DNA of 64,000 bases from an uncultured Acidobacteriota bacterium (GCA_963817635.1 CAWFPR010000020.1:54866-118865), one strand, 5' to 3'; counted from the first letter of the stretch, positions 1 through 64,000 are shown. Notes: generated from the letters alone by a model not told the origin. Numbers and translations: made by a program.

Positions 1-941
1 CGACGATCTTCGATCACGCCATCGAGAACAGCGATTTCTACGATGCCGCGATTCGCCAGAAGAGCGGCGCAGGCACCACGGGCGAGGCGCTGTTCTTCGA
101 GCTCGCGCTCGAGGACCTCAGCAACGCCGCGGCGCTGTTCCGGCCGGTCCACGATGCGACCGAGGGCCTTGACGGATGGGTGTCACTCGAAGTTTCGCCG
201 CTCCTGGCCAACGATACGGCCAACACGATTGCGCAGGCGGCTGAGCTCCATGCGCGAGCGAAGCTCTCTAATCTCCTGATGAAGATTCCCGGCACGCCTG
301 AAGGCGCGGCGGCCATCGAGGAGTCGATCGCCGCGGGCGTGCCGGTGAATGTCACCCTGTTGTTCTCGAAGGCACAGTACCTGGCGGCGGCGAACGCGTA
401 CATGCGCGGGATCGAACGACGCGTCGCGGCCGGTCTCGACCCGAACGTCGGCTCCGTCGCGTCGATGTTCATCAGCCGCTGGGACAAGGCCGTGATGAGC
501 AAGGTGCCGGCCGAATTGCGGAATCGGCTCGGGATCGCCGTCGCACAACGCACGTACGCCGCCTACCGCGAGCTGCTTGCCTCACCGCGGTGGCACACGC
601 TGTCGCAGGCCGGGGCGCAGCCGCAGCGCCTCCTGTGGGCGAGCACCAGCACGAAAGACCCCGATGCCTCCGATGTGCTGTACATCGAAGCGCTCGCCGC
701 GCCGGACACGATCAACACCATCCCCGAGGACACGCTGCGCGCCTTTGTGGATCACGGTCACGTCACACGGACGATGCCGGCGGACGGCGGCGACGCGGAA
801 GATGTCCTGGCTCAATTCACAAAGGCCGGCATCGACGTGGCGGCGCTGGGTGCCCAGCTCCAGCGCGAAGGCGCCCAGTCGTTCGACGACTCGTGGAGCA
901 ACCTGCTCCGGAGTGTGGCTTCCAAGAGCGGCGCTCAGTGA
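1..941 (+). CDS. tal: transaldolase (5' end outside window)
   Basis: Frame 3 is open from the window edge to TGA at 939-941. The translation (TIFDHAIENSDFYD...WVSLEVSP...NLLMKIPGTPEG...VNVTLLFS) matches long-type transaldolases, including the K-I-P Schiff-base motif. Confidence 0.85.
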   Translation, partial: TIFDHAIENSDFYDAAIRQKSGAGTTGEALFFELALEDLSNAAALFRPVHDATEGLDGWVSLEVSPLLANDTANTIAQAAELHARAKLSNLLMKIPGTPEGAAAIEESIAAGVPVNVTLLFSKAQYLAAANAYMRGIERRVAAGLDPNVGSVASMFISRWDKAVMSKVPAELRNRLGIAVAQRTYAAYRELLASPRWHTLSQAGAQPQRLLWASTSTKDPDASDVLYIEALAAPDTINTIPEDTLRAFVDHGHVTRTMPADGGDAEDVLAQFTKAGIDVAALGAQLQREGAQSFDDSWSNLLRSVASKSGAQ

Positions 942-1537
942 ATCCACGTCCGACATACTGACGGCCAGGATTCGCGACCCGATGTCACGACCCACGGCGC
1001 GCCCCCGGCGCGGCGACGCACCGCGCCAGCGTCCGCTCGGCGTCGACGCGATCGGGATTCCCGGCGGAGCGAACCCCGCGGTAGATATCGACGGACTCGC
1101 GCAGGAGCGGCTCCGCGGCACGGCGATCGCCTCGATCGAGCAACAGCGTGCCGAGGCTCGCGAGAGAGGCCGCGAGGTCCGGATCGCGACCCGACAGGTG
1201 CGCACGGCGAATCTCGAGCGCCTGCCGGTGCAGCCGCTCGGCCTCCTCGAAGCCGCCGCGGGCCGCGACCACCGACGCAAGCTCCCAGAGGTACTTTGCG
1301 TAGTCCGGGTGTGACGCCCCACGCGTCTTGACCCACAGGGCCTGGGCTCGTCTGAGCATCGGTTCGGCCTCGGCGAGCCGGCCCTGTCGCCGGATGGCCG
1401 AGCCCAGGTTCATCGTCGCCTCGGCTGCCCAACTGCTCTCCGGCCCGTAGATCTTCGTCGCCAGCGCGAGACCCTGCCGAAACACGCGCTCCGCCTCGGC
1501 GTAATCGCGCGTGCAGAGCTTGCTCACCCCCAATGCT

Positions 1538-3772
<2,235 letters not shown>

Positions 3773-3995
3773 TTTACGCGTCCACACCCCGGCATTCCAC
3801 CCGGGTCGCACCGGGATTGCCCGGACGCGAGCCGGCCCCCGATCCATGTCGTGCGCCGCACGACCGAAAGAGCGGTAAACTGACGCGACGACACGAACGC
3901 GGGACCGGGCGGCGCGCCGGGGCGATGCTCGTCATTGTGGTCTCCTCGAGCGCCGGCGAACATTCAGCATTCGTGCGTCCTTCGGCCGCACACGC

Positions 3996-4577
3996 ATGTC
4001 AGACGCTGACGAGCGCACGCGAATCACGCAGATCCTCATGGACTCCCGGGAAGCGGGCGCCGACGACGCCAGCGCCCGGCTGGCGGAGGCGCTGTACCCT
4101 GAACTCCGCCGGCTCGCCTCCGCGCTGATGCGTCGCGAACGGCAGGACCACACGCTTCAGCCCACGGCCCTCGTGGGCGAGGCCTTCCTCCGGCTCGTCG
4201 ATCAGTCGAAGGTCGAATGGAAGGACCGGGCTCACTTCCTTGGCATCGCCGCCCGCGTCATGCGCCAGATCCTCGTCGACCACGCCCGCCGTCACGGTGC
4301 GGCCAAGCGCGGGGCCGGCGTGCAGATGGTCACGCTCGACGACAAGCCCTCGGCCGGCGGCGGCCCGGTCGAACTCCTGTTGGTCAACGACGCGCTCGAC
4401 CGCTTCGCCCTCCTCGACGAACGCGGGGCGCGCGTGGTGGAGATGCGCGTGTTCGGCGGGCTCACCATCGACGAGATTGCCGCTGCGCTCGGCGTGTCCA
4501 GGCGCACCGTCGACAACGACTGGGCCGTGGCCCGGATGTGGCTCGCCCGCGAGCTGTCCGCATCACCGTCGTCCTGA
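3996..4577 (+). CDS. ECF-type RNA polymerase sigma factor (Sig-70_X6-like, kinase-associated type)
   Basis: 193 aa with region 2 (TLQPTALVGEAFLRL) and a region 4 HTH (LTIDEIAAALGVSRRTVDNDWAVARMWL). It lies divergent from the Ser/Thr kinase gene. Confidence 0.9.
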   Translation: MSDADERTRITQILMDSREAGADDASARLAEALYPELRRLASALMRRERQDHTLQPTALVGEAFLRLVDQSKVEWKDRAHFLGIAARVMRQILVDHARRHGAAKRGAGVQMVTLDDKPSAGGGPVELLLVNDALDRFALLDERGARVVEMRVFGGLTIDEIAAALGVSRRTVDNDWAVARMWLARELSASPSS

Positions 4578-4583
4578 CGCCGG

Positions 4584-5450
4584 CTACTGCGGCGTGGCCG
4601 ACACCGAGTAGTCGAGCCGCAGCCCGCAGCTTCCGCTGCCAACCGTGAGGGTGTTGGACCCGAGACTCGAGAACGTGCCGTTCGAGGACCGGTGCGTGCG
4701 AGTGACGCCGCGATTGTCCAGCTGGCTGTCGTGAATCCACCGGGTCGAGGGGGGGAAGACCACGACCTGTTCGTCCCACTCGGTGCCGTTGAACTCCACG
4801 CGCACGAATTGGCCCGCTTCGGCAGGCAGCGAATAGGTCTGCCCGCCTGACAGCGACACCGAGGCGTTGCGCGCGAGACTGACCACGAGCAACTTGCTCG
4901 GATTGCCGGGGTAGTCACTGGGGCTCTGATCCGCGACGTACTGCCCGCCGTCGGCCGTGACGAGCCTCACCCGAAACCCGAATTCCCCACGGTCGAGCCC
5001 CTGGAATACATCGTCGCACGTGTCCAGGGCCGTGATCGAGTGCATCTGGACGGCGACGATCATGCGGGCGCGCGCGATCTGCAGGGTCCTCCTGCCCGAC
5101 TGCCCCTGGAAGTCCGCCGTCACGTCCGCCGAGCCGGTGCTCACCGCGGTCACGAGCCCCGTCGCCGACACGGTGGCAACCTTGGTATCCGACGACTTCC
5201 ACGTCGCGCGTGTGGACACGTCCTCGGTGCTTCCGTCGGAATACGTCGCCTGGGCGGTGAGTTGCGCCGTCTTTCCTTCCGAGAGTGACATGGAGCCGCT
5301 GACTTGAATGGCAGTGAGCGTCCGCGTCGGCGTTGTCGGTTGCGACTGCGAGGGGGCCGTGGGGCTGCCGCCACAGGCGGCAAGGAACAGCGCGACGAGC
5401 GCCGACCCGAAGTAGATGGACACGGCGGACCGGTGAGTGGAAGCGGCCAT
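4584..5450 (-). CDS. lipoprotein with a bacterial Ig-like (Big_2) domain
   Basis: Start at MAAST (GGAGA Shine-Dalgarno upstream), lipobox LFLAAC. The segment LTAIQVSGS..LSEGKTAQLTAQATYSDGSTEDVSTRATWKSSDTKVATVSATGLVTAV is a typical Big_2 domain. Confidence 0.7.
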   Translation of the reverse strand: MAASTHRSAVSIYFGSALVALFLAACGGSPTAPSQSQPTTPTRTLTAIQVSGSMSLSEGKTAQLTAQATYSDGSTEDVSTRATWKSSDTKVATVSATGLVTAVSTGSADVTADFQGQSGRRTLQIARARMIVAVQMHSITALDTCDDVFQGLDRGEFGFRVRLVTADGGQYVADQSPSDYPGNPSKLLVVSLARNASVSLSGGQTYSLPAEAGQFVRVEFNGTEWDEQVVVFPPSTRWIHDSQLDNRGVTRTHRSSNGTFSSLGSNTLTVGSGSCGLRLDYSVSATPQ

Positions 5451-5724
5451 TGATGTCTCCTTCTTGTCGATCGACCCGGCATCCCGCCGGATCAGCTTCT
5501 GGAGACGTATGCGCGGTTCGCCGCCGCACCGCGCAATGCCGGGCCGTTTGCGCGATCTCCGGGCGGACGACGCATATCGAGTCAGCATCGGCAATCGGCA
5601 CCCGAAAGGAACGCCGCGTGCGTCCTCCACGGGAAGCGGATCGGGAATCACCGTCCGCGTCCCTCAATCGTGATTGGGGTGTCCGTGCGGAAGGGATAGA
5701 ATCTGGCCCACGGGTGTTCAGCCC

Positions 5725-6159
5725 ATGACGAGCAACAACATGCGGGTGGGAGTGTTCCGGCGCATGCTGGCGCGGGAAGCTGGAGCCGGTGCCAACGCAC
5801 CGGCCATTGCCGCTGCAGCCCGCCGCTTGTGCGAACGCTTCGCCGAACAACTCACTCCCCTGATCGGCGACGCAGGAGTCGCCGCCATCTGCGCTCGGAG
5901 CCTGCACCTGACACAGCGGAACGTTCGAGGGCTCGCGCCGGTCCGTGAATCCGCTCAGAGGGGTGCGCCATTGGCACTCCTGCAGCTGTCCCTGGAGCAG
6001 CAGGAGCCGGCCGCGGCCACCGAGGCTGCGGTCGCCATGCTCGCCACGATCGGTGAGTTACTGGCGTCATTCATCGGGGAGAGCTTGACGACCAGTCTCT
6101 TACGCGAGGCGTGGCCCGACGACTTCGCTGCCGACACCCCCGAGGAGACCATCACATGA
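5725..6159 (+). CDS. hypothetical protein, translationally coupled to the KaiC-like gene
   Basis: 144-aa ORF starting at ATG 5725 (the ORF-track start at 5674 is TTG). Its TGA overlaps the kaiC-like ATG as ATGA at 6156-6159. No domain recognised. Confidence 0.5.
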   Translation: MTSNNMRVGVFRRMLAREAGAGANAPAIAAAARRLCERFAEQLTPLIGDAGVAAICARSLHLTQRNVRGLAPVRESAQRGAPLALLQLSLEQQEPAAATEAAVAMLATIGELLASFIGESLTTSLLREAWPDDFAADTPEETIT

Positions 6160-7673
6160 GCGATAAAGTCCCGATTCGACGCCTGCCGACGGGCGTCCCT
6201 GGACTCGATGCCGTCCTGGGCGGCGGCGTGCCCGAGTTCTCGTTCAATGTCGTTGCCGGCACGCCGGGCGCCGGCAAGACCACGCTGGTGCAGCAGATCA
6301 TGTTCGCGCTGGCGCGTCCGGATCGACCCGCGCTCTTCTTCACGGTGCTCGGCGAGCCACCGCTCAAGATGCTCCGCTATCAACAGCAATTCGAGTTCTT
6401 CGATCTGGCGAAGGTCAACGCGTCGGTGCGGTTCACCAACCTGGCGAAGGAGGCGCTCGACGGCGGACTCGGCGCCGTGCTGAAGCGCATCGTGCAGGAG
6501 GTGGAGGCCACCTCACCGGCCATCGTCATCGTCGACTCATTTCGATCGGTGATGCAGGCCGCGAAACGGCAGACCGAGGGGCTCGACGTGCAGCACTTCG
6601 TCCAGGAACTGGGCATGCGGTTGACCGGCTGGCAGGCGACGACCTTTCTAGTCGGCGAGTTTCAGCTGGCCGAGACCGAGAACAATCCCATCTTTACGGT
6701 CGCGGACGGTCTCGTATGGCTGTACCAAAGCCTCGATCGCAATTCGATGGTGAGGAAGATGCAGGTCATGAAGATGCGCGGTCAGGCGCCCATTCCCGGC
6801 CTGCATACCTTTCGCATCAGCGATCGTGGGATTCAGGTGTTCCCGCGACTGATCGCCGGGCCACCCGAGGCGTCACCGGCCGCCGAGGGCAGGACCAAGG
6901 GCCGACCGCCGCGGCTGTCCGTTGGGGTGACCGGTCTCGACGAGATGTTGGGCGGGGGCATTCCTTCCGGATACTCCGTGCTCGTCGCCGGCCCGTCGGG
7001 ATCGGGCAAGAGCGTTCTCGCCACCGAGTTCATCCGCGAGGGTGTCCGTCGCGGCGAACCGGGCGTCGTTGCAGTGTTCGAAAAGCGCCCGAGCGAATAC
7101 GCGCAGACCGGCGCCGGTCTCAACCAGGCCGTTCGCGACGGCCAGGTGGGGATCGTCCACACGCGCCCGCTGGATCTCTCGATCGACGAGACGCTGCACG
7201 AGTTGACGGATGCGATTCATCGGATCAAGGCCCGGCGCGTCGTGATCGATTCCCTCTCTGGATTCGAACTCGCGCTCGCTCCCACGTTTCGGGAAGACTT
7301 TCGTGAGTCGCTCTACCGCCTGGTCGCGGCGTTGACGGGGATGGGCCTCACCGTGATGATGACGACCGAATTGGAGGACAGCTACACGGATCTCCGGTTC
7401 AGTCCGCACGGAACGGCGTTTTTGACCGATGCGATCATCCTGCAGCGATATGTCGAACTCGAAGGACAGTTCAAGCGGGTGATGGCGGTCGTAAAAGTCC
7501 GGGCGAGTGCGCACAAGAAGGACCTTCGCATGTTTGAGATCACCGCCGATGGCATCGTCGTCGGTGAACGGATCGTGAACTATCAGGGACTCCTTACGGG
7601 GAGCCCTCATCTGGTCTCGCTCGGCAGTCCGCTGCCACATGGCCGGCCCACGACCGGCCGGCCGAAGTCGTGA
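6156..7673 (+). CDS. kaiC: KaiC-like double RecA-fold ATPase
   Basis: Two tandem RecA/KaiC domains each carry a Walker A motif (GTPGAGKT and GPSGSGKS). The N-terminus (IRRLPTGVPGLDAVLGGG) is repeated as VGVTGLDEMLGGG. Confidence 0.9.
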   Translation: MSDKVPIRRLPTGVPGLDAVLGGGVPEFSFNVVAGTPGAGKTTLVQQIMFALARPDRPALFFTVLGEPPLKMLRYQQQFEFFDLAKVNASVRFTNLAKEALDGGLGAVLKRIVQEVEATSPAIVIVDSFRSVMQAAKRQTEGLDVQHFVQELGMRLTGWQATTFLVGEFQLAETENNPIFTVADGLVWLYQSLDRNSMVRKMQVMKMRGQAPIPGLHTFRISDRGIQVFPRLIAGPPEASPAAEGRTKGRPPRLSVGVTGLDEMLGGGIPSGYSVLVAGPSGSGKSVLATEFIREGVRRGEPGVVAVFEKRPSEYAQTGAGLNQAVRDGQVGIVHTRPLDLSIDETLHELTDAIHRIKARRVVIDSLSGFELALAPTFREDFRESLYRLVAALTGMGLTVMMTTELEDSYTDLRFSPHGTAFLTDAIILQRYVELEGQFKRVMAVVKVRASAHKKDLRMFEITADGIVVGERIVNYQGLLTGSPHLVSLGSPLPHGRPTTGRPKS

Positions 7674-7676
7674 CAC

Positions 7677-8813
7677 ATGAAATCGCCACGCACGCGGAGC
7701 TCGAAGAAGGCCTCGCCTGGCGCCGCGAAGAAGCCGCCGGGCGTGGCGCATGTCACGCGCCATCAGCGTGGCGTCACTGCCGGTGTGTCGGTGAACGCGC
7801 GTGTCGAGCGCGAGCGAGCACTGGTCGCGCGCGAAGAAGCGGTGGCCCGTCGTGAGCGCGCGCTACGGCGGCAGGAGGCGACACTTCGCGTTTCACAGCC
7901 TCCGACGCAGACCCGCGCGGACATCGACCGGCTGATGGGCCAGATGCGGGAAGCGAACGAGCGGCTGATCGTCGCAGCAATCCACGCACAGAACCTGTCA
8001 GACGACGCCCACACGGAAACGGCGCAGGCCAGGGATGAACTCGACAATCTCCTGAACCAGCTGCGGTCCGCGAATGAAGGGTTAGCCGCCGGCGCCGCGC
8101 AGGCCCACGCGATGGCGGAGGAAGCCCGCGCGCGTGAAGAGAAGTATCGACGTTTGTCCAGTCGGCTCCTCACATTGCAGGATGAGGAACGACGGCGTCT
8201 CGCCCTGGATCTGCACGACTCGACAGGGCAGCGCCTGGCCGCCCTGACGATGAATCTCGACATCGCCGGACGGGCCGCGCGGTCGCTCGCCGCCCCGTCG
8301 CGCCGGGCGCTCGCGGAAAGTCGAGTCCTGGCCGAGGAATGCGCTCGAGAGGTGCGGACGCTCGCGTATCTGCTGCACCCCCCGTTGCTCGAAGAGGCGG
8401 GATTGCTGTCGGCGGTGCACTGGTACGCGGAGGGCTTCGCGAAGCGCAGCGGCATCGATGTGGTGGCGGATCTGGATGAGGTCGGGCGATTGCCGCGGCC
8501 GATCGAGACGGCCCTCTTCCGCGTCGTGCAGGAAAGTCTCACGAACGTCCATCGCCATGCGTCAACCACAACCGCCTCGATTCGTCTCACGGTCGCGAGC
8601 GATGTCGTCGCGCTCGAAATCCACGATCAGGGACACGGACTTCGTGAGCCGCTGGCACACCAGACAGGGATGCTCCAGCCTGAGACGCTGGGCGTGGGGA
8701 TTCAGGGGATGCGAGAGCGCATCAGTCAGCTGGGTGGGACCTTCGACGTCGAATTCACGGACAAGGGAACGACGGTGCGCGTTGGCGTGCCACTGAACGC
8801 GGACACCCCATGA
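7677..8813 (+). CDS. soluble sensor histidine kinase (HisKA_3 + HATPase_c) with an N-terminal coiled coil
   Basis: H-box LDLHDSTGQRLAAL, N-box ESLTNVHRHA, G-boxes HDQGHG and GIQGMRERISQLGG. No TM segment. It starts 4 nt after the kaiC-like stop. Confidence 0.85.
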   Translation: MKSPRTRSSKKASPGAAKKPPGVAHVTRHQRGVTAGVSVNARVERERALVAREEAVARRERALRRQEATLRVSQPPTQTRADIDRLMGQMREANERLIVAAIHAQNLSDDAHTETAQARDELDNLLNQLRSANEGLAAGAAQAHAMAEEARAREEKYRRLSSRLLTLQDEERRRLALDLHDSTGQRLAALTMNLDIAGRAARSLAAPSRRALAESRVLAEECAREVRTLAYLLHPPLLEEAGLLSAVHWYAEGFAKRSGIDVVADLDEVGRLPRPIETALFRVVQESLTNVHRHASTTTASIRLTVASDVVALEIHDQGHGLREPLAHQTGMLQPETLGVGIQGMRERISQLGGTFDVEFTDKGTTVRVGVPLNADTP

Positions 8814-9457
8814 AGCCCGTCCGCATCCTCATCGCCGATGATCACGAGGTCGTGCGGCACGGCGTGCGCGCCGTGCTGGAAGGGCAGGCGGGGTGGGTCG
8901 TGTGCGGCGAAGCGAGTTCCGGGCGCGAAGCGGTGGCCAAGGCGATTGACCTCCGGCCCGACGTCGTGGTCCTGGATATCAGCATGCCGGAGTTGAATGG
9001 CTTGGAAGCCACGCGCCAGATTCGACACGCCGTATCGGCCAAGGTCCTCATCCTGACCGTGCACGAGTCCGATCAGGTCGTGACGGAAGTAATCGATGCC
9101 GGCGCGCACGGGTACGTGTTGAAGACAGACGCGGGACGAACACTGGTCGAGGCGATCCGCGCTCTGCTCGACAGCCGGGAATTCTTCACCGCACGTGTGC
9201 GTGGCGTTGCGGTTCGCCGAACGGGCACACGCCGCGCGGCCGCCGAACGAGGTGCGCCGGGACGTCTGACGCCGCGCGAGCGCGAGGTGGTGCAGCTGCT
9301 CGCCGAAGGCAAGTCCAACAAGGAGGTCGGCGTCATGCTCGGGGTCACCACCAGGACCGCGGAAACACACCGGACGCACATCCTGGCCAAGCTCCATCTC
9401 CACTCGATGAGTGAACTCGTGCGCTACGCGGTCCGGAACCGCATTATAGAGCCCTGA
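8810..9457 (+). CDS. response regulator, NarL/LuxR family
   Basis: Receiver domain (ILIADDHEVV...VVVLDISMPELNG) plus a LuxR HTH (LTPREREVVQLLAEGKSNKEVGVMLGVTTRTAETHR). ATGA overlap with the kinase gene. Confidence 0.9.
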   Translation: MKPVRILIADDHEVVRHGVRAVLEGQAGWVVCGEASSGREAVAKAIDLRPDVVVLDISMPELNGLEATRQIRHAVSAKVLILTVHESDQVVTEVIDAGAHGYVLKTDAGRTLVEAIRALLDSREFFTARVRGVAVRRTGTRRAAAERGAPGRLTPREREVVQLLAEGKSNKEVGVMLGVTTRTAETHRTHILAKLHLHSMSELVRYAVRNRIIEP

Positions 9458-9662
9458 ACGCCTCATACAAGACGTCTATAACGGTCGGCAAGCCACCACG
9501 CCAGCCGTGGGTCAGTCCCGCGCTATACAGAATCTACCGTATAGCCTAGAGAGCTCGGCCCATTTTATGCTTGTCACCGATTAGGGACAGTCACCCGCGC
9601 AAGCAGAGCGCGAACTGCGAATACCGTCCACGCCTGCGTGACTGTCCTACTCGGAGGCCGCG

Positions 9663-9926
9663 ATGCCGCAGGCAAGGCTGCTCACACGTATCCGCGCCGA
9701 GTATCTGGAAATGCCCGGTTTGAAACTCACCCTCGGCCAGGCGCAGCGGCTCTGCGGCGTCGAGCGAGAGCTGTGCAAGATGGTGCTCGACGCGCTGGTG
9801 GCCGAGAAGTTCCTGTGCGTGAAGCCGGACGGGGCGTTTGCGCGGTTGACCGAGGGCGTCATTCCTCGCCCGCGTTCCGTCAAGGCGGACCTTCGAACCG
9901 AGCAGCGTGTCGCGACGGCGTCGTGA
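9663..9926 (+). CDS. small hypothetical protein (possible winged-helix)
   Basis: 87-aa ORF with a GGAGG Shine-Dalgarno 5 nt upstream of the ATG. The pattern LTLGQAQRLCGV...LDALVAEKFL resembles a wHTH recognition region. This assignment is weak. Confidence 0.5.
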   Translation: MPQARLLTRIRAEYLEMPGLKLTLGQAQRLCGVERELCKMVLDALVAEKFLCVKPDGAFARLTEGVIPRPRSVKADLRTEQRVATAS

Positions 9927-10129
9927 CGCCGCAGGCTCGTGTTTCGCGGAGCGTGCCGAATGCTCTGGATAGGAACGGCGGTGACGTTCGGCGCCGGCAG
10001 TGTCGCGCTGATGCTGGCCCTCCTGGCCAGGCGTCCCCCGCAGATTGAGGAACTCGGCTCTGTGAGCCATCGCTGGATTGCCGAGCATCGACTGGATTCG
10101 CCGTGAGCACGTAACCGACGAGTACCGCC

Positions 10130-10831
10130 ATGCCTCACACCCTTCGAGCCGTGAAGCCGAAGCCCACCTTCGACGTGGACGGGTTTCTCCGTTCCGGTGG
10201 CGCAGGGACTACCATCGGGGTTTATCAACCTCGGGAAATAGTTTTTTCGCAGGGCGATGCTTCCGACAGCGTCATGTACCTTCAGGAAGGCGCCGTCATG
10301 CTCTCGGTGTTGTCTCGCAGCGGCCAGGAAGCCGTCGTCGCGATGCTCGAGACCGGTGCCTTCTTCGCCGAGAGTGCATTAGTGGGCGATCCCGTTCGGC
10401 ACGAAACGGCCACCGCGATGACCGCGACCACTGTGCTGATCATTCCGAAGGAGCAGATGAGTCGCCTGCTCCACGAACAGCATGAATTCTCGGATCGCTT
10501 CATTGCGCACATGCTCGCTCGGCACAATCGGGTCGAAGAAGACGTGGTCGACCAGTTGTTCAATTCCAGCGAGAAGCGACTGGCCCGCGCGCTGCTGCTG
10601 TTGGCGCACTACAGCAAGCCGGGCAAAGCGCTCCGCGTGCTGCCCCCGGTCACTCAACAAACGCTCGCGGACATGGTGGGCACCACCAGGTCACGCGTGA
10701 ACTTCTTCATGAACAAGTTCAAGAGGCACGGCTACATCGAATACAGCGGTGGCCTGAAGATCAACGACTCCCTCGTGACAGTCATCTTGCCGGCCGACCG
10801 TGTCGGAACACGCCCGTCGAAGACTGGCTGA
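10130..10831 (+). CDS. Crp/Fnr family transcriptional regulator
   Basis: cNMP-binding beta-roll (FSQGDASDSVMYLQEGAVMLSV..SGQEAVVAML) and a C-terminal HTH (QQTLADMVGTTRSRVNFFMNKFKRHGYIEY). Confidence 0.85.
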   Translation: MPHTLRAVKPKPTFDVDGFLRSGGAGTTIGVYQPREIVFSQGDASDSVMYLQEGAVMLSVLSRSGQEAVVAMLETGAFFAESALVGDPVRHETATAMTATTVLIIPKEQMSRLLHEQHEFSDRFIAHMLARHNRVEEDVVDQLFNSSEKRLARALLLLAHYSKPGKALRVLPPVTQQTLADMVGTTRSRVNFFMNKFKRHGYIEYSGGLKINDSLVTVILPADRVGTRPSKTG

Positions 10832-11001
10832 TCGCCAGCCTCATCGTGCTGACAACTTGTGCGTGGCCGCGAGTGCAGGAGCGCGCCGAGCACTTGGGCT
10901 GCGACGTGTTCCTCTCGAAGCCGTGCCTCCCGGATGCTTTGCTGCGCGAAGTCCGGCTGTTGCTACCACCTTGTCAGGTTGAGCCGTGGCTGACACAGTA
11001 G
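10828..11001 (+). pseudogene. remnant of a response-regulator receiver domain (C-terminal about 50 aa only)
   Basis: The frame reads LIVLTTCAWPRVQERAEHLGCDVFLSKPCLPDALLREVRLLL, which corresponds to the alpha4-beta5-alpha5 end of a receiver domain. There is no N-terminal part and no start codon. Confidence 0.4.
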
Positions 11002-11164
11002 GCCGATAACGAGCCAGCTATCTCGGCTAACGACTCCCGCCCGCGACTATCAGCCACGCCCTCTGGCTCTACCATCGCTTCGGTCCCAGCTTCCGTTGGA
11101 TGCGAAGGATTTGCCCGCCCAGCGGGGCTGTCCGCGCCAGGTTGACAGTGCCTGTCAAGCTGCG

Positions 11165-11275
11165 ATGGACGTCAAGAGGACCGGTGCACAACCATCCGCC
11201 AGGGGACCGGCGGAGTGGTTCTCAGGGGTAGTGCGAATCGACTCGCCGTTCCAGCGGACCGCACCTGCCCGCGCT
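11165..11275 (+). pseudogene. possible N-terminal remnant of a cupin-family gene
   Basis: [30 protein letters not shown] resembles the N-termini of a widespread cupin family, as recalled from memory. The reading frame then dissolves. Confidence 0.3.
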
Positions 11276-11564
11276 CTCATCTCGAATATTCAAGAAGGGC
11301 GATTCTGGTAGTCGCTCCAATTGCGTGGTCGGACGGCACGTGCGAGTTCTGCCGCCAGGGCGCGGCGTGACGCCGACTCAGGTGGGCTTGGTTCGGACCC
11401 CACTCCGCATCCTCCGACGTCGTGGAACAGACCGTTCGTAGTTGCCAGCCGGGTGGCAATCGAGCCGACTTGACAAGCCACGACGACCGGGCGAAGATGC
11501 CGGCCTCGAACGGTACACAAGATTGGTCGCGGTCCGACAACGGCCGGCAGAACGAAAACCCACT

Positions 11565-12917
11565 ATGAGCTCAGAGCCAGCCGGACAGCCGAGCCCGCGC
11601 GCCATTCCGGCGGCGGATCCGGCAGGCCGATCCCGGGTCCCGGCCGGAGAAGACTTGCCGCACCCTGGTGCAGCGGGCTCGGGTAGACCGCGGAGCATCG
11701 GTCTGGACCAGGAGGACCGCAAGCTGCTGGCCTGCGTCGACCGGACGCGGCGCGTCAGCCTGCAAGTGCGGGATTGGTGGCGCCAGCGGGAAGCTGACAT
11801 CGATTCCACGGAGCGCATCGACCTCGTGCGGGCGTTCAGCCCGGACGAGCGTGCGTTCTGCTTCTTCGACGAGGCAACGGTCGAGAACCAGCGCCTCCGT
11901 CTGATGGGCGTCGTGCAGGAGGCGTTCTACGACCGGCCCAAGAAGGCCAGCCCCGAGGACATCCGAGATCAGCTGCGCGAATTCATCCTCGGATTCTTCA
12001 TGCGGGTCAGCCACGGCCAGCGGCCGGAACCCGCCGTAGCCTCGGACCACGGGGCGCTCCCGCTGTTCATCAGGCCGCTCAGCTGGCTGCCGGACAGCTC
12101 GGACACACGCATCGGGTTCGGTTACGAGCAACTGCTGTGCAGGAAGCGCGAGACGGGCGAAGTGGAAAAGTTCCACCCGGACGAGCGGGGAGCTATTGTG
12201 GACCTGCGATCGATCGGCCCGGTCTACGACTGGGTCGCGATGCGGGTCAACATCTTCGACTTCAAGATCGCCTTTTCGCCCTTCGGCCCGGAGGTGCTGA
12301 AGATGGAGCTTCCGTTCAGGGAGGTCACCTATCTGCTGGTGACGCCCGAACTGATCATCAACCGCGAGAATCCGTCTCCCGACGTGCTCGGCGAATACGG
12401 ATTCGGATACGGATTGCTTCCGTACGCTCCGGGCCCCGACATCTTCGCCTACGGGCCCGGCCATTTCGCTGCCGGGTTCCAGTCGTTCGCCTTTCAGGTG
12501 TTGCGGACCGGCGAGATTCGCGCCAAGGCGGTGTTTGTCGTCAACCGTCCGGACAAGATCCTCAGCGTGGACCTGGATCCTGTCGGGTGGGGCCTCAAGG
12601 GAGCGGACCTGATGACATTCAACGTGGCGTCGAAGGCCCTGGCCCCCTTGAAGGCCGTCGCGGACCGGTTGCCGCTGCGCGTGCGAGGTGTGGACCCGTT
12701 TTCGCTGTACATCTCGACCGCCAACCTGTTGACAGGCGGACTCGCAAGTCGTCGACTCGGTATTTCCAAGGAGCAGTTGGAGAAGCACATGGCGGTCCGG
12801 CACTTCATCCAGCACCGTCAGATGCTGCTCGACTCGCAGCTGGTCTGGCGAATGGTGCCCGACTGGACCGATACCGTCGCGCTGCCCGAGGTTTGCCACC
12901 GGGGACTCAGCGGCTGA
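11565..12917 (+). CDS. hypothetical protein (450 aa), no domain recognised
   Basis: Long single-frame ORF with non-repetitive, globular-looking composition (e.g. GFGYGLLPYAPGPDIFAYGPGHFAAGFQSFAFQV). ATG at 11565. No clear Shine-Dalgarno. Confidence 0.6.
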   Translation: MSSEPAGQPSPRAIPAADPAGRSRVPAGEDLPHPGAAGSGRPRSIGLDQEDRKLLACVDRTRRVSLQVRDWWRQREADIDSTERIDLVRAFSPDERAFCFFDEATVENQRLRLMGVVQEAFYDRPKKASPEDIRDQLREFILGFFMRVSHGQRPEPAVASDHGALPLFIRPLSWLPDSSDTRIGFGYEQLLCRKRETGEVEKFHPDERGAIVDLRSIGPVYDWVAMRVNIFDFKIAFSPFGPEVLKMELPFREVTYLLVTPELIINRENPSPDVLGEYGFGYGLLPYAPGPDIFAYGPGHFAAGFQSFAFQVLRTGEIRAKAVFVVNRPDKILSVDLDPVGWGLKGADLMTFNVASKALAPLKAVADRLPLRVRGVDPFSLYISTANLLTGGLASRRLGISKEQLEKHMAVRHFIQHRQMLLDSQLVWRMVPDWTDTVALPEVCHRGLSG

Positions 12918-12980
12918 GGGAGATGTCGGGCCCGCCAGCCGGGGGACCCGACACGAGAGAGCGAGGCCGCCGGCCGGCCG

Positions 12981-14033
12981 TCAGGCCAGCAACTGGTCGA
13001 GCGGCCGGTAGCAGCAGATCTGGTCGAGACGGTGTTCGGCTTTGAGTTTCGCGTGCAGGGTGTCGAGCGCGAGCCGCGCCGGACCGGCCACGGTGCTTTC
13101 CCACGCGTCGGCCACGTCCGGAGCCGGCACGTGGCGGACGAGGTTCAGCGCGTGCGCCTCGTTGGGTGACGTGTCCTGCCGCATGACCATCGCGCAGGCC
13201 ACGCCTTGCGCGAAGGCCGTCCTGTCGCCCGAATAGAGCGGCGCGATCCGCTCCCTGACGATCGCCTCCAGAATCAAGGGCGTCTTCATGTTGACGATCG
13301 CCATGCCGGTCGCGAGGCCCGCAAGGAGGTTGAAGCGGCTCATCCCGCTGACCACCAGCCGATCGATCAGAGGGAACGCGGGCCACGGCTCGTTCCATCT
13401 GGGCATGAAGTCGATGAAGTAGCAGGCACGCCCGGCTCCGTGCCAGAGAAACGGCGCGTGCTCCGGGTCGATCTCCAGCATCGTCTGGGTGAGCGTCTCG
13501 AAGAACGGACGATAGAAGAACTGCGTCACCATACCCCAGGCCTCATACCCGATGCCCGAGTAGCCGGGCAGCAGGTTCAGCCTGGCCAGTTCGGCGATGC
13601 GGCAGGTGGCTTCCCGGACTCGCGCGGGCGTGGGATGCTTGCCGATCTTGTCGAAGTGGTGCCGCGCAATCGCGAGACAGAGGCCGGCGTGCACCATCAG
13701 CTGCATGTTCTCCGGCACCTGGGCGCCTTCCCCTTGGGTGAGGAGGTCGCGCGCGTTGTCGTCACGCGCCATCGCGCGGTTGCCGAGCACCTGTCCCAGT
13801 CCCTCGACCAGCCACAGCGCGCGGAACGGTTCGAGCCCCTGGATCTTCGCGATCAACTCGGAAACGCTGGCGTCCTTGCCGAGGAAAAGGTGGGTGAACT
13901 CCACCGTCTCGATGGTGCTGATCTTGTTGTCGCTCTCGATGGCGCCGATGCCAGAGCAGCCGGCGGGCGCGCAGAACACCCTGGCGATTGGCGGAATGAC
14001 ATAGTGGGCGATCTTGAAGGCGAGAGGGTTCAT
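12981..14033 (-). CDS. hypothetical protein (350 aa), alpha-repeat-like with recurrent G-x-G motifs
   Basis: ATG preceded by GAGGA. Recurrent motifs EGLG, HAGLCLA, GIGYEAWG, HGAGRACYF and AGLATGMA faintly recall the DUF1702 pattern. That comparison is from memory only and is unverified. Confidence 0.6.
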   Translation of the reverse strand: MNPLAFKIAHYVIPPIARVFCAPAGCSGIGAIESDNKISTIETVEFTHLFLGKDASVSELIAKIQGLEPFRALWLVEGLGQVLGNRAMARDDNARDLLTQGEGAQVPENMQLMVHAGLCLAIARHHFDKIGKHPTPARVREATCRIAELARLNLLPGYSGIGYEAWGMVTQFFYRPFFETLTQTMLEIDPEHAPFLWHGAGRACYFIDFMPRWNEPWPAFPLIDRLVVSGMSRFNLLAGLATGMAIVNMKTPLILEAIVRERIAPLYSGDRTAFAQGVACAMVMRQDTSPNEAHALNLVRHVPAPDVADAWESTVAGPARLALDTLHAKLKAEHRLDQICCYRPLDQLLA

Positions 14034-14229
14034 GCGTCCTCATCACGTGGGCTTCGAAGGATGGATTATAGGGGTTCCGCGAAAATCAACTATGGTATGT
14101 TTCGGCCGAGAACCCACCCCGCATGGCTCTTCGCCCTTTGATCAGACCCCTCGTGGCGCTCGTCGTCCTGTCATGCATGCAGGTTGTGCCGGTCCGTTCG
14201 ACTGGGAGCGCAAGGCCGGCGGGCTGGAC

Positions 14230-14547
14230 GTGAAGCGGCTCGCGATCGATCAGACGGAAACGTCGGTACAGGAACTCGAGGCGGCCATCACGGCCGACCT
14301 CAACGCGAAGTTCCGTGCGCTGCGCGAGGCCCGGTCGCTGCTCACGGTCACCGAACTTGGTGAGCGCGCAGCGCAGGAACGTCTCCGCGTGATGGTCGAC
14401 CGGCACGCCGAGGGCACGGTGCTGACCAGGGACCTGCTGCAAGCGCAGGTCGCGCTGGCGGACGCCGACCAGAAGCACCAGGCCGCGTTGCTGGCGTGCT
14501 GGGAAGCGCGGGCCGATTTCGAAAAAGCGGCGGCGGAGGATTCATGA
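14230..14547 (+). pseudogene. C-terminal fragment of a TolC-like outer-membrane efflux protein
   Basis: AITADLNAKFRALREARSLL...LLQAQVALADADQKHQAALLACWEARADFEKA is the last coiled-coil repeat of OEP/TolC proteins. The roughly 350 aa expected upstream are absent because an opposite-strand gene occupies that space. Confidence 0.5.
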
Positions 14548-14666
14548 CCATCATCGGTCGAAGTGTTTTCGCCAGCACGCCGGAGGTCTACGAGAAGCCG
14601 CTGACACCTGTCACGGTGGGCCGGGTCGAGGCCTGCGAAACCGGCACGTCTGTTCGATTGTTCTGA
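14544..14666 (+). other. 40-aa ORF, ATGA-coupled to the TolC fragment (probable 5' stub of the ancestral adaptor gene)
   Basis: GGAGGA Shine-Dalgarno and an ATGA overlap at 14544-14547. Translation: MTIIGRSVFASTPEVYEKPLTPVTVGRVEACETGTSVRLF. It is too short to assign. Confidence 0.3.
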
Positions 14667-14685
14667 GGCTCCGGCGCCGAACCGC

Positions 14686-16215
14686 ATGTCCAACGCTGCG
14701 TCCCGCTCCGCGCTGCGCACTGCCGGCCTCGTGCTGCTGGCCCCAGTCGTCATCGTCGTGAACGCCGCCTTCGCGGCGGCTCACATCCTGATTGGCGTCG
14801 CCGCATGGGGACTCGGTGCGGCAGCGGCGCTGCTGCGGGGGATGGGTGTCAGCCCCGCGGCCGCCGCCGTGGACTGGATGCGCCGTGTGGGCGCCCGCGC
14901 CCGCGACGACCGGTCGGTGGCGGCGACATTGATGGCGTCGGCGTGGGCGGCAACCGGCAGACGGGGCAGGGTCCCGCCGCGCCAGCTGCTCTCGAGCACC
15001 GTCCTGGGCGGCACGGCGCGGCTGCTGTGCTGGCCGGTGTTCACCGCGATGGCCCTTGGCTCCGCATCGATCTCCACCCAGCCGACCGAGCGCTGGGCCA
15101 TCGCGCTGGGCCGCCTGGCCTCACGCGTGGTCCAGCGCCTCTCTCGACCGGGCGTGCTCCCGGGTGCCGTGGCGGACCTGGCCGTGGCCCGCACGCACTT
15201 CGGCTTCTTCGTGATGGTTGCGTCCGCGTCCCCCGCCGTCATGGACAACAACCAGGGCATTCTCGGGGGCTGCCTCGCGCTGCTGCTGGGCGATCCCGAC
15301 TGGCTCGCCGAGGGGATGCGCCGGATGCGGGGCTACGCGGACTACGTCCACGAGAAGGAGCGCAACGGGGAGCTGGGACCGCGCTCCCGCATGCCGTTCG
15401 GCCGCTTGATGGTACGGACCACCGGCGACATACTCCAGAACTACCCGGCGGAGGTCGTCGAGGTGATCCGGACGCGCGGCTTCGCGGAGGGCGCACGGGC
15501 GTACTGGCGCGACCGTGCGCGCGTGCACCGGTATCTCGCGCTCTTTCTTCCGTTCACCTGGCACATGATGCAGGACGTGAGGCGGTTCTTCACGCTCGGC
15601 CTGCTCGAAGCGCCCGACGCGCAGCGGCTGACACTGTGCGAGCTGGCCGTGATGGCGAGCGCGCTCCCGGACGACCAGAAGGACGCCGCTCTGCTCGACG
15701 TCCAGGCGACGGCGCCCCCCTCGATCGTCGAGTTCGAGCACTACGTGGGGCTCGTGCTGCCGTGGGACGGCACCCTCGCCGACAAGGCGATCCGCCGCTC
15801 GGCGTCTGGCGCGCTGCTCGACACCCACACGGTCGTGCCGTCTATCCTCGACCGGCACGCGGTGCACGTCGCACAGTCGACCAACGCCGAGGCCTACGCC
15901 TTGCGCACGTTCCTGTGGCTCTACCGGGACGAGAGCCGCGCCCGCGAGGTGGGCGAGCGGGAAACCGCGAGAAAGTTCGGGCCCGAGGTGGCGGCGCGCA
16001 TCGGCGCGTGCCCCCTCTACCCGCTGGAGCCCTGGGAAGTGGACGCGCTCACGGCCGGCGGCCCGCGGCCTCAGGCGGAGGTCGACGCGATCCTGCTGGA
16101 CGCGCTCCGCAGCCGCGGCCTCGGGACCGTCGCCGATCGCATCGAGGCGGTGGGGACCTGGTCCGCGCGAGGAGATCAGGCTCATGTGCTTACAGAAACT
16201 GAGCGGAGCATATGA
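14686..16215 (+). CDS. hypothetical membrane protein (509 aa), no domain recognised
   Basis: Single-frame ORF. The N-terminal third has several hydrophobic helices (LVLLAPVVIVVNAAFAAAHILIGVAAWGLGAAAALL; LLCWPVFTAMALG; FGFFVMVASA). The C-terminal 300 aa looks soluble. Confidence 0.6.
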   Translation: MSNAASRSALRTAGLVLLAPVVIVVNAAFAAAHILIGVAAWGLGAAAALLRGMGVSPAAAAVDWMRRVGARARDDRSVAATLMASAWAATGRRGRVPPRQLLSSTVLGGTARLLCWPVFTAMALGSASISTQPTERWAIALGRLASRVVQRLSRPGVLPGAVADLAVARTHFGFFVMVASASPAVMDNNQGILGGCLALLLGDPDWLAEGMRRMRGYADYVHEKERNGELGPRSRMPFGRLMVRTTGDILQNYPAEVVEVIRTRGFAEGARAYWRDRARVHRYLALFLPFTWHMMQDVRRFFTLGLLEAPDAQRLTLCELAVMASALPDDQKDAALLDVQATAPPSIVEFEHYVGLVLPWDGTLADKAIRRSASGALLDTHTVVPSILDRHAVHVAQSTNAEAYALRTFLWLYRDESRAREVGERETARKFGPEVAARIGACPLYPLEPWEVDALTAGGPRPQAEVDAILLDALRSRGLGTVADRIEAVGTWSARGDQAHVLTETERSI

Positions 16216-16324
16216 CCGGAGCATATTGGTAGAAGGGCCACGTCTTCGACAGAGCCTACTCGTCGCTCTCGTGGCCGGCGTTCGGTCCGCCTTTCGGTCG
16301 CGTCTTGAGCTCGAGGCTGAGACA

Positions 16325-17314
16325 CTAGGTGCCGTGGACCACGCGGATTTGGATTGAGCCGCTGCGGCTCTCCAGGCGCACGAGCGGCCCCCCGCTCCCG
16401 ATGGTGCCCGTGAGCCGTCCCTTTGACGCGGACCCGTTCACGACCCCGTCGTCCGACTTGACTGAGCCCGAGCGGCTGACGGCCTCCAGGTTGAGTCCCG
16501 CGTTCGGGTCGAACGTCGCCTCGATGCTGCCCAATCCGGCCGTGACGCGCCATGGCGCGCCCGGTGCGCCGCTGACGAGCACCCGCCCGCTGTTGCTTGC
16601 GGCGGTGAGCCCGCCGGACAGGCCTCGCAGCGTGATGCCGCTCGATGAGGTCTCGACGTCGACGTCACCACCTGCGCCGACGAACGTCGCGTCGACGGCG
16701 CCGCTCCCGGTGCGCGCATGAAGACCGGCGCCGAGGCCGCGGGCCGAGATGCCGCTGCTGCTGGTCGTCACCGTGAGCAACCCACCCACGCCGTCCGCGG
16801 TCACGTCGCCCGACCCCGTCGTCACCGTCGCGGTGCCGCCGAGCTTCGAGATTTCGATGGCGCCGGATTGCGTCCGCACGGACACCTCGGCAACGAGACC
16901 GCTCAGGCTCGTGGCACCGGACGCGCTGACGGCGAGCACCTGCGTGTCGGGCGGCACCCGCACGTCGTAGCTGACCGTGACCGCGCTCCGGTCGGTCGAA
17001 TCGGACGGCGCGCGCAGCTGAATCGTGTTGCCGTTCCGCTCGATCGGCGGCTGGTCCGCGACCTTGCGCGCCAGCTCCGCCGCGTTGGCGGGCACGTCCC
17101 ACCCGGCGCGGACCGTGGCGTCGCCGGTCACAATCACTCTGCCGGGTTCACCCGCAGATACGGTGATCTTGCCGCGGATCGTGGAGACGTCCAGGACCGT
17201 GACGCCGCTCACGTCGAATGCCCGCTCAAAGGGCACCCGTTGCGCACTGGCCGGCGCTGCCGATCCGACGACGCCCGCGAGAACAAACCCGACTGCCGTG
17301 CGCCACATATTCAT
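16325..17314 (-). CDS. secreted DUF4097-like beta-helix (putative adhesin) protein
   Basis: Start at MNMW with a signal peptide (AGVVGSAAPASAQ). Repetitive G-x-I/V-x-V strands follow (TGSGDVTADGVGG, SSSGISARGLGAG, TSSSGITLRGLSGG, SRSGSIQI). Confidence 0.7.
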   Translation of the reverse strand: MNMWRTAVGFVLAGVVGSAAPASAQRVPFERAFDVSGVTVLDVSTIRGKITVSAGEPGRVIVTGDATVRAGWDVPANAAELARKVADQPPIERNGNTIQLRAPSDSTDRSAVTVSYDVRVPPDTQVLAVSASGATSLSGLVAEVSVRTQSGAIEISKLGGTATVTTGSGDVTADGVGGLLTVTTSSSGISARGLGAGLHARTGSGAVDATFVGAGGDVDVETSSSGITLRGLSGGLTAASNSGRVLVSGAPGAPWRVTAGLGSIEATFDPNAGLNLEAVSRSGSVKSDDGVVNGSASKGRLTGTIGSGGPLVRLESRSGSIQIRVVHGT

Positions 17315-17577
17315 GTCTCTTCCTCGTCCGCAGACTGCCACAGTTCGCGATCTGGCGCCGTGCCCTATTGAACACGTGCCAGCGGACCCGCAACCCTGCT
17401 GAGGGGCCGACATGTCGGCCGTGGGGGTCTATGGGGTCCTCGAGGCTGTCGTCCCGTCCGAGCATCGCGCGAGTGTGGGGTGGAAACAATCTCCTGCCGT
17501 GAGAGAGTTGCATTATCCGCGCGCTTTGCATAACCATGTGCCCGGACTCCGGACTTCCTTTCGAGGGGACACACAGC

Positions 17578-19869
17578 ATGAATCGCACGATTGTTGCCGC
17601 TCTTGGTCTCGCCGCGCTCGCGACGAGCACGGTCGCCACGCAGAACCAGCGGGTGCTGACGACCGCCGACTACGACCGCGCGGTCAAGATGCTCGCGCCC
17701 AGCCTGAACGGCCTGGTCGTCGGCGACAGCGTGAACGCGACCTGGCTGCCGGACGGGCGCTTCTGGTACGTCCGCACCACGCTGACCGGCAACGAAAACG
17801 TCGTGATCGATCCGTTGAAGAAGACGCGGGAGGTCGTGCAGACGCCGCCGGTGGGCGGCGTGGCCTCGCCGGGCGCCGGCGGTCGCGGCGGCCGCGGGGG
17901 CGGCCAGGGCGGTCGCGGTGGCGGAGGACGGGCGGGCGTGACCCTGTCGCGGACCTGCGGCCCGAACGCCACCGGCATGACCGGCCCGCCTCCTCCGTCG
18001 ATGTCTCCCGACGGCCGCAAGGCGATCTTCATCTGCGACTGGAACCTGTGGGTGAAGGACGTCGCCACCGGGCAGGAACGGCAACTGACGACCGACGGCG
18101 TGAAGGATTTCGGCTACGCGACAAGCAACGCCGGATGGGCGACCAGCGCGGCGCCGGCGCTGTCCTGGTCGCCGGATGGCAGGAAGGTCGCCACGCAGCA
18201 GCAGGACGAGCGGAAGGTCGGCGACATGTATCTGGTCGAGACGCCGGTCAACGGCGGGCATCCCGTCCTCCGCGCCTGGAAGTATCCGCTGCCCGGCGAT
18301 CCCGACGTCGCGATGATCAGCCGAGTCGTGATCGACGTCGACACCGGCAGGATGAAGCGGCTGCTGATGAAGCCCGACTTCCATCGCGGGATGTCGGAAG
18401 ACAACATCGACATGAGCGAGTATCTGTGGAGCCCGGACGGCTCGAAGCTCGGGTTCGTCTCGACCGATCGCTTCCACAAGAACTCCATCGCCAAGGTCGC
18501 CGACGTGTCGTCGGGCGAGATCCGGACGCTCCTCACGGAAACGGAAGCGACGCACGTCCAGACGCGCGTTCAGTGGCAAATCCTCTGGAACACGAAGGAA
18601 GTCGTCTGGTACTCGCAGCGCGACGGCACCGCGAACATGTACCTGTACGACCTCGACAGCGGCAACCTGAAGAACCAGATCACCACGGGCGCGGGCCCGG
18701 TGACGCGCGTCGTCCGCATCGACCCGGACACGCGGACGATGTGGTACGAGGCTGACGGCCGGGAGAAGGGCCAGGATCCGTACTTCACGCACCTCTACCG
18801 GGTCGGGCTCGACGGGAAGCACGACGTGTCGCTCACGCCCGACAACGGGACGCATGCCGTCCAGATCTCTCCCGACGGGAAGTACGTGATCGACACCTTC
18901 TCGCAGCCCGACGTCGCGCCCGAGACGGTGCTGCGCGACGGCCGGACGGGGGCGCTGATCATGCCGCTCGAGAAGGCCGACATCTCGAAGCTGCTCGCCA
19001 CCGGCTGGAAGCCGCCGATGCCGATCACGATGACGGCGGCCGACGGCAAGACCGACATCCACGGGCTGCTCTTCCGGCCGACCAATTTCGATCCGGCGAA
19101 GAAATATCCGATCATCAACCAGGCCTATCCCGGACCGCAGTCGGGCAGCGTCGGATCGCGCGCGTTCGCGGCCGCGCGCGGCGACCGGCAGGCGCTCGCC
19201 GAGCTCGGCTTCGTCGTCGTCAGCATCGACGGCACCGGCACACCGAACCGGTCGAAGGCCTACACCGATGCGTATTACGGCGCGATGGGGCGCCACAACA
19301 CGATCCCCGATCAGATCGCCGGCATGAAGGAGCTGGCGAGGACATATCCGTGGATCGACATCGACAAGGCGGCGATGTGGGGCCATTCGGGCGGCGGTTT
19401 CATTACCGCTGATGCGTTACTGCGCGCGCCGTACAACGACTTCTTCAAGGTCGGCATCGCCGAGTCCGGCAACCACGACCAGCGCCAGTACCAGGACGAC
19501 TGGGGCGAGCGCTATCAGGGACCGCTGGTGAAGAATCCCGACGGCACCGACAATTACACGATCGAGGCCACGCAGACCCAGGCCGCCGGCCTGAAGGGCC
19601 ATCTGTTGCTCATACACGGCACGATGGACAACAACGTGCCGCCGTACAACACGCTGCTCGTCGCCGACGCCCTGATCAAGGCGAACAAGGAGTTCGACAT
19701 GCTGCTCATCCCGAACTCGGGGCACGGGTATGCGCCGGCGAACTACGTCATGCGGCGGCGCTGGGATTACTTCGTCAAGTACCTGCTCGACGCCGTTCCG
19801 CCGAGGGATTACGTGATTCCGGCGCCGGCGGGCGGGCGTGGCGGCCGCGGCGGCGGACCGTCCAACTGA
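17578..19869 (+). CDS. dipeptidyl-peptidase IV family serine peptidase (S9B)
   Basis: Signal peptide, DPP-IV beta-propeller region, and the catalytic triad context WGHSGGGF, HGTMDNNV, NSGHGY. Confidence 0.9.
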   Translation: MNRTIVAALGLAALATSTVATQNQRVLTTADYDRAVKMLAPSLNGLVVGDSVNATWLPDGRFWYVRTTLTGNENVVIDPLKKTREVVQTPPVGGVASPGAGGRGGRGGGQGGRGGGGRAGVTLSRTCGPNATGMTGPPPPSMSPDGRKAIFICDWNLWVKDVATGQERQLTTDGVKDFGYATSNAGWATSAAPALSWSPDGRKVATQQQDERKVGDMYLVETPVNGGHPVLRAWKYPLPGDPDVAMISRVVIDVDTGRMKRLLMKPDFHRGMSEDNIDMSEYLWSPDGSKLGFVSTDRFHKNSIAKVADVSSGEIRTLLTETEATHVQTRVQWQILWNTKEVVWYSQRDGTANMYLYDLDSGNLKNQITTGAGPVTRVVRIDPDTRTMWYEADGREKGQDPYFTHLYRVGLDGKHDVSLTPDNGTHAVQISPDGKYVIDTFSQPDVAPETVLRDGRTGALIMPLEKADISKLLATGWKPPMPITMTAADGKTDIHGLLFRPTNFDPAKKYPIINQAYPGPQSGSVGSRAFAAARGDRQALAELGFVVVSIDGTGTPNRSKAYTDAYYGAMGRHNTIPDQIAGMKELARTYPWIDIDKAAMWGHSGGGFITADALLRAPYNDFFKVGIAESGNHDQRQYQDDWGERYQGPLVKNPDGTDNYTIEATQTQAAGLKGHLLLIHGTMDNNVPPYNTLLVADALIKANKEFDMLLIPNSGHGYAPANYVMRRRWDYFVKYLLDAVPPRDYVIPAPAGGRGGRGGGPSN

Positions 19870-19884
19870 GGTCGTCAGAATCTG

Positions 19885-22215
19885 ATGCGGACCCGCAACA
19901 TGTCGACCCGCCTCGACCTTGCTCGCATCCGCCCACTGCTGATCGCGATGGCCTCCTGCGTGCTGGCCGGCTGTAGCGGCGCCCCGGGGGATTCCGCCCG
20001 ATCGCCGGCCACCGTCGAACCGCCGGTGGTCACCGCTGCGGGAATCGCGCCGCCGCCATCGGTGCCGATGACCGACTTCGCCGAGTCGTTGCGCGGCGTG
20101 CCCGTGCCCGACCCGCTGCGGTCGCTCGAGGATGTCTCCAGTCCAGCGACACGGGAGTTCGTGGCCGCTCAGCGGGCGTATGCCGATTCGGTGGTGGGTC
20201 GGCTCGTCGGACTCGAATCGCTGCAGGCTCGGGTGGAGCGTGCGTATCAGGACGCGCCAACCCTCGGTACCGTGACTTCGACCGCGGGCGGCCTGTTGCT
20301 CACGCGTTGGCTGGGACCGGCGCCCTCGCTGTTCGCACTCGATACCGGCACCACCACCGAGCGCTTGGTGCTGGATGCCGGCAGCCTGGCAAAGCAGTTG
20401 AACGGCGCTCGAATTCGCGTGGTGATGCCCAACGGGGACGCCACGCGAATCGCGATCGGCACCACCGAACAGGGTGATTCAAACGCCGGGATTGCCGTGC
20501 TCGATGCGGCGACGGGCGCTCTGCTTCCCGATCGGGTGCCCGATCTGCTGACCACCACCAGCGGCACGCGCTACCAGGTGAGCTGGCTGCCTGATGGCAG
20601 CGGCTTCTTCTATCCGCGGCTGTGGCCGGAGAGCGCGACGGGGCCGTCGGCCGACCGGCTCGCTCGCGGTCGCCAGTTCCTGCACGTGTTGGGTACACCA
20701 CAGGCGGCCGATGTGCCGGTGTTCGGTTTCGAGGTGAGCCCGTCGATCACGGTGAACAAGGCCGACCTGCCGACCCGGGTGTACACCGCACCGGGGTCGG
20801 CGTGGCTGGTCGCGACGCTCTACCGCTCCAGGGAAAGCGGCACCGACTTCTACTTTGCGCCGCTTGCGCTCGCGCGGCACACCCCCCTCGCGCCTGCACC
20901 GGAATGGCGCCCGCTGGCGAGTCCGGCCGACAACCTGAGTCAGCCGCAGCTGCGCGGCAACACGGTCTATGCGCTGTCGCGCGCCACCGCCGATCGCGGG
21001 ACGATCGTGCGCCGCGACCTTCGTGCCGATGGGGCCGGCGAATGGGTCACCGTGGTGCCTGAGCAGCGCGGCGTGATCATCGCGTTCACGGTCCAGAAGG
21101 ATGCGCTCTACTTCACCGAGCGGGACGCCGGCGCGGTAGCGCTCCGCCGGTTGCCGCATGGACCGTCCGCCGATGGGTGGTGGGCAATCGGCAGCGCCTC
21201 CATCGACACGGTGCCGCTGGAATCGCCCGGAACGGTGCGGCTGCAGGCGGGCGTGCCGGAAGAATCGGGTGTGATGTTCTCGACGGAATCGTGGGCCACC
21301 CCGCCGCGTTGGCAACGCGTGGTGGATGGCGGCAAGGTCGAGACATTGCCGATCGATGATGGCCGCGCGTCGTCCTCCGACGGCGACGTCACGGCGGCGC
21401 GGCTCGAAGCACCATCGAGCGACGGCACTCTGGTGCCCGTATCGATCGTGTACGGCGCGAACGCGCTGCGCAACGGTGTGCTCGATGGGACCGCACCGCT
21501 GTTCATCGACGCCTACGGCGGTTTCGGCGTGTCCACCGACCCCGCCTACAATCCGATCATGGCGCTCTGGACCTCGCTGGGCGGGGTGTACGCGTTCGCC
21601 CATGTGCGCGGTGGCGGCGAACTGGGCGAGGCGTGGCACACCGCGGCGATGCGCGAGCACAAGCAACGCAGCATCGACGACATGATCGGTGCGATCGAGG
21701 CGCTGATCGCCAGGCGCTACACGTCGGCTGGACGGGTGACGCTGATGGGCGTGTCGTTCGGCGCTGACATTGCCGGGCTGGTGATGGTCCAGCGCCCTGA
21801 CCTGCTCGGCGCGGTGCTGTTCGAAGTGGGGCAGCCGGATGAGATCCGTGGCGCGATGCTCGACCCGACCGCCGCTCGCAATATCTCCGAGATCGGCGAT
21901 CTCGACACGCCCGAGGGCGTCAAGATGCTGATGGCGGCATCGCCGTATCACCGGATTCCGGAAACGGTGGCCCTGCCGGCCGTGATCGTGCACAGCGCCG
22001 ACGACGACTACAACTTTGGAACGCAGATGCTGTCCGGTAAATACGTCGCGCGGCTGCAGGCGGCCAACAGCGGTAATCGACCGGTGGTGTGGCTGCACAC
22101 AGCGGGTGGACACCAGGAGTTGTTGAGCGTGTCGCCCGAGTGGGCCGCGAAGGCCCTGTCATTCGCCCTGTGGCAGTGCGGGGATCACGCCTACCAGCCG
22201 CCCCCGGCAGAATGA
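19885..22215 (+). CDS. prolyl oligopeptidase family lipoprotein (S9A)
   Basis: Lipobox VLAGC. N-terminal motif DPLRSLEDVSSPATREFVAAQRAY. The C-terminal hydrolase has GVSFGA (Ser), HSADDD and GGHQ. An alternative start at 19900 is possible. Confidence 0.8.
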   Translation: MRTRNMSTRLDLARIRPLLIAMASCVLAGCSGAPGDSARSPATVEPPVVTAAGIAPPPSVPMTDFAESLRGVPVPDPLRSLEDVSSPATREFVAAQRAYADSVVGRLVGLESLQARVERAYQDAPTLGTVTSTAGGLLLTRWLGPAPSLFALDTGTTTERLVLDAGSLAKQLNGARIRVVMPNGDATRIAIGTTEQGDSNAGIAVLDAATGALLPDRVPDLLTTTSGTRYQVSWLPDGSGFFYPRLWPESATGPSADRLARGRQFLHVLGTPQAADVPVFGFEVSPSITVNKADLPTRVYTAPGSAWLVATLYRSRESGTDFYFAPLALARHTPLAPAPEWRPLASPADNLSQPQLRGNTVYALSRATADRGTIVRRDLRADGAGEWVTVVPEQRGVIIAFTVQKDALYFTERDAGAVALRRLPHGPSADGWWAIGSASIDTVPLESPGTVRLQAGVPEESGVMFSTESWATPPRWQRVVDGGKVETLPIDDGRASSSDGDVTAARLEAPSSDGTLVPVSIVYGANALRNGVLDGTAPLFIDAYGGFGVSTDPAYNPIMALWTSLGGVYAFAHVRGGGELGEAWHTAAMREHKQRSIDDMIGAIEALIARRYTSAGRVTLMGVSFGADIAGLVMVQRPDLLGAVLFEVGQPDEIRGAMLDPTAARNISEIGDLDTPEGVKMLMAASPYHRIPETVALPAVIVHSADDDYNFGTQMLSGKYVARLQAANSGNRPVVWLHTAGGHQELLSVSPEWAAKALSFALWQCGDHAYQPPPAE

Positions 22216-22264
22216 TCCTCGCGATGCGCACCGGTGACGAGGAGCGCGAGTCGGCAGAGGTTCG

Positions 22265-22360
22265 CTGATTCCTCGTCCGGTCATGCCTCCCGGTGATGGC
22301 GACATCCTGGCCATCCCTGAGGTCGGAGGCCTCCATCACCGGTACGAGCGGGCGGCCTGA
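22265..22360 (+). pseudogene. 3'-terminal remnant of an rve/DDE integrase of the same family as 26460-27482
   Basis: The frame reads LIPRPVMPPGDGDILAIPEVGGLHHRYERAA*, compared with ...SADGRVIAIPQVGGLHHRYERQAA* at the end of the intact copy. Confidence 0.55.
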
Positions 22361-22536
22361 AGGCCCGTCGCATCACCGCCTCAAGGCGGTTACCCTCGCC
22401 TCTGTGCCCTCTTTCACCGCGAGCGGGGCGACGTGTACGACGACATCGGGGTCTGCCAACGGGCGCAACGTATGGACGGCGCGCTCAGCGTTCAGATCGC
22501 CGGACGGAATGGGCTCATCGGCGGTTAGATTGCCTT

Positions 22537-22938
22537 CTATTTCGAGGGCGCGGATTCACCTACAGCTTCATCTGCAGTATCGGCGTCTGCATCAGCTTTG
22601 GTTGCATGAACGCGGCCGTCGATGTGATTGGGTGGAGCGTAGACGGTGTAGATTGTGAGAGGCTCAGTACCGGTGTTGCGGAAATTGTGCTCAGTGCCTG
22701 GAACAACAACCACAACGTCGCCGGGGCCTATTGGGAATTTCCTACCATCTAGCTCCCCTTCTCCGGTTCCCGAGAGAAAGAACAGGGATTGTTCGGTGTA
22801 CTTGTGTGTTTCCTGGCCGACTTCTCCTCCGGGCGGGATACTCATTACGACCAGTTGGCTATTCCTGCCAGTGAATAAAACGCGGCGGAACTTTTCGTTT
22901 TCACGGGCGGCTTTGATGATGTTGGTGTGGTAGCTCAT
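22537..22938 (-). CDS. cupin domain protein
   Basis: Cupin motifs are present (PPGGEVGQETHKYTEQSLFFLSG...GDVVVVVPGTEHNFRNTG). The region is visibly less GC-rich than its surroundings. The ORF also extends to 23037, which would add a TM-like leader. Confidence 0.75.
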   Translation of the reverse strand: MSYHTNIIKAARENEKFRRVLFTGRNSQLVVMSIPPGGEVGQETHKYTEQSLFFLSGTGEGELDGRKFPIGPGDVVVVVPGTEHNFRNTGTEPLTIYTVYAPPNHIDGRVHATKADADADTADEAVGESAPSK

Positions 22939-23196
22939 GTTATTTGGCCGTTTTTTCAGAATAACCAGGATGAGTAGAGAAAGCCCGGAGAGACCAGCTG
23001 CTACACCGGACGTCACGCGCGACGCCAAGAGTTTCATCGCGGCGATCCGGACGCGCCTCTTCTGTAGCCTCCGACGGAGGTGACGGCGCTGAAACCAACG
23101 ATCAGCGCCGTCACGCCCTCGGACTAACCGTATCGACGTTGAGATCCTTCGTGCTCAGATCGTCCGTGGTCATGAGCGCGCGTTCCGCGAGGGTGG

Positions 23197-23352
23197 CTAT
23201 GCCCGGCTGCCCAGTCTGCCTGTCAAGAGCATGATGATCAGCACGAGCAGAATCAGTCCACCAAGACTGCCCCCGATAAGTGGACCACCCAGGTAAAACC
23301 CGCCCCCGCCGAACAGCAACAGCAGGACGATCAGCAAGACTACGATGTTCAT
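23197..23352 (-). CDS. small Gly-rich membrane protein (51 aa, DUF3309-like)
   Basis: Not in the ORF track because it is under 60 aa. ATG with a GGAGG Shine-Dalgarno. Translation: MNIVVLLIVLLLLFGGGGFYLGGPLIGGSLGGLILLVLIIMLLTGRLGSRA. Confidence 0.5.
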   Translation of the reverse strand: MNIVVLLIVLLLLFGGGGFYLGGPLIGGSLGGLILLVLIIMLLTGRLGSRA

Positions 23353-23803
23353 CGCATACCTCCAGGCTCCACGGCAACACGACCGATTGAGGTTTCTCTC
23401 CAGCCTAGAGTGCTCTCACCGTGTGAAGGACGCTCTCTAGTCGTTCGTCGAGCATAATCGGCTCCTCGCGTCGGGAGACATCGATAACCCTCGATCTCAA
23501 CTGTGACGATATCGCGGGGATTCTGGTAGATGCTGTTCCCAATTGCACACGGCCATCGCCGAGACTCGGCCGATGGGGCGCTCGGCGGCATCCTCAACTG
23601 AGCGTTCGGTGCTCGCGCGATGGCCGCCGAGCGCCTGTAGGGCGTACGAACCCACGCCCAAAAATAGATCTGGATGCGAGATCGGTGGAAACGAAGCCGG
23701 GTACGAACTCAATGAGGCAGTCGGGTAACGTTCTGAGGCGAGGCGACACGGGCGGCAAACATGATTGCCGCCGCGCAGCCGCCGATGGTACTATCCGCCT
23801 CTT

Positions 23804-24766
23804 ATGAAAAGCCTATGGCGCGTCGTCGTCTGGACCGCGGTACTCGCCCTCTTCGCCATTGTCTTCTTCATCGTCCGGTCCAACTTCAGGACGGCTGGCT
23901 TCCAGAGCGCGGTGCGGGCGGGAGATTCGGCGGAGGTCACGCGCCTGCTCGCGAAGCAGCCCGACCTGCTCAACGACCACGTGATGCCGCAAGGGAGCCG
24001 CTCGACCAACGGCCGGATCCGCTGGCGCGGCCGCCGGCCGATGCACGAACTGATATCGAGCAGGAGCAGCGATCCGGTCCCCACTGCCGACGCCATGCTC
24101 GCTGCGGGCCTGAATCTCGACGACCGCCTCAATGGCGAGTCGTACCTCCACATCGCCGCCGAGTCCGGTGATCTGGCGATGATGGCCTGGCTGCTCGACA
24201 AGGGCGTGGACGTCAACGTCCGCAACGGCTGCCAGCATCCGGAGGAAGCGCTGTGTTCCTCGGGCCAGTTTGTCGACTGGCAGCCCTTCGATCGGCGACG
24301 CGCCGGCGGCACGGCGTGCACCGGCTGCGACCGCGAGGGCCAGACGCCGCTGTACGCGGCGCAGCGTTCGAGCCGCGCCTACGAGGGGAGCCGTCTGCTG
24401 CTGGAACGCGGCGCCGACATCCAGGCCGTGGACGCCGCCGGCCACACCGTGCTGCACGTCGCGGCGCTGGAGGGGCGCGAGAGCGAGGATGCGCGTCTGC
24501 TCTGCGGCTTCGGCGCCGACCCCGGCGTCCGCGACACGAGCGGCAAGCTGGCGGTCGATCTGGCGCGCGAGGCCGAAGCTGGCAACACGGTGGACCGCTT
24601 CTCGCAGACCGGCCCCGGTGAACTCGCCGGCTGGCTCGCCCCGGGCGGCGGCTGCGCCGCGCTCGCCGCCCGTGCCCGTTCCGGCGCGCCGGTGCCAGAC
24701 GCCGAGGTCGATGCGGCGTGGCGCGACTATGTGTGCACTCGCGACGCGAAATACTGCGCCAGGTAA
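23804..24766 (+). CDS. membrane-anchored ankyrin-repeat protein
   Basis: N-terminal TM helix (VVVWTAVLALFAIVFFIV), then ankyrin units (ESYLHIAAESGDLAMMAWLLDKGVDVN; GQTPLYAA...LLLERGADIQAVDAAGHTVLHVAA). Confidence 0.8.
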   Translation: MKSLWRVVVWTAVLALFAIVFFIVRSNFRTAGFQSAVRAGDSAEVTRLLAKQPDLLNDHVMPQGSRSTNGRIRWRGRRPMHELISSRSSDPVPTADAMLAAGLNLDDRLNGESYLHIAAESGDLAMMAWLLDKGVDVNVRNGCQHPEEALCSSGQFVDWQPFDRRRAGGTACTGCDREGQTPLYAAQRSSRAYEGSRLLLERGADIQAVDAAGHTVLHVAALEGRESEDARLLCGFGADPGVRDTSGKLAVDLAREAEAGNTVDRFSQTGPGELAGWLAPGGGCAALAARARSGAPVPDAEVDAAWRDYVCTRDAKYCAR

Positions 24767-25333
24767 TCGGCACAATCAACCCACCACGTGCGCATCTCCC
24801 GCAAGGTGGTCCGGCGCAGCTTTTGACCAGGATCGGCAGATGTGGACGTTTGCGGTGCCGACCATGGCCCTGAGGTCCGGTGCCCGACGTCCGCGGGAAC
24901 GTCGACGACGGGACGACTGGCATCACGCTGATCGAGGCGGCCGGCGACGACCTCTGCTGCGTGACGGCAGATGCCGCCGACGGGTACGGCCGCCGTGCCT
25001 CGACTATGTGGCCAGGATCGAATGGGCACCATGGAACGACGGGAAGTCATGGAGGCTGATGTATGCCCTTTATCGCCGTGAATGCGTCCATCGGTCCAAA
25101 CTTCCAAAGCCTGTGAAAGAAGCTGAGCGGCGACCGTTACTTGAGATGCCGATCGAAGTTCAACGTCACGCTCATCACTGTCTTTCACAACTCGTCGCTG
25201 CAGCGGGCGGAGAGTGGCAGCTGCTCAGAAGGATGATGTTCATGACACACCGTGCCCGCGAAAAGAAGATTTTCGGCACTGAATAGAAGTGAAGGAGGAG
25301 GAAGACGAGTCTAAACGGGTCGCCGCGAGCGCG

Positions 25334-25978
25334 TTACCGTCCCACCACTAAGTGCATCGCCGCCTCGGTGGAGACGTGCTCCTTCACTCTGTAGCCGAGC
25401 GCCGGAAGGTCGATGCCTTCGAGCAGGGGCTCGCCTTGTCCGAGCAGGATCGGCGAGATGGCGAGGTGTATCTCGTCAAGTAGTCCGGCCCGCAGATACT
25501 GGCGGATGGTGGCTGCTCCGCCGCCGATTCGCACATCCTTACCTCGAGCGGCCGACCGCGCCTGGCCCAGCGCCGCCTCGATCCCCTCGGTGACGAAATG
25601 GAAGACGGAGCCGCCCTCCATCTCCAGGGGCGGGCGCGCATGGTGGGTCAGGACGAAGACCGGCACATGGTACGGTGGATTGGCTCCCCACCAGCCTTTC
25701 CACTCATAGTCCGGCCAGGGTCCGCGCACCGGTCCGAACATGTTGCGGCCCATGATCCAGGCGCCGAGATTCTCGAACGAGCGTGTCGCGAAGTCGTTGT
25801 CGATGCCGGTCGTCCCGCCGTCTCGCCTCTGGACGTCCCGCTGGAAGATGCGGGTTGGACGGAACCACTGGTGCAGTTGTTCGCCGCCGCGGCCCAGCGG
25901 TTGGTCACGGCCCTGGTTGGGGCCGGCGCCGAAGCCGTCGGCCGACACGCTAAAGGCGTTCACGCGAAGTTTGGACAC
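25334..25978 (-). CDS. dihydrofolate-reductase-like (RibD C-terminal domain) protein
   Basis: GTG start 6 nt after AAGGAG. VSKLRVNAFSVSADGF...MGRNMF...VFVLTHH...IGGGAATIRQYLRAGLLDEIHLAISPILLG is typical of this family. Confidence 0.8.
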   Translation of the reverse strand: MSKLRVNAFSVSADGFGAGPNQGRDQPLGRGGEQLHQWFRPTRIFQRDVQRRDGGTTGIDNDFATRSFENLGAWIMGRNMFGPVRGPWPDYEWKGWWGANPPYHVPVFVLTHHARPPLEMEGGSVFHFVTEGIEAALGQARSAARGKDVRIGGGAATIRQYLRAGLLDEIHLAISPILLGQGEPLLEGIDLPALGYRVKEHVSTEAAMHLVVGR

Positions 25979-26293
25979 GGGCGTCTCCTTGACTGTCGCC
26001 GCATGGAACTCTTGAATCGTGATGTCACACCGGTGGTGCGGCATTGTCACGCGACCATAGGGCTGCCGGCAATGCAGATCCGAATCCTGCCAGGCTGATG
26101 AACGTGCGAGCGGCGTGAAGGCCTCCCATCGATTGCGAATGCTCGACCAGTCTGACGGCTGCATGTCGACCGTCCAGCGGGCGCTGTTCAGGCCGTGGAT
26201 GACACTGCAAGATCAACAATTGAGCGGCAATCACTTTCTGGCCCGCCTCTCGCACGACGCCAGCAACCTACTGGTTTTGTTGAGTTTGCGGAG

Positions 26294-26338
26294 CTGGCTC
26301 CTCGGGCTGGACTCGAACCAGCAACTCTCCGGTTAACA
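26294..26338 (-). repeat. att-like copy A of the tRNA-Asn 3' half (44/45 identical)
   Basis: TGGCTCCTCGGGCTGGACTCGAACCAGCAACTCTCCGGTTAACAG. It has a single mismatch (26325) relative to 35363-35407. Confidence 0.9.
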
Positions 26339-26459
26339 GGTTGATGCAGGCGTAGGTTCTCGGTGGTTCTTCGTTGGTTTAGCCTGTGCCTGCTGAAAAC
26401 TCCGTTCTGGTGGTGGCAGTTGATGTTACGGTCGACGCTCGATACGCTTCTGAATCACG

Positions 26460-27482
26460 ATGGCAGTGTTCTTGTCTCTCTTCCTGAGCCTTCGCACCTG
26501 GGCGCGGTCGCGCGCCGCGCTCCAACTCGAGGTCCTGGCGCTACGCCACCAGCTGCAGGTGTTGCAACGTACGCGGCCCCGGCGGGTGCGACTCTCGACG
26601 TCTGATCGGTCGCTGTGGGTCCTGCTCTCGCGCTACTGGGCCGATTGGCGAACAACCCTGACGATCGTCAGACCGGAAACGGTCGTCGCCTGGCACCGGG
26701 AAGGCGTTCGACTCTGGTGGACGTGGAAAAGTCGGCGCCGGATAGGCCGGCCGCCCGTGCCGGCAGACCTCCGCATGCTGATCCGCACGATGTCGCAGTC
26801 GAATCCTCGCTGGGGCGCACCACGCATTCATGGCGAGCTGCTGAAACTTGGCCTCGACATCTCGCAGGCGACCGTGGCGAAATACATGGTTCGGCAGCGT
26901 CGGCCTCCCTCGCAAACCTGGCGCACGTTCCTCCGCAACCATGTCGGCCAGATTGTGGCGGCTGACTTTTTCGTGGTCCCGACCGCGACCTGCCGCCTGC
27001 TGTTCGTCCTCGTTCTCCTCGCTCACGACCGGCGACGGATCAAGCACGTCGCGGTCACCGCGCATCCGACGGCCGCCTGGACCGCGCAACAGCTGCGGGA
27101 GGCCTTTCCCTGCGACGAGGCGCCCCGATATCTCATTCATGATCGCGATCATGCCTTCGATCACCTGGGCGTCACCGCGCAAGGCATGGGCATTGAGGAG
27201 CTGCTCACCGCACCCCGTTCACCTTGGCAAAATGCCTTCGCCGAGCGCTGGATCGGATCCATCCGGCGGGAATGTCTCGATCACGTCATCGTCCTCAACG
27301 CCCGCGGCCTGCATCACATCGTCACGGCCTACGTCGACTACTACGAACGATCCCGAACGCATCTCTCCCTGAACAAGGACGCACCCGTCCCGCGCGCAAC
27401 CGCCACATCGGCTGACGGTCGCGTGATCGCGATCCCGCAGGTCGGCGGACTGCATCACCGGTACGAACGGCAGGCGGCCTGA
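26460..27482 (+). CDS. DDE (rve/integrase-core) transposase, IS481/IS3-like single-ORF type
   Basis: N-terminal LEVLALRHQLQVLQR and an HTH, then catalytic D (VAADFFVV), D (LIHDRDHAF) and E (QNAFAERWIGSIRRE). Terminal inverted repeats could not be defined by eye. Confidence 0.85.
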   Translation: MAVFLSLFLSLRTWARSRAALQLEVLALRHQLQVLQRTRPRRVRLSTSDRSLWVLLSRYWADWRTTLTIVRPETVVAWHREGVRLWWTWKSRRRIGRPPVPADLRMLIRTMSQSNPRWGAPRIHGELLKLGLDISQATVAKYMVRQRRPPSQTWRTFLRNHVGQIVAADFFVVPTATCRLLFVLVLLAHDRRRIKHVAVTAHPTAAWTAQQLREAFPCDEAPRYLIHDRDHAFDHLGVTAQGMGIEELLTAPRSPWQNAFAERWIGSIRRECLDHVIVLNARGLHHIVTAYVDYYERSRTHLSLNKDAPVPRATATSADGRVIAIPQVGGLHHRYERQAA

Positions 27483-27885
27483 CACCGACGGCTGGGATCC
27501 CAGACGAGCGAACCGTCGATCGCCGCCGATCCGCTTTCGATCACTCTCGTCGACGTACGCCGATTCACGATGAATTCCGACAGCGTTCCGTTCACCGCTC
27601 CACAAACCCCGGCATGCAGCTTACGAACACGCATCGAGCCAATCCGTAAATCGAAAAGAGCGGGTTTTTGGTAGGCACAGCAAGAAAAGGGCAACGTCGG
27701 GAGACCCGTCGGCTCACAGTTCCTGTGTTTGCTGGCACGGGTGCGGGCAGGCCCGAAAGAGATCCGCACCTCCTCGATCATCTTCTTGCGGTCGGCTGGG
27801 GTGAGCGCTCGCGGCCTCGAGCGCATTTCTGAATTGCTGGGAGCGCCACAAGGTCTGCGCCAGCAAGGCACGTCGCGCAATCCCG

Positions 27886-28263
27886 CTACGCCGCTGAACT
27901 GCGAAGGCTGTATGGACGAATCAACACCTCGGCTGAGATGCCAAGGCCTTCGTGCAGCTTGCGGATCATGTCGATGGTGAGCAGGCGACGCCGATTGAGA
28001 ACCTCGGCGACGCGAGCACGACTGCCAAGGAACGGCTCCAGATCCCGGCGAGTCAGCCCGCGGCTTTCCATGTGGTAGAGCAGCGCATCGATCGGGTCTG
28101 GCGGCTCGATTGGTTCGCGCTGCGACTCGTAGTGGTCGACGAGTGTGGTCAGGATCTCAAGCCGGTCACCAGCCGGCGTGCCCGGCTTGGCATCCATCAG
28201 ACGCTCGATTTCCTTGAGCGCGGCACGGTGATCAGCCTTGGTCTTGATTGGGCGAATCTGCAT
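27886..28263 (-). CDS. higA: HigA-type XRE-family antitoxin
   Basis: MQIRPIKTKADHRAALKEIERLMDAKPGTPAGDRLEILTTLVDHYE followed by an HTH (LTRRDLEPFLGSRARVAEVLNRRRLLTIDMIRKLHEGLGI). It lies 8 nt downstream of higB. Confidence 0.85.
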   Translation of the reverse strand: MQIRPIKTKADHRAALKEIERLMDAKPGTPAGDRLEILTTLVDHYESQREPIEPPDPIDALLYHMESRGLTRRDLEPFLGSRARVAEVLNRRRLLTIDMIRKLHEGLGISAEVLIRPYSLRSSAA

Positions 28264-28271
28264 GGAACACC

Positions 28272-28565
28272 TCACACCGTCGCGACATCGATTCGATCGT
28301 ACGCCTGGTGCGTGCCGACGAACCGGATGTAGCACATCCGATACGGATAATTCACGGCGACGACCAGCCTGTACTTGTTCCCGCCGATGTTGAAGATGAC
28401 CCGGTTCTCGCCGACGATGCTTGCGTTGGCGTAGACGCGCTTCACGTCTGCCGGAGAGCCCCAATCGGCCCGACGGACATCGTCGAACCACGCTCGCAAG
28501 GGCTGCTCGGCGTCCGCATGTTTCTCCCAGAACTCTCGCAGCGCACGCCTGGCAACGATACGCAC
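28272..28565 (-). CDS. higB: HigB-type toxin (mRNA interferase)
   Basis: (V)RIVARRALREFWEKHADAEQPLRAWFDDVRRADWGSPADVKRVYANASIVGENRVIFNIGGNKYRLVVAVNY matches the HigB toxin family. GTG start at 28565, with an alternative ATG at 28592. Confidence 0.85.
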   Translation of the reverse strand: MRIVARRALREFWEKHADAEQPLRAWFDDVRRADWGSPADVKRVYANASIVGENRVIFNIGGNKYRLVVAVNYPYRMCYIRFVGTHQAYDRIDVATV

Positions 28566-29108
28566 TTCAAGCCAGTATAGGGATGCTCCCACCTTGGGAG
28601 CAAGCGGTATTGCACCGTCGCTGTGCGTGAGTGCGGCCGAGCCTTCAGGGGCGCGCGACTCGGATATCAGTCGGCCTTGCGGGAGTTGCGAGGCTGAATG
28701 ACGGCGGATGTTTCGCGGCGGTCAGCGCAATTCGTAAGGCTGCGGACCTGCAGGAGGCGCTCGCCGTTGCGAGGACCCGGCCGGCACCTGTGCCAAGGTC
28801 CAGCGGCAGCTAGTCCGATCTCGTATGGACGTTCACCTGATCGCCCGTTCATGCGAGCTTTTCCTGCATTACGACTCGCGAGCATCCGGGTGTCTTTTCG
28901 CGTTTGCAGAACATCCGCCTGAAATGGGCTCGAAAAAAAGCAACGTGAAGAGACGGCGAAAGATTCGTCGTCCGCAAGTGATTGAAAGGATGGCTCGCCG
29001 CACTGGACGATTTCCGCAACTGGATGCTCGGAGGTCCGCCTTCGCCCTGCGGGCTTCGGCGAGACATCTCGCCGTAGCGCACCAGAATTCACCGTGCGCG
29101 GAGGCGGA

Positions 29109-29153
29109 TGGCTCCTCGGGCTGGACTCGAACCAGCAACCCTCCGGTTAACAG
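29109..29153 (-). repeat. att-like copy B of the tRNA-Asn 3' half (45/45)
   Basis: Identical to 35363-35407. It diverges from the tRNA at the next base (G instead of C). Confidence 0.9.
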
Positions 29154-29381
29154 GCGGAACAAGAAGCGGTAGCCGCCCGTTGCCGGGTTGTGCTGGCTGC
29201 TGCGCTCTTGTGCGATGCCCCCTCCGAAACCTCGCGATTTTCGTCCTTCGCGTTGTGTCGGTCTTTGCCTGCGTTTGCGCCTCTTTGTTGCATCCAAAGG
29301 GCAAGAAAAGGGCAACGTACGAAGATAGGGCGGCTCACGCCTCCAGAGAGGCGGCGCGGGACCGCGCTCGTTGCGTGGGCC

Positions 29382-29768
29382 CTACCAAGGTGGCGCGGTC
29401 CGAAGGCGAACGCGGACGACCTCCTCCCGACGCTCAGCCACGAGGACGAATGGCGGCTCGGCCTCGCGGATGGCGCCCTCGATGGCGGCGAGCACATTGA
29501 GCACGAAATCGGACGAACGGTGGCCGGGCCGCAGGTAGACGATGCCGACGAACGCCGCGGCCAGGGCGAGCGAATCGCGGCCGAAGGCGAGGTCGTGCGT
29601 GATCACGACTCGATCCGTTGCGGTAGCGTGGGCGAGCACGTCGGCGTCAACGGCGCCAACGAGTTGTTCCTCGGCGGCAGAGCGGATGTCCCAACCTCGT
29701 TTGCGCAATCCGGCGACGACGGCAGGGCTGATGTTCTCGTCGGCCAGGACGCGCAGCGCCGTGGTCAT
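29382..29768 (-). CDS. DUF5615 (Mut7-C/PIN-like) putative toxin
   Basis: MTTALRVLADENISPAVVAGLRKRGWDIRSAAE...VITHDLAFG is typical of DUF5615. It has an ATGA overlap with the upstream DUF433 gene. Confidence 0.8.
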   Translation of the reverse strand: MTTALRVLADENISPAVVAGLRKRGWDIRSAAEEQLVGAVDADVLAHATATDRVVITHDLAFGRDSLALAAAFVGIVYLRPGHRSSDFVLNVLAAIEGAIREAEPPFVLVAERREEVVRVRLRTAPPW

Positions 29769-29998
29769 GCAGGAATCGTCAACTGCCACGTGCGCTCGGC
29801 CTTGAGCGCGTCCGCTGCGTAGCGAAACGCCGCCGCGAGCCCCTCCGGGGCGAGCTGAGGGTAGTCCGCCAGGATCTCGGCCTGCGTGGCACCACTCGCC
29901 GCAAGTTCCAGGAGGAACTCCACGCTCAATCGTGTTCCTCGGACACACGGTTTGCCGCCCAGGATGCCGGGGACGGAGACGATGAGATCGTCAGCCAT
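29765..29998 (-). CDS. DUF433 putative antitoxin
   Basis: MADDLIVSVPGILGGKPCVRGTRLSVEFLLELAASGATQAEILADYPQL contains the DUF433 signature GGKP.I.GTR..V.. Confidence 0.8.
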   Translation of the reverse strand: MADDLIVSVPGILGGKPCVRGTRLSVEFLLELAASGATQAEILADYPQLAPEGLAAAFRYAADALKAERTWQLTIPA

Positions 29999-30453
29999 GA
30001 CAAAGCCAGTGTAGCGCAGGTGAGGTGGTCGGGCGAGACGGGAGGCGGCGTGTCGTTGTCGTCGCCCTTGGTCACATCCGGGGCCTGTTTTTATCCGTCC
30101 GCACTCAGGTGGGGGCGTCGTCAGCCCTGTCCGCGCGCACGTTGCGGCACGATGACCATCGACGACCTCGGTGACACCTCGCATCCGCGCACGGCGGCGG
30201 GAGCTTGCGCCACAATCATCCGACGTCGCCGCAGCCGAGCGAAGCCGGAGGACGCCTGTGCCGCCGTTCAGCAACTGCCATGGTGGTATGACAACCCACT
30301 CGGTTGCCCGCAGATACGCGCTGTTCCTGGACTCCGCGCCGCGAGCATCCGGCTGCTGTTTCGCGTGTGCGAAACGTCCGCATGAAAAGGGCTCGAAAAA
30401 GGGCAACGTGAAGGGACGGCGAAAGACTCGTCGTCTGTAGGCTGTTGAAAAGA

Positions 30454-30498
30454 TGGCTCCTCGGGCTGGACTCGAACCAGCAACCCTCCGGTTAACAG
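30454..30498 (-). repeat. att-like copy C of the tRNA-Asn 3' half (45/45)
   Basis: Identical to 35363-35407. As with copy B, it is followed by GCGGAACA(A/G)GAAGCGGTAGCCGCCCG. Confidence 0.9.
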
Positions 30499-30637
30499 GC
30501 GGAACAGGAAGCGGTAGCCGCCCGGTGCCGGTGGTTGCCGTGGCTTGCCGGAACGCGGGTTTCCCTCTGTAACGGCAGGCGATTTTTCGCTTTCGCTTTG
30601 TGTCGCACGTTGCCGCTGTTTGCGGCTCTTTGTGGCA

Positions 30638-30979
30638 TCAAAAGGGCAAGAAAAGGGCAACGTCATCGCGGTGAGCCGCTCTAACGCGGTCGCGGGTGTC
30701 ATAGCTCACCGTGTGCGCGCCCGCACCTGCCTTTTCGCTTGTGCGAAACCACTGGTAGAGCGATCGCTGTGCCCCGCCGGCCGTCGTGCGAAAATCATGG
30801 TGGCACCGTGAACAGCGGGTGGGAAGTGCGTTCCCTCCTCCGTAGGTCCATTTCATACCGGCGAAGGTTGCCGTGTTCACGAAGACCAACTTCTGGCAAC
30901 GCGGGCAGCGAAGTCGCGTCAACAAGACAGCACACGCGAGAACGACAGACAATCCCAGCCACAGTAGCCGTTCGTCCAC
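30638..30979 (-). CDS. small TM + zinc-ribbon protein (hypothetical)
   Basis: A GTG start gives VDERLLWLGLSVVLACAVLLTRLRCPRCQKL...RCSRCHHDF (one TM helix, two CxxC pairs). The longer ORF-track version begins inside a duplicated FG-GAP fragment. Confidence 0.35.
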   Translation of the reverse strand: MDERLLWLGLSVVLACAVLLTRLRCPRCQKLVFVNTATFAGMKWTYGGGNALPTRCSRCHHDFRTTAGGAQRSLYQWFRTSEKAGAGAHTVSYDTRDRVRAAHRDDVALFLPF

Positions 30980-31010
30980 TTCGAAGGCCAACGCCAGTCC
31001 CCCGAAGGTC

Positions 31011-31230
31011 CGGCCGTCGCCGTCGTAGTCGCCGGGCGTCGGCACGTGCGTCCCGCCCGCGAAGCCGAAGTCGATCGCATACTGCGTGGCGCCGCTACTT
31101 GACAGGATCCAGCAGCCGGCATTGAAAATTCGTGAAGGCCGCGGGGTCGGCCGTTTCGTCGCCGTCGTAGCACGTCCAGCTCCACTCGCGCACGGAGGTC
31201 GCGCCGGTCGCGCTCAGCCGGAGGTACCCG
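31011..31230 (-). pseudogene. degenerate duplicated fragment of the FG-GAP/VCBS gene
   Basis: The first 46 nt are identical to 34239-34284, followed by recognisable but decayed similarity to 34285-34481. The fragment contains in-frame stops. Confidence 0.55.
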
Positions 31231-31315
31231 TAATAAGAGGCGGAAAGTCTGACGACCGCACCAGGCTCCTGAAGCGCAAGTCAAGCGCGGGAACCACCCG
31301 AGCGGTGCCGCCGAG

Positions 31316-31924
31316 TCACGAACCCCGTTTCTTTCTTCCTAGCAAAAGACGTATCTCGCGGGACAACTGCTTGTCAGTCCGCATGTCCTCAAGCACCTCT
31401 CGGGCCATGGGCTCCTTCGAGCGGGCGAGCGCCGACAGGAGCGCCAACCGGTTCTCGCCGACTGCAGGGTCCCGAACCAACCGGATCACCTGATCGAGGA
31501 CGTCGTCGGTCGCCGCGCCGCTCAGGGCACACGCGAGCGCCCACTTGATGTTCAAGCGTCCCCCATCCGGCTCTCGACGGAAGTAGGCGAGCAACACGTC
31601 CCAGGCCCATGACGCCTCGGGAACGGCCAGTGCGCGAGCGATGCCCTCGCGGACCTCCGGTGGATAGTCCCGCTCAAAATGCTCGAGTAGCACCGGCACC
31701 GCCGCAGGATACCGTGCCTTGGTGTTCACGAGATCCCAGACGGATTTCACGAGCACGCCAACGGCGCCCAGCGCCTCGATCAAGGGCGCTTCGGCGATCC
31801 GCAACCGTTCCCATAGGGCGCGACGGGACGCCTCCCGCGCGGCGACCGTTGCCTGGTGTGCAGGATCCGCCGCGAGTCGATCCATAAATTCCTGAGTGCG
31901 CTGTAGAGATTTCGACTTGGTCAT
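31316..31924 (-). CDS. putative immunity protein (all-alpha, HEAT-like)
   Basis: The ATG at 31924 overlaps the toxin TGA as ATGA. The 202-aa helical-repeat-like sequence (AVPVLLEHFERDYPPEVREGIARALA...) fits its position immediately after a polymorphic-toxin gene. Confidence 0.55.
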   Translation of the reverse strand: MTKSKSLQRTQEFMDRLAADPAHQATVAAREASRRALWERLRIAEAPLIEALGAVGVLVKSVWDLVNTKARYPAAVPVLLEHFERDYPPEVREGIARALAVPEASWAWDVLLAYFRREPDGGRLNIKWALACALSGAATDDVLDQVIRLVRDPAVGENRLALLSALARSKEPMAREVLEDMRTDKQLSREIRLLLGRKKRGS

Positions 31925-33042
31925 GGTACCCAAGGAAAGAGGCGAATGTTGATAAGATGTGCGTCAATCGCCGACTGCAACGGTCCGGATAGAGACGTGG
32001 CGATCTTCCCGGTCGCCGGATTCATTCTCACCCAGAGGTCAACCGAAGTCCCAGTCTGTTTCGCGTACTGCACTAGGTCCCGCAATTGAAGCGTGTATGC
32101 CTGATACGCGACGTTCTTGACTTCGGTGATCAGCCCCGGCAACATCCCATCGGGGATTCTGAATCGACCGCTAACCAGAATCTTGACCTTGTCACCGATA
32201 TTCGCAAGTCCCCCTACTATGCGCTCGCCGGCCGCACCGACCGCTCCTGGCGACATCGGTACCATCCCGAGCTTGAGGCAACCGTTTTCGACCGTGCAAT
32301 CGACATTTTTGCCGTCGATTTTTACGAGGACCTTGCCTTCATTCGCCTTTGACAACGCGCCGTTCTCAAAATGAGAGACGACCGACTGGAAGAAAGCGCT
32401 GTCCGTCTGTTCAAGGTACTGCTGAAGGCCTTCCCAGATGTTCGAGGGCATTCCCTCGGCGTAGCCCTGCTGCTTGGCCTGCGCACGCGCGTTGCCGAAG
32501 TCGAACCCATAGCCGCCCTCCGCGGGCGCCCAGAAAACCCGCGCCCCACCGCAGTCGAGGAAGCTGAACTCGGCGTTGCAACCAAACGACGGGCCCTCCG
32601 CCAGAAGCCCCGAGGAATCGGAGATTGATACAGGCGAGTTCAGCGCATAGGCATACCGATTCCACCGCTGCGGCTCGAAGATTCCGGCATAGACGGGATC
32701 GCTGGTGCTGAAGCGTCCCGTGCGCACCTGATACGACCGCGCGCCGGCCGCATCGAGCCCCGCCTCGCCGTCCCGAAAGAGCCCCGCGAAGCGCCGGTCC
32801 GGCAGCCCCGTCGCGCCGGACAGCTCCTCCCCGAACGGCCCGTAGTCCATCCGCCCGAGGATGGTGCCGTTCGCGTCGAACACCACGCGCACCGACCCGA
32901 GCGCGTCGAGCGCATAGTCCTCCACCTGCTCGCTCTGCGCAGAGGCGGGCGGCGCGCTGCCGAGGATCGCCGCCCCGATCGCGCACGCGCGCACCAGCCC
33001 GCGCCACCAGCCCCGCGTCGTCCGCCGCGCCCGCGCCCTCAT
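31921..33042 (-). CDS. short secreted RHS-core protein with a C-terminal PD-(D/E)xK nuclease-like toxin domain
   Basis: Signal peptide MRARARRTTRGWWRGLVRACAIGAAILGSAPPASAQ. YD/RHS core end: YGPFGE...ARSYQVRTGRFSTSDPV...NRYAYALNSPVSISDSSGL. The tail contains RIPDG...ITEVKNV...TLQLRD. Confidence 0.8.
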   Translation of the reverse strand: MRARARRTTRGWWRGLVRACAIGAAILGSAPPASAQSEQVEDYALDALGSVRVVFDANGTILGRMDYGPFGEELSGATGLPDRRFAGLFRDGEAGLDAAGARSYQVRTGRFSTSDPVYAGIFEPQRWNRYAYALNSPVSISDSSGLLAEGPSFGCNAEFSFLDCGGARVFWAPAEGGYGFDFGNARAQAKQQGYAEGMPSNIWEGLQQYLEQTDSAFFQSVVSHFENGALSKANEGKVLVKIDGKNVDCTVENGCLKLGMVPMSPGAVGAAGERIVGGLANIGDKVKILVSGRFRIPDGMLPGLITEVKNVAYQAYTLQLRDLVQYAKQTGTSVDLWVRMNPATGKIATSLSGPLQSAIDAHLINIRLFPWVP

Positions 33043-33716
33043 CGCGCCACCACCGTGACGGCGCCCTCGAGCGTGAAGCCCGACACCTGCACGGCGCTGC
33101 CCGCCGCCGCGTGCACGCCCGCGTACCCGTCCAGCTCGCCAGGGGCAATGGGCACGACCGCGACAGCCCGCCCGTTGACGAGGCACGTCGCCGTGGTGGC
33201 GCGCACCCGCACCTCGAGCCGATCGAGCGGGGCGGGGGCGGACTCCGGGTCGAGCGCCCCGCGCCGGCGCGGCGGTCTGGCGGTCGCGAGCGGCGCCCAC
33301 CGCTGCGCACTCACGCGCCGCTGGATGGCGATCGTCCCGTCGGGACGGATCAGCAGCGCGAGCGCCAGGGGCTGCGCCTCGGTGCCGCCGACGATCAGTC
33401 CGTACGCCGCCGTCGGACTGGCCTCCGGCAGGACCTCGAAGAGCGCCGACACCGCAAAGGTCCCCGCCACCGTCCACTGCGGCCGGACGAGCGTCAGGTC
33501 GGTGGCCGGCGTCAGGCGCGTCGCCGGGCCGTGCGCCTCGAGCGCCACCGCCAGCGGCACGGCGACACCCGCACTCGCCAGCGCCCACTCGGAGGCGGGC
33601 CCGATCGGGTCGGCCGCCCCTGCGAACGACTGCCGAATCCCCGCGTGCTGCGCGGCGAGCGGCACGCTCAGCGCCAGCACGCCCACGCTCCACAGGACGC
33701 CACGTGTCGTCACCAC
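33039..33716 (-). CDS. secreted hypothetical protein (beta-sandwich-like)
   Basis: GTG start after GGAGG, signal peptide VVTTRGVLWSVGVLALSVPLAAQ. ATGA overlap with the toxin gene. No domain is firmly recognised. Confidence 0.55.
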   Translation of the reverse strand: MVTTRGVLWSVGVLALSVPLAAQHAGIRQSFAGAADPIGPASEWALASAGVAVPLAVALEAHGPATRLTPATDLTLVRPQWTVAGTFAVSALFEVLPEASPTAAYGLIVGGTEAQPLALALLIRPDGTIAIQRRVSAQRWAPLATARPPRRRGALDPESAPAPLDRLEVRVRATTATCLVNGRAVAVVPIAPGELDGYAGVHAAAGSAVQVSGFTLEGAVTVVAR

Positions 33717-34555
33717 CGCCCACCTCCTTCCAGCCGAGACCGCTCGCTGGCGGGGGGCGCCGGATGGCGCCACCCCTCGCGGACGTCGCAGGCGAGTGGC
33801 GTCGGCGGACTGCCGGTGGCGACGAGCGCCGCCGGCGCGCTGCACGCCATCCCGGGCGGCCGCCAGCCGCCGTCGGGACAGCACGTCCCACCCCCGAGCG
33901 CGGCAAACGGATCGCTGCCGGCGCACACCGGCGGGGGCGGCGGGGGTGGGGGCGGCGGCACGGGGGGCGGGCCGAACGGGGCGAGCACCGGCACCGCCCC
34001 CGACACTGCGGCAGACCCCAACGAGACGAACGCGACGGTGCCGGTGCTGCTCGGCAGGACAGAGACGCCGCCGGCGCCGGCAGCGTAGTAGGCCGGATCC
34101 GTCCGGCCATCGCCATCGTAGTCGGCCGGCACGGGGATCCCGCCCGACGCGCCGAAGCTCAGACGATACGACACCCCCGTCGAACTGGGGCGCACATACC
34201 AGCCCCCGTCGGCCGGATAGAAGAAGGCCGGATTGGTGCGGCCGTCGCCGTCGTAGTCGCCGGGCGTCGGCACGTGCGTCCCGCCGGGGAACCCGAAGTC
34301 GATCGCATACTGCGTGGCGCCGCTACTGGGCAGGATCCACCAGCCGGCATTGAACGCCGTGAAGTACGCGGGGTCAGCCGTGCCGTCGCCGTCGTAGTCG
34401 CCCGGCACCGGGATGCTCGTCGTCCAGGTCCAGCCCCACTCGCGCACGGAGGTCGCGCCGGTGGCGCTCAGCCGGATGTACCAGTAGTACGAATTCGCGC
34501 CGCGGCGGAACACCGCCAGGTCCGCGCGTCCATCACCGTCGTAGTCGGCGGGCAC
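33710..34555 (-). CDS. FG-GAP/VCBS-repeat protein, apparently 5'-truncated
   Basis: Four P.DYDGDG(R/T)(A/T)D units followed by a poly-Pro linker. The frame is open upstream to a stop near 34640 with no start codon or signal peptide. The ORF-track start is a GTG. Confidence 0.7.
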   Translation of the reverse strand: MPADYDGDGRADLAVFRRGANSYYWYIRLSATGATSVREWGWTWTTSIPVPGDYDGDGTADPAYFTAFNAGWWILPSSGATQYAIDFGFPGGTHVPTPGDYDGDGRTNPAFFYPADGGWYVRPSSTGVSYRLSFGASGGIPVPADYDGDGRTDPAYYAAGAGGVSVLPSSTGTVAFVSLGSAAVSGAVPVLAPFGPPPVPPPPPPPPPPVCAGSDPFAALGGGTCCPDGGWRPPGMACSAPAALVATGSPPTPLACDVREGWRHPAPPASERSRLEGGGRW

Positions 34556-34766
34556 GGGCTGATCGATGGGGTCGCCGCCCCACGCGTCCCCCGAGGCCGG
34601 CGCCTGGCACGACGGCGCGATCGTCCAGCCGCCCGCCGGTCAGTCGCTCCGCGAGGTGCGCGTGCACAACCCCGTCGGCGGGAACGCACGATCTCGCGCA
34701 GAGCCCGACGCGGAGGTCTGGGCACACAGAGCGTGCGGGTTCGCGTGATCGACGAGCACCGCGCCG

Positions 34767-35054
34767 TCAGCCCCGCGTGCCCAGCGGCGAATCGATCGGC
34801 CCGAAATGGCGCGTCGTGAACGCGCGGCCCGACCCAGACTTCAGGTACCGCTCGAAGCGCACGGCGTGTGCCTCGCTCGGGAACTCCAGCGACACCACAA
34901 GGGACCACGGCCGGTGGCGCGTCGTATGACCCGACGGCCCGTCGTTGTGCCACTCGAGGCGTCCGCGGAGATCGCTGGTGAGCCCGACGTAGTGACGCGA
35001 CGGATCGGCGTCGCTGCGCAGGATGTAGACGATTCGTTTCTCGATGCCGTGCAT
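34767..35054 (-). CDS. GIY-YIG nuclease family protein
   Basis: IVYILRSDADPSRHYVGLTSDLRGRLEWHN...AVRFERYLKSGSGRAF matches the small UPF0213-type GIY-YIG proteins. Confidence 0.85.
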   Translation of the reverse strand: MHGIEKRIVYILRSDADPSRHYVGLTSDLRGRLEWHNDGPSGHTTRHRPWSLVVSLEFPSEAHAVRFERYLKSGSGRAFTTRHFGPIDSPLGTRG

Positions 35055-35362
35055 GCCTCGGGGGACGCAGGGATCGCGCCAGCACCAGCATCGGGCGTTT
35101 CCTTCGACGATCGTTCGGATTGTGGCGATTCTTGCGACGGACCTTGGCGTTCGACCTGGCAGGTAACGCGAACCGGCGAATCCGCCTTGGCGGGCTGGCG
35201 ACTCGATGTGCAGGCAGGGCTCCGGCGAGACAGTCTTCGCACCTCCCCGACCGAGCCTGCCTGGCCGAAGCTCACAGAATCGATGGCAGTGGGGATGCGG
35301 TCCGCCTTCGCCCCGTCGGGGCTACGGCGAGACATCCTTCGCACGTGATCATGAGCGAAGGC

Positions 35363-35437
35363 TGGCTCCTCGGGCTGGACTCGAACCAGCAACCCTCCGG
35401 TTAACAGCCGGATGCTCTGCCATTGAGCTACCGAGGA
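35363..35437 (-). tRNA. tRNA-Asn (anticodon GTT), CCA encoded
   Basis: The reverse complement TCCTCGGTAGCTCAATGGCAGAGCATCCGGCTGTTAACCGGAGGGTTGCTGGTTCGAGTCCAGCCCGAGGAGCCA folds as a cloverleaf. Acceptor stem TCCTCGG/CCGAGGA, D stem GCTC/GAGC, anticodon stem TCCGG/CCGGA with loop CTGTTAA, T stem GCTGG/CCAGC. Confidence 0.95.
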
Positions 35438-35503
35438 ACGGGGTGGGACTGAACGTTTGATCTTACCCTCCGGAGGCCCGATCGCGCAATACGCGGCGGC
35501 GGA

Positions 35504-35923
35504 TTACGCGTTCGGCCTCCGGCGGCTCGGATACTCGACGATCTGGTCCCACTCCATCGCACTGGACCGGGCGACGACGGCGATGACGGGGTCCGTCTGG
35601 CTCAGGTTCAGCACTTCGTGCGGCACGCCGGGTTCGATGAAAATGAAGTCGCCGGCTTCGTGCTCCACGCTGTGCGTCAGGTCCGGGCCGTACTCGTGCC
35701 GCACGCGCCCCTCGAGGATGTACAGCATCACCTCGAAGTCCACGTGAATGTGCGCGAACGCCACGGCGCCCGGCGGCACCACGGCCACGTTCATCGAGAG
35801 CTCTTTCGAGCCGCAGTTCCGGCCCGACAGGCCCAGCTTGTACCGGATCCCGTTCCACTCGCGTGAGAGCCCCGCGCCGCGCACCCACGCGAGCCCTTCG
35901 TGGCGTTCCGCCCGATCGGTCAT
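35504..35923 (-). CDS. cupin domain protein
   Basis: PPGAVAFAHIHVDFEVMLYILEGRVRHEYG...EAGDFIFIEPGVPHEV contains both cupin motifs. Confidence 0.8.
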   Translation of the reverse strand: MTDRAERHEGLAWVRGAGLSREWNGIRYKLGLSGRNCGSKELSMNVAVVPPGAVAFAHIHVDFEVMLYILEGRVRHEYGPDLTHSVEHEAGDFIFIEPGVPHEVLNLSQTDPVIAVVARSSAMEWDQIVEYPSRRRPNA

Positions 35924-35938
35924 ACCGCGATCCCGGCG

Positions 35939-36379
35939 CTAGCGCGCCTCGGCTTCGACCTCGATCGCCAGCGTGCCGCGAAGCGCGTTCGAGATGGGGC
36001 ACTTCCCTTCCGCTTCGCGCGCGACCTCCGGGAACTGCGACTTCTCGATGCCCTGGAGGCCCTCGGCGACAACCTTCAGCTTCGACGTCGTCAGCTTGAT
36101 CCCCGCCTCGGTCTTGTCCGCGATGACCGTCGCGCTCACGATCGTGCGCGCCGCGCTCCCGCCCTTGCGGCCAATCGTCGCGTTCAGCGCCATCGCATAA
36201 CACGCCGCATGCGACGCCGCCATCAGCTCTTCGGGACTCGTATGCCCGTCAGGCTCGCCGATGCGCGCGGGAAACGTCACCGGCAGCGAAAACGCCCCCG
36301 TCCCCGCCTTCGCCGTCCCCTTCCCCTCCATGACCGAGCCCGCCCAGTCAACCGTTACCGTACGAGAAAACGTCGCCAT
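35939..36379 (-). CDS. osmC: OsmC family peroxiredoxin
   Basis: MATFSRTVTVDWAGSVMEGKGT...TSPEELMAASHAACYAMAL...EGKCPISNAL carries both conserved Cys motifs of OsmC. Confidence 0.9.
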   Translation of the reverse strand: MATFSRTVTVDWAGSVMEGKGTAKAGTGAFSLPVTFPARIGEPDGHTSPEELMAASHAACYAMALNATIGRKGGSAARTIVSATVIADKTEAGIKLTTSKLKVVAEGLQGIEKSQFPEVAREAEGKCPISNALRGTLAIEVEAEAR

Positions 36380-36387
36380 CAGCACTC

Positions 36388-36502
36388 CAATCTGCAATCG
36401 CAATCGCAATCGCAATCTGCAATCTGCAATCTGCAATCTGCAATCTGCAATCGCCACTCGGCAATCCGTCAATCTGCACTCTGCAATCTTCAGTCTGCAA
36501 TC
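36388..36502. repeat. 6/7-nt tandem micro-array (AATCGC x3, AATCTGC x5 plus degenerate units)
   Basis: Read directly: caatctgcaatcgcaatcgcaatcgcaatctgcaatctgcaatctgcaatctgcaatcgcc... It fills the spacer between the upstream gene's stop and the osmC start. Confidence 0.9.
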
Positions 36503-37133
36503 ATTTCCTGCCCTTGGCCGTCACCGTGAGCTGCACAATCACGCCCACCATGCCGAGCACGAGCCACGCCACCGCGTCCCACTTCGTCGCCGGAAGAGGG
36601 TCGAGGGGATAAACGCGGTACACCGCGTGCGGTGCCGCAGCCCCGGCGATCCGGCTGCCCATCAGCGCGGCCGCACCGACAATGACCGTCTGCGCGCCGC
36701 CGAACGCCGTGGCCGCGATGATGACGTAGCGCTGCACCATCAGAGCGCCGAGCGCGCCCAGGATCGACAGCACGATCACCGCAATCAGTCCCGGTTCGTG
36801 CCCGAACGCCGCCCACCCCACGTTGGCAACGAGCGCACCGATCCCGGCACCAATCAGGGCCACGCCGACGAAGTAGGCCGCCACCATCAGGAGCGCGCCG
36901 ACCACCCCTCCCGCAACCGCCGCGCCGATCACCCACAACGTGTGGTCCGTCCCCATCGCGGAACTCGCCAGCAGCGCGCCCAGGATGAATCCGTAAATCC
37001 CGAGGACGACGCGGAACACCCGGTAGCCGGCAAAGCAGGCCAGAAGTCCACCGACCACGAGCACGATGGCGGCCGGCACCTGGAAAGAGGCAGGGAGCAT
37101 AGCCTGCCGATTATATGATGGCTGCGTGTTCAT
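36501..37133 (-). CDS. multi-pass membrane protein (DUF4203/TMEM198-like)
   Basis: About 6 Gly/Ala-rich TM helices (IVLVVGGLLACFAGY, VVLGIYGFILGALLA, WVIGAAVAGGVVGALLMVAAYFVGV...). Starts at MNTQ (37133) or MLPA (37100). Confidence 0.6.
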   Translation of the reverse strand: MNTQPSYNRQAMLPASFQVPAAIVLVVGGLLACFAGYRVFRVVLGIYGFILGALLASSAMGTDHTLWVIGAAVAGGVVGALLMVAAYFVGVALIGAGIGALVANVGWAAFGHEPGLIAVIVLSILGALGALMVQRYVIIAATAFGGAQTVIVGAAALMGSRIAGAAAPHAVYRVYPLDPLPATKWDAVAWLVLGMVGVIVQLTVTAKGRK

Positions 37134-37190
37134 CGACGCCCTCGACTGGCGCCGCCGGCTCGCCAAGACAAGCCTGAGGAGCCGCGCGGC

Positions 37191-38224
37191 GTGACCGGAC
37201 CCGGCCAGCCGCGGCGCCGGTTCACCGCCGTCGGACTGCTGACCGCGGGCGCGGGTCTCGCGCTCTTCGTCTGGCTGGTCTGGCGTGTCGGACCGGCCGA
37301 AATCTGGACCGGGTTCCGGCAGGTGGGCTGGGGGTTCGGGTGGATCCTGCTGCTCGGCGGCCTCCGCTTCGCGGCCCGCGCCTTCGCCTGGACGCTGTCG
37401 TTCGATCCGCCCCACCGCCTTCGCTGGTCAGACGCCTTCGTCGCCGTCGTGTCAGCGGCGACGCGCTCGGCAACCTGACGCCGCTCGGCCCGATCGTCGG
37501 GGAGCCGGCGAAGATCGCCTGCGTGCGCAGGCACGTGCCCGTCGCGCCCGCGGTGACGGCCCTCGCCATCGAAAACGTGATCTACACGCTCTCGGTGGCC
37601 GCGATTCTCGCCGCAGGGACGATCGCGCTGCTCTTCAGCGTCCGCCTCGAGGCGCCCGTGCGGGAGGTCAGCGAAGTGACGCTGGCGGCGATCGTGGCGA
37701 TGTTCGGCGTCGCCGGATGGCTGCTGTGGACGCGTCCCGCGCTCATCAGCCGCGCACTGCCGGGACGGCTTCGCCGATCGCCAAAGCTGACGGCGCGGCT
37801 CGACAAGCTGCACACGCTCGAGCAGCAAATCTATACGTTCGCGTCGCGCCGCCGTGCGGTCGTGCTGCCGATCATCGCGGCCGAGCTGGCGTTCCATGCC
37901 CTGGGCGTGGTCGAGGCACACATCACGCTGTGGATGATCCTCGGCGCACCGCCTCCCCTGCTCACCTCGTTCATCCTCGAATCGACCAACCGGCTCATTC
38001 AGGTCGTCTTCAAGTTCATCCCGCTGCAGATCGGCGTCGGAGAGGCCGCGTCCGGCTTCTTCACGACGATTCTTGGCCTTGGCGCCACGCCCGGCGTGAC
38101 GCTGTCGCTCGTCCGCAAGGCGCGGATGGGCGCGTGGTCGCTCATCGGCATGGCCTTCCTCGTCTACCAGGGCCTGAGCGCCCGGACCATCCTCGAACAG
38201 GCCGACGTCAGCGCCGGGAAGTGA
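37191..38224 (+). CDS. flippase-like (LPG-synthase TM domain family) membrane protein, interrupted by one frameshift near 37450
   Basis: The N-terminal 87 aa are in one frame (...LRWSDAFVAVV) and the rest is in +1 (SGDALGNLTPLGPIVGEPAKI...). The junction rebuilds the family motif G(D/E)A.N..TP...GEP.K. Confidence 0.7.
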
Positions 38225-38513
38225 CGCTCCCCGCTGCCCGCTCCCCGCAGTCCGCTGATCCGCTGTCCGCTGTCCGCCAGGCCCGCGAGTTGCATGCTCA
38301 GGCCGAGCCAAGCCCGCACGAACCGGGGCCCCCGAAGTCGCCCGGCAGTAATTCAGGCGTAAGCTGGACTGGAGTCTGCTCATTTCGCAACGTCCGGGCG
38401 TGTGCGAGCGTCCAAGGCTGAAGGCGACAGTATTGCAGAGCCCGGCCTGTGGACACGTCGGGGGGCGGCGGCAAGTTCACGCTCCTGCAGTCTGAAAGGG
38501 ACTCGAGGTTGTC

Positions 38514-39261
38514 GTGACAGCAAATCCGTCGATCCCGGTAAGGGACGCCGTTATCCTCGCGGCAGGAAACGGCGATCGATTCCAGACCCGCACCCGCCGA
38601 TCCAAGCTCCTTCAGCCGGTTCTCGGCCAGCCGCTCATCCTCCGCACACTGACCACCGCTGCCGACGCCGGCGTGACCGCCGTGCACGTCGTCCTGGGCT
38701 ATCAGGCAGCGGAGGTGCGCGCCGCCATCGAGCGTGGCGCGCCGCCGGGCGTGTCCCTGCACTTCGCGGTGAACCCCGACTGGCATCTGGAGAACGGCCT
38801 GTCGGCGTGCGCGGTGCGCGACGCGTTCCAGGATCGCCGCTTTGCGCTGCTGATGGGCGATCACCTGTTCGAGGCCGCGGTGCTGTCAGGGTTGCTGCGC
38901 GCGCACATCCGGGACGGCGAGTCGATCCTGGCGGTCGACACGCGGCCCGCTCCGCCGGAAGTGGCCGCTGAGGCAACGAAGGTCACACTCGAGGGGGATC
39001 GGATCACCGCGATCGGCAAGGACCTCGTGGCGTTCGACGCCCTGGACACCGGGCTGTTCGTCTGTTCGCCGCTGCTGTTCGGCGCGCTGGACGAGGCCTG
39101 CGCCGCGGGCGACACGACGCTGAGCGGCGGCATCCGCCGGCTGGCCGCGCGCGGCCTGATGCGCGCGCGTGACATCGGCGACGCCGAGCTGGTGCGACAT
39201 CGACACGCTCGCCGATCTCGAAACCGCCGAGGCCCTGCTCGTCGAACCTGAACCCGCATGA
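38514..39261 (+). CDS. NTP-transferase (MobA-like/sugar- or inositol-phosphate nucleotidyltransferase), frameshift near 39190
   Basis: AVILAAGNGDRF...KLLQPVLGQPLI. The last 23 aa (CDIDTLADLETAEALLVEPEPA*) are in the +1 frame and end in an ATGA overlap with the next gene. Confidence 0.75.
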
Positions 39262-41582
39262 CCGCCGCCGACCGAGCGCCGCCGCACGCAGATCGTCATC
39301 CGCTGGGGGGCGCTTCTGCTCGGCGTCGTGCTCTTTTCCGGCACGCTCTACTACATCAACTTCCGCGTCGCCATCGGCACGATCGCGGCAGCTTGGCTAC
39401 GCGCTGCCGCTCGCGCTGCTCTTCAGCGGGCTGTGGCACCTGTCGCGCACGTGGGCGTGGGCGTGGTGCTTTCCGCAGCCGCGGACCGTCAGCTTCGCGC
39501 GGCTGGCGCGCGTGCGGCTGTCGGCCGAGGCGTTCAGCTACCTGACGCTGCGCGGCATCGCGGGAGAACCCGCTGAAGGTAGTGCTCCTCGGCGACCGGA
39601 TCGATCCGCGCCAGGCGACGGCCGCCGTCGCGCTCGAACGGATTGCCTATCTCGTCGGCACGACGGTCATCGTCGGCATCGGCTCCGTGCTCGCCATCGC
39701 GGGGCTGGCGCTGTCGCGGCCGTGGTTCCGGGTCTTCAGGGCGTTCGCGATTGCCGCCGCCGTCACTTCGTTCTTCGCCGCGATCGTCATCACGGGACGC
39801 GGCACCTACCTCCGGTCGATGCTGGAGCGGTTCGACGCGATCTTCGGCACGTCGGTCGCCACCGGACGCGTCTCGCGCTTCATCACGGCGGTCGAGCGGC
39901 AGATGCTGGAGCTGGTCCGCGGCAATCCGCGGCGTCTCGCGGTGCTGATCACCGCGACGGTGGCGGCCTACGTCTGTATGGCGCTCGAGGCCTGGGTGAT
40001 CCTGCGCGCGGTGGGCACGCCGATTACGCCGAACGGCGCACTGGCGGTCGAGACGTTCTCGCGCGTCGCGAGTTTTGCGTCCGCGTTCATTCCGGCGAAC
40101 CTGGGGGCGCTCGAAGCGTCGAGCCTCGCCGCGGTGGCGGCAGTGGGCGTGGGAGGCGGCGCGGCGTTGGCGCTCGCGCGGCGGCTTCGCGGATTGCTCT
40201 GGGCCGGCATCGGCCTGGCGATCTACCCGCGCCGATCCGGCGGCCGCGCGACAGCGGCGGAGCCGGCGGCCCGGCCGGCGCGCCCGGATCCGCCCGCGAC
40301 GCTCCTGTACTTCCCGCTCGACCCGGACGCGCCGGTCAGCCCGACGGCGCGGCTGGCCGGACTGCCGATCTGCGAACGCGTCCTTCGCCCCGCCGTCCGC
40401 GCCGGCTACGACCGCGTGATCGTCTGGGTGCCGCACAACCGGGCGAAGTGCGCCCGCGCCCGAGCGCCGCCTGCAGCGGCTGGCCCGCGAATTCCGCCAC
40501 ACGGTGACCGTGGCGGAGGACGAGACGGAGTGGCGGCTCGCGCTCGAGCAGCTGCCGCCGGGGCAGCCCGTCACCGTCATCGGCGCGGGAACGGTCGTCT
40601 CGACCGCGCTCTTCGCCGAAGCGCGCACGATTGCCCCGGCGCCGCGCGGCGCGCGCGATGTCGCCGCCGGCGGCGACTGGCGCGAAAGCGGCCTGCTCCG
40701 GATGACGGCATCGGAGGCCATGTCGCCGACCCGTCGTGATGGCCGCGCTCGGCGAGCGCCGGCGCCGCGCGCTGCCGCTGCCGTCAGGCAAGGACGTCGC
40801 GGACGGCCTCGCGAAGCTCGCGCTCCGGGTCGTCGACGCCGCAGGATCTCGCCGACGCGGAGCAGACGATCCGCCGCGCCAGCTACAAGAACACCGACGC
40901 GAAGCTCGCGCGGTTCAACCGCCGCATGTCGCTGCCGATCAGCGTCGCGCTCATCCCGACGCCGCTCACCGCGAACCAGCTCTCGGTGGTGCTCGTCGCG
41001 CTCGGGTTCTACTCCGCGTGGCTGTTCAGCACGGGCCAGTACCTCGCCGGCGTCCTCGGCGCGTTCCTGTCGCTGTCAGCGAGCGTGCTCGACGGCTGCG
41101 ACGGCGAAATCGCGCGGCTCAAGTACCAGGAGTCCGCGCTCGGCTGCTGGATCGAGACCTTCGGCGACTACTCGTACTACATCGCGATCTTCGTGGGGCT
41201 GACGATCGGGGCGGTGCGCCAGACCGGCTGGGACGTGTTCTACTGGATCGGCGCGCTCGCGCTCGCCGGAACGCTGGTGTCGTTCGCGCTGCTCATCTTC
41301 CTTCGCAACCGCATCACCGGCGGCCAGCCCGAAAAGCTCCACAGCATCGCCAAGGCGCGGTTCAAGGCGGAGCCGACGTTCTGGTCGCGCATCGTCTGGC
41401 GCATCTCGTTCGTCGCGACGCGCGCGGCGATGCCGTACGGCATCATGGCGCTGGCCCTCGTCTACGCGCTGCCGTTCGTCGTCTTCCTCGCGGCGATTGG
41501 CTCGAACGTCTACTGGATCAGTCTGGTGCTGAAACTGCGGCACCTGCTGGGACGGCAGGCGGAGCAGTCCGTCACGGCTTGA
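39258..41582 (+). pseudogene. flippase-like TM domain + nucleotidyltransferase-like linker + CDP-alcohol phosphatidyltransferase, broken by about 6 +1 frameshifts
   Basis: Sensible protein hops between frames near 39285, 39388, 39570, 40440, 40725 and 40840. The final intact ORF (40926-41582) carries the DGCDGEIAR CDP-alcohol transferase motif. Confidence 0.6.
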
Positions 41583-41600
41583 TCGAATCAGCGGCAGCCT

Positions 41601-41695
41601 CTGTCGCGCAGCGATCAGATCACGGGCCTCACAGGAGCAACGGAGAGACGGAGACACGGAGGGTTGCTGTCGCGCTGCGATCGGATCACGGGCCT
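41601..41695. repeat. 29-nt direct repeat pair flanking (G)ACGGAGA micro-repeats
   Basis: ctgtcgcgcagcgatcagatcacgggcct (41601-41629) and ctgtcgcgctgcgatcggatcacgggcct (41667-41695), 27/29 identical. Confidence 0.85.
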
Positions 41696-41765
41696 GACCC
41701 CGACCGCCGCCCGCCGAGCGCCAACGCCGCCGTCTCAGACTTCCCGCCGGCCCCTGGCACAAAGT

Positions 41766-41828
41766 CACGAAGGACACGAAGTAAGTTGTTTGCTTCGTGC
41801 TCTTCGTGCGCTTCGTGTTTCTTCGTGA
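41766..41828. terminator. CACGAAG x2 / CTTCGTG x4 inverted heptamer cluster between convergent genes (candidate bidirectional terminator)
   Basis: cacgaaggacacgaagtaagttgtttgcttcgtgctcttcgtgcgcttcgtgtttcttcgtg can form alternative hairpins. It lies between the + gene end (41582) and the recR end (41872). Confidence 0.4.
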
Positions 41829-41871
41829 TTGCGCCGCAGGCGCCGCGAGTGCGGCTGTCGGCGAATGGCCG

Positions 41872-42468
41872 TTAGACCTCCCGCCGTCCCTCGAGCGCCT
41901 TCCCCATCGTGACGTCGTCGGCGTATTCGAGGTCACTCCCGACCGGGACTCCCATGGCGATGCGCGTGACGCGGACGCCTAGCGGCTTGAGGAGCTTGGC
42001 GAGGTAGATTGCGGTCGCCTCGCCCTCGACGTTGGGGTTGGTCGCCAGGATCACTTCCTCGACGCCGCCCTCCGCGACGCGCGTCAGCAATCCCCTGATC
42101 TTGAGATCGTCCGGGCCGATCCCGTGCAGCGGCGACAGGGCGCCCATGAGCACGTGGTACACGCCCTTGAAGCCGTGCGTCTTCTCGACGCCATTCACGT
42201 TTTCGGGCTCTTCGACGACGCAGATGATGCGGCGATCGCGGCGATCGTCGGTGCAGTAGCAGCAGGGATCGATGTCGGTGATGTTGCTGCAGGTGGAGCA
42301 GTACGTGACGCGATCCTTGACCTCGCGCATCGCCTCGGCGAGCCGATCGACTTCCTCGCGCGGCGTCCTGAGCACGTGGTACGCGAGCCGCTGGGCGCTC
42401 TTGGCACCGATCCCCGGCAGGCGCTGGAGCTGCTCGATGAGCCGGGTCAGCGGATCCGGTCGCGACAT
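41872..42468 (-). CDS. recR: recombination protein RecR
   Basis: [33 protein letters not shown], a Zn finger ([16 protein letters not shown]), and a Toprim domain. Confidence 0.95.
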
Positions 42469-42767
42469 CAGAACATGCCCGGGATCTTCAGGCCGCCCAT
42501 CATGCCGCTCATCTGCTGCTGCATGCCTTCGTCGGCCTTCCGGTGCGCGTCGTTGACTGCAGCCAGAATCAGGTCCTGCAGCATCTCGACGTCGTCTTTC
42601 GTGACCGCCTCGGGGTCGATCTTGATGGACAGCAGCTGTTTCGAGCCGTTGATCACGACCGTGACCATGCCGCCGCCCGAGCTGGCCTCGACCTTCATTT
42701 CGGCCATCTGCTTCTGCAGCTTGTCCTGCATCTGCTGGGCCTGCTTCATCATTTCCTGGATGTTCAT
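42468..42767 (-). CDS. ybaB: nucleoid-associated protein YbaB/EbfC
   Basis: [53 protein letters not shown] is the canonical sequence. TGATG overlap with recR. Confidence 0.95.
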
Positions 42768-42798
42768 CGAACCTCCTCCATTCCTGCCGGGCCAAGCC

Positions 42799-44548
42799 CT
42801 ACGATTTGCCGTCGATTTCCTCGACGTCCCTGATCTCCGCGGCGAACACGTCGAGCATGGCCTGGACTCCGGAATCGGCGAGCGCCTGCTGCTTCAGCTC
42901 CGCCTGGCGATCCGGTTCGGCAGTGGCATCGGCTGGCACGCCTGACCGGGCGGGAGCCGACGCGGCCGTGCCCTCGACCGAGACGACGGCCATGCGCCGG
43001 CCGGCCAGCTCCGTCGCCAGCGTCTCGAGCTGCGTGCGTGACTGGTCGAGCTGCGCGCGAAGCGCCCGGTGCTGGGGCGCGAACGTGAACACGATGCGGG
43101 CCGTTTCGACGTCGATCCGCTGAGCCTGCGCCACGACCGTGCCGTAGAAGTAACTTCTTCGCCTTGCGGATCTCGCCGAGAAATGCGTCCTTGATCTCGG
43201 CGGGGCCGACCTGCTGCACGTGAGGGATGTGGCCGTTCCTGCCGTCGCCCATGGCGGCGGCCGGCTCGGCGGCCGGCCTGGCCGGCTCCTTCCGGGCTTC
43301 AACGGCCCGCACCGTGGCGGCGGCTGCAGCCGGTGGCCTCGGCGCGGGACGCGCGGACGCGGCGACCTGGCGGGCTGGCGCCGCGGCGCGTGCTGACGGA
43401 AGCGGACCGCCCTTCTCGAGCCGCTCGATCAGGTCGCTGATCGGCACCAGTTTGCGCAGATGGATCCAGCGCAGGAGCGCCATCTCGAGGTGATAGCGTG
43501 GCTGGGCCGAACCGCGGATCTCGTAGTCGGCCTTCGTCAGGATCTCGAAGGCGCGCATCAGGTCTTCGGCTGAGAACTGCGCCGCCAGCGCCTTGACGCG
43601 CTCGCGATCGCCTTCGGCACAGATTTCGGGATCCGAAAGCCGCGACGGGTCGATTCCCGCGACGAGCAGATCGCGGGTGAGGCGCGCCAGCTCGCGGATG
43701 ACGAGCCGGAGATCGTAGCCGGACTCGACCGACTGCGCCGCCAGGTCGAAGATCGCGGCGGCGTCTTCCCGCGCAACGGCTTCGGCGATGTCGAGCAGGA
43801 GATCCCGGCGCACCAGCCCGAGCACCGTCGCGACATCGTCTGCGACCAGCCGCGCGCCGGCGAACGCAATCACCTGGTCGAAGGCGCTCTGGGCGTCGCG
43901 CATGCTGCCGTCGCCGGCGCGCGCGATCAGCATCAGCGCGGCGTCGTCGACCTCGATCTTCTCGGCGTCGGCAATCCGGCGAAGCTGGTCCGCGATCGGC
44001 TTGAGCCCGATCGCCTTCAGCTCGAAGACCTGAGAACGGGACTGGATGGTCGCCGGCACCTTGTCGATCTCGGTCGTCGCCATCATGAACACGACGTGCG
44101 GCGGCGGCTCCTCGACCGACTTGAGGAGCGCGTCGAAGGCCGAGTTCGACAGACGATGGACTTCGTCGATGATGAAAATCTTGTAGCGGTCGCGGGCGGG
44201 CGCGGTGCCGAGGCCGGCGATGATATTCTCGCGGACCTTGTCGACCTGGGTGTTGGTCGCGGCGTCGATCTCGAGCACGTCCATGTCGCGCCCCTGGGCG
44301 ATTTCGACGCAGGCGTCGCAGACGCCGCAGGGATCCGCGGTCGGCCCCTTGTCGCAGTTCAATCCGCGTGCGAGGATGCGGGCGGTCGTCGTCTTGCCGA
44401 CGCCGCGCGGGCCGGAAAACACGAACGACTGGGCGATGCGCCGGGCCGCGATGGCGTTGCGGAGCGTCTGCGTGACGCCGCGCTGGCCGATCACGTCCTC
44501 GAAGCGCTGCGGGCGCCATTTGCGCGCCAGGACCTGGTATGTGGCCAC
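42799..44548 (-). CDS. dnaX: DNA polymerase III subunit gamma/tau, with the C-terminal domain in the +1 frame (shift near 43150)
   Basis: GTG start, (M)ATYQVLARKWRPQRFEDVIGQ, GPRGVGKTT, Zn module CGVCDACVEI, SRSQVF. After ...FLGEIRKAKK the conserved tail YFYGTVVAQAQRIDVETARIVFTF...EIDGKS* continues only in the +1 frame. Confidence 0.9.
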
Positions 44549-44580
44549 GTGAGTGTATCGAAGGTTGAAAGGCTGAGGTC

Positions 44581-44704
44581 GGGGCCCTACCGCGACCCGG
44601 GAGGCCTGCGGCACATCCGAGGATCTGCTTAGCGCTGCTGCCTTCCGGCCCTGACGCGGTTCGCAGGCTGAGATTGCACAGGTTCCGGGCCGCGGTACGG
44701 CCCC
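44581..44704 (-). ncRNA. ffs: signal recognition particle RNA (small/4.5S type)
   Basis: The minus strand reads GGGGCCGUACCGCGGCCCGG...CGUCAGGGCCGGAAGGCAGCAGCGCUAAG...CCGGGUCGCGGUAGGGCCCC. It has the conserved domain IV motif GUCAGG.CCGGAAGG.AGCAGC and a long closing helix, and lies upstream of dnaX as in many bacteria. Confidence 0.8.
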
Positions 44705-44805
44705 GAATCATCGAGTGTACCTTTGGCTCGACCGTCAGGCAAGCGCAACTGCGGGCAGCGGCCATCTTCTCGACGTTCGGACGATAGCGGAAAGGAGCGC
44801 CAGGC

Positions 44806-46734
44806 ATGCCGGCATCACAGGCACACATTTCCACCTCGACGCCGATGGGCGGATCCATCCTGCCCGATGGCGCCACCTTCCGGGTGTGGGCCCCGGCGGC
44901 GCTCGAGGTCCACGCGCTCGGCGATTTCAACGGATGGACGCGGACGGAGAATTCGAAGCTCGTGCGCCAGCCGGACGGCCGATGGGCCGGGTTCTTCAGC
45001 GGCGCCGCCGACGGAATGACCTACAAATTTTATGTGGTCGGCGCCGGGAGCGAAGGCTTCAAGCGGGATCCGTACGCGCGGGAACTGACGGTGAGCTGGC
45101 CCACGCCGGAGTGCATCCTGCGGTCGGCGAGTTCGTACCCGTGGCAGGACTGGACGTGGCGGACGCCTCCCTTCAACGACCTGATCTGCTATCAGTTCCA
45201 CGTCGGCACGTTCTACGGGCCGGACCGCGAGCACCGGGTCGCCACGTTCCTGGACGTGCTCGACCGCCTGGAATACCTCGCCGATCTCGGCGTCAACGCG
45301 ATCGAGCCGCTGCCGATCGTGGAATACAGCACGCCAAGGAGCATGGGCTACAACGGGTCGGACCTGTTCTCGCCGGAGATGGACTACCAGGTGCCCGACG
45401 CGGAGATCGACGCCTACCTGCCCACGGTCAACCGGCTGCTGACGGGCAGAGGCAGGAGCGCGCTGCTGCGCCACCAGCTCGCCGTGCCGATCAACCAGCT
45501 CAAGGTGCTCGTGGATATCTGCCACGCCTGGGGCATCGCGGTCATCTTCGACGTCGTCCACAACCACGCGTCCGGCGACGTGCGCGGGCAGGACGAGTCG
45601 CTGTACTTCTTCGACCGGCAGCGCCCCGGCAACGACAACGACAGCCAGTACTTCACCGATCAGGAGCACACGGGACCGATCTTCGCGTTCTGGAAACCCG
45701 AGGTCCGGCAGTTCCTGATCGACAACGCGCGGTTCTTCGTCGAGGAGTACCACGTTGACGGGTTCCGCTACGACCAGGTGACGGTGATCGACCGGCAGAA
45801 CGTGGGGAGCGGCTGGCAGTTCTGCCAGGACCTCAACGGCACCGTGCGCGGGACGGATCCCGCGGCAATCAACGTCGCCGAATACTGGGGGCCTGAGCCG
45901 GCGGTCGTTCGACCTCGCGCCGAGGGCGGGGCCGACTTCGATGCCGCCTGGCACGACGGGCTGCGGCGCGCGATTCGCGGCGCGATCGGACAGGCGGCCG
46001 GCGGGCAGCAGGCGTTCTTCGACTGGCAGCCGGTCGTCGATCAGCTCCGCGCGCCCGGCTTCCGCGACGCGTGGCGCGCCGTGCAGTGCATCGAGAGCCA
46101 TGACGAGGTCTATCGGGACCGCGGTCCGCGCATCGCGACGCTCGCGGGCGGCGGCGACAGCCGAGGCTGGTACGCGCGCAGCCGTTCCCGGGTCGCGCTC
46201 GGCCTGCTCGTTACCGCACCCGGCATTCCGATGATCTTCATGGGGCAGGAGTTCCTCGAGGACAAGCAGTGGGCCGACGCTCCGGAGTTCTACGCCGACG
46301 CGCTGCTCGACTGGGACGGGCTCTCATCGGACAGAGCGATGATCGACTTCCATCGATTCACGCGCGAGCTGATGTGGCTGCGGCGAAAGCACCCTGCGCT
46401 TCGCGCCGAAGGGGTGGCCACGCGGGCGATCGACAACGTCGGCCGCGTGCTCGCGTTCGAGCGCTGGATTCCGGGAACGGGACGCAACGTGATGGTCGTC
46501 GCGAGCCTCAACGAATCGACCCACGGCGGCTACCTGATTCCGTTCCCGGCCGGCGGAGAGTGGCGCGAGGTCTTCAACAGCGACGTGTACGACAACTGGA
46601 TGAATCCGCTCGCGGCGGGCAATGGCGGACGTGTGTGGGCGTACGGACCGGGACTCAACGGCCTGGCCGCCTCGGCGTCGGTGGTGATTCCGGCAAACGG
46701 CATCCTCGTGTTCACGCGCGACGACGGCGATTGA
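44806..46734 (+). CDS. GH13 alpha-amylase-family enzyme with an N-terminal CBM48 (branching/debranching type)
   Basis: GATFRVWAP...GDFNGW (CBM48-like). GH13 regions: GVNAIEPLP, FDVVHNHAS, GFRYDQV, EYWG, ESHDE. Confidence 0.85.
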   Translation: MPASQAHISTSTPMGGSILPDGATFRVWAPAALEVHALGDFNGWTRTENSKLVRQPDGRWAGFFSGAADGMTYKFYVVGAGSEGFKRDPYARELTVSWPTPECILRSASSYPWQDWTWRTPPFNDLICYQFHVGTFYGPDREHRVATFLDVLDRLEYLADLGVNAIEPLPIVEYSTPRSMGYNGSDLFSPEMDYQVPDAEIDAYLPTVNRLLTGRGRSALLRHQLAVPINQLKVLVDICHAWGIAVIFDVVHNHASGDVRGQDESLYFFDRQRPGNDNDSQYFTDQEHTGPIFAFWKPEVRQFLIDNARFFVEEYHVDGFRYDQVTVIDRQNVGSGWQFCQDLNGTVRGTDPAAINVAEYWGPEPAVVRPRAEGGADFDAAWHDGLRRAIRGAIGQAAGGQQAFFDWQPVVDQLRAPGFRDAWRAVQCIESHDEVYRDRGPRIATLAGGGDSRGWYARSRSRVALGLLVTAPGIPMIFMGQEFLEDKQWADAPEFYADALLDWDGLSSDRAMIDFHRFTRELMWLRRKHPALRAEGVATRAIDNVGRVLAFERWIPGTGRNVMVVASLNESTHGGYLIPFPAGGEWREVFNSDVYDNWMNPLAAGNGGRVWAYGPGLNGLAASASVVIPANGILVFTRDDGD

Positions 46735-46755
46735 GGCGGACGGTTCGCAGGACGT

Positions 46756-46775
46756 GGTAATATTCAGGTATTACC
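46756..46775 (+). promoter_or_regulatory. palindrome GGTAATA-N6-TATTACC abutting the vapB start (candidate antitoxin operator)
   Basis: ggtaatattcaggtattacc lies immediately 5' of ATG 46776. RHH antitoxins commonly autoregulate through such inverted repeats. Confidence 0.35.
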
Positions 46776-46976
46776 ATGCCGACGATCACGGTGAAGCTCG
46801 ACAAGAAACGCGCGGCGCGACTGGCGCGCTGGGCACGGCGCAGCAAGATCCCCAAGTCCGACGTGATTCGAGCCCTGATCGATCGGGCGGGACCGATCGA
46901 AACAGGGGATGACCTCCTCGAATGGGTCGCGCAGGCAAACGGCAAGGGTCTCGGGTTGGCCCAGATCAAGCCGTGA
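46776..46976 (+). CDS. vapB: ribbon-helix-helix (CopG/VapB-type) antitoxin
   Basis: MPTITVKLDKKRAARLARWARRSKIPKSDVIRALI is an RHH fold signature. GTGA overlap with the following PIN gene. Confidence 0.75.
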   Translation: MPTITVKLDKKRAARLARWARRSKIPKSDVIRALIDRAGPIETGDDLLEWVAQANGKGLGLAQIKP

Positions 46977-47356
46977 GCCGGCCTGTCCTGCTCGACACGT
47001 CGTTCCTCGTCGCCCTCGAGCGCGAAACAGCCGGCGGCCGGACCGGTCCGGCGCGGAAGTTCCTTCCGTCGCTTCGTGGCCGCCCGCTGACGATCTCGAT
47101 CGTGACCGTCGAGGAGATTCTCGAGGGCGCGGTGGACGAGGCGACCGCGTTCGCCTCATTGCAGCGGTTTGCCATCCAGGGCGTTCACCTCGCCCAGGCG
47201 CGGCGGTGCGCACTGCTCCAGCGCCGCGCCTCGCGACGGATGGGCGAGAACGACGCCTGGCTGGTGGCGACTGCCGACGTGCTCGACGCGGACGTCGTCG
47301 GAGCAGATCGCGCGGCGTTCGAGCGGCTGGGACCGCGGTATCTCCGCTTTCGCTGA
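46973..47356 (+). CDS. vapC: PIN-domain toxin VapC
   Basis: (V)SRPVLLDTSFLVALERE...TVEEILEG...GENDAWLVATA carries the conserved acidic PIN residues (D, E, D). Confidence 0.8.
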   Translation: MSRPVLLDTSFLVALERETAGGRTGPARKFLPSLRGRPLTISIVTVEEILEGAVDEATAFASLQRFAIQGVHLAQARRCALLQRRASRRMGENDAWLVATADVLDADVVGADRAAFERLGPRYLRFR

Positions 47357-47364
47357 AGGGCCGC

Positions 47365-48657
47365 TTACGGTGAACGCCGCGCCTGTCCCCACCCGCCGAT
47401 CAGCACGCCGGCCGCGACGGCCAGCACGCTTCCGAACTCGATCGCGAGCGCGCCCGGCGGGACCGCCCAGGCGCCGCCGAGAGTGGCGATGCGCCAGACC
47501 ACGTACGTGGCCAGAATGCTCACCGACCACGCCAGGAGCGGCAGGGTCGTGCGGCCGCTGAGCGTGAACGGCAACAGCCAGAGCAGATACCAGGGGTACA
47601 CGACGGGCGACGCGATCAGGGCGGCCGCCATCGGCCAGGCCCATGTGTCCGGCCGCCCGATGCCGAGGCGAGCTTGCAGCACGGCCGCCACCGCGAGGCC
47701 GCCCAGCACACCCAGACCCGTGGCCCAGCGCGGACCGAGGATTGCCGCCGCCGGCACGAACAGCGTCTCGTTGAAGCGGAATCGATCCACGAAGATTCCG
47801 AGGGAGCCGACCGGCAGCGATCCTCGCGTCAGATACGGTGCCGCGAGCAGCAGCAGGAGCGCAGCGCCGGCAGCCGCGTCGGCGAGCCGGATGCGGCGCC
47901 AGTACAGCGGCAGCAGCACAATCGGCAGCGGCTTGATCGCCACCGCCATGGCAAACGCCAGCACGCTCGCGAGGCCGCGCCCTTCGATCAGCAGCAGGGC
48001 GGATGCGGTCAGGAACATGGCGCCCGCCACATCGACGTGCGCCTGGCCGGCCGTCGCGAGCAGCAGGAGCGGGCTCCACGCGTACACCAGCATCCAGCGC
48101 GGAGACGCCCTCCAGATCCGCAGCAGCCGCCAGACCACCAGCGCGAGCAGCAGATCGCAGACGGCGAACGCCACCTTGAACGCGTACGCGTTCTGGCTCA
48201 GCCGGTACACGACTCGAAACAGGAGCTGCGCGCCGGGCGGATACGGCGTCGGCACGCGGGGATTGTTGATGCGTCGTGACTCGTCGGTCTGAAGCGCAGC
48301 CACCGCGGGATCCGCGGGCGCGAGCGCGTACGGATCGTAGCCTGCCTGCTGGACGCGCGCGTCCCAGACGTACCGATACACATCCGTGCTGGGCGCCTCC
48401 AGCCAAAAGGGGATGCGAAGCGCGACCGCCAGCACCAGACACCCTTGGACGAAACGGCGGGACAGGGGATCGGTCGATCTCAGCGCCGCGACGATGCTCA
48501 CGGCGTAGCCGGCGGCCAGTACCGCAAGCAGCGGCACGAACCCGGGCTGGTCGGCACCCGGCGCTCTCGCCGCCATCGCCACCGCCGTCGCGGACATGGT
48601 CAGCGCACCCGCGACGATGACGAGGCGGTTATCGATCCGCATGGCCGGTGGGCCCAC
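47365..48657 (-). CDS. GT87/DUF2029-type polyprenol-phosphate-dependent glycosyl (mannosyl) transferase
   Basis: About 10 TM helices. The first periplasmic loop (TDVYRYVWDARVQQAGYDPY...PYPPGAQLLF) is typical of DUF2029. The start is uncertain (48657, 48642 or 48597). Confidence 0.7.
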   Translation of the reverse strand: MGPPAMRIDNRLVIVAGALTMSATAVAMAARAPGADQPGFVPLLAVLAAGYAVSIVAALRSTDPLSRRFVQGCLVLAVALRIPFWLEAPSTDVYRYVWDARVQQAGYDPYALAPADPAVAALQTDESRRINNPRVPTPYPPGAQLLFRVVYRLSQNAYAFKVAFAVCDLLLALVVWRLLRIWRASPRWMLVYAWSPLLLLATAGQAHVDVAGAMFLTASALLLIEGRGLASVLAFAMAVAIKPLPIVLLPLYWRRIRLADAAAGAALLLLLAAPYLTRGSLPVGSLGIFVDRFRFNETLFVPAAAILGPRWATGLGVLGGLAVAAVLQARLGIGRPDTWAWPMAAALIASPVVYPWYLLWLLPFTLSGRTTLPLLAWSVSILATYVVWRIATLGGAWAVPPGALAIEFGSVLAVAAGVLIGGWGQARRSP

Positions 48658-49307
48658 GCCGCCAGCAACGCCCGGGTCCGCGGCGCACGCGAGCGGTTGG
48701 CCGACAGATCGCGCGCCAGACGGTCCACGTCCTGGGGCCGATCGACGTCGTAGTGCTCCGGCGCAAGCGCCACGGTCAGCCCAAGCGCATCAGCCCGCGC
48801 CCGGAGGGCGTCGGCGGCCGATTGCGTCCCCATGACATCGGCCGCGAAGAGTCCGTCATGCGCGCACGTCGCCCCCACCAGGTAGTATCCGCCGTCGTCG
48901 CACGGTCCGATCACGACATCGCGGATCCGGAGATGAGCGAATGCCTCGCCGAGCGTGGCCGCTGACACGTGAGGCGCGTCGCCGCTGAGCGCGATGACTG
49001 CGTTGCGGGCCGGCGTACACAGACGCTCGAAGACGGACGTCAGCGCGGCCGCGAGCCCGGTCCCGCTCTGCGCGACAACCTCGACGCCAGCCGGAAGCCA
49101 CGCCCGCACCGCCTCGGCATCGGCTGACGGGCACACGGCCACCGTGCGAACGCCAAGCGCGCGCCCGGTCTCGAACGTGTCCTCGATGAACGCCCGGTAC
49201 AGGCCGGTGATCTGGTCCGGCGCGAACGCCGGCGCGAGCCGCGTCTTCACGTGGCCGGCGCGCGGTGCCTTCGTCATCACGGCGAGGACGCGATCGTCGC
49301 GGGTCAC
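48600..49307 (-). CDS. DUF2064 / TIGR04282-type (CofC-like) transferase
   Basis: VLAVMTKAPRAGHVKTRLAP...GLYRAFIEDT...SGDAPHVS...GPCDDGGYYLVG is the DUF2064 signature. Confidence 0.75.
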   Translation of the reverse strand: MTRDDRVLAVMTKAPRAGHVKTRLAPAFAPDQITGLYRAFIEDTFETGRALGVRTVAVCPSADAEAVRAWLPAGVEVVAQSGTGLAAALTSVFERLCTPARNAVIALSGDAPHVSAATLGEAFAHLRIRDVVIGPCDDGGYYLVGATCAHDGLFAADVMGTQSAADALRARADALGLTVALAPEHYDVDRPQDVDRLARDLSANRSRAPRTRALLAAWAHRPCGSITASSSSRVR

Positions 49308-49310
49308 TGG

Positions 49311-50006
49311 TCATCGTGCCGTCGGCCGTCCGTCGAGACGGTACTGGAAGATGCAGCCGAAGATCCGCCAGGCTGCCCCGAGCGATCCGCGGACGGTTCC
49401 GGTGATCTTCGACTGGCCGATGCGGCGGTGGTAGCTGACCGGGACTTCGGCGATACGTAGCCCCGCGAGCGCGCCGCGCAGGATCATCTCGACGGCCCAG
49501 CCGTAGCCCGCCTCGCGCAGCCGAAGCGCGCCGAGCGCGTCGGCGCGCACCGCGCGGAAGGGTCCGGGGTCGGAGATCTCCACGCCGTACAACACCCGGA
49601 TCAAACCGGCGGCGACCCGGTTGCCCGCCACGGAGTGCCACGGCAGCGCGCCGGGTTCACGCCGGCCCGCCAGCCGCGAGCCGATGACGATGTCGGCACG
49701 GCCGGCGACGATGGGCTCGATGAGCATCGGCAGCTCCGCGGGACGATCGCTGTAGTCCCCATCCAGGAAGACGATGATGTCCGGATGATCGGCGTGCTCC
49801 AGCCCTGTCAGGCAGGCGCGCCCGTAACCGCGTCGCGGCTCGTTGAGGACGCGGGCGCCTCGCGCGGCGGCGATCGCCGCGGTGGCGTCGGAGGATTCCG
49901 CGTCAACCACGATGATCTCCGTCGCCGGCGGGCGCGGGATCTCGTCGAGCACGCGGCCGATCGCCTGCGCTTCATTGCGCGTGGGAATGACGACCGTGAC
50001 GCGCAT
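49311..50006 (-). CDS. family 2 glycosyltransferase (Dpm1/GtrB-like)
   Basis: MRVTVVIPTRNEAQAIGRVLDEI...IIVVDAESSDATA...VFLDGDYSD...GSR (DxD and GT-A fold motifs). Confidence 0.85.
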   Translation of the reverse strand: MRVTVVIPTRNEAQAIGRVLDEIPRPPATEIIVVDAESSDATAAIAAARGARVLNEPRRGYGRACLTGLEHADHPDIIVFLDGDYSDRPAELPMLIEPIVAGRADIVIGSRLAGRREPGALPWHSVAGNRVAAGLIRVLYGVEISDPGPFRAVRADALGALRLREAGYGWAVEMILRGALAGLRIAEVPVSYHRRIGQSKITGTVRGSLGAAWRIFGCIFQYRLDGRPTAR

Positions 50007-50485
50007 CACCAGAGCGGACTGTCCGGGTTCCCGTGAGCGAGCACGGAATCGAGGCCCCAATACCGGCCGGCGCGGCCGACCGACAGGGCAAAGGCGACCC
50101 AGGTCGGGACGAGCAGTTCCCAGATCCAGGCCGTGCCCCATTCCGACAGCCACAGGCTCGCGAGGAACAGCCCCGCGGCACATGCGGCCGGCCGCGTGAA
50201 GAGGCCGAGCGTGAGCAGGAGCCCGAAGGACGCCTCCGCGAGCGCCTGCAGCGGCGCGGCGATACGGGCGTGATCGGCCGCGGCGGCCATCACAAGCTTC
50301 CACACGTGCGGTGCGTGTCCCTGATCGATGTAGCTTCGGATCAGATGCGCATACCCGTCCGGGGTGTACAACCCCTTGCCGTAGTTCTCGAAAAACACCG
50401 AGAGGAACATTACACCCAGGCAGAGGCGCGCGAGTGCGAGGCCTGCCCGGGCGGCGGAATCGGATCGCAGATCAGCATGCATCAT
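50006..50485 (-). CDS. DoxX family membrane protein
   Basis: Four TM helices (LALARLCLGVMFLSVFFEN, ASFGLLLTLGLFTRPAACAAGLFLASLW). TGATG overlap with the GT2 gene. Confidence 0.7.
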   Translation of the reverse strand: MMHADLRSDSAARAGLALARLCLGVMFLSVFFENYGKGLYTPDGYAHLIRSYIDQGHAPHVWKLVMAAAADHARIAAPLQALAEASFGLLLTLGLFTRPAACAAGLFLASLWLSEWGTAWIWELLVPTWVAFALSVGRAGRYWGLDSVLAHGNPDSPLW

Positions 50486-50590
50486 GACTCTCTTCGCAGT
50501 AATGGCGCTCACCCGGACAATGGCGCACCCGCCGTCGCCGGCTCCCATGCTCCTGGGATTATGGCGCCGCCGGCCGCCATGGCGCCGGAG

Positions 50591-51623
50591 TCAGTCGCGC
50601 GCGACGACGATGGTCGTGCAGGCGCTCTCGCTCTTCGGCAGTTCCCGAGCGGCCGCCATTCGGACCTCGAGCTTCTGCTCCTCGCCGCGAACGATCGGGC
50701 AGTACGGATCGGGAGCGTCGATGGCTCCGCGCAGGCCGCGGCGACCCGCGCAGCCGCCCCGGCACGTCGGCTTGAAGGCGCACTCGCGACAGGCCTCCGG
50801 GAGCGTGCGCGCGTGCTCGAAGGCCGCCGTGTCCACAATGCGCGCGCCTCCGGCGAGCAGCGCCGACAGGGGCTCGCCGTCGCCTGGCCAGTAGACGCAC
50901 GGCTGCGTCGTACCGCGGGGCGTCACGCGCACGGTCCGCACGCCGCAGCCGCCGGTTCGCGGAGGCAACCCGGCCATCGCGCGGACGAGCGGTTCCCCGA
51001 TCGCCACCACGTCGGTTGCCGCGAAGAGGGCGCGGAAGCCGTCCCAGGTACTCGCGGTAGGTCAGCGCGAACCGATCGGATTGCACCGCCTGGTATACGT
51101 TCACCCGCAGCAGGGCGCCGTGCCGTCCGGCGACGCGCGCCACCTCGGCGAGGCGCGCATAGTTCGCCTTCATCATCACGGCAATGAAGGTGACGGGAAT
51201 GCCGAGGCGAACCGCGCGCGCGGCCTGCTCGTGCACGAGCGCCCAGTTGCCGGCACCGCGCTCGGCGTCCTGCTCCTCCCGGGTCGGATAGTCGAGCGAG
51301 AACTCCACATCGGCGAACGCGCGCAGTTCATCGTCGTCCAGGACGGCGGCGCTGTGGCCGTTCGTGGTGATGGTGAGCTTGACCGGCCGCGTTCGCAGGT
51401 CGGCCAGGATTTCGTGGAACTGCGGGTGCATGCCGTTTTCGCCCGTGCCGAGATTGACCGAGCGGACGGGCAGCGCAGAGACGACCGCGCGCACCTGTTC
51501 GGGGCTGAGCCGATCGACCCGCGATGGATCGCGGTAGCAGAACGCGCACGAGAGGTTGCACTCGCTGGTCAGGCCCAGACCGATCGCGAACCCGTCGGCG
51601 GGCGCAGGCGGACGCGCCGTCAT
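50591..51623 (-). CDS. radical SAM protein with a SPASM/twitch-like Cys-rich C-terminus (frameshift near 51047)
   Basis: CNLSCAFCY (CxxxCxxC). After ...FALTYREY the sensible frame moves +1 (WDGFRALFAATDVVAIGEPL...CRECAFKPTCRGGCAGRR...PDPYCP). ATGA overlap with the upstream methyltransferase gene. Confidence 0.8.
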
Positions 51624-52420
51624 CGTGGCGTCCCCGTCGCATCGACGGGCCGTCGCGCAATGAGGTGCAGGTAACGGGCCACGGCGACGAACTCCGGGCG
51701 CGCGCCGAGCGTGGACTCCAGCTCGAAGACGCGCGCGGCGTCGGCCTCCTCGAGCCGCTCCGGCTCGATGTAGTCGGCAATCACTCGGACGCCACGTTGC
51801 TCGACCACCTCGAGGCTCGCGGCGCCAATCGCGCCGTGCAGATCCGATGGAGCGAAGATACGCACGGTTCCACCGTACAGGCCTTCGCGCACGGAGTCGA
51901 GAGAGAGTGTAGCCGCGGCACGCGTCCAGTCTCGCGAGACGAGGGCCGCCTTCAGCACCTCCCCCGCCCGGTTGCGCACGAGCAGCGAGCACAAGCCGCC
52001 GGGCCGCAGCAGCCGCGCGATGTCGCGCACGGCCCGCGGCGGATCGGACAGGTACTCCAGCACGTTGTGGCAGACCACCACGTCGAACGAGGCTGGATCA
52101 TACAGGTGGGTCAGGCGGTCGGCGGCCGCGTGCTGGAACGTCATCCGCGCGGCAACGCCGCGGGCCGTTGCGGCCTCGCGCGCGAGCGCGAGCATCCCTT
52201 CGGAGGCGTCGAGCACGACCACGTCGAACCCGATCTCCGCGAGGCGCGCGGCGGTGACGCCCGTGCCACCGCCGACGTCGAGCGCGCGCCGTCCCGACGA
52301 ACCGGCCGGGAGCCACGCCCGGAGGCCCTGCCAGGCGAGGTTTGTTCGCAGTCGTCCGCCGGCCGTCTCCAGGTAGGCCGCGTACTTGTCGGCGTCGTCG
52401 AAGCGCGACGTCTCCGGCAT
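51620..52420 (-). CDS. class I SAM-dependent methyltransferase
   Basis: Motif I ALDVGGGTGVTAARLA, post-I VVVLDASEGML, and Methyltransf_11-like FDVVVCHNVLEYL. Confidence 0.85.
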   Translation of the reverse strand: MPETSRFDDADKYAAYLETAGGRLRTNLAWQGLRAWLPAGSSGRRALDVGGGTGVTAARLAEIGFDVVVLDASEGMLALAREAATARGVAARMTFQHAAADRLTHLYDPASFDVVVCHNVLEYLSDPPRAVRDIARLLRPGGLCSLLVRNRAGEVLKAALVSRDWTRAAATLSLDSVREGLYGGTVRIFAPSDLHGAIGAASLEVVEQRGVRVIADYIEPERLEEADAARVFELESTLGARPEFVAVARYLHLIARRPVDATGTPR

Positions 52421-52478
52421 CCGCCGCCTAGGTTACCTCCCGGCCCGGGAATTGAGAAGCGGCGGCCCCTGAGCCCTG

Positions 52479-54186
52479 CTACCTGAGCCCTGAGCCTTTC
52501 TTTATTCCGCTCGAGATCACGAACATGCGGCCCGAGTGATTGCCCGCGATGCCGCTCCAGGCCGACGTGATCAGGAGATCGATCGTCCCGTCTCCGTCCA
52601 CGTCGCCGATGCCGACCGCGTCGAAGCCGAACGTGTCGCCGGGGATGCGGCAGGTGTAGGTGCGCAGGAGCTTCCCGTCCTTTCCGGAATACAGGTAGGC
52701 GCGTCCGGCGGACGCGGCGGCGGCCGAGGTACTGCCAGGAGCCGATGATCAGGTCCGGCACGCCGTCGCCGTCGGCGTCGCCCATCCGGGACGCGCCGAT
52801 GCCGAAGCCTTCGCCCGGCGTCTCGCCGGTGAGGGTCAGCAGGTTCCTGCCGTCCTTGCCCGAATACACGTAGGCGCGACCGGTCGAGGGTCCCTTTGCG
52901 GCATTCGGAAAGTCGGTCGTGTAGACATCGGGCACACCGTCGCGGTCGAAGTCTCCCGGCACCGACATGAACATGGCGCCGAAGGCCGCACCGGTGTCGT
53001 CGGAATCGACGGTGAAGGCTGGCTTCTGCGTGAGGCTGTCATAGACGTAGAAGCGGCCGGTCGTATGCGCGCCTCCGCCCGGCGCCCCGACCAGCAGGAA
53101 CTTGTGCCTGCCGTCGGCGTAGCCGGAGACGGCGGCGCCGAACTGGTCGTTGGCACGCTCGCCGGTCAGGGTCAGCAGCAGTTTGCCATCGGCGCCGGAG
53201 TAGACGTACGCGCGCCCGGCGCCCTTGCCGTTCGCGGCGTTCGCCGGCGCGCCGACGATGACGTCGGCGGCGCCGTCGCCGTTGAAATCGCCGACGCCGG
53301 CGACGTGACGGCCGAAGCCGTCGCTCAGCGCTTCAGCCTTGAACATCTGGAGCACGGAGCCGTCCTTGCCGGAATAGATGCCGGCGTACCCGCCGCCGGG
53401 CGCGCTCGCGATCACGTCGGGAATGCCGTCCTTGTTCGCGTCGCCGGCGGCTTCGACGCCGATGCCGAGCGTGTCGCCCGGCTTGCCGTCCACCTTCCAC
53501 AACAGCTTTCCTGATTTCGTCGAGTAGACGTAGACGCGACCGGCCGGCGCGCCGCCGCCGATCACCTTCGTCGGGGCGGACGTGACGATGTCGTGGACGC
53601 CGTCCTTGTCGACGTCGCCGATGTCGCGCGCGATCCAGCCGAACTGATCGCCGATCGCCTCGCCGTCCCACTCGCGGATGATTCTGGTGTCTTCGACGAA
53701 CGGATTGGCGAAATCGGCGGGCTTGGGCAGCAGCGCGGCGAAGCGCGGATCGCTCTTCAACGCCGCGACGTCGGAATCCACCTGAATTTGCGTCATGTCC
53801 ATCTTGCCGGTGGCCTTGGCCTTGCCGAGCCATTCGAAGGCGCGATCGGCGTCGCCCTTGAGGGCGTATACCGTGCCGATGTTGTAGGTGACGGCCGGCG
53901 CGACCGGCTGCAGGGTCAGAAACTTCTGGTACGCCGCGAGGGCGCGATCGAGTTCCTTGTTCTGCTGAAGGGCGATGCCGTACATGCGCCACGCGCGCGC
54001 GTTGGCTGGCTCGCTCGAGGTGATCTGCTCGAGGATTTTCACGGCGCCGGCGAAGTCGCTGGCGCGCAGCTTCGCCGCGGCGTCATTGAGCGACGGCTGC
54101 TGGGCTGCCGACAGGGCACACCCGGCGAGTACCAGAACGGCCATCGTGTGGCGGAACGTCCGGATATCGATCGTCATGCCGCGCAT
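52479..54186 (-). CDS. secreted TPR + FG-GAP (integrin-alpha-like) repeat protein, frameshift near 52738
   Basis: Signal/lipobox LVLAGC, TPR units, then 7 FG-GAP-type units (GD.DGDG.PD...G.AY.YSGKDG). The last unit and the stop (TAG 52479-52481) are in the +1 frame. Confidence 0.75.
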
Positions 54187-54412
54187 TCTAGCGGCGCCCG
54201 TCCACCCCGCCTACGCGCAAGTGACGGACGCGCACGCGCGAGGACCAAGCGCGGTTCGCAGGGGACGGGCGACAGGGCGGCCGGCTGAAACCGTCGTTTT
54301 CAGGCCTGAAACTGGCGTGTTCAACGACCACCCCTGGTGACGAACGCCGCATCTCTCACGCCTGGCGATCGCCCGTTGAGGTCCGGGTTAGCTCTCAGAG
54401 GGTTCCCCCCCC

Positions 54413-54628
54413 AGCAGCTTCACCCCAGCTTCAACCCGGCTCCGACCCAGCTTCACCCCAGCTTCGACGGAGCTTCACCCCAGCTTCAACCCAGCTCCGA
54501 CCAGCTTCCCCAGCTTCGACGGAGCTTCACCCCAGCTTCAACCCAGCTCCGACCCAGCTTCACCCAGCTCCGACCCAGCTTCAACCCAGCTTCGACCCAG
54601 CTTCGACCCAGCTTCGACCCAGCTTCGG
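54413..54628 (+). repeat. tandem array of about 20 units of an 11-nt repeat (CAGCTTCRACC)
   Basis: Read directly, ending ...cagcttcgacccagcttcgacccagcttcgacccagcttcgg. It lies about 25-40 nt upstream of the cupin start codon. Confidence 0.95.
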
Positions 54629-54666
54629 CGCGTCAGGTCTGAATTGGTGGGTTGTACACTCCGCAC

Positions 54667-55023
54667 ATGGACGTCATCAATCTCGAAGAGAAGTTCCGCG
54701 CCGTCACGGCGTACTGGCAGCCGAAGATTGTCGGTGCTGTCAACGACTTCCACGTGAAGATCGCCAAGATCCAGGGGGAGTTCGTCTTTCACCATCACGA
54801 GACCGAGGACGAGCTGTTCCTCGTGCTCAAGGGGCGGCTGCTGATGAAGTTCACCCACCGCGAGCTCTGGATCGAGCAGGGTGAGTGCCTGATCGTTCCG
54901 CACGGCGTCGAGCACTGCCCCGTCGCGCCCGAAGAGGTACACATCCTGCTGCTCGAGCCGGCGACGACGCTGAACACCGGCACGGTCCAGAACGAGCGTA
55001 CCGTCGACGCGGAGTGGATTTAA
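54667..55023 (+). CDS. cupin domain protein
   Basis: MDVINLEEKF...FHVKIAKIQGEFVFHHHETEDELFLVLKGRL...GECLIVPHGVEHCP. The ORF-track start at 54652 is TTG. Confidence 0.8.
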   Translation: MDVINLEEKFRAVTAYWQPKIVGAVNDFHVKIAKIQGEFVFHHHETEDELFLVLKGRLLMKFTHRELWIEQGECLIVPHGVEHCPVAPEEVHILLLEPATTLNTGTVQNERTVDAEWI

Positions 55024-55151
55024 GGGTCCGTCCGGAAATCCGCCGGGACCAGGGTGGCGTAGTCCCGGTGACTTCGGATTCGTTGCCCGGCAGGTTGCGC
55101 CGCGATCGGCGGCACGAGACTGTTCCCCCGGCCTGGACGGGGTTGACGCTC

Positions 55152-55428
55152 GGGTCGAAGCTGGGTTGAAGCCGGGTCGAAGCCGGGTCGAAGCCGGGTC
55201 GAAGCCGGGTCGAAGCCGGGTCGAAGCTGGGTCGAAGCTGGGTCGAAGCTGGGTCGAAGCTGGGTTGAAGCTGGGTTGAAGCTGGGTTGAAGCTGGGTTG
55301 AAGCTGGGTTGAAGCTTGGTCGAAGCTGCGTCGAAGCTGGGTCGGAGCTCTGGGTTGAAGCCGGGTCGAAGCTGGGTTGAAGCCGGGTCGAAGCCGGGGT
55401 GAAGCTGGGTCGAAGCTGGGGTGAAGCT
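55152..55428 (-). repeat. tandem array of about 25 units of the same 11-nt repeat in inverted orientation (GGGTYGAAGCY)
   Basis: Read directly. It contains blocks of identical variants (5x gggtcgaagcc, 4x gggtcgaagct, 5x gggttgaagct) and is the reverse complement of the 54413-54628 unit. Confidence 0.95.
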
Positions 55429-55447
55429 CCCGCGCGCGGGGCGCCGA

Positions 55448-57032
55448 TCAGGCGCGGGGAAGTTCGACCGTATAGAGGATCTTCCCGGACAGGTCGTGCA
55501 GCTTGACCGTCATGGCCAGCGTGCGCGCGTCGACGGTCAGCGTCCCGAAGAACTGAAGGCCCTCGCTCGGCGGACGGTTCGGCTTCGTCGCCGCGGTCGT
55601 CCCGGTGAACTTCACGTCCGGCCCGAACGTCCGGTCCAGCTCGTTCGGCGGGAACGTGCCGGCGTTGAGCGGGCCGGCGACGAACTCCCAGAACGGATCG
55701 AACTCGGTGAAGACCGCGCGCGACGGATCGTAGCGGTGCGCGGCGCAGTAGTGCACGTCGGCGGTCACCCACACGACGTTGCGGATGCGCCGATCGCGGA
55801 TGAACGTCAGCAGGCTCGCGACCTCGAGCTCGCGGCCGAGCGGCGGGCCCTCGTCGGCGTTGGCGAACGCCTCGTAGTACGACGGCGGGTCCCGGACGAC
55901 CAGGCCGATGGGCAGGTCGCTGGCGATCACCTTCCACGTGGCCCGGCTCGCGGCGAGGTTGCGCTTCAGCGACGCGAGCTGGGCGGCGCCGAACAGCGCC
56001 GACGACTCGTCGAGCACTCTCTGGCGGTTCGCCGAATTCGGCCCCCGATAGCTGCGCAGATCCAGCGCGAAAATCTCGACGTGCGGGCCGTAGGTCAGGT
56101 TGCGGTAGACGCGGTCCGGATTGTCCGGATTGAGCGGCAGCGGATTGTACTCGGCAAACGCCCGCCGCGCGCGCGCCGCGAGGAGCGCCATGCTCTTCTC
56201 GTGGTACCGCGCGTCGCGATCGAGGCTGCGCTCCCAGGTACCAGTTGTCGCGCACCTCGTGGTCGTCCCACATGACGACCTGCGGCACTTCGGCGTTGAA
56301 TCGCCGCATGTGGTCGTCGAGCAGGTTGTACTGGTAGTTCCCGCGGAAGTCGTCGATCGTCTCGGCCGCGTGCGACTTGGCCGGCGTCACGATGTTCTTC
56401 CACACCGTCCCGTCGTCCAGCGGCACTTCGGCGGCGAGCGGCTGGTCGGCGTAGATGGTGTCGCCGGCGTTGATGAACACGTCCGGCTGCGCGGCGCGCA
56501 TCGTCTCGTAGAGGCGAAGACCGCCCCACTCGGGATTGATGCCCCAGCCCTGGCCGACGGTGTCGGCCGACCAGGCGATGGTGACATTGCGCGAAGCGTC
56601 GCCGGGCGTCTGGAAGCTGCCCGCGGCCGGCAGGCTCCACCGGCGGATGTCAGCGAGATCCTGGAAGAGCACGCGGTAGAAGATCCGCTGGCCCGGCGGC
56701 AGGTCCGTCAGGGCCACGCGGGCAGTGAAATCGGATGTATCGAGCGCGGCCGGCCCCTCGACGCGCAGGGGATGGGCGAATCGATCGGAGGTGTCGTACT
56801 CGACGAACATGCGGGCCGCGCGATCGGCGCGGCTCCAGATGACGGCACGCCCGCCGGTCACATCGCCCGCGGCGACGCCCTGCGGAATCGCGGGACGCGA
56901 CGATTCCTGGACGACGAGCGCCGGCGCCCGGCCGAAACCGGCGGCCCGGACGGACGGCACCAGGCATGATGCGGCCCCGAGCGCGAGCGAACGCCGGAAG
57001 AACGCCCGGCGATCGATCCGCACCGGGGCCAT
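55448..57032 (-). CDS. phoD: alkaline phosphatase D (PhoD) with a Tat signal, frameshift near 56236
   Basis: MAPVRIDRRAFFRRSLALGAAS (twin-Arg). PhoD motifs: GDTIYAD, WDDHEVRDNWY. The sensible frame then moves +1 (WERSLDRDARY...VVWVTADVHYCAAH...). Confidence 0.85.
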
Positions 57033-57034
57033 GC

Positions 57035-58144
57035 TTATTTGATCCTCGCCGGAACCGTTCCCAGTTCCTTCGCCGACGGCACGCCCGCCAGGGTCTCGGC
57101 CTTTGACACGGCGCGCACGATCGCTTCCGCCATCGCGTCGGCGGCCAGCGCTCCGACGATCGTGACGTTCGCCTGGCCGGTCCAGCGGCCGGTGGCGAGC
57201 GCGAACACGGTATCGCCGTCGCCCATCGTGTGCGACGGGGTGATGGCTCGCGCGAAGCCGTCGTCGGCCATCAGGGCGACGCGGTTCATTTCGGTCTTCG
57301 TGAGCTTCGCGTTGGTGGCGACGACGCCGATCGTCGTGTTCTCGCCCGCCCGCGGCGCGGCGCGCCGTCCGAAATCCCCGGAGCGGAGCAGCTTGCGCAC
57401 GTCGGCGAGCCCCTTGCCGTCCTCGGTGCGCACGCCGGCCACGACCTTCCCCGTCTCCGGATCGATGATGTCGCCGACGGCGTTCACCGCGACGATGGCG
57501 GCGACAATCAGGCCGTTCGGCAGCGTGATGGCGAAGCTGCCGAGCCCTCCCTTCATGGAGTGCCCGCCCATCTTCCCGACTGTCGCCCCGGTGCCGGCGC
57601 CGACATTGCCTTCGGCCACGGGCGCGTAGCTGGCGGCTTCTGCGGCCTTGTATCCGCACTCCGCCGTGGGGCGGACCTTCGGGTTGCCGCCGAAGCCGAG
57701 GTCGAACAGGATGGCGGACGGCACGATCGGGACGACGCCCGATGCCCCGACGGGCCAGCCCATCTTGTGCTCCTCGAGCCACCGCACGGTGCCGGTCGCC
57801 GCGTCGAGCCCGTAGGCGCTGCCGCCGGAGAGCACGATCGCGTTGACGCGGTCGACCATGTTGAGGGGATCGAGGAGATCGGTCTCGCGCGTGCCGGGCG
57901 CGCCGCCCCGCTGCGACACGCCGCCGGCGACGCCGTCGCCGTCTACGAGGATGACGGTGCAGCCGGTGGGACGCTCACTGAGCGTGATCTGCCCGACCTT
58001 GATGCCCTGCACCTCGGTGAGGCCGCGGCCGCCGGTCGGCGCCAGCGGCGCGGGCGCGGCGCCCTGGGTGGCGGGGGCCTGCGCCCCCGCCGTGATTCCG
58101 ATCGCCGAGGCGGCGGCCAGAGAGAGAAGCCATGGTGTTTTCAT
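57035..58144 (-). CDS. S58 (DmpA/P1) family aminopeptidase
   Basis: Signal peptide MKTPWLLSLAAASAIGITAGAQA. GCTVILV...GGAPGTRETDLL...NAIVLSGGSAYGL...GAGTGATVG...NTTIGVVATNA is typical of the family. TAA, then 2 nt, then the phoD ATG. Confidence 0.85.
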   Translation of the reverse strand: MKTPWLLSLAAASAIGITAGAQAPATQGAAPAPLAPTGGRGLTEVQGIKVGQITLSERPTGCTVILVDGDGVAGGVSQRGGAPGTRETDLLDPLNMVDRVNAIVLSGGSAYGLDAATGTVRWLEEHKMGWPVGASGVVPIVPSAILFDLGFGGNPKVRPTAECGYKAAEAASYAPVAEGNVGAGTGATVGKMGGHSMKGGLGSFAITLPNGLIVAAIVAVNAVGDIIDPETGKVVAGVRTEDGKGLADVRKLLRSGDFGRRAAPRAGENTTIGVVATNAKLTKTEMNRVALMADDGFARAITPSHTMGDGDTVFALATGRWTGQANVTIVGALAADAMAEAIVRAVSKAETLAGVPSAKELGTVPARIK

Positions 58145-61100
58145 GCGATCCACCTGCCAGGCGCTCAGAACAAGGTACTTGATCCCAAGCTGGACGACGC
58201 GTCCGTCCTGCGCGGACGTGATCCGGCCGAAGTTCGCAGTATTGATCGCCCCGCTCGGGTTGTTGAAGCGCACCTGGTTGAAGACGTCGAACGCCTCGAG
58301 CCGCAGCTGGAGGCGCTGGGTGCCGGTGAACGGGATGTTCTTGAAGAGCGACAGGTCAGTCGACGCGAACCCGGGACCCCGTATCGTGTTGCGTCCGGCG
58401 TTGCCCGGACGCTCCCCGGTCGCGGCGAGCGGACGCGTCGTGAAGCACGCGGTGTCGAACCACTGGTCGATCGTGTGCGGTGCGCCGGCGTTCGGATCGC
58501 AGGTCGCGTCGGGCCGGTTGGTCAGGTACTGAATGCTCAGCTGCGAGTTCGTGGCCGACAGCGGGAACCCGGTCTGCGCCTGGACGATGCCGTTGACCTG
58601 CCAGCCGCCGATGAGGTGCCGCACGACAGGTCCCATGCCGCCTGGCGTCGGCAGCTCCGCGCCGAAGCTCAGGACGAACCGGTGGCGCACGTCGAAGAGC
58701 GCGTCGCCCCACTCGTAGTCGAGCGCGCGATCGAAGGACGCCTGGTCGCCGATGGTCACCGGCAGCACCGGGCGCGATTCGCCGCCGATGTTCAACCCCG
58801 ACACGTGATCCTTCGCGTGGCCCAGCGTGTAGGAGGCCAGGAACGTCAGGCCGTGGCTCGCCCGCATCCTGAGGCTCGCCTGGAGCGAGTCGTATCGCGA
58901 CCGGGCGGCCGAGAACGTCGGCCGCACCAGGGAATACGCGGGGAAGATCCGCGCGCCCGGCGCCGTCTGGCCCGGGGTGAAGACGCCCGGGTTCACCTCC
59001 ATGAAGATCGGCAGGTGCCGGCCGCGCGACCCGACGTAGCCGATTTCGGCGCCGAGGTTGTCGCCGATCTGGTGCTGCACGGTCGCGTTGAAGTGATAGG
59101 CGTACGGCGTCTGGAAGTCCTCTCCCCAGCCGATGACGATCAGGCCGGGCGGGAACGCCGTCGGACCGCCGCTGATGGCGGAGAGCGGATTGCTCAGCGT
59201 GATGCTCGCCGGCGGCGCGTTCACCTCGACGAGCGGCGTGAAGGGCGGCGCCAGCACGCCGTTCTGGAAGAAGTCGCCCTGGCCGGCCAGCGCGTCGTAG
59301 AACATGCCCCAGGCGCCGCGGACCGTCGTCCGGCCGTTGCCCATCGGGTCCCACACGACGCCGAGGCGCGGCGCGAAGTTGTTCTTGTCGGTCGCGTACG
59401 TGCCGCGCGGCACGCCGGGATCGCCCGGGTAGACGAGCCCCGCGGGCGCGTCGGGGAAGCGCGTGGACTGCACGCCGGGGTGGAACGCGTTGAGCGCGTC
59501 GTTCTTGTCCACGAACGGCTGCGACAGCTCGTAACGCACGCCGGCGCTGACGGTCAGGTTGTGCGCGGTGCGCCACTCGTCCTGCGCGTAGGCTGCGTAG
59601 AGATAGCCGATGCCGTCCTGCGCCTGGTTCGTCGTCGTGCGGCGGAACTGCGACGGCAGGCCGAGCAGGAAGTCGGCGGCCGCGTTCCCCGAGTTCACGC
59701 CGTTGAACGTGAAGTCGCCGTTCGGGCGGTTGATGAACGCGATCACCATGTGTTCCCTGCGGATGTCCGCGCCGAACTTCATGCTGTGCGAGCCGCGCGT
59801 CCACGTGAAGTCGTCGGTGAACTGGAACACCTCGTTGACGCGCTTGACGAACGGCTGCTGAGCATCGCCGAGCGTGAAGAAGCCGCTGACGCTGATCGAC
59901 GCGAGCCCGGGCGCCAGCGCGTTCGTGTTCGGCACGTTGATCCCGTAGTCCTCGTTCGCGAGGCCGGACGTCACCGCCGGGTGCGCGTCGATGCGGTTAT
60001 AGGAGACGCGCGCCACGTTGATCGCATGCTGCGAGAGGATGAACGTGTGCGAGCCGAGGTAGTCGCTGAGCGTGGCCTTCGACGTGTTGCCGATCGCCTG
60101 CGTGACGGCCGGCGTGCTCGCGTCCGTCTTCGTCATCAGGAAGCGGCCGAGGATCGACTGGCGGTCGGTCATCCGGTAGTCGATGCGGATGCCGCCGTTG
60201 TCGCGGTTGTCGGTGGTCTCGGGTGACGCGATGTACCGATTGGCGCCGGAATTGGCGTGCGGGACGAAGTCCTCGATGAGCTGCAGCGCCGACTGACTGA
60301 TCCGCCCCTGCGGAATCGTGTTGTTGTCGAATGGGAGCCCGGTGAGCGGATCGCGGATCGTCGTGCTCCCGAAATTGCCGGCGCGCTGCGCGTCGGTCAG
60401 GACGACGACGTTGGTCGTGTTCCCGCGCGTGTTCCGGTACCCCTCGTAGTAGCCGAACCCGAACAGCTTGTTGTGCACGACCGGCCCGCCCGCGCTGCCG
60501 CCGTACTGGTTCTGCCTGAGCTTGGGCTTGGCCTGCGATGCCGGCGCGAAGAAGTTGCGAGCCTGGAGCGCATCGTTCCGGTTGAACTCCCAGGCGGCGC
60601 CGTGCAGATCGTTGGTCCCCGCCCGCGTCACGACGTTGACGACGGATCCGGAGTTGCGGCCGTACTCCGCGCTGTAGGAGTGCGTCTGGATCTTGAATTC
60701 CTGGATGGCGTCAGGGGGCGGCCGCATGACGAATCCGGTGTTGAACGTGTCGTTGTTGCTGGCGCCGTCGAGCAGGAAGTTGTTCGACTGGTTGCGCATG
60801 CCGTTGACGCTGAAGCCGGCGGTCGTCGCGCCGAAGCCGCCCGGTGTCGCGTCGCCGGCCGAGCCGCCGAGGCCAGGCGGCGGCGCGACGACGCCCGGGA
60901 TGAGCGTGCCGAGCTGGGTGAAGTTGCGCCCGTTGAGCGGCAGCTCCTCGACCTTCTTTTCGTCGATGACCGTGCCCATCGAGGCGCTCGCGGTTTCCAC
61001 GAGCGGCGCCTCGCCGGTCACGCGCACCGATTCCTCGACCTGTCCGACGGTGAGCCGGACGTCCACGCGCGACGTGCTCTCGACCGACACGCGGACGCCC

Positions 61101-61381
61101 TGCCGCACGGCGGTCCGGAATCCCTGCAGCGTCGCCGTGACGGTGTAAGGACCGGGCTGCAGCAACGGGGCGCTGTAGAACCCGTCGCTGCCGGTCACGA
61201 CCGTCCTCGCCTGCCCGGTCGCCGTGTTGGCGACCGCCACCGTTACGCCGGGCATCACGGCGCCCGACTCATCCGTCACGACGCCCGAGATGGTGCCTGT
61301 CGCCTGCGCGAACGCCGTCCCGGGCGCCAGCCATCCGGTTGCTGCGGTCAGCAGCACCAGCACGATCACATGCTTGCGCAT
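58145..61381 (-). CDS. TonB-dependent receptor with an N-terminal CarboxypepD_reg domain (no in-frame stop before the S58 gene)
   Basis: Signal peptide MRKHVIVLVLLTAATGWLAPGTAFA, GTISGVVTDESGAVMPGVTV...GFY, a plug, and a long beta-barrel ending ...GRVVQLGIKYL. A TGA exists only in the +1 frame at 58165-58167. Confidence 0.85.
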
Positions 61382-61601
61382 TTCCGACTCCCTCGTTAAC
61401 GGCGGGGCTCCCACACCCCGCCTGTCATCCGCCGTGGACTCCCCCGCCCACGCGCGCCGCCCGCCCTCCCGAGCGTATGAGGCGATCGGCCGTTTCGGTC
61501 CGTCTCAGGTCACTCCGCTGCTCCTCCGCTGTCTCGTGAAGCTGCCGCTTGTATCTGAAATCTGTCAGGTCTGTCAATCCGCGGTGGCTGCGTGCCGCGG
61601 C

Positions 61602-62879
61602 CTATGGCGACTCCGTGAGCTCGAGCACCGAGAGCGCCAGCACTTTCGTGGCATTCACCAGGTCGTCGATGCCGCACCATTCGTCCGGCTGGTGGGCCAG
61701 GTCGAGGATCCCCGGTCCGTAGGCCACGCAGTTGGGGATGCCGGCGATCCGATCTATGTGCTTCTGGTCGTAGGTGCCGGGGCTGGCGGCCTCGGTCGCG
61801 GGCCGGCCCAGGATGCGCTGAATGCCGCGCGCGAGCGAAGCCACGAGCGGCGATCCGTCCGGTGTGCGGACCGGATGCACGACCATCAGATCGCGCAGTT
61901 CACAGTCCATGCGCGGCACCTCGGCGGACGTCCGCGCGAGCAGCGCCTGGATCTCTGCCTTCGTCGCGTCGAACCCCTCTTCGAGCAGGAACCGCCGGTC
62001 GAACACGGCCCGGCAGAAATCCGCGACGCACGGGGTCTGGATGCCGTCGACGGGCTGTCCGCCGGCAATCCCGTTGATGTTCAGGGTGGCATGACGCGCG
62101 CCCTCCGGCACGACCGGCACCTGCGTGGTGCGCGCGGCCAGCTGCGGCAGCAGCTCGCGGCGCATCGTGTCGAGGATGATGCCCATGTGTTCGATCGCGC
62201 TCACGCCGAGAAACGGCATGCTGCCGTGGCCGATGCGACCGTGTGTGGTCAGCTCGAACCAGTAGACGCCGCGGTGCCCGATGCAGATGCGGTCCACGTT
62301 GAGCGGTTCGGGGATGATGACGTAGTCCTGCCGCGCGGCGCTGAGGCGGCCGTGCTGCGCCAGCCACGCGACGCCGGCGAAGCCGCCGCTCTCCTCGTCG
62401 ACGGTGCCGCTGATTTCAATCGACCCGTTGAGCGCCACGCCGGCCCGGCGGATCGCCTCGGCGGCGTACACGGCGGCGGCGATGCCGGCCTTCATGTCGC
62501 AGGATCCGCGTCCGTAGATCCGGCCGTCGCGGACGTCCCCGCCGAACGGATCGACCGTCCAGCCCGAACCGGCCGGCACGACGTCGAAGTGGCCGTTGAG
62601 GTGGACGGCCGGGCGCGGCGCGCGGCCTCGGCGGAGCCCGACCACGTTGACCCGCGGGTGGGTGGTGGTGTGTTCGGGCCGGCCGACCGCGGGGTGGTAC
62701 TCGACCTCGAACCCGCCGGCCTCGAGCCGGTCGCCAATCAGCCGCGCGCACTCCTCGTACGCCTCGCCGGGCGGATTCACCGTCGGCACGCGGATGAGGT
62801 CGGACGTGAACGCCACCATCTCGTCGGCGGCGTCGTCCACGGCGCCGAGGACGCGGTCGATCGCGGACGACGAAATCAT
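61602..62879 (-). CDS. M20 family metallopeptidase (ArgE/DapE-like deacylase)
   Basis: LNGHFDVVP, GRGSCDMKAG, VDEESGG and IIPEP are the metal-binding and catalytic motifs of M20. Confidence 0.85.
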   Translation of the reverse strand: MISSSAIDRVLGAVDDAADEMVAFTSDLIRVPTVNPPGEAYEECARLIGDRLEAGGFEVEYHPAVGRPEHTTTHPRVNVVGLRRGRAPRPAVHLNGHFDVVPAGSGWTVDPFGGDVRDGRIYGRGSCDMKAGIAAAVYAAEAIRRAGVALNGSIEISGTVDEESGGFAGVAWLAQHGRLSAARQDYVIIPEPLNVDRICIGHRGVYWFELTTHGRIGHGSMPFLGVSAIEHMGIILDTMRRELLPQLAARTTQVPVVPEGARHATLNINGIAGGQPVDGIQTPCVADFCRAVFDRRFLLEEGFDATKAEIQALLARTSAEVPRMDCELRDLMVVHPVRTPDGSPLVASLARGIQRILGRPATEAASPGTYDQKHIDRIAGIPNCVAYGPGILDLAHQPDEWCGIDDLVNATKVLALSVLELTESP

Positions 62880-63083
62880 GGGTGGCGACAATTACAGGAA
62901 ACGTGCACCGTTGTCAAACATCCGCGGGTCAAGTAGGATCGCGGCTCGCCATCGTGCCGCCAGACGATCGCCCCGGCCCACCGTCCGCCGCCGAGCGCAC
63001 GCGCACCTCGCACTGGTGGTTCAATCCGTCGGACGCCGAGGCCGTCCTCCTCTGGATCAACACGCCGCCGACGTTCTGATGCC

Positions 63084-64000
63084 GTGAACCTCGACCTCGC
63101 ACTCCTCATCGTGTATTCGATCGCGCTGACCGCCGGCGGCGTGTGGGTGTCGCGCAGCGTGCGCGGCAGCGGCGATTTCTTCGTCGCGGGGCGGACGCTG
63201 TCGGCGCCGCTCATCTTCGCGACCGTGCTGGCGTCCAACATCGGCGCCGGCACGACCGTGGGGGCGACGGGGCTCGCCTACGAGCAGGGGATCTCGGCGT
63301 GGTGGTGGAACGGATCGGCGGCGATTGGCTCGTTCGCGCTCGCGTTCTGGATCGGCCCGCGCATGTGGCGCCTGGCCTCGGACCATGGCTTCTACACGGC
63401 CGGCGACTTCCTGGAGTTCCGCTACAACGCCACCGTGCGGGGCGTGGTCGGCAGCTTCATCTGGCTCGGCACGCTCGCCATCCTCGCCGGGCAGCTCATC
63501 GCCGGCGCCGCGGTGCTGAGCGTCGTCGCCGGCGTGCCGAAGGACGCTGGCGTCGTGATTGGCGCCCTCGTCATGACGGTCTACTTCGTCGCCGGCGGGC
63601 TCCTCAGCTCCGCCTGGGTGAACCTCTTCCAGCTCATCGTCCTCATCGCCGGGTTCCTCCTCGCAATGCCGCTGCTCTATGCGGGCGTCGGCGGCGCGCC
63701 GGCGTTCGCGAACCTGACGGCGCCGCAGCCCGGCTACTGGGACATCATGTATTCGACCGGGTCGGGCATGTCCGGCTGGGCCATGCTCGCGGTGCTGACG
63801 CCGGCCTTCATGATTTCTCCGGGCCTGCTCCAGAAAGCCTACGGCGCGAGGGACGAGCGCGCCGTGCGGCTCGGGATCGGACTCCAGGGAGGCGCGCAGA
63901 TGATCTTCGCGTGCATCCCGGTGTTCTTCGGCCTGGCCGCGCGCGCCGCCCACCTCGAGATCGCCAGTCCCAACCTCGTCCTGCCGACGGTGCTGGCGAC
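63084..64000 (+). CDS. sodium:solute symporter family transporter (3' end outside window)
   Basis: GTG start. VNLDLALLIVYSIALTAGGVWVSR...GDFFVAGRTLSAPLIFATVLASNIGAGTTVGATGLAYEQG is the SSF N-terminal signature. The frame is open to the window end and is not listed in the ORF track. Confidence 0.8.
   Translation, partial: MNLDLALLIVYSIALTAGGVWVSRSVRGSGDFFVAGRTLSAPLIFATVLASNIGAGTTVGATGLAYEQGISAWWWNGSAAIGSFALAFWIGPRMWRLASDHGFYTAGDFLEFRYNATVRGVVGSFIWLGTLAILAGQLIAGAAVLSVVAGVPKDAGVVIGALVMTVYFVAGGLLSSAWVNLFQLIVLIAGFLLAMPLLYAGVGGAPAFANLTAPQPGYWDIMYSTGSGMSGWAMLAVLTPAFMISPGLLQKAYGARDERAVRLGIGLQGGAQMIFACIPVFFGLAARAAHLEIASPNLVLPTVLA

Follow-up and report, generated by a model that had tools for sequence, protein, structure and literature searches.

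A stack of integrase-less islets at a tRNA-Asn gene in an uncultured acidobacterium is probably a tandem accretion of CIME-like derivatives

A single tRNA gene of an uncultured soil Acidobacteriota bacterium is trailed by partial copies of itself, with small groups of genes in between. What are these islets, and how did they come to be stacked at one tRNA? We addressed this question in a 64-kb stretch of DNA (the window), whose features are listed in Table 1. Sequences compared with the window carry L numbers.

Repeat blocks derived from the tRNA-Asn gene

ARAGORN identified one tRNA in the 64-kb window, a tRNA-Asn(GTT), which serves the array as its target and provides the attL core. A previous sequence-only reading had claimed that the 3' part of this gene, 45 nt in length, recurs in direct orientation. 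This was borne out by a search with the 45-mer TGGCTCCTCGGGCTGGACTCGAACCAGCAACCCTCCGGTTAACAG (plus strand), which begins where the anticodon loop of the tRNA (CTGTTAA) begins and runs to the encoded CCA: four copies in one shared orientation were found in 64 kb, with no match across 100 dinucleotide-preserving shuffles. The positions given for the copies starting at 35363, 30454 and 29109 were correct, whereas the leftmost copy, placed at 26294–26338, was off by 1 nt. In the middle two copies (29109 and 30454), similarity to the tRNA reaches 50 nt with one mismatch (98%), and attR retains four of the five anticodon-stem pairs. Copies dispersed away from the tRNA-Asn gene had been named as evidence against integration; no such dispersal was seen within the 64-kb window.

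The sequence-only reading correctly described stacked islets, but counted three. A fifth copy, a variant or 'degenerate' block (tRNA sense ..CCAGTTGCGGAAATCGTCCAGTGCGGCGAGCCA), lies at about 28992–29036, and there are therefore at least four segments, including a 72-nt micro-segment and the variant block. Read by eye, base by base, this block agrees with the 45-mer at about 24 of its initial 33 positions, and it aligns in register with conserved flanking sequence. It is conserved in L001, L003, L004, L005, L024 and L082, occupies the attL position with an integrase adjoining in L165, L179 and L200, and has a further form in L211 and L212. The block at 26295 is the most distal copy and a candidate distal edge of the hotspot. 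The RibD_C gene just past this last block itself looks horizontally spread.

Table 1. Coordinates of the features of the tRNA-Asn array, in positions of the window.
Feature	Position	Strand	Evidence or remark
tRNA-Asn(GTT), intact, encoded CCA	35363-35437	-	ARAGORN; Rfam RF00005, 70.7 bits
tRNA-internal 45-mer	35363-35407	-	0 mismatches
B-type arm, tRNA-proximal end of islet 3	35201-35362	-	repeat family D10; alignment
GIY-YIG, small stand-alone nuclease gene	34767-35054	-	5.4e-10, six-frame scan
Competition module, islet 3	31316-34555	-	four ORFs
FG-GAP repeat protein, islet 3	33710-34555	-	
ORF without assigned function, islet 3	33039-33926	-	high third-position GC
Rhs-tip toxin, islet 3	31921-33042	-	Rhs_assc_core + Tox-REase-7
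HEAT-repeat ORF, islet 3	31316-31933	-	downstream of Rhs-tip toxin
Duplicated FG-GAP gene fragment fused to small Cys-rich ORF	30638-31284	-	distal end of islet 3
P arm of islet 3, 165 nt, motif to block	30499-30663	-	motif at 30644-30663
Block copy 3, islet 3/islet 2 junction	30454-30498	-	45/45
A-type arm, tRNA-proximal end of islet 2	30250-30453	-	motif variant ACGTTGCCCTTTTTCGAGCC at 30390-30409
DUF433 antitoxin-like gene, islet 2	29765-29998	-	domain match
DUF5615/PIN_10 nuclease gene, islet 2	29382-29768	-	4-nt overlap with DUF433 gene
P arm of islet 2	29154-29318	-	motif at 29299-29318
Block copy 2, islet 2/micro-segment junction	29109-29153	-	45/45
72-nt micro-segment, block 2 to variant block	29037-29108	-	palindromic B-type arm, CGGCGAGAyGTCTCGCCG
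Variant block, fifth copy	~28992-29036	-	conserved core ~28992-29024
A-type arm, tRNA-proximal end of islet 1a	28790-28991	-	motif variant at 28927-28946
HigB toxin, islet 1a	28272-28592	-	HigB_toxin, 1.7e-31
HTH_3 antitoxin, partner of HigB, islet 1a	27886-28263	-	Pfam, six-frame scan
IS element, ~1.3 kb, putatively IS481/IS3-like	26384-27680	+	rve transposase + terminal inverted repeats
Transposase, rve_3 + HTH_21	26460-27482	+	Pfam
Block copy 1, most distal copy	26295-26339	-	44/45, 1 mismatch

Arms flanking the blocks

In tRNA sense, homologous arms of 165 nt (P arms) lead into the blocks at 29109 and 30454. An alignment of the P arms of islets 2 and 3, the L082 attR and L002 showed 67–77% pairwise identity, with homology that breaks off abruptly at a short motif. 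The P arm of islet 2 together with its block is 81% identical to L082 18872–19095. The tRNA-proximal ends of the islets carry other arms, of types A and B. The A-type arm of islet 2 is 77–85% identical to 28834–28990 and 82% to L081, and A-type arms also come after attR blocks in L178 and L190. Islets 1a and 2 have the arm motif at both ends, in the same orientation. In the B-type arm of islet 3, a motif (GGGCTnCGGCGAGACA) is repeated at 35217–35234 and 35319–35336. The micro-segment resembles 35295–35362 beside the tRNA and is 85% identical to L211 1025–1104, where a variant block precedes it.

With the integrase-side P' arm of L082 and L125, the window A and B arms have only the short motif in common, and its spacing differs (44 nt in the window arms versus 53 nt on the integrase side of L082 and L125). 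Among the family contigs, no A arm was seen with an integrase; in L190, ordinary large genes follow it. The 23-nt motif may be an arm-binding site of the integrase.

Damage is heaviest in the most distal islet, which has an IS element in its arm, one block at 44/45 and another that is variant. The IS has terminal inverted repeats of 17 nt (82%) at 26384–26400 and 27664–27680, and its transposase scored 81 bits against the NCBIfam IS3 model and 74 bits against IS481, both far below the cutoffs. It sits inside the P arm of islet 1a, abutting the arm motif at 27678–27697. The block-proximal ~145 nt of this arm are missing, and no target-site duplication was seen around 26384–27680.

An integrase-bearing family at the same tRNA gene

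Two close relatives, L081 and L082, are 85–90% identical to window positions 35352–46100. Both remain collinear with the right flank of the window as far as the tRNA 3' end; from 7–11 nt past it they carry other DNA, which is an insertion polymorphism. Alignment to related genomes, the check suggested by the sequence-only reading, thus revealed polymorphism at the tRNA; an empty tRNA-Asn site was not recovered among the compared relatives. Directly past the tRNA, L082 encodes a Phage_integrase protein and an excisionase-family HTH_17 protein, within an 8.5-kb element whose far end consists of a P arm and a block. This 165-nt arm and block are the counterpart of those in window islets 2 and 3.

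Matches to the 23-nt motif ACGTTGCCCTTTYSTTGCCCTTT came from at least 120 contigs of soil metagenomes and fell into two geometries, each with a fixed layout. The distal geometry (37–43 contigs) has the motif and then the block at +165, with an integrase adjoining in none, and the tRNA-side geometry (n = 13) consists of tRNA-Asn, 53 nt and the motif. A family integrase (57–83% identity) reading into the tRNA was present in 13 of 13 tRNA-side junctions. In L082, L125 and 11 further attL junctions the integrase frame crosses the P' arm into the tRNA block, and integration therefore alters its last residues.

Members of this family range from L125, a complete element of 11.2 kb that has 45/45 repeats and encodes an integrase of 423 aa, to a 2.9-kb islet whose integrase is cut to the last ~60 codons (L129) and a contig with the integrase in three frame-shifted pieces (L164). 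Islets between blocks that contain only a toxin–antitoxin (TA) pair were found in L116 (RES/Xre, 1.3 kb), L139 (RelE/HTH) and L082 (MNT/HepT, 0.95 kb), and L081 has a Gp49/HTH_37 TA pair in the equivalent position. Nine family attR junctions have 3 kb or more of sequence upstream, and a second block lies within 3 kb in only one of them; stacking of very small islets is thus not the family norm.

The window array itself had been described as free of recombinases, and our searches agree with this. A six-frame Pfam search of the array (E ≤ 1) found no recombinase, tblastn with the family integrase found only att-derived tail matches, and a heuristic regular expression for tyrosine-recombinase box II had no match anywhere in the window. 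More generally, profile, six-frame and tblastn searches detected no integration or transfer genes in the window islets, and an Rfam scan returned nothing besides the tRNA.

Cargo of the islets

Domain searches showed that the genes named earlier (rve_3 transposase, HigBA, DUF433/DUF5615, Rhs toxin and GIY-YIG) had been named correctly. In islet 1a, the toxin comes first and the HTH (Xre-type) ORF lies directly downstream on the same strand, and 27886–28592 has the hallmarks of a predicted HigBA toxin–antitoxin locus. DUF433 and DUF5615/PIN_10 are the sole genes of the 1.3-kb islet 2, a cassette with 91.7% nucleotide identity to those of L211–L213.

The first gene past the tRNA encodes the GIY-YIG protein, of which a 73%-identical copy occupies the equal position in L081. 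The predicted Rhs-tip toxin of islet 3 (373 aa) has an Rhs_assc_core domain (TIGR03696, aa 67–146, 2.7e-14) as well as Tox-REase-7. No RHS repeats were found in these 373 aa; the protein consists of just the tip behind an N-terminal hydrophobic stretch, which by eye reads like a signal peptide. From its position, the HEAT-repeat ORF is likely the immunity gene of this toxin. At the distal end of islet 3, an FG-GAP fragment (31007–31238) is similar to 34235–34492 (88–100%; repeat families D3 and D6–D8), and the fusion ORF that contains it had no Pfam match. Islet 3 is probably composite. Annotation also confirmed the proposal that addiction or competition modules are the main recognizable cargo, and the TA-only islets of L082, L116 and L139 repeat it.

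Origin of the islet stack

The integrase element of the relative L082, the shared arm and the junction geometries lead us to conclude that the array is probably a tandem accretion of integrase-less, att-flanked, CIME-like derivatives of a tRNA-Asn-targeting family in Vicinamibacteria. Serial site-specific integration at one tRNA, as read from the sequence alone, is supported by the start of the blocks in the anticodon loop, the arms that match L082 and the polymorphism in L081 and L082. The 3' half of tRNA-Asn in this Vicinamibacteria-type acidobacterium would be an integration hotspot for a family of small islands, whose tyrosine integrase and excisionase may recombine an attP, containing the tRNA segment from anticodon loop to CCA, with the tRNA gene. 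With every integration the tRNA would be restored and a 45-nt copy left behind where the island ends, distal to the tRNA, and repeated integration into the tRNA or an existing copy would stack islands head to tail. Later deletions may have removed the integrase, the excisionase and most cargo, leaving att-flanked, recombinase-less, CIME-like remnants, including one 'micro' remnant of 72 nt. The cargo kept would be mainly the HigBA and DUF433/PIN TA pairs and the Rhs-tip toxin with its likely immunity gene; TA pairs are expected to survive longest because their loss would be most strongly counter-selected. We infer this order of events in the build-up of the stack. A family integrase acting from another genomic locus may still be able to excise the islets.

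For the window islets, we favour deletion of the integrase in place over capture of non-autonomous units in trans. As these islets hold no trace of an integrase, we infer decay in place from the relatives: the earlier description of the array as decayed remains of related elements agrees with the intermediates in L129 and L164, whereas the window islets themselves contain no such remnant. The same lack of a remnant fits a different history, in which the mini-islets never had an integrase and are non-autonomous, att-flanked TA cassettes with arms, which a family integrase encoded at another locus would capture and reshuffle in trans, with tRNA-Asn as the cassette platform. We consider this history unlikely, though worth taking seriously. 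A layout of arm, TA pair, P arm and block recurs with different TA families in islets 1a and 2, L082, L116 and L139, and the like-oriented motifs at both ends of islets 1a and 2 are in line with movement in trans. In the window, an A arm adjoins the DUF433/PIN cassette (92% nucleotide identity), as opposed to a variant block and a B arm in L211–L213, which suggests exchange at the blocks. However, identity in the L211 cassette reaches only 78% for the P arm versus 92% for the cargo, as neutral drift of a vertically inherited remnant predicts, and a search for a free attP form or a second insertion site of a mini-islet found neither. The integrase stubs in family intermediates and the minority status of small islets among family members also argue for decay in place.

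Without any site-specific integration, local tandem duplication or unequal crossing-over of the tRNA 3' region, or decay of a tRNA cluster, could also produce direct tandem repeats with partly similar flanks, but this reading is disfavoured and seems highly improbable, given that the copies enclose unrelated cargo (HigBA, DUF433/PIN and the Rhs module), every copy begins at one tRNA position and finishes at CCA, and integrase-bearing elements of other genomes have att arms that match those of the array. Moreover, the blocks are 100% conserved, whereas the adjoining arms differ by 23–33%. Nor do we give much credence to an array made by repeat-induced chimeric joins in a metagenome-assembled contig. 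Repeats can cause contigs to be mis-joined, and this assembly is of an uncultured organism; however, the repeats measure only 45–210 nt, the arms differ, coding frames are unbroken across the islets, and comparable arrays are found in the independent assemblies L081, L082, L116, L129 and L139.

Comparison with known systems

Integron arrays resemble the islet stack in that their units are very small and poor in promoters, many are TA pairs, and copies of a site recognized by a tyrosine recombinase lie between them. TA cassettes are present in the chromosomal integron arrays known as Vibrio superintegrons. We rejected an integron cassette array, as no IntI, attI or attC hairpins were found in or beside the islets. 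Unlike in integrons, the boundaries in the window are tRNA-derived blocks with 165-nt arms.

The stack also shares features with the islands recognized by Islander and TIGER, namely an intact tDNA with direct-orientation 3' fragments that start at the anticodon loop and reach the 3' end and, in the family to which the stack belongs, a tyrosine integrase beside the tRNA. It has a downstream cognate 3' fragment, a canonical crossover sublocation and site polymorphism in relatives; the anticodon loop ('A' sublocation) is the commonest att sublocation in tRNA islands (PMC4383910). To be counted by Islander, a unit must contain an integrase and measure 2 kb or more (PMC4383910). Unlike such islands, the window units are all without an integrase and two of them fall below 2 kb, so Islander-type pipelines would miss them. 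Tandems of three or more were rare in the Islander survey (4 of 3919 islands; PMC4383910). Integrases of the myxophage Mx8 IntP type have a gene that extends across attP (PMC4383910), a likeness confined to the 13 attL junctions of the relatives, as the window has no integrase.

Accretion and decay of this kind are known from streptococci. CIME stacks occur among ICESt1/ICESt3-related elements of Streptococcus thermophilus and S. salivarius and in tRNA-Lys islands of S. agalactiae, where accretion and decay produce CIMEs of 1.2–13 kb and microCIMEs of 130–220 bp, and the most decayed units are those farthest from the target gene (PMC5704250, PMC7563491). Like these CIMEs, the window islets are att-flanked, are without all integration and transfer genes, lie head to tail at a single target gene, include a gene-less 'micro' unit, have the most damaged unit farthest from the target and share the site with related integrase-bearing elements. 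Of the att arms that a CIME would retain, those on the attR side of islets 2 and 3 are related to the L082 attR; on the attL side, the A and B arms have only the short motif in common with the L082/L125 P' arm, and the P arm of islet 1a is interrupted by the IS. Derivation by deletion, also expected of a CIME, has intermediates in L129 and L164, with no remnant in the window islets. Unlike the streptococcal stacks, the window stack belongs to an uncultured Acidobacteriota lineage, has no conjugation or relaxase genes, carries mostly TA pairs, and has tRNA-proximal arms that differ from those of the integrase-bearing relatives. As none of its members has an integrase, the window stack is without a resident partner for cis-mobilization. 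The tRNA-Asn islet stack is probably a clean example of an already known process.

Partial copies of tRNA-Asn divide the array into at least four segments

The window contains a single tRNA gene, a tRNA-Asn(GTT) on the minus strand (35363-35437; ARAGORN; Rfam, 70.7 bits). Its 3' 45 nt, a stretch that opens with the first base of the anticodon loop and closes with the encoded CCA, occur four times in the 64 kb, in a single orientation (search with at most three mismatches), and had no match in 100 shuffled sequences. For both middle copies of this block (30454 and 29109), the likeness to the tRNA extends to 50 nt with one mismatch. The three exact copies lie where the sequence-only reading had placed them, but the leftmost is shifted by one base (see table). 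That reading had also described three stacked islets. The stack is real, but a fifth, divergent copy at about 28992-29036, hereafter the variant block, is in register with the flank preceding the 30454 copy, and its presence means that the array has at least four segments. The observation as a whole was confirmed, and its interpretation is supported with the refinements described here.

Coordinates of the array at tRNA-Asn and of related features on other contigs
Feature	Location	Coordinates	Remark
45-nt block	window	35363-35407, 30454-30498, 29109-29153	exact
45-nt block	window	26295-26339	one mismatch
Islet 3	window	30499-35362	4.9 kb
Islet 2	window	29154-30453	1.3 kb
Micro-segment	window	29037-29108	72 nt
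Islet 1a	window	26340-28991	2.65 kb, including an IS of 1.3 kb
rve_3/HTH_21 transposase	islet 1a	26460-27482	Pfam
HigB (1.7e-31), then HTH_3 antitoxin	islet 1a		Pfam
Variant block	L001	9238-9277, 12009-12043	
Variant block	L082	20049-20084	
Variant block	L165, L179, L200		
IS or break at att arm	window	26384-27680	
IS or break at att arm	L002	5587-6639	
IS or break at att arm	L125	11947-12297	
IS or break at att arm	L211	about 2465	
RibD_C homologue	L001-L018, L024		

The blocks at 30454 and 29109 are each preceded, in the sense of the tRNA, by a homologous 165-nt arm (P arm) that starts with the motif ACGTTGCCCTTTTCTTGCCC. This motif, a putative arm-type integrase site, has five copies in the window (close variants included), all within the array and in one orientation, where none is expected by chance. 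Islet 1a retains the motif at 27678-27697, with an IS in place of the rest of the arm; the 17-nt inverted repeats of this IS lie at 26384-26400 and 27664-27680. The P arms of islets 2 and 3, of contig L002 and of L082, a close relative with an integrase-bearing element at its tRNA-Asn, are 67-77% identical in pairwise comparison, and their similarity collapses upstream of the motif. On their tRNA-proximal sides, islets 2 and 1a share an A arm of ~200 nt (77-85%), and a palindromic B arm is common to the micro-segment and the DNA adjoining the tRNA; neither arm was seen beside an integrase. At four independent loci, rve_3-type IS elements or IS-like breaks lie in or beside att arms, which may be preferred IS targets.

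Cargo genes of the islets

Pfam and NCBIfam bore out the earlier gene annotation except for the "Rhs cassette": no RHS repeats were detected in the 373-aa toxin protein of islet 3, so we call it an Rhs-tip toxin. This protein combines an Rhs-associated core (TIGR03696, 2.7e-14) with a Tox-REase-7 nuclease domain, and its N-terminus contains a hydrophobic stretch, as judged by eye. The HEAT-repeat ORF that follows is, from its position, likely the immunity gene. The gene of islet 3 that adjoins the tRNA encodes a 95-aa GIY-YIG protein; next come a gene for an FG-GAP repeat protein and an unknown ORF. Some 230 nt of the FG-GAP gene recur 3.2 kb further downstream (31007-31238 versus 34235-34492; 88-100% in pieces). 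Between the two copies lie that unknown ORF, the Rhs-tip toxin and the HEAT ORF, which looks as though this module had been inserted into, or had recombined with, an FG-GAP gene. GC content reaches 0.77-0.80 within islet 3 (32800-34200), against 0.60-0.66 for islets 1 and 2; the flanks are at about 0.65-0.72. Islet 2 holds nothing but a DUF433 gene and a DUF5615/PIN_10 gene, which overlap by 4 nt. The toxin-first gene order in islet 1a is typical of HigBA. Scanning the array for promoters, terminators and Rfam families (by E-value) yielded no signal above background.

No recombinase is recognisable in the array

A Pfam search (E<=1) of all six reading frames of 26101-35500, with X substituted for stops, gave no match to Phage_integrase, Resolvase or Recombinase. 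A tblastn search of the whole window with the L082 integrase (E<=10) found no remnant of the catalytic domain; the sole matches were between the C-terminal tail of the integrase and the blocks themselves. Both searches agree with the sequence-only reading, which had found no tyrosine or serine recombinase. A heuristic regular expression for tyrosine-recombinase box II, which by inspection fits the L082 integrase, found nothing within the window. The rve transposases that lie beside att arms, one in the window and one in L002, were considered as the true recombinase and rejected, as their mutual identity is only 32%. The window transposase is further ruled out by its own inverted repeats, and a DDE transposase would not produce 45-nt repeats that match a tRNA.

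Close relatives and the boundaries of the array

Homologues of the cupin gene beside the tRNA, with 96% and 95% identity, lie on L081 and L082, long contigs of two close relatives that share 85-90% nucleotide identity with window positions 35352-46100. On both, all similarity to the window ends 7-11 nt past the tRNA 3' end. Insertion polymorphism, which the sequence-only reading had proposed to look for in relatives, was thus found, at least at the tRNA-proximal boundary, but no empty site was. More distant cupin homologues (L083, L084, L087 and L088) were rejected as comparison loci, being non-syntenic and having no tRNA-Asn nearby. In L082, genes for a tyrosine recombinase and an HTH_17 protein of the excisionase family directly follow the tRNA; ~8.5 kb further lie a P arm and block (81% identical to window 29109-29331), and beyond that block a 0.95-kb MNT/HepT islet with a variant block at its end. 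In L081, as in the window, a GIY-YIG gene follows the tRNA (73% identity); after it come a degraded copy of the block, an A arm (82%), part of the window DUF433 gene (94.5%) and the pair Gp49/HTH_37. The sole gap in the otherwise collinear L081 alignment is a 7-nt tandem repeat (CAATCTG, 16.7 copies at 36388-36502) just ahead of the OsmC coding start, which could be a slippage-prone spacer. The conserved right flank also contains a bacterial small SRP RNA (44592-44690, minus strand, 71.5 bits).

The distal chromosomal flank was not found via RibD_C or prolyl oligopeptidase markers. The RibD_C/dihydrofolate-reductase-like gene just past the last block (25334-26164) has homologues of 80-96% nucleotide identity (>90% in most) in 19 species-level Acidobacteriota MAGs, with similarity limited to the gene and at most ~130 nt upstream, and with unrelated flanks. 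As it lacks conserved flanks, it is not a stable chromosomal marker and was rejected as a left marker for an empty site; it has the look of cargo that is exchanged widely. For the RibD_C protein of the window, an exact look-up returned no identical entry. At 8 of the 20 loci, RibD_C has a block or variant block in the same orientation no more than 10 kb away, and in L001 the gene sits between two variant blocks. Together with the unrelated flanks, this suggests that the hotspot may extend left of 26295. As a left marker, prolyl oligopeptidase (19885-22215) was rejected too: its one 95.8% match (19892-22206; on L090) has unrelated neighbours. It is a second near-identical single gene without flank conservation. 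At 22260-22360 lies the truncated C-terminus of a second rve_3 transposase (..IPEVGGLHHRYERAA-stop), and after it come small ORFs in a stretch of low GC (0.52-0.60, 22400-23600). The mosaic may reach well beyond the left end of the array.

The array belongs to an element family found in metagenomes

JGI metagenome contigs were scanned for exact ACGTTGCCCTTTYSTTGCCCTTT, and at least 120 contigs match. Two fixed geometries occur among the matches listed. In 37-43 of these contigs the motif is followed by a block at +165, and no integrase adjoins any of these motif-block junctions. In the other geometry, tRNA-Asn, 53 nt and the motif follow one another, and on all 13 such contigs among the matches listed the opposite strand encodes an integrase homologous to that of L082 (57-83% identity). 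The integrase reading frame passes through the integrase-side P' arm into the tRNA block (L082 10498-11424, L125 313-1584 and 11 other attL loci), where the tail of the family integrase reads ..GSSGWTRTSNPPVNS... Integration therefore alters its last residues. In L082, the N-terminal arm-binding-like part of the integrase is in a different frame (frameshift or assembly error). The 11.2-kb element of L125 is complete: it encodes a 423-aa integrase and an HTH_17 protein and is bounded by 45/45 terminal repeats. Its ATPases, a STAND/NACHT-like NTPase and AAA_15/AAA_21 (4135-6408 and 10063-11286), are defence-like cargo. Some contigs have the same arm with other tRNAs. A separate scan of viral contigs gave no hit to the arm motif, so there is no sign of a phage-borne family.

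The variant block core (28992-29024, CCAGTTGCGGAAATCGTCCAGTGCGGCGAGCCA) is kept across many unrelated contigs, and in three (L165, L179 and L200) it occupies the position of the tRNA block right beside a family integrase. Conserved in this way, it is not a random decay product, and it behaves like a second att core. We rejected the idea that it is a fragment of a protein-coding gene ('..WLAALDDFRNW..' frame): as judged by eye, the window sequence has stop codons and the L211 copy contains an indel, both of which argue against coding constraint.

Origin of the array and comparison with known systems

The best reading of the array is the three-step scheme known from streptococcal elements: integration, decay to a CIME and further integration beside it (PMC5704250). 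An element would have integrated site-specifically at tRNA-Asn and decayed to an att-flanked CIME without recombination genes, alongside which a further element would have integrated. Crossover was probably in the anticodon loop, as identity begins there, and the classification in PMC4383910 points the same way. The attR keeps 4 of 5 anticodon-stem pairs as an imperfect inverted repeat. TA and toxin/immunity pairs would be the cargo expected to withstand deletion.

We favour decay of the window islets in place over their capture as non-autonomous units. Decaying family members are found elsewhere: L129 holds a 2.9-kb islet between two blocks with an integrase cut to its last ~60 codons, and the L164 integrase is split into three frame-shifted pieces. 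Small integrase-less islets between blocks also recur, with RES/Xre (L116, 1.3 kb), RelE/HTH (L139) or MNT/HepT (L082), and L081 has Gp49/HTH_37 at the equivalent position. The window DUF433/PIN cassette itself recurs in L211-L213 (91.7% identity), with a 78% identical P arm and, on the other side, a variant block and B arm instead of the A arm. Small islets are a minority of the family: of the nine attR junctions whose upstream sequence covers 3 kb or more, only one has a second block within 3 kb. It is conceivable, though we consider it unlikely, that tRNA-Asn of soil Vicinamibacteria and the conserved variant block form a cassette platform, on which tyrosine integrases stockpile and reshuffle very small att-flanked units, mostly single TA pairs and never with their own integrase. 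If so, the platform would resemble an integron in function, although its basis would be long-armed att sites derived from a tRNA. The recurring TA-only mini-islets are a useful natural test of whether addiction modules outlast their carrier elements or are captured as cassettes.

Island finders based on integrases would overlook the entire stack. The att system is now precisely mapped for an abundant uncultured soil lineage (45-nt core, 165-nt P arm and 23-nt arm motif), and the integrases of L082 and L125, together with the att sites defined for them, could become site-specific tools for Acidobacteriota. Our literature search found no paper that links Vicinamibacter with integrases and genomic islands. 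Integration is likewise reported to change the last residues of Mx8 IntP, as it would those of the family integrases of relatives. Tandem accretion and decay to CIMEs are already well described in Firmicutes, and the array is a new, well-defined member of this known structure type in an unstudied phylum. Gene-less microCIMEs of 130-220 bp have been reported in streptococci, as have the most decayed units farthest from the target gene (PMC7563491); the 72-nt micro-segment of the window matches the former and its damaged distal islet the latter.

Follow-up and report, generated by a model that had tools for sequence, protein, structure and literature searches.

Paired arrays of an 11-nucleotide tandem repeat flank a resident cupin gene in an uncultured Acidobacteriota bacterium

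Two arrays of an 11-nt tandem repeat lie on either side of a small cupin gene in a 64,000-nt stretch of DNA from an uncultured Acidobacteriota bacterium, the whole of which is referred to here as the window. We confirmed that the arrays are genuine, fast-changing repeats and that the gene they flank is an ordinary one. They are probably two lineage-specific, noncoding minisatellites that occupy adjacent intergenic gaps, change by slippage or unequal exchange, and are homogenized by exchange with one another. The best-supported reading of their position is that the bracketing of the cupin gene is incidental. Named matches to the product of a flanking FG-GAP gene place the lineage in the Vicinamibacterales of the Acidobacteriota. 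Two contigs carrying syntenic loci were central to the analysis: L028 (ena:ERZ25039533 contig_18512), which has approximately 94% nucleotide identity to the window, and L023 (ena:ERZ25039539 contig_8834), which has approximately 86% (range, approximately 84 to 91%).

Structure of the arrays and of their surroundings

The left array (array L; 54415 to 54627, plus strand) consists of about 20 head-to-tail CAGCTTCGACC units together with the variants TTCACC, TTCAAC, and TCCGAC, as determined with Tandem Repeats Finder, from the sequence itself, and from a unit map. Tandem Repeats Finder gave it a period of 11, 19.7 copies, 79% matches, and the consensus CAGCTTCGACC. This array is C-rich on the sense strand of the cupin gene, contains a higher-order duplication of approximately 52 nt, and has AGCTTCACCCC AGCTTCAACCC as its outermost units. 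The right array (array R; 55140 to 55428, plus strand) is the reverse complement of array L and contains about 26 units of GGGTCGAAGCT and its variants. For this array, Tandem Repeats Finder gave 26.0 copies, a period of 11, 88% matches, and the consensus GGGTCGAAGCT, which is the reverse complement of the CAGCTTCGACC unit in another register. Direct reading of array R revealed runs of identical variants (five copies of GGGTCGAAGCC, four of GGGTCGAAGCT, and five of GGGTTGAAGCT), and its outermost units on the PhoD side, read on the C-rich strand, are AGCTTCACCCC AGCTTCGACCC. An inverted-repeat finder returned arms of 71 to 90 nt with 78 to 95% complementarity in many registers. The original prediction of two inverted 11-nt arrays around a cupin gene was confirmed by Tandem Repeats Finder and by pattern searches, and the coordinates and unit counts that it gave were accurate to one unit.

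A pattern of two units, allowing up to 3 mismatches, matched 39 times in the 64 kb, 16 times on the plus strand and 23 times on the minus strand, and every match fell within array L or array R; the shuffled control gave 0 matches (n = 100 shuffles). The sole trace outside the two arrays in the 64 kb was a single stray unit at 35950. Both arrays lie between called genes, and their units follow each other contiguously without spacers, in agreement with the earlier statement that they are not CRISPR arrays. They had also been described as noncoding, and this held as well, since the period of 11 in the window and of 11.5 to 12 in L023 is never a multiple of 3. Other intergenic arrays of short units are present in the window at 36388 to 36502 and at 52467 to 52496.

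The left neighbor is a TPR/FG-GAP gene on the minus strand, which starts at 54186 and is transcribed divergently. The part of the divergent intergenic region that adjoins it (54187 to 54414) is unique sequence, as established by alignment with relatives, in which it is well conserved; conservation decays toward array L. A perfect palindrome, TTTCAGGCCTGAAA, is located in this part at 54298 to 54311. Between array L and the cupin ATG there is a 39-nt segment (54628 to 54666, plus strand) that is conserved in L023 and L028. A unique spacer (55024 to 55139) separates the cupin stop codon from array R. It measures approximately 116 to 128 nt in the window versus 45 nt in L028, and only its last approximately 19 nt (ctgttcccccggcctggac) are common to both; in L023 the cupin gene is followed by a spacer of 172 nt and then by a receptor gene. 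From array R to the PhoD stop codon there is a flank (55429 to 55450) that forms a conserved outer array junction and contains the palindrome CCCGCGCGCGGG at 55429 to 55440. The convergent right neighbor, identified through Pfam, is the C-terminal part of a PhoD-like phosphatase gene (55448 to 56191, minus strand), the stop codon of which (55448 to 55450, minus strand) lies 19 nt from the end of array R.

The cupin gene (54667 to 55023, plus strand) encodes a protein of 118 amino acids that matches Cupin_2 in Pfam (E = 3.3e-9). Exact look-up of this protein with two alternative starts produced no match on record. Homologs are plentiful: 4,219 were found, with approximately 65% identity even to Anaerolineae, and the syntenic copy in L023 is 91% identical. 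The GC content of the gene is 0.61, and that of the cupin family is 0.59 to 0.66 in every context. Horizontal transfer, which the difference between 0.61 and approximately 0.70 might have indicated, was rejected on the basis of this family-wide range. Homologs with 76 to 81% identity occur in five different gene contexts (L020, L021, L022, L026, and L027), and beside none of these five was there a period-11 array or room for one. The closest cupin outside the clade (81%, in L026) was considered as a possible empty site and rejected because it is not syntenic, and no empty site, that is, this locus without its arrays, was found among the loci examined. The cupin gene is an ordinary gene resident at the locus rather than cargo.

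A conserved -10-like box, TACACT, is present at 54655 to 54660, downstream of array L and 6 nt before the cupin ATG. When eight cupin loci from different contexts were aligned, all eight had TACACT, TAGACT, or TAACCT 6 to 7 nt upstream of the ATG. Judged from sequence, this geometry would imply that the cupin mRNA is leaderless and that the box functions as a promoter. Scans for sigma-70 promoters and for intrinsic terminators gave no signal above that of shuffled sequences, and Rfam returned no match at a permissive threshold. BLAST searches of plasmid and phage sequences left the arrays unmatched, a negative result weakened by the low-complexity filter, and matched only the coding part of the cupin gene (70 to 79%). 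The single match to the unit pattern in the viral collection, of 3 units, was irrelevant.

The locus in syntenic relatives

L028 has the same layout as the window, with the FG-GAP gene, a C-rich array, the cupin gene, a G-rich array, and phoD in that order. It has approximately 8 units per array versus 20 and 26 in the window, and its left array ends on the inner side in a stub of two inverted, G-rich units. The copy number of orthologous arrays therefore varies 2.5- to 3-fold (20 versus approximately 8 and 26 versus 8), which shows that they expand and contract and bears out the expansion that had been proposed from runs of identical units. In L023, arrays occupy the same two junctions, approximately 20 nt past the phoD stop codon and 48 nt upstream of the cupin ATG. 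The second of these, array B' (13516 to 13775), is the counterpart of array L and is oriented relative to the cupin gene as in the window, an orientation that is constant for the cupin-upstream array in all three genomes. The first, array A', at the phoD-side junction approximately 20 nt from the PhoD stop codon, has the orientation opposite to that of array R. Both L023 arrays are G-rich on one and the same strand and so are direct repeats, and they enclose a gene for a 660-amino-acid TonB-dependent receptor in addition to the cupin gene. The phoD-side array points in opposite directions in L023 and in the window, while the flanks are collinear and the outer junction is kept to within approximately 3 nt. 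A remnant or second copy of the receptor gene was sought in the window and in L028, and none was found. The cupin gene, the left array, and the FG-GAP gene are syntenic in all three genomes, with the orientation of the cupin gene to its flanks identical. With a single outgroup in the comparison, the rearrangement may have run in either direction, and the receptor gene may have been gained or lost. Two further contigs, L024 and L025, retain the synteny upstream of phoD, with PhoD identities of 66 to 70%, and have neither the cupin and FG-GAP neighbors nor arrays.

These comparisons changed how the arrangement is to be viewed. Inverted arrays around a single cupin gene, as a designed architecture, were not supported: the L023 arrays are direct and enclose two genes, cupin genes occur in five contexts without arrays, and related arrays occur without a cupin gene. 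The period of roughly one helical turn, which had been pointed out, is not kept in L023, where GGGTCGGAGCT units alternate with GGAGCNGAGCTC to give a period of 11.5 to 12; the L023 arrays also have higher-order periods of 23 and 82 nt. The fear that the arrays might be absent or collapsed in independent assemblies proved unfounded, since related arrays were present at the same positions in L023 and L028.

All long contigs came from one ENA assembly series (ERZ250395xx, with Flye-style contig names), and all contained frameshifted genes. In each of the three assemblies (window, L023, and L028), phoD is split over two reading frames; the frameshift is at the same site in each, with no indel between them, and lies beside a CCTGG motif. 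This shared frameshift suggests a systematic base-calling error, and the odd units of 8 to 10 nt in array L may likewise be errors. With frameshifted genes in all assemblies, little weight should be given to the details of a unit at the level of one base. We gave almost no credence to the idea that the arrays, or their inverted arrangement, are products of assembly. The frameshifts do point to error-prone long reads, but three assemblies of different samples had arrays at identical junctions, with different variant orders and with unique flanks that align. The presence of related arrays at the same positions in the two other assemblies rules against an artifactual origin.

The two arrays of a genome resemble each other in several respects. 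Their lengths are alike within each of the three genomes, at 213 and 289 nt in the window, approximately 79 to 110 and 90 nt in L028, and 260 and 266 nt in L023. Each of the four window and L028 arrays has one and the same pair of units at its outer end, reading AGCTTCACCCC AGCTTCGACCC along the C-rich strand, and TTC-type units are dominant in all four. The unit core is TTCGA, TTCAA, or TTCAC in the window and L028 versus TCCGA or GAGCTC in L023, and TGCTCCGACCC is a variant private to L023, where both arrays have it and which neither the window nor L028 contains. Similarity of 11-mer spectra was 0.27 to 0.45 within a clade and 0.00 to 0.15 between clades. This likeness within clades, along with the private variants, indicates concerted evolution of the array pair within a genome, for inverted and direct pairs alike. 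Homogeneous runs of units are located toward the cupin side of the arrays, which suggests that recent expansions took place on that side.

The unit family elsewhere and the origin of the arrays

A degenerate 3-unit pattern produced eight matches in 185,579 species-representative genomes, each of 3 to 5 units in a single orientation. These microsatellites (in Actinobacteria, Paraburkholderia, and others) were rejected as relatives because they are trivial in length and belong to unrelated taxa. The same pattern identified 10 contigs among 241 million metagenome records. One high-GC contig (L015) has a solitary array of approximately 10 units between two genes and no cupin gene. In two other high-GC contigs (L009 and L014), a C-rich array is followed directly by a G-rich array, forming a long palindrome with nothing between its arms. 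Including the stub of the L028 left array, there are three such back-to-back inverted pairs, and the order is always C-rich and then G-rich. The L009 units are 0.41 to 0.44 similar to those of the window arrays, which is as high as the similarity of the left window array to the right one. In approximately 148 kb of related sequence (window, L023, L024, L025, and L028), the unit was absent outside this locus, and the number of isolated dimers or trimers was zero. The possibility that the repeat is ubiquitous filler lacking any orientation rule was borne out in one part only: it is not ubiquitous, but its orientation to flanking genes is not conserved. A literature search for tandem repeats of Gemmatimonadetes or Vicinamibacter found none.

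According to the explanation that we favor, the arrays would be VNTR-type minisatellites specific to a small clade of Vicinamibacterales, seated in the divergent gap between the FG-GAP and cupin genes and in the convergent gap after phoD. Replication slippage or unequal exchange would lengthen and shorten them, chiefly on their inner sides, and the arrays of one genome would swap sequence by gene conversion or recombination over 0.5 to 2.5 kb. Such exchange would preserve the likeness of the two arrays even as the unit diverges from genome to genome. The inverted layout would be the state of one sublineage (window and L028) and would be connected with a rearrangement that broke at the phoD-side array, involving the presence or absence of the receptor gene and the flip of the array. 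The cupin gene would be served by a leaderless-type promoter of its own, located past the left array, and the arrays would probably be neutral for its expression; their main biological effect would be to make the locus structurally unstable. The features observed are those of VNTRs: head-to-tail noncoding units, copy numbers that differ in relatives, runs of identical units, and higher-order repeats. The presence of the arrays, the shifts in copy number, unit sequence, and orientation, the resemblance of the two arrays of a genome, and the absence of a tie to the cupin gene are observed directly, whereas slippage and gene conversion, neutrality, and the leaderless start are deduced from them.

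Some observations speak against a plain VNTR. Two arrays of the same family persist at neighboring sites in three genomes, the identical outer units of four arrays resemble terminal inverted repeats, and the unit family occurs at unrelated loci in other contigs, including palindromic C-then-G pairs. Pure slippage does not explain the spread of the unit family or the formation of palindromes.

An alternative that addresses these features, although we consider it unlikely, is that the arrays belong to a foldback-like family, in which a palindromic element composed of 11-nt tandem units can seed new loci and, by forming hairpins or cruciforms or by arm-to-arm recombination, inserts, deletes, or inverts the DNA between its arms, so that the cupin gene, together with the receptor gene in L023, would lie between arms that were once adjacent. 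The cargo-free C-rich/G-rich pairs in L009 and L014 and the inner stub of the left L028 array are consistent with this, as are the C-then-G polarity common to all inverted pairs, the identity of the outer terminal units in four arrays, the unit type that unrelated loci have in common (L009 versus window, 0.41 to 0.44), and the position of an array flip and of an indel the size of a gene, both precisely at the boundary of an array. Eukaryotic elements of the Galileo type, whose terminal inverted repeats are extended by tandem repeats, are known to generate inversions (PMC4168063). Several findings are difficult to accommodate, however. There is no target-site duplication, in that no direct repeat is common to the left flank (...GGGTTCCCCCCCCAGC) and its right counterpart (CCCGCGCGCGGGG...), and the gene tables of the neighbors contained no transposase or recombinase in or near the locus. 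Inverted termini with identical outer units are found in the window and L028, but the arms are direct in L023. The synteny of the cupin gene, left array, and FG-GAP gene in three genomes indicates that the cupin gene did not arrive with the arrays. The distribution is also sparse, with one locus in approximately 148 kb of related sequence, 10 contigs in 241 million records, and only trivial matches in 185,579 genomes. Copies at multiple loci with a common interior were not found: five cupin contexts are free of arrays, and the arrays elsewhere are free of cupin genes. The broader proposal of a prokaryotic foldback-type family, consisting of palindrome-forming minisatellites that spread to new intergenic sites in the Vicinamibacterales and insert, delete, and flip gene-sized segments, such as the receptor gene, with no recognizable transposase, is likewise unlikely. 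If true, it would represent a new kind of repeat-driven genome plasticity in bacteria, with a repeat family that reshuffles genes as a bacterial counterpart of eukaryotic foldback elements.

Functional roles for the arrays were judged improbable to varying degrees. One of them casts the arrays as phased sites for a DNA-binding protein, with a site on each helical turn, acting as an enhancer, insulator, or titration sink near the phoD or cupin promoter, with an OmpR/PhoB-type response regulator or a ParR- or iteron-type protein as candidate binders; we regard this, binders included, as improbable. It would fit the strict 11-nt head-to-tail periodicity in the window, the phoD gene that adjoins an array (PhoB sites have been described as 11-bp tandem repeats [PMC4447250]), the retention of arrays at both sites in three genomes, and the left array abutting the putative cupin core promoter with its orientation to the cupin gene kept in all three. 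It is opposed by a unit core that is unconserved between close relatives (TTCGA/TTCAA/TTCAC versus TCCGA), by the period of 11.5 to 12 in L023, by the 2.5- to 3-fold variation in copy number, and by the spacing between the -10 box and the nearest unit, which ranges from approximately 25 to approximately 75 nt. In addition, the phoD-side array is at the 3' end of phoD and flips in orientation, isolated operator-like dimers were lacking in 148 kb, including upstream of the phoD operon, and the gene tables of L023 and L028 listed no regulator gene adjoining the arrays. A Pho box or response-regulator operator in particular was rejected, with zero core dimers or trimers outside the arrays in 148 kb and a core unconserved at orthologous sites. 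Readings of the G-rich and C-rich strands as G-quadruplexes or Rho-utilization sites were set aside because strand orientation relative to genes is inconsistent across loci. Very unlikely, in our assessment, is the proposal that the inverted arrays serve as a switch, either through a RecA-mediated flip of the cupin cassette or through cruciform extrusion. The arms, of 210 to 290 nt with 85 to 95% complementarity and 524 nt apart, are long enough for homologous recombination, but the orientation of the cupin gene to its flanks is the same in the window, L028, and L023, and a flip would not switch the gene if, as is likely, its promoter is inside the segment. No site-specific recombinase appeared nearby in the gene tables, and the arrangement is absent in L023; of these ideas, the cruciform had been raised in the original prediction. 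The idea that both arrays pair within one transcript, with a double-stranded stem of approximately 210 bp around the cupin mRNA that affects its stability, processing, or translation, is more improbable still. In the predicted fold of 54400 to 55440, the arrays would be paired almost end to end in a stem of approximately 210 nt (-647 kcal/mol) if cotranscribed, and to that extent the predicted array-array stem stood, but such pairing is a trivial consequence of any inverted repeat; single arrays folded weakly, slightly better than shuffled sequences (z, -1.0 to -3.1). Given the leaderless-type box, transcription would probably begin at the ATG, on the far side of array L, so that a stem enclosing the cupin transcript, as originally suggested, is unlikely. 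Pairing of this kind would moreover be impossible for the direct arrays of L023, no Rfam family was matched, and array lengths and variants differ.

Comparison with known repeat systems

Ordinary VNTR loci are single arrays. Bacterial intergenic VNTRs, the copy number of which is changed by slipped-strand mispairing, are well documented (PMC4045669 and PMC3352902). The arrays described here resemble bacterial VNTRs and minisatellites such as those used for MLVA, e.g., in Xanthomonas and Burkholderia (PMC4045669 and PMC3352902), in having short, noncoding, intergenic units arranged head to tail, runs of identical variants, large differences in copy number at an orthologous locus, and degenerate edge units. 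They differ in that two arrays of the same family, 0.5 to 2.5 kb apart, evolve in concert, that they are inverted in one sublineage and direct in another, and that related arrays elsewhere are palindromic pairs. What is new, then, is the pairing of concertedly evolving minisatellites whose orientation changes between relatives; the kind of element, a VNTR, is already known.

Other systems share fewer features with the arrays. Like the FB and Galileo elements of Drosophila (PMC4168063), they have long inverted arms in which short tandem repeats predominate, arms of variable length, and associated rearrangements. Unlike those elements, they occur in a prokaryote, their interior cupin gene is a syntenic resident, their arms are direct in the nearest outgroup, and at the loci examined there was no transposase, no target-site duplication, and no multicopy spread with a common interior. 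The REP/BIME/REPIN sequences of proteobacteria are similar in being intergenic, often after the 3' ends of genes, in having alternating, hairpin-capable orientations, and in being lineage specific. REPs are imperfect palindromes of approximately 20 to 40 nt that number in the hundreds and are associated with RAYT transposases, whereas here the tandem unit is an 11-nt sequence that forms no hairpin, a single locus occurs per >100 kb, and a RAYT was not seen. Known response-regulator operators have 2 to 10 units, a conserved core, and fixed distances to promoters. Pho boxes, OmpR/PhoB operators, and the iterons of ParR/parC share with the arrays the head-to-tail repeats of approximately 11 bp (PMC4447250 for PhoB), and the arrays adjoin the phoD gene and abut a putative promoter. 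In contrast to such operators, there are 8 to 26 units here with a drifting core and variable distance, one array is at the 3' end of a gene, and neither isolated operators elsewhere (148 kb) nor a partner gene was found. CRISPR arrays also consist of regularly spaced direct repeats; the arrays here have an 11-nt unit and no spacers, and no leader or cas genes were seen.

If the minisatellite explanation that we favor is true, the locus offers a well-documented case of paired minisatellites that evolve in concert in an uncultivated soil lineage, with nothing special about the cupin gene. In practice, the arrays would be of use as a strain marker, as the sign of a local hotspot of rearrangement, and as a warning of breaks in short-read assemblies. 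Several of the metagenome arrays are located at the ends of contigs, where they would be expected to lie if they interrupt assembly from short reads.

Possible polarity and relatives of the 11-nt arrays

At every locus where inverted array pairs were seen, the order was the same, with the C-rich array lying 5' and the G-rich array following it 3', and the opposite order was never found (0 instances against 4 to 5 cases). These pairs included those on the two metagenome contigs in which the arrays lie back to back and lack a cupin gene (L009, 15-200; L014, 1170-1250) and that of the closer syntenic relative, L028, on its minus strand (9633-9761). The constant order, in only 4 to 5 cases, is at most a hint of polarity in palindrome formation. 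A related array of approximately 16 units, composed of GGGTCGGAGCC with extra GGGTC inserts, was present on contigs L010, L011, L017 (for example, at 4739-4907), and L018, which represent one locus of an organism of lower GC content (0.57). The array was recovered at equal length from three of the four samples, and a possibly coding ORF runs across it.

Short-unit arrays and structural variation

A 7-nt repeat, CCCTGAG, occurs in 4.3 copies where the FG-GAP gene ends at its 3' side (window 52467-52496). This repeat is also kept in the more distant syntenic relative, L023, and its position is the exact breakpoint of an island that varies among the window (47361-52463), L023 (15664-15842), and L028 (11712-15150). 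In the window the island comprises approximately 4.4 to 5.1 kb encoding GT2, radical SAM, DUF2064, and methyltransferase proteins; in L028 it holds MacB and a PIN toxin, and in L023 the site contains only about 100 nt. The CCCTGAG repeat is a second instance of a short tandem array marking a structural-variation junction. Several intergenic short-unit arrays are present in the window genome, and one of approximately 17 CAATCTG/CAATCG units lies at 36388-36502 between two genes that are both on the minus strand. An intergenic 93-nt unit is duplicated with 98% identity in L028 (20698-20879), and its counterpart in the window (approximately 41600-41830) has only short repeat fragments.

Upstream elements of the cupin and FG-GAP genes

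Eight cupin loci in unrelated contexts were compared (the window, L020, L021, L022, L023, L026, L027, and L028), and in each a -10-like box, TACACT, TAGACT, or TAACCT, was found 6 to 7 nt upstream of the cupin ATG (box to ATG, window 54655-54669). Members of this small cupin family appear to have leaderless mRNAs. Upstream of the FG-GAP gene, TTTCAGGCCTGAAA (window 54298-54311) forms a perfect palindrome of 14 nt, and GGCGTGTTCAACG follows it. The palindrome is conserved in L023 (approximately 13852-13865), has one mismatch in L028 (approximately 9868-9881), and is likely an operator.

An apparent frame shift in phoD

The phoD gene, on the minus strand in the window, was split over two frames in three assemblies, those of the window (approximately 56225-56235), L023 (approximately 9900-10000), and L028 (approximately 8330-8420). 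The shift site was identical in all three, at TACCTGGGAGCGC, which includes CCTGG, with no indels among them. Either base calling errs systematically at a CCWGG site that may be methylated, or the frameshift is real and conserved. Among the PhoD homologues on long ENA assemblies with "contig_N" names, many were called as C-terminal pieces of approximately 247 to 290 amino acids.
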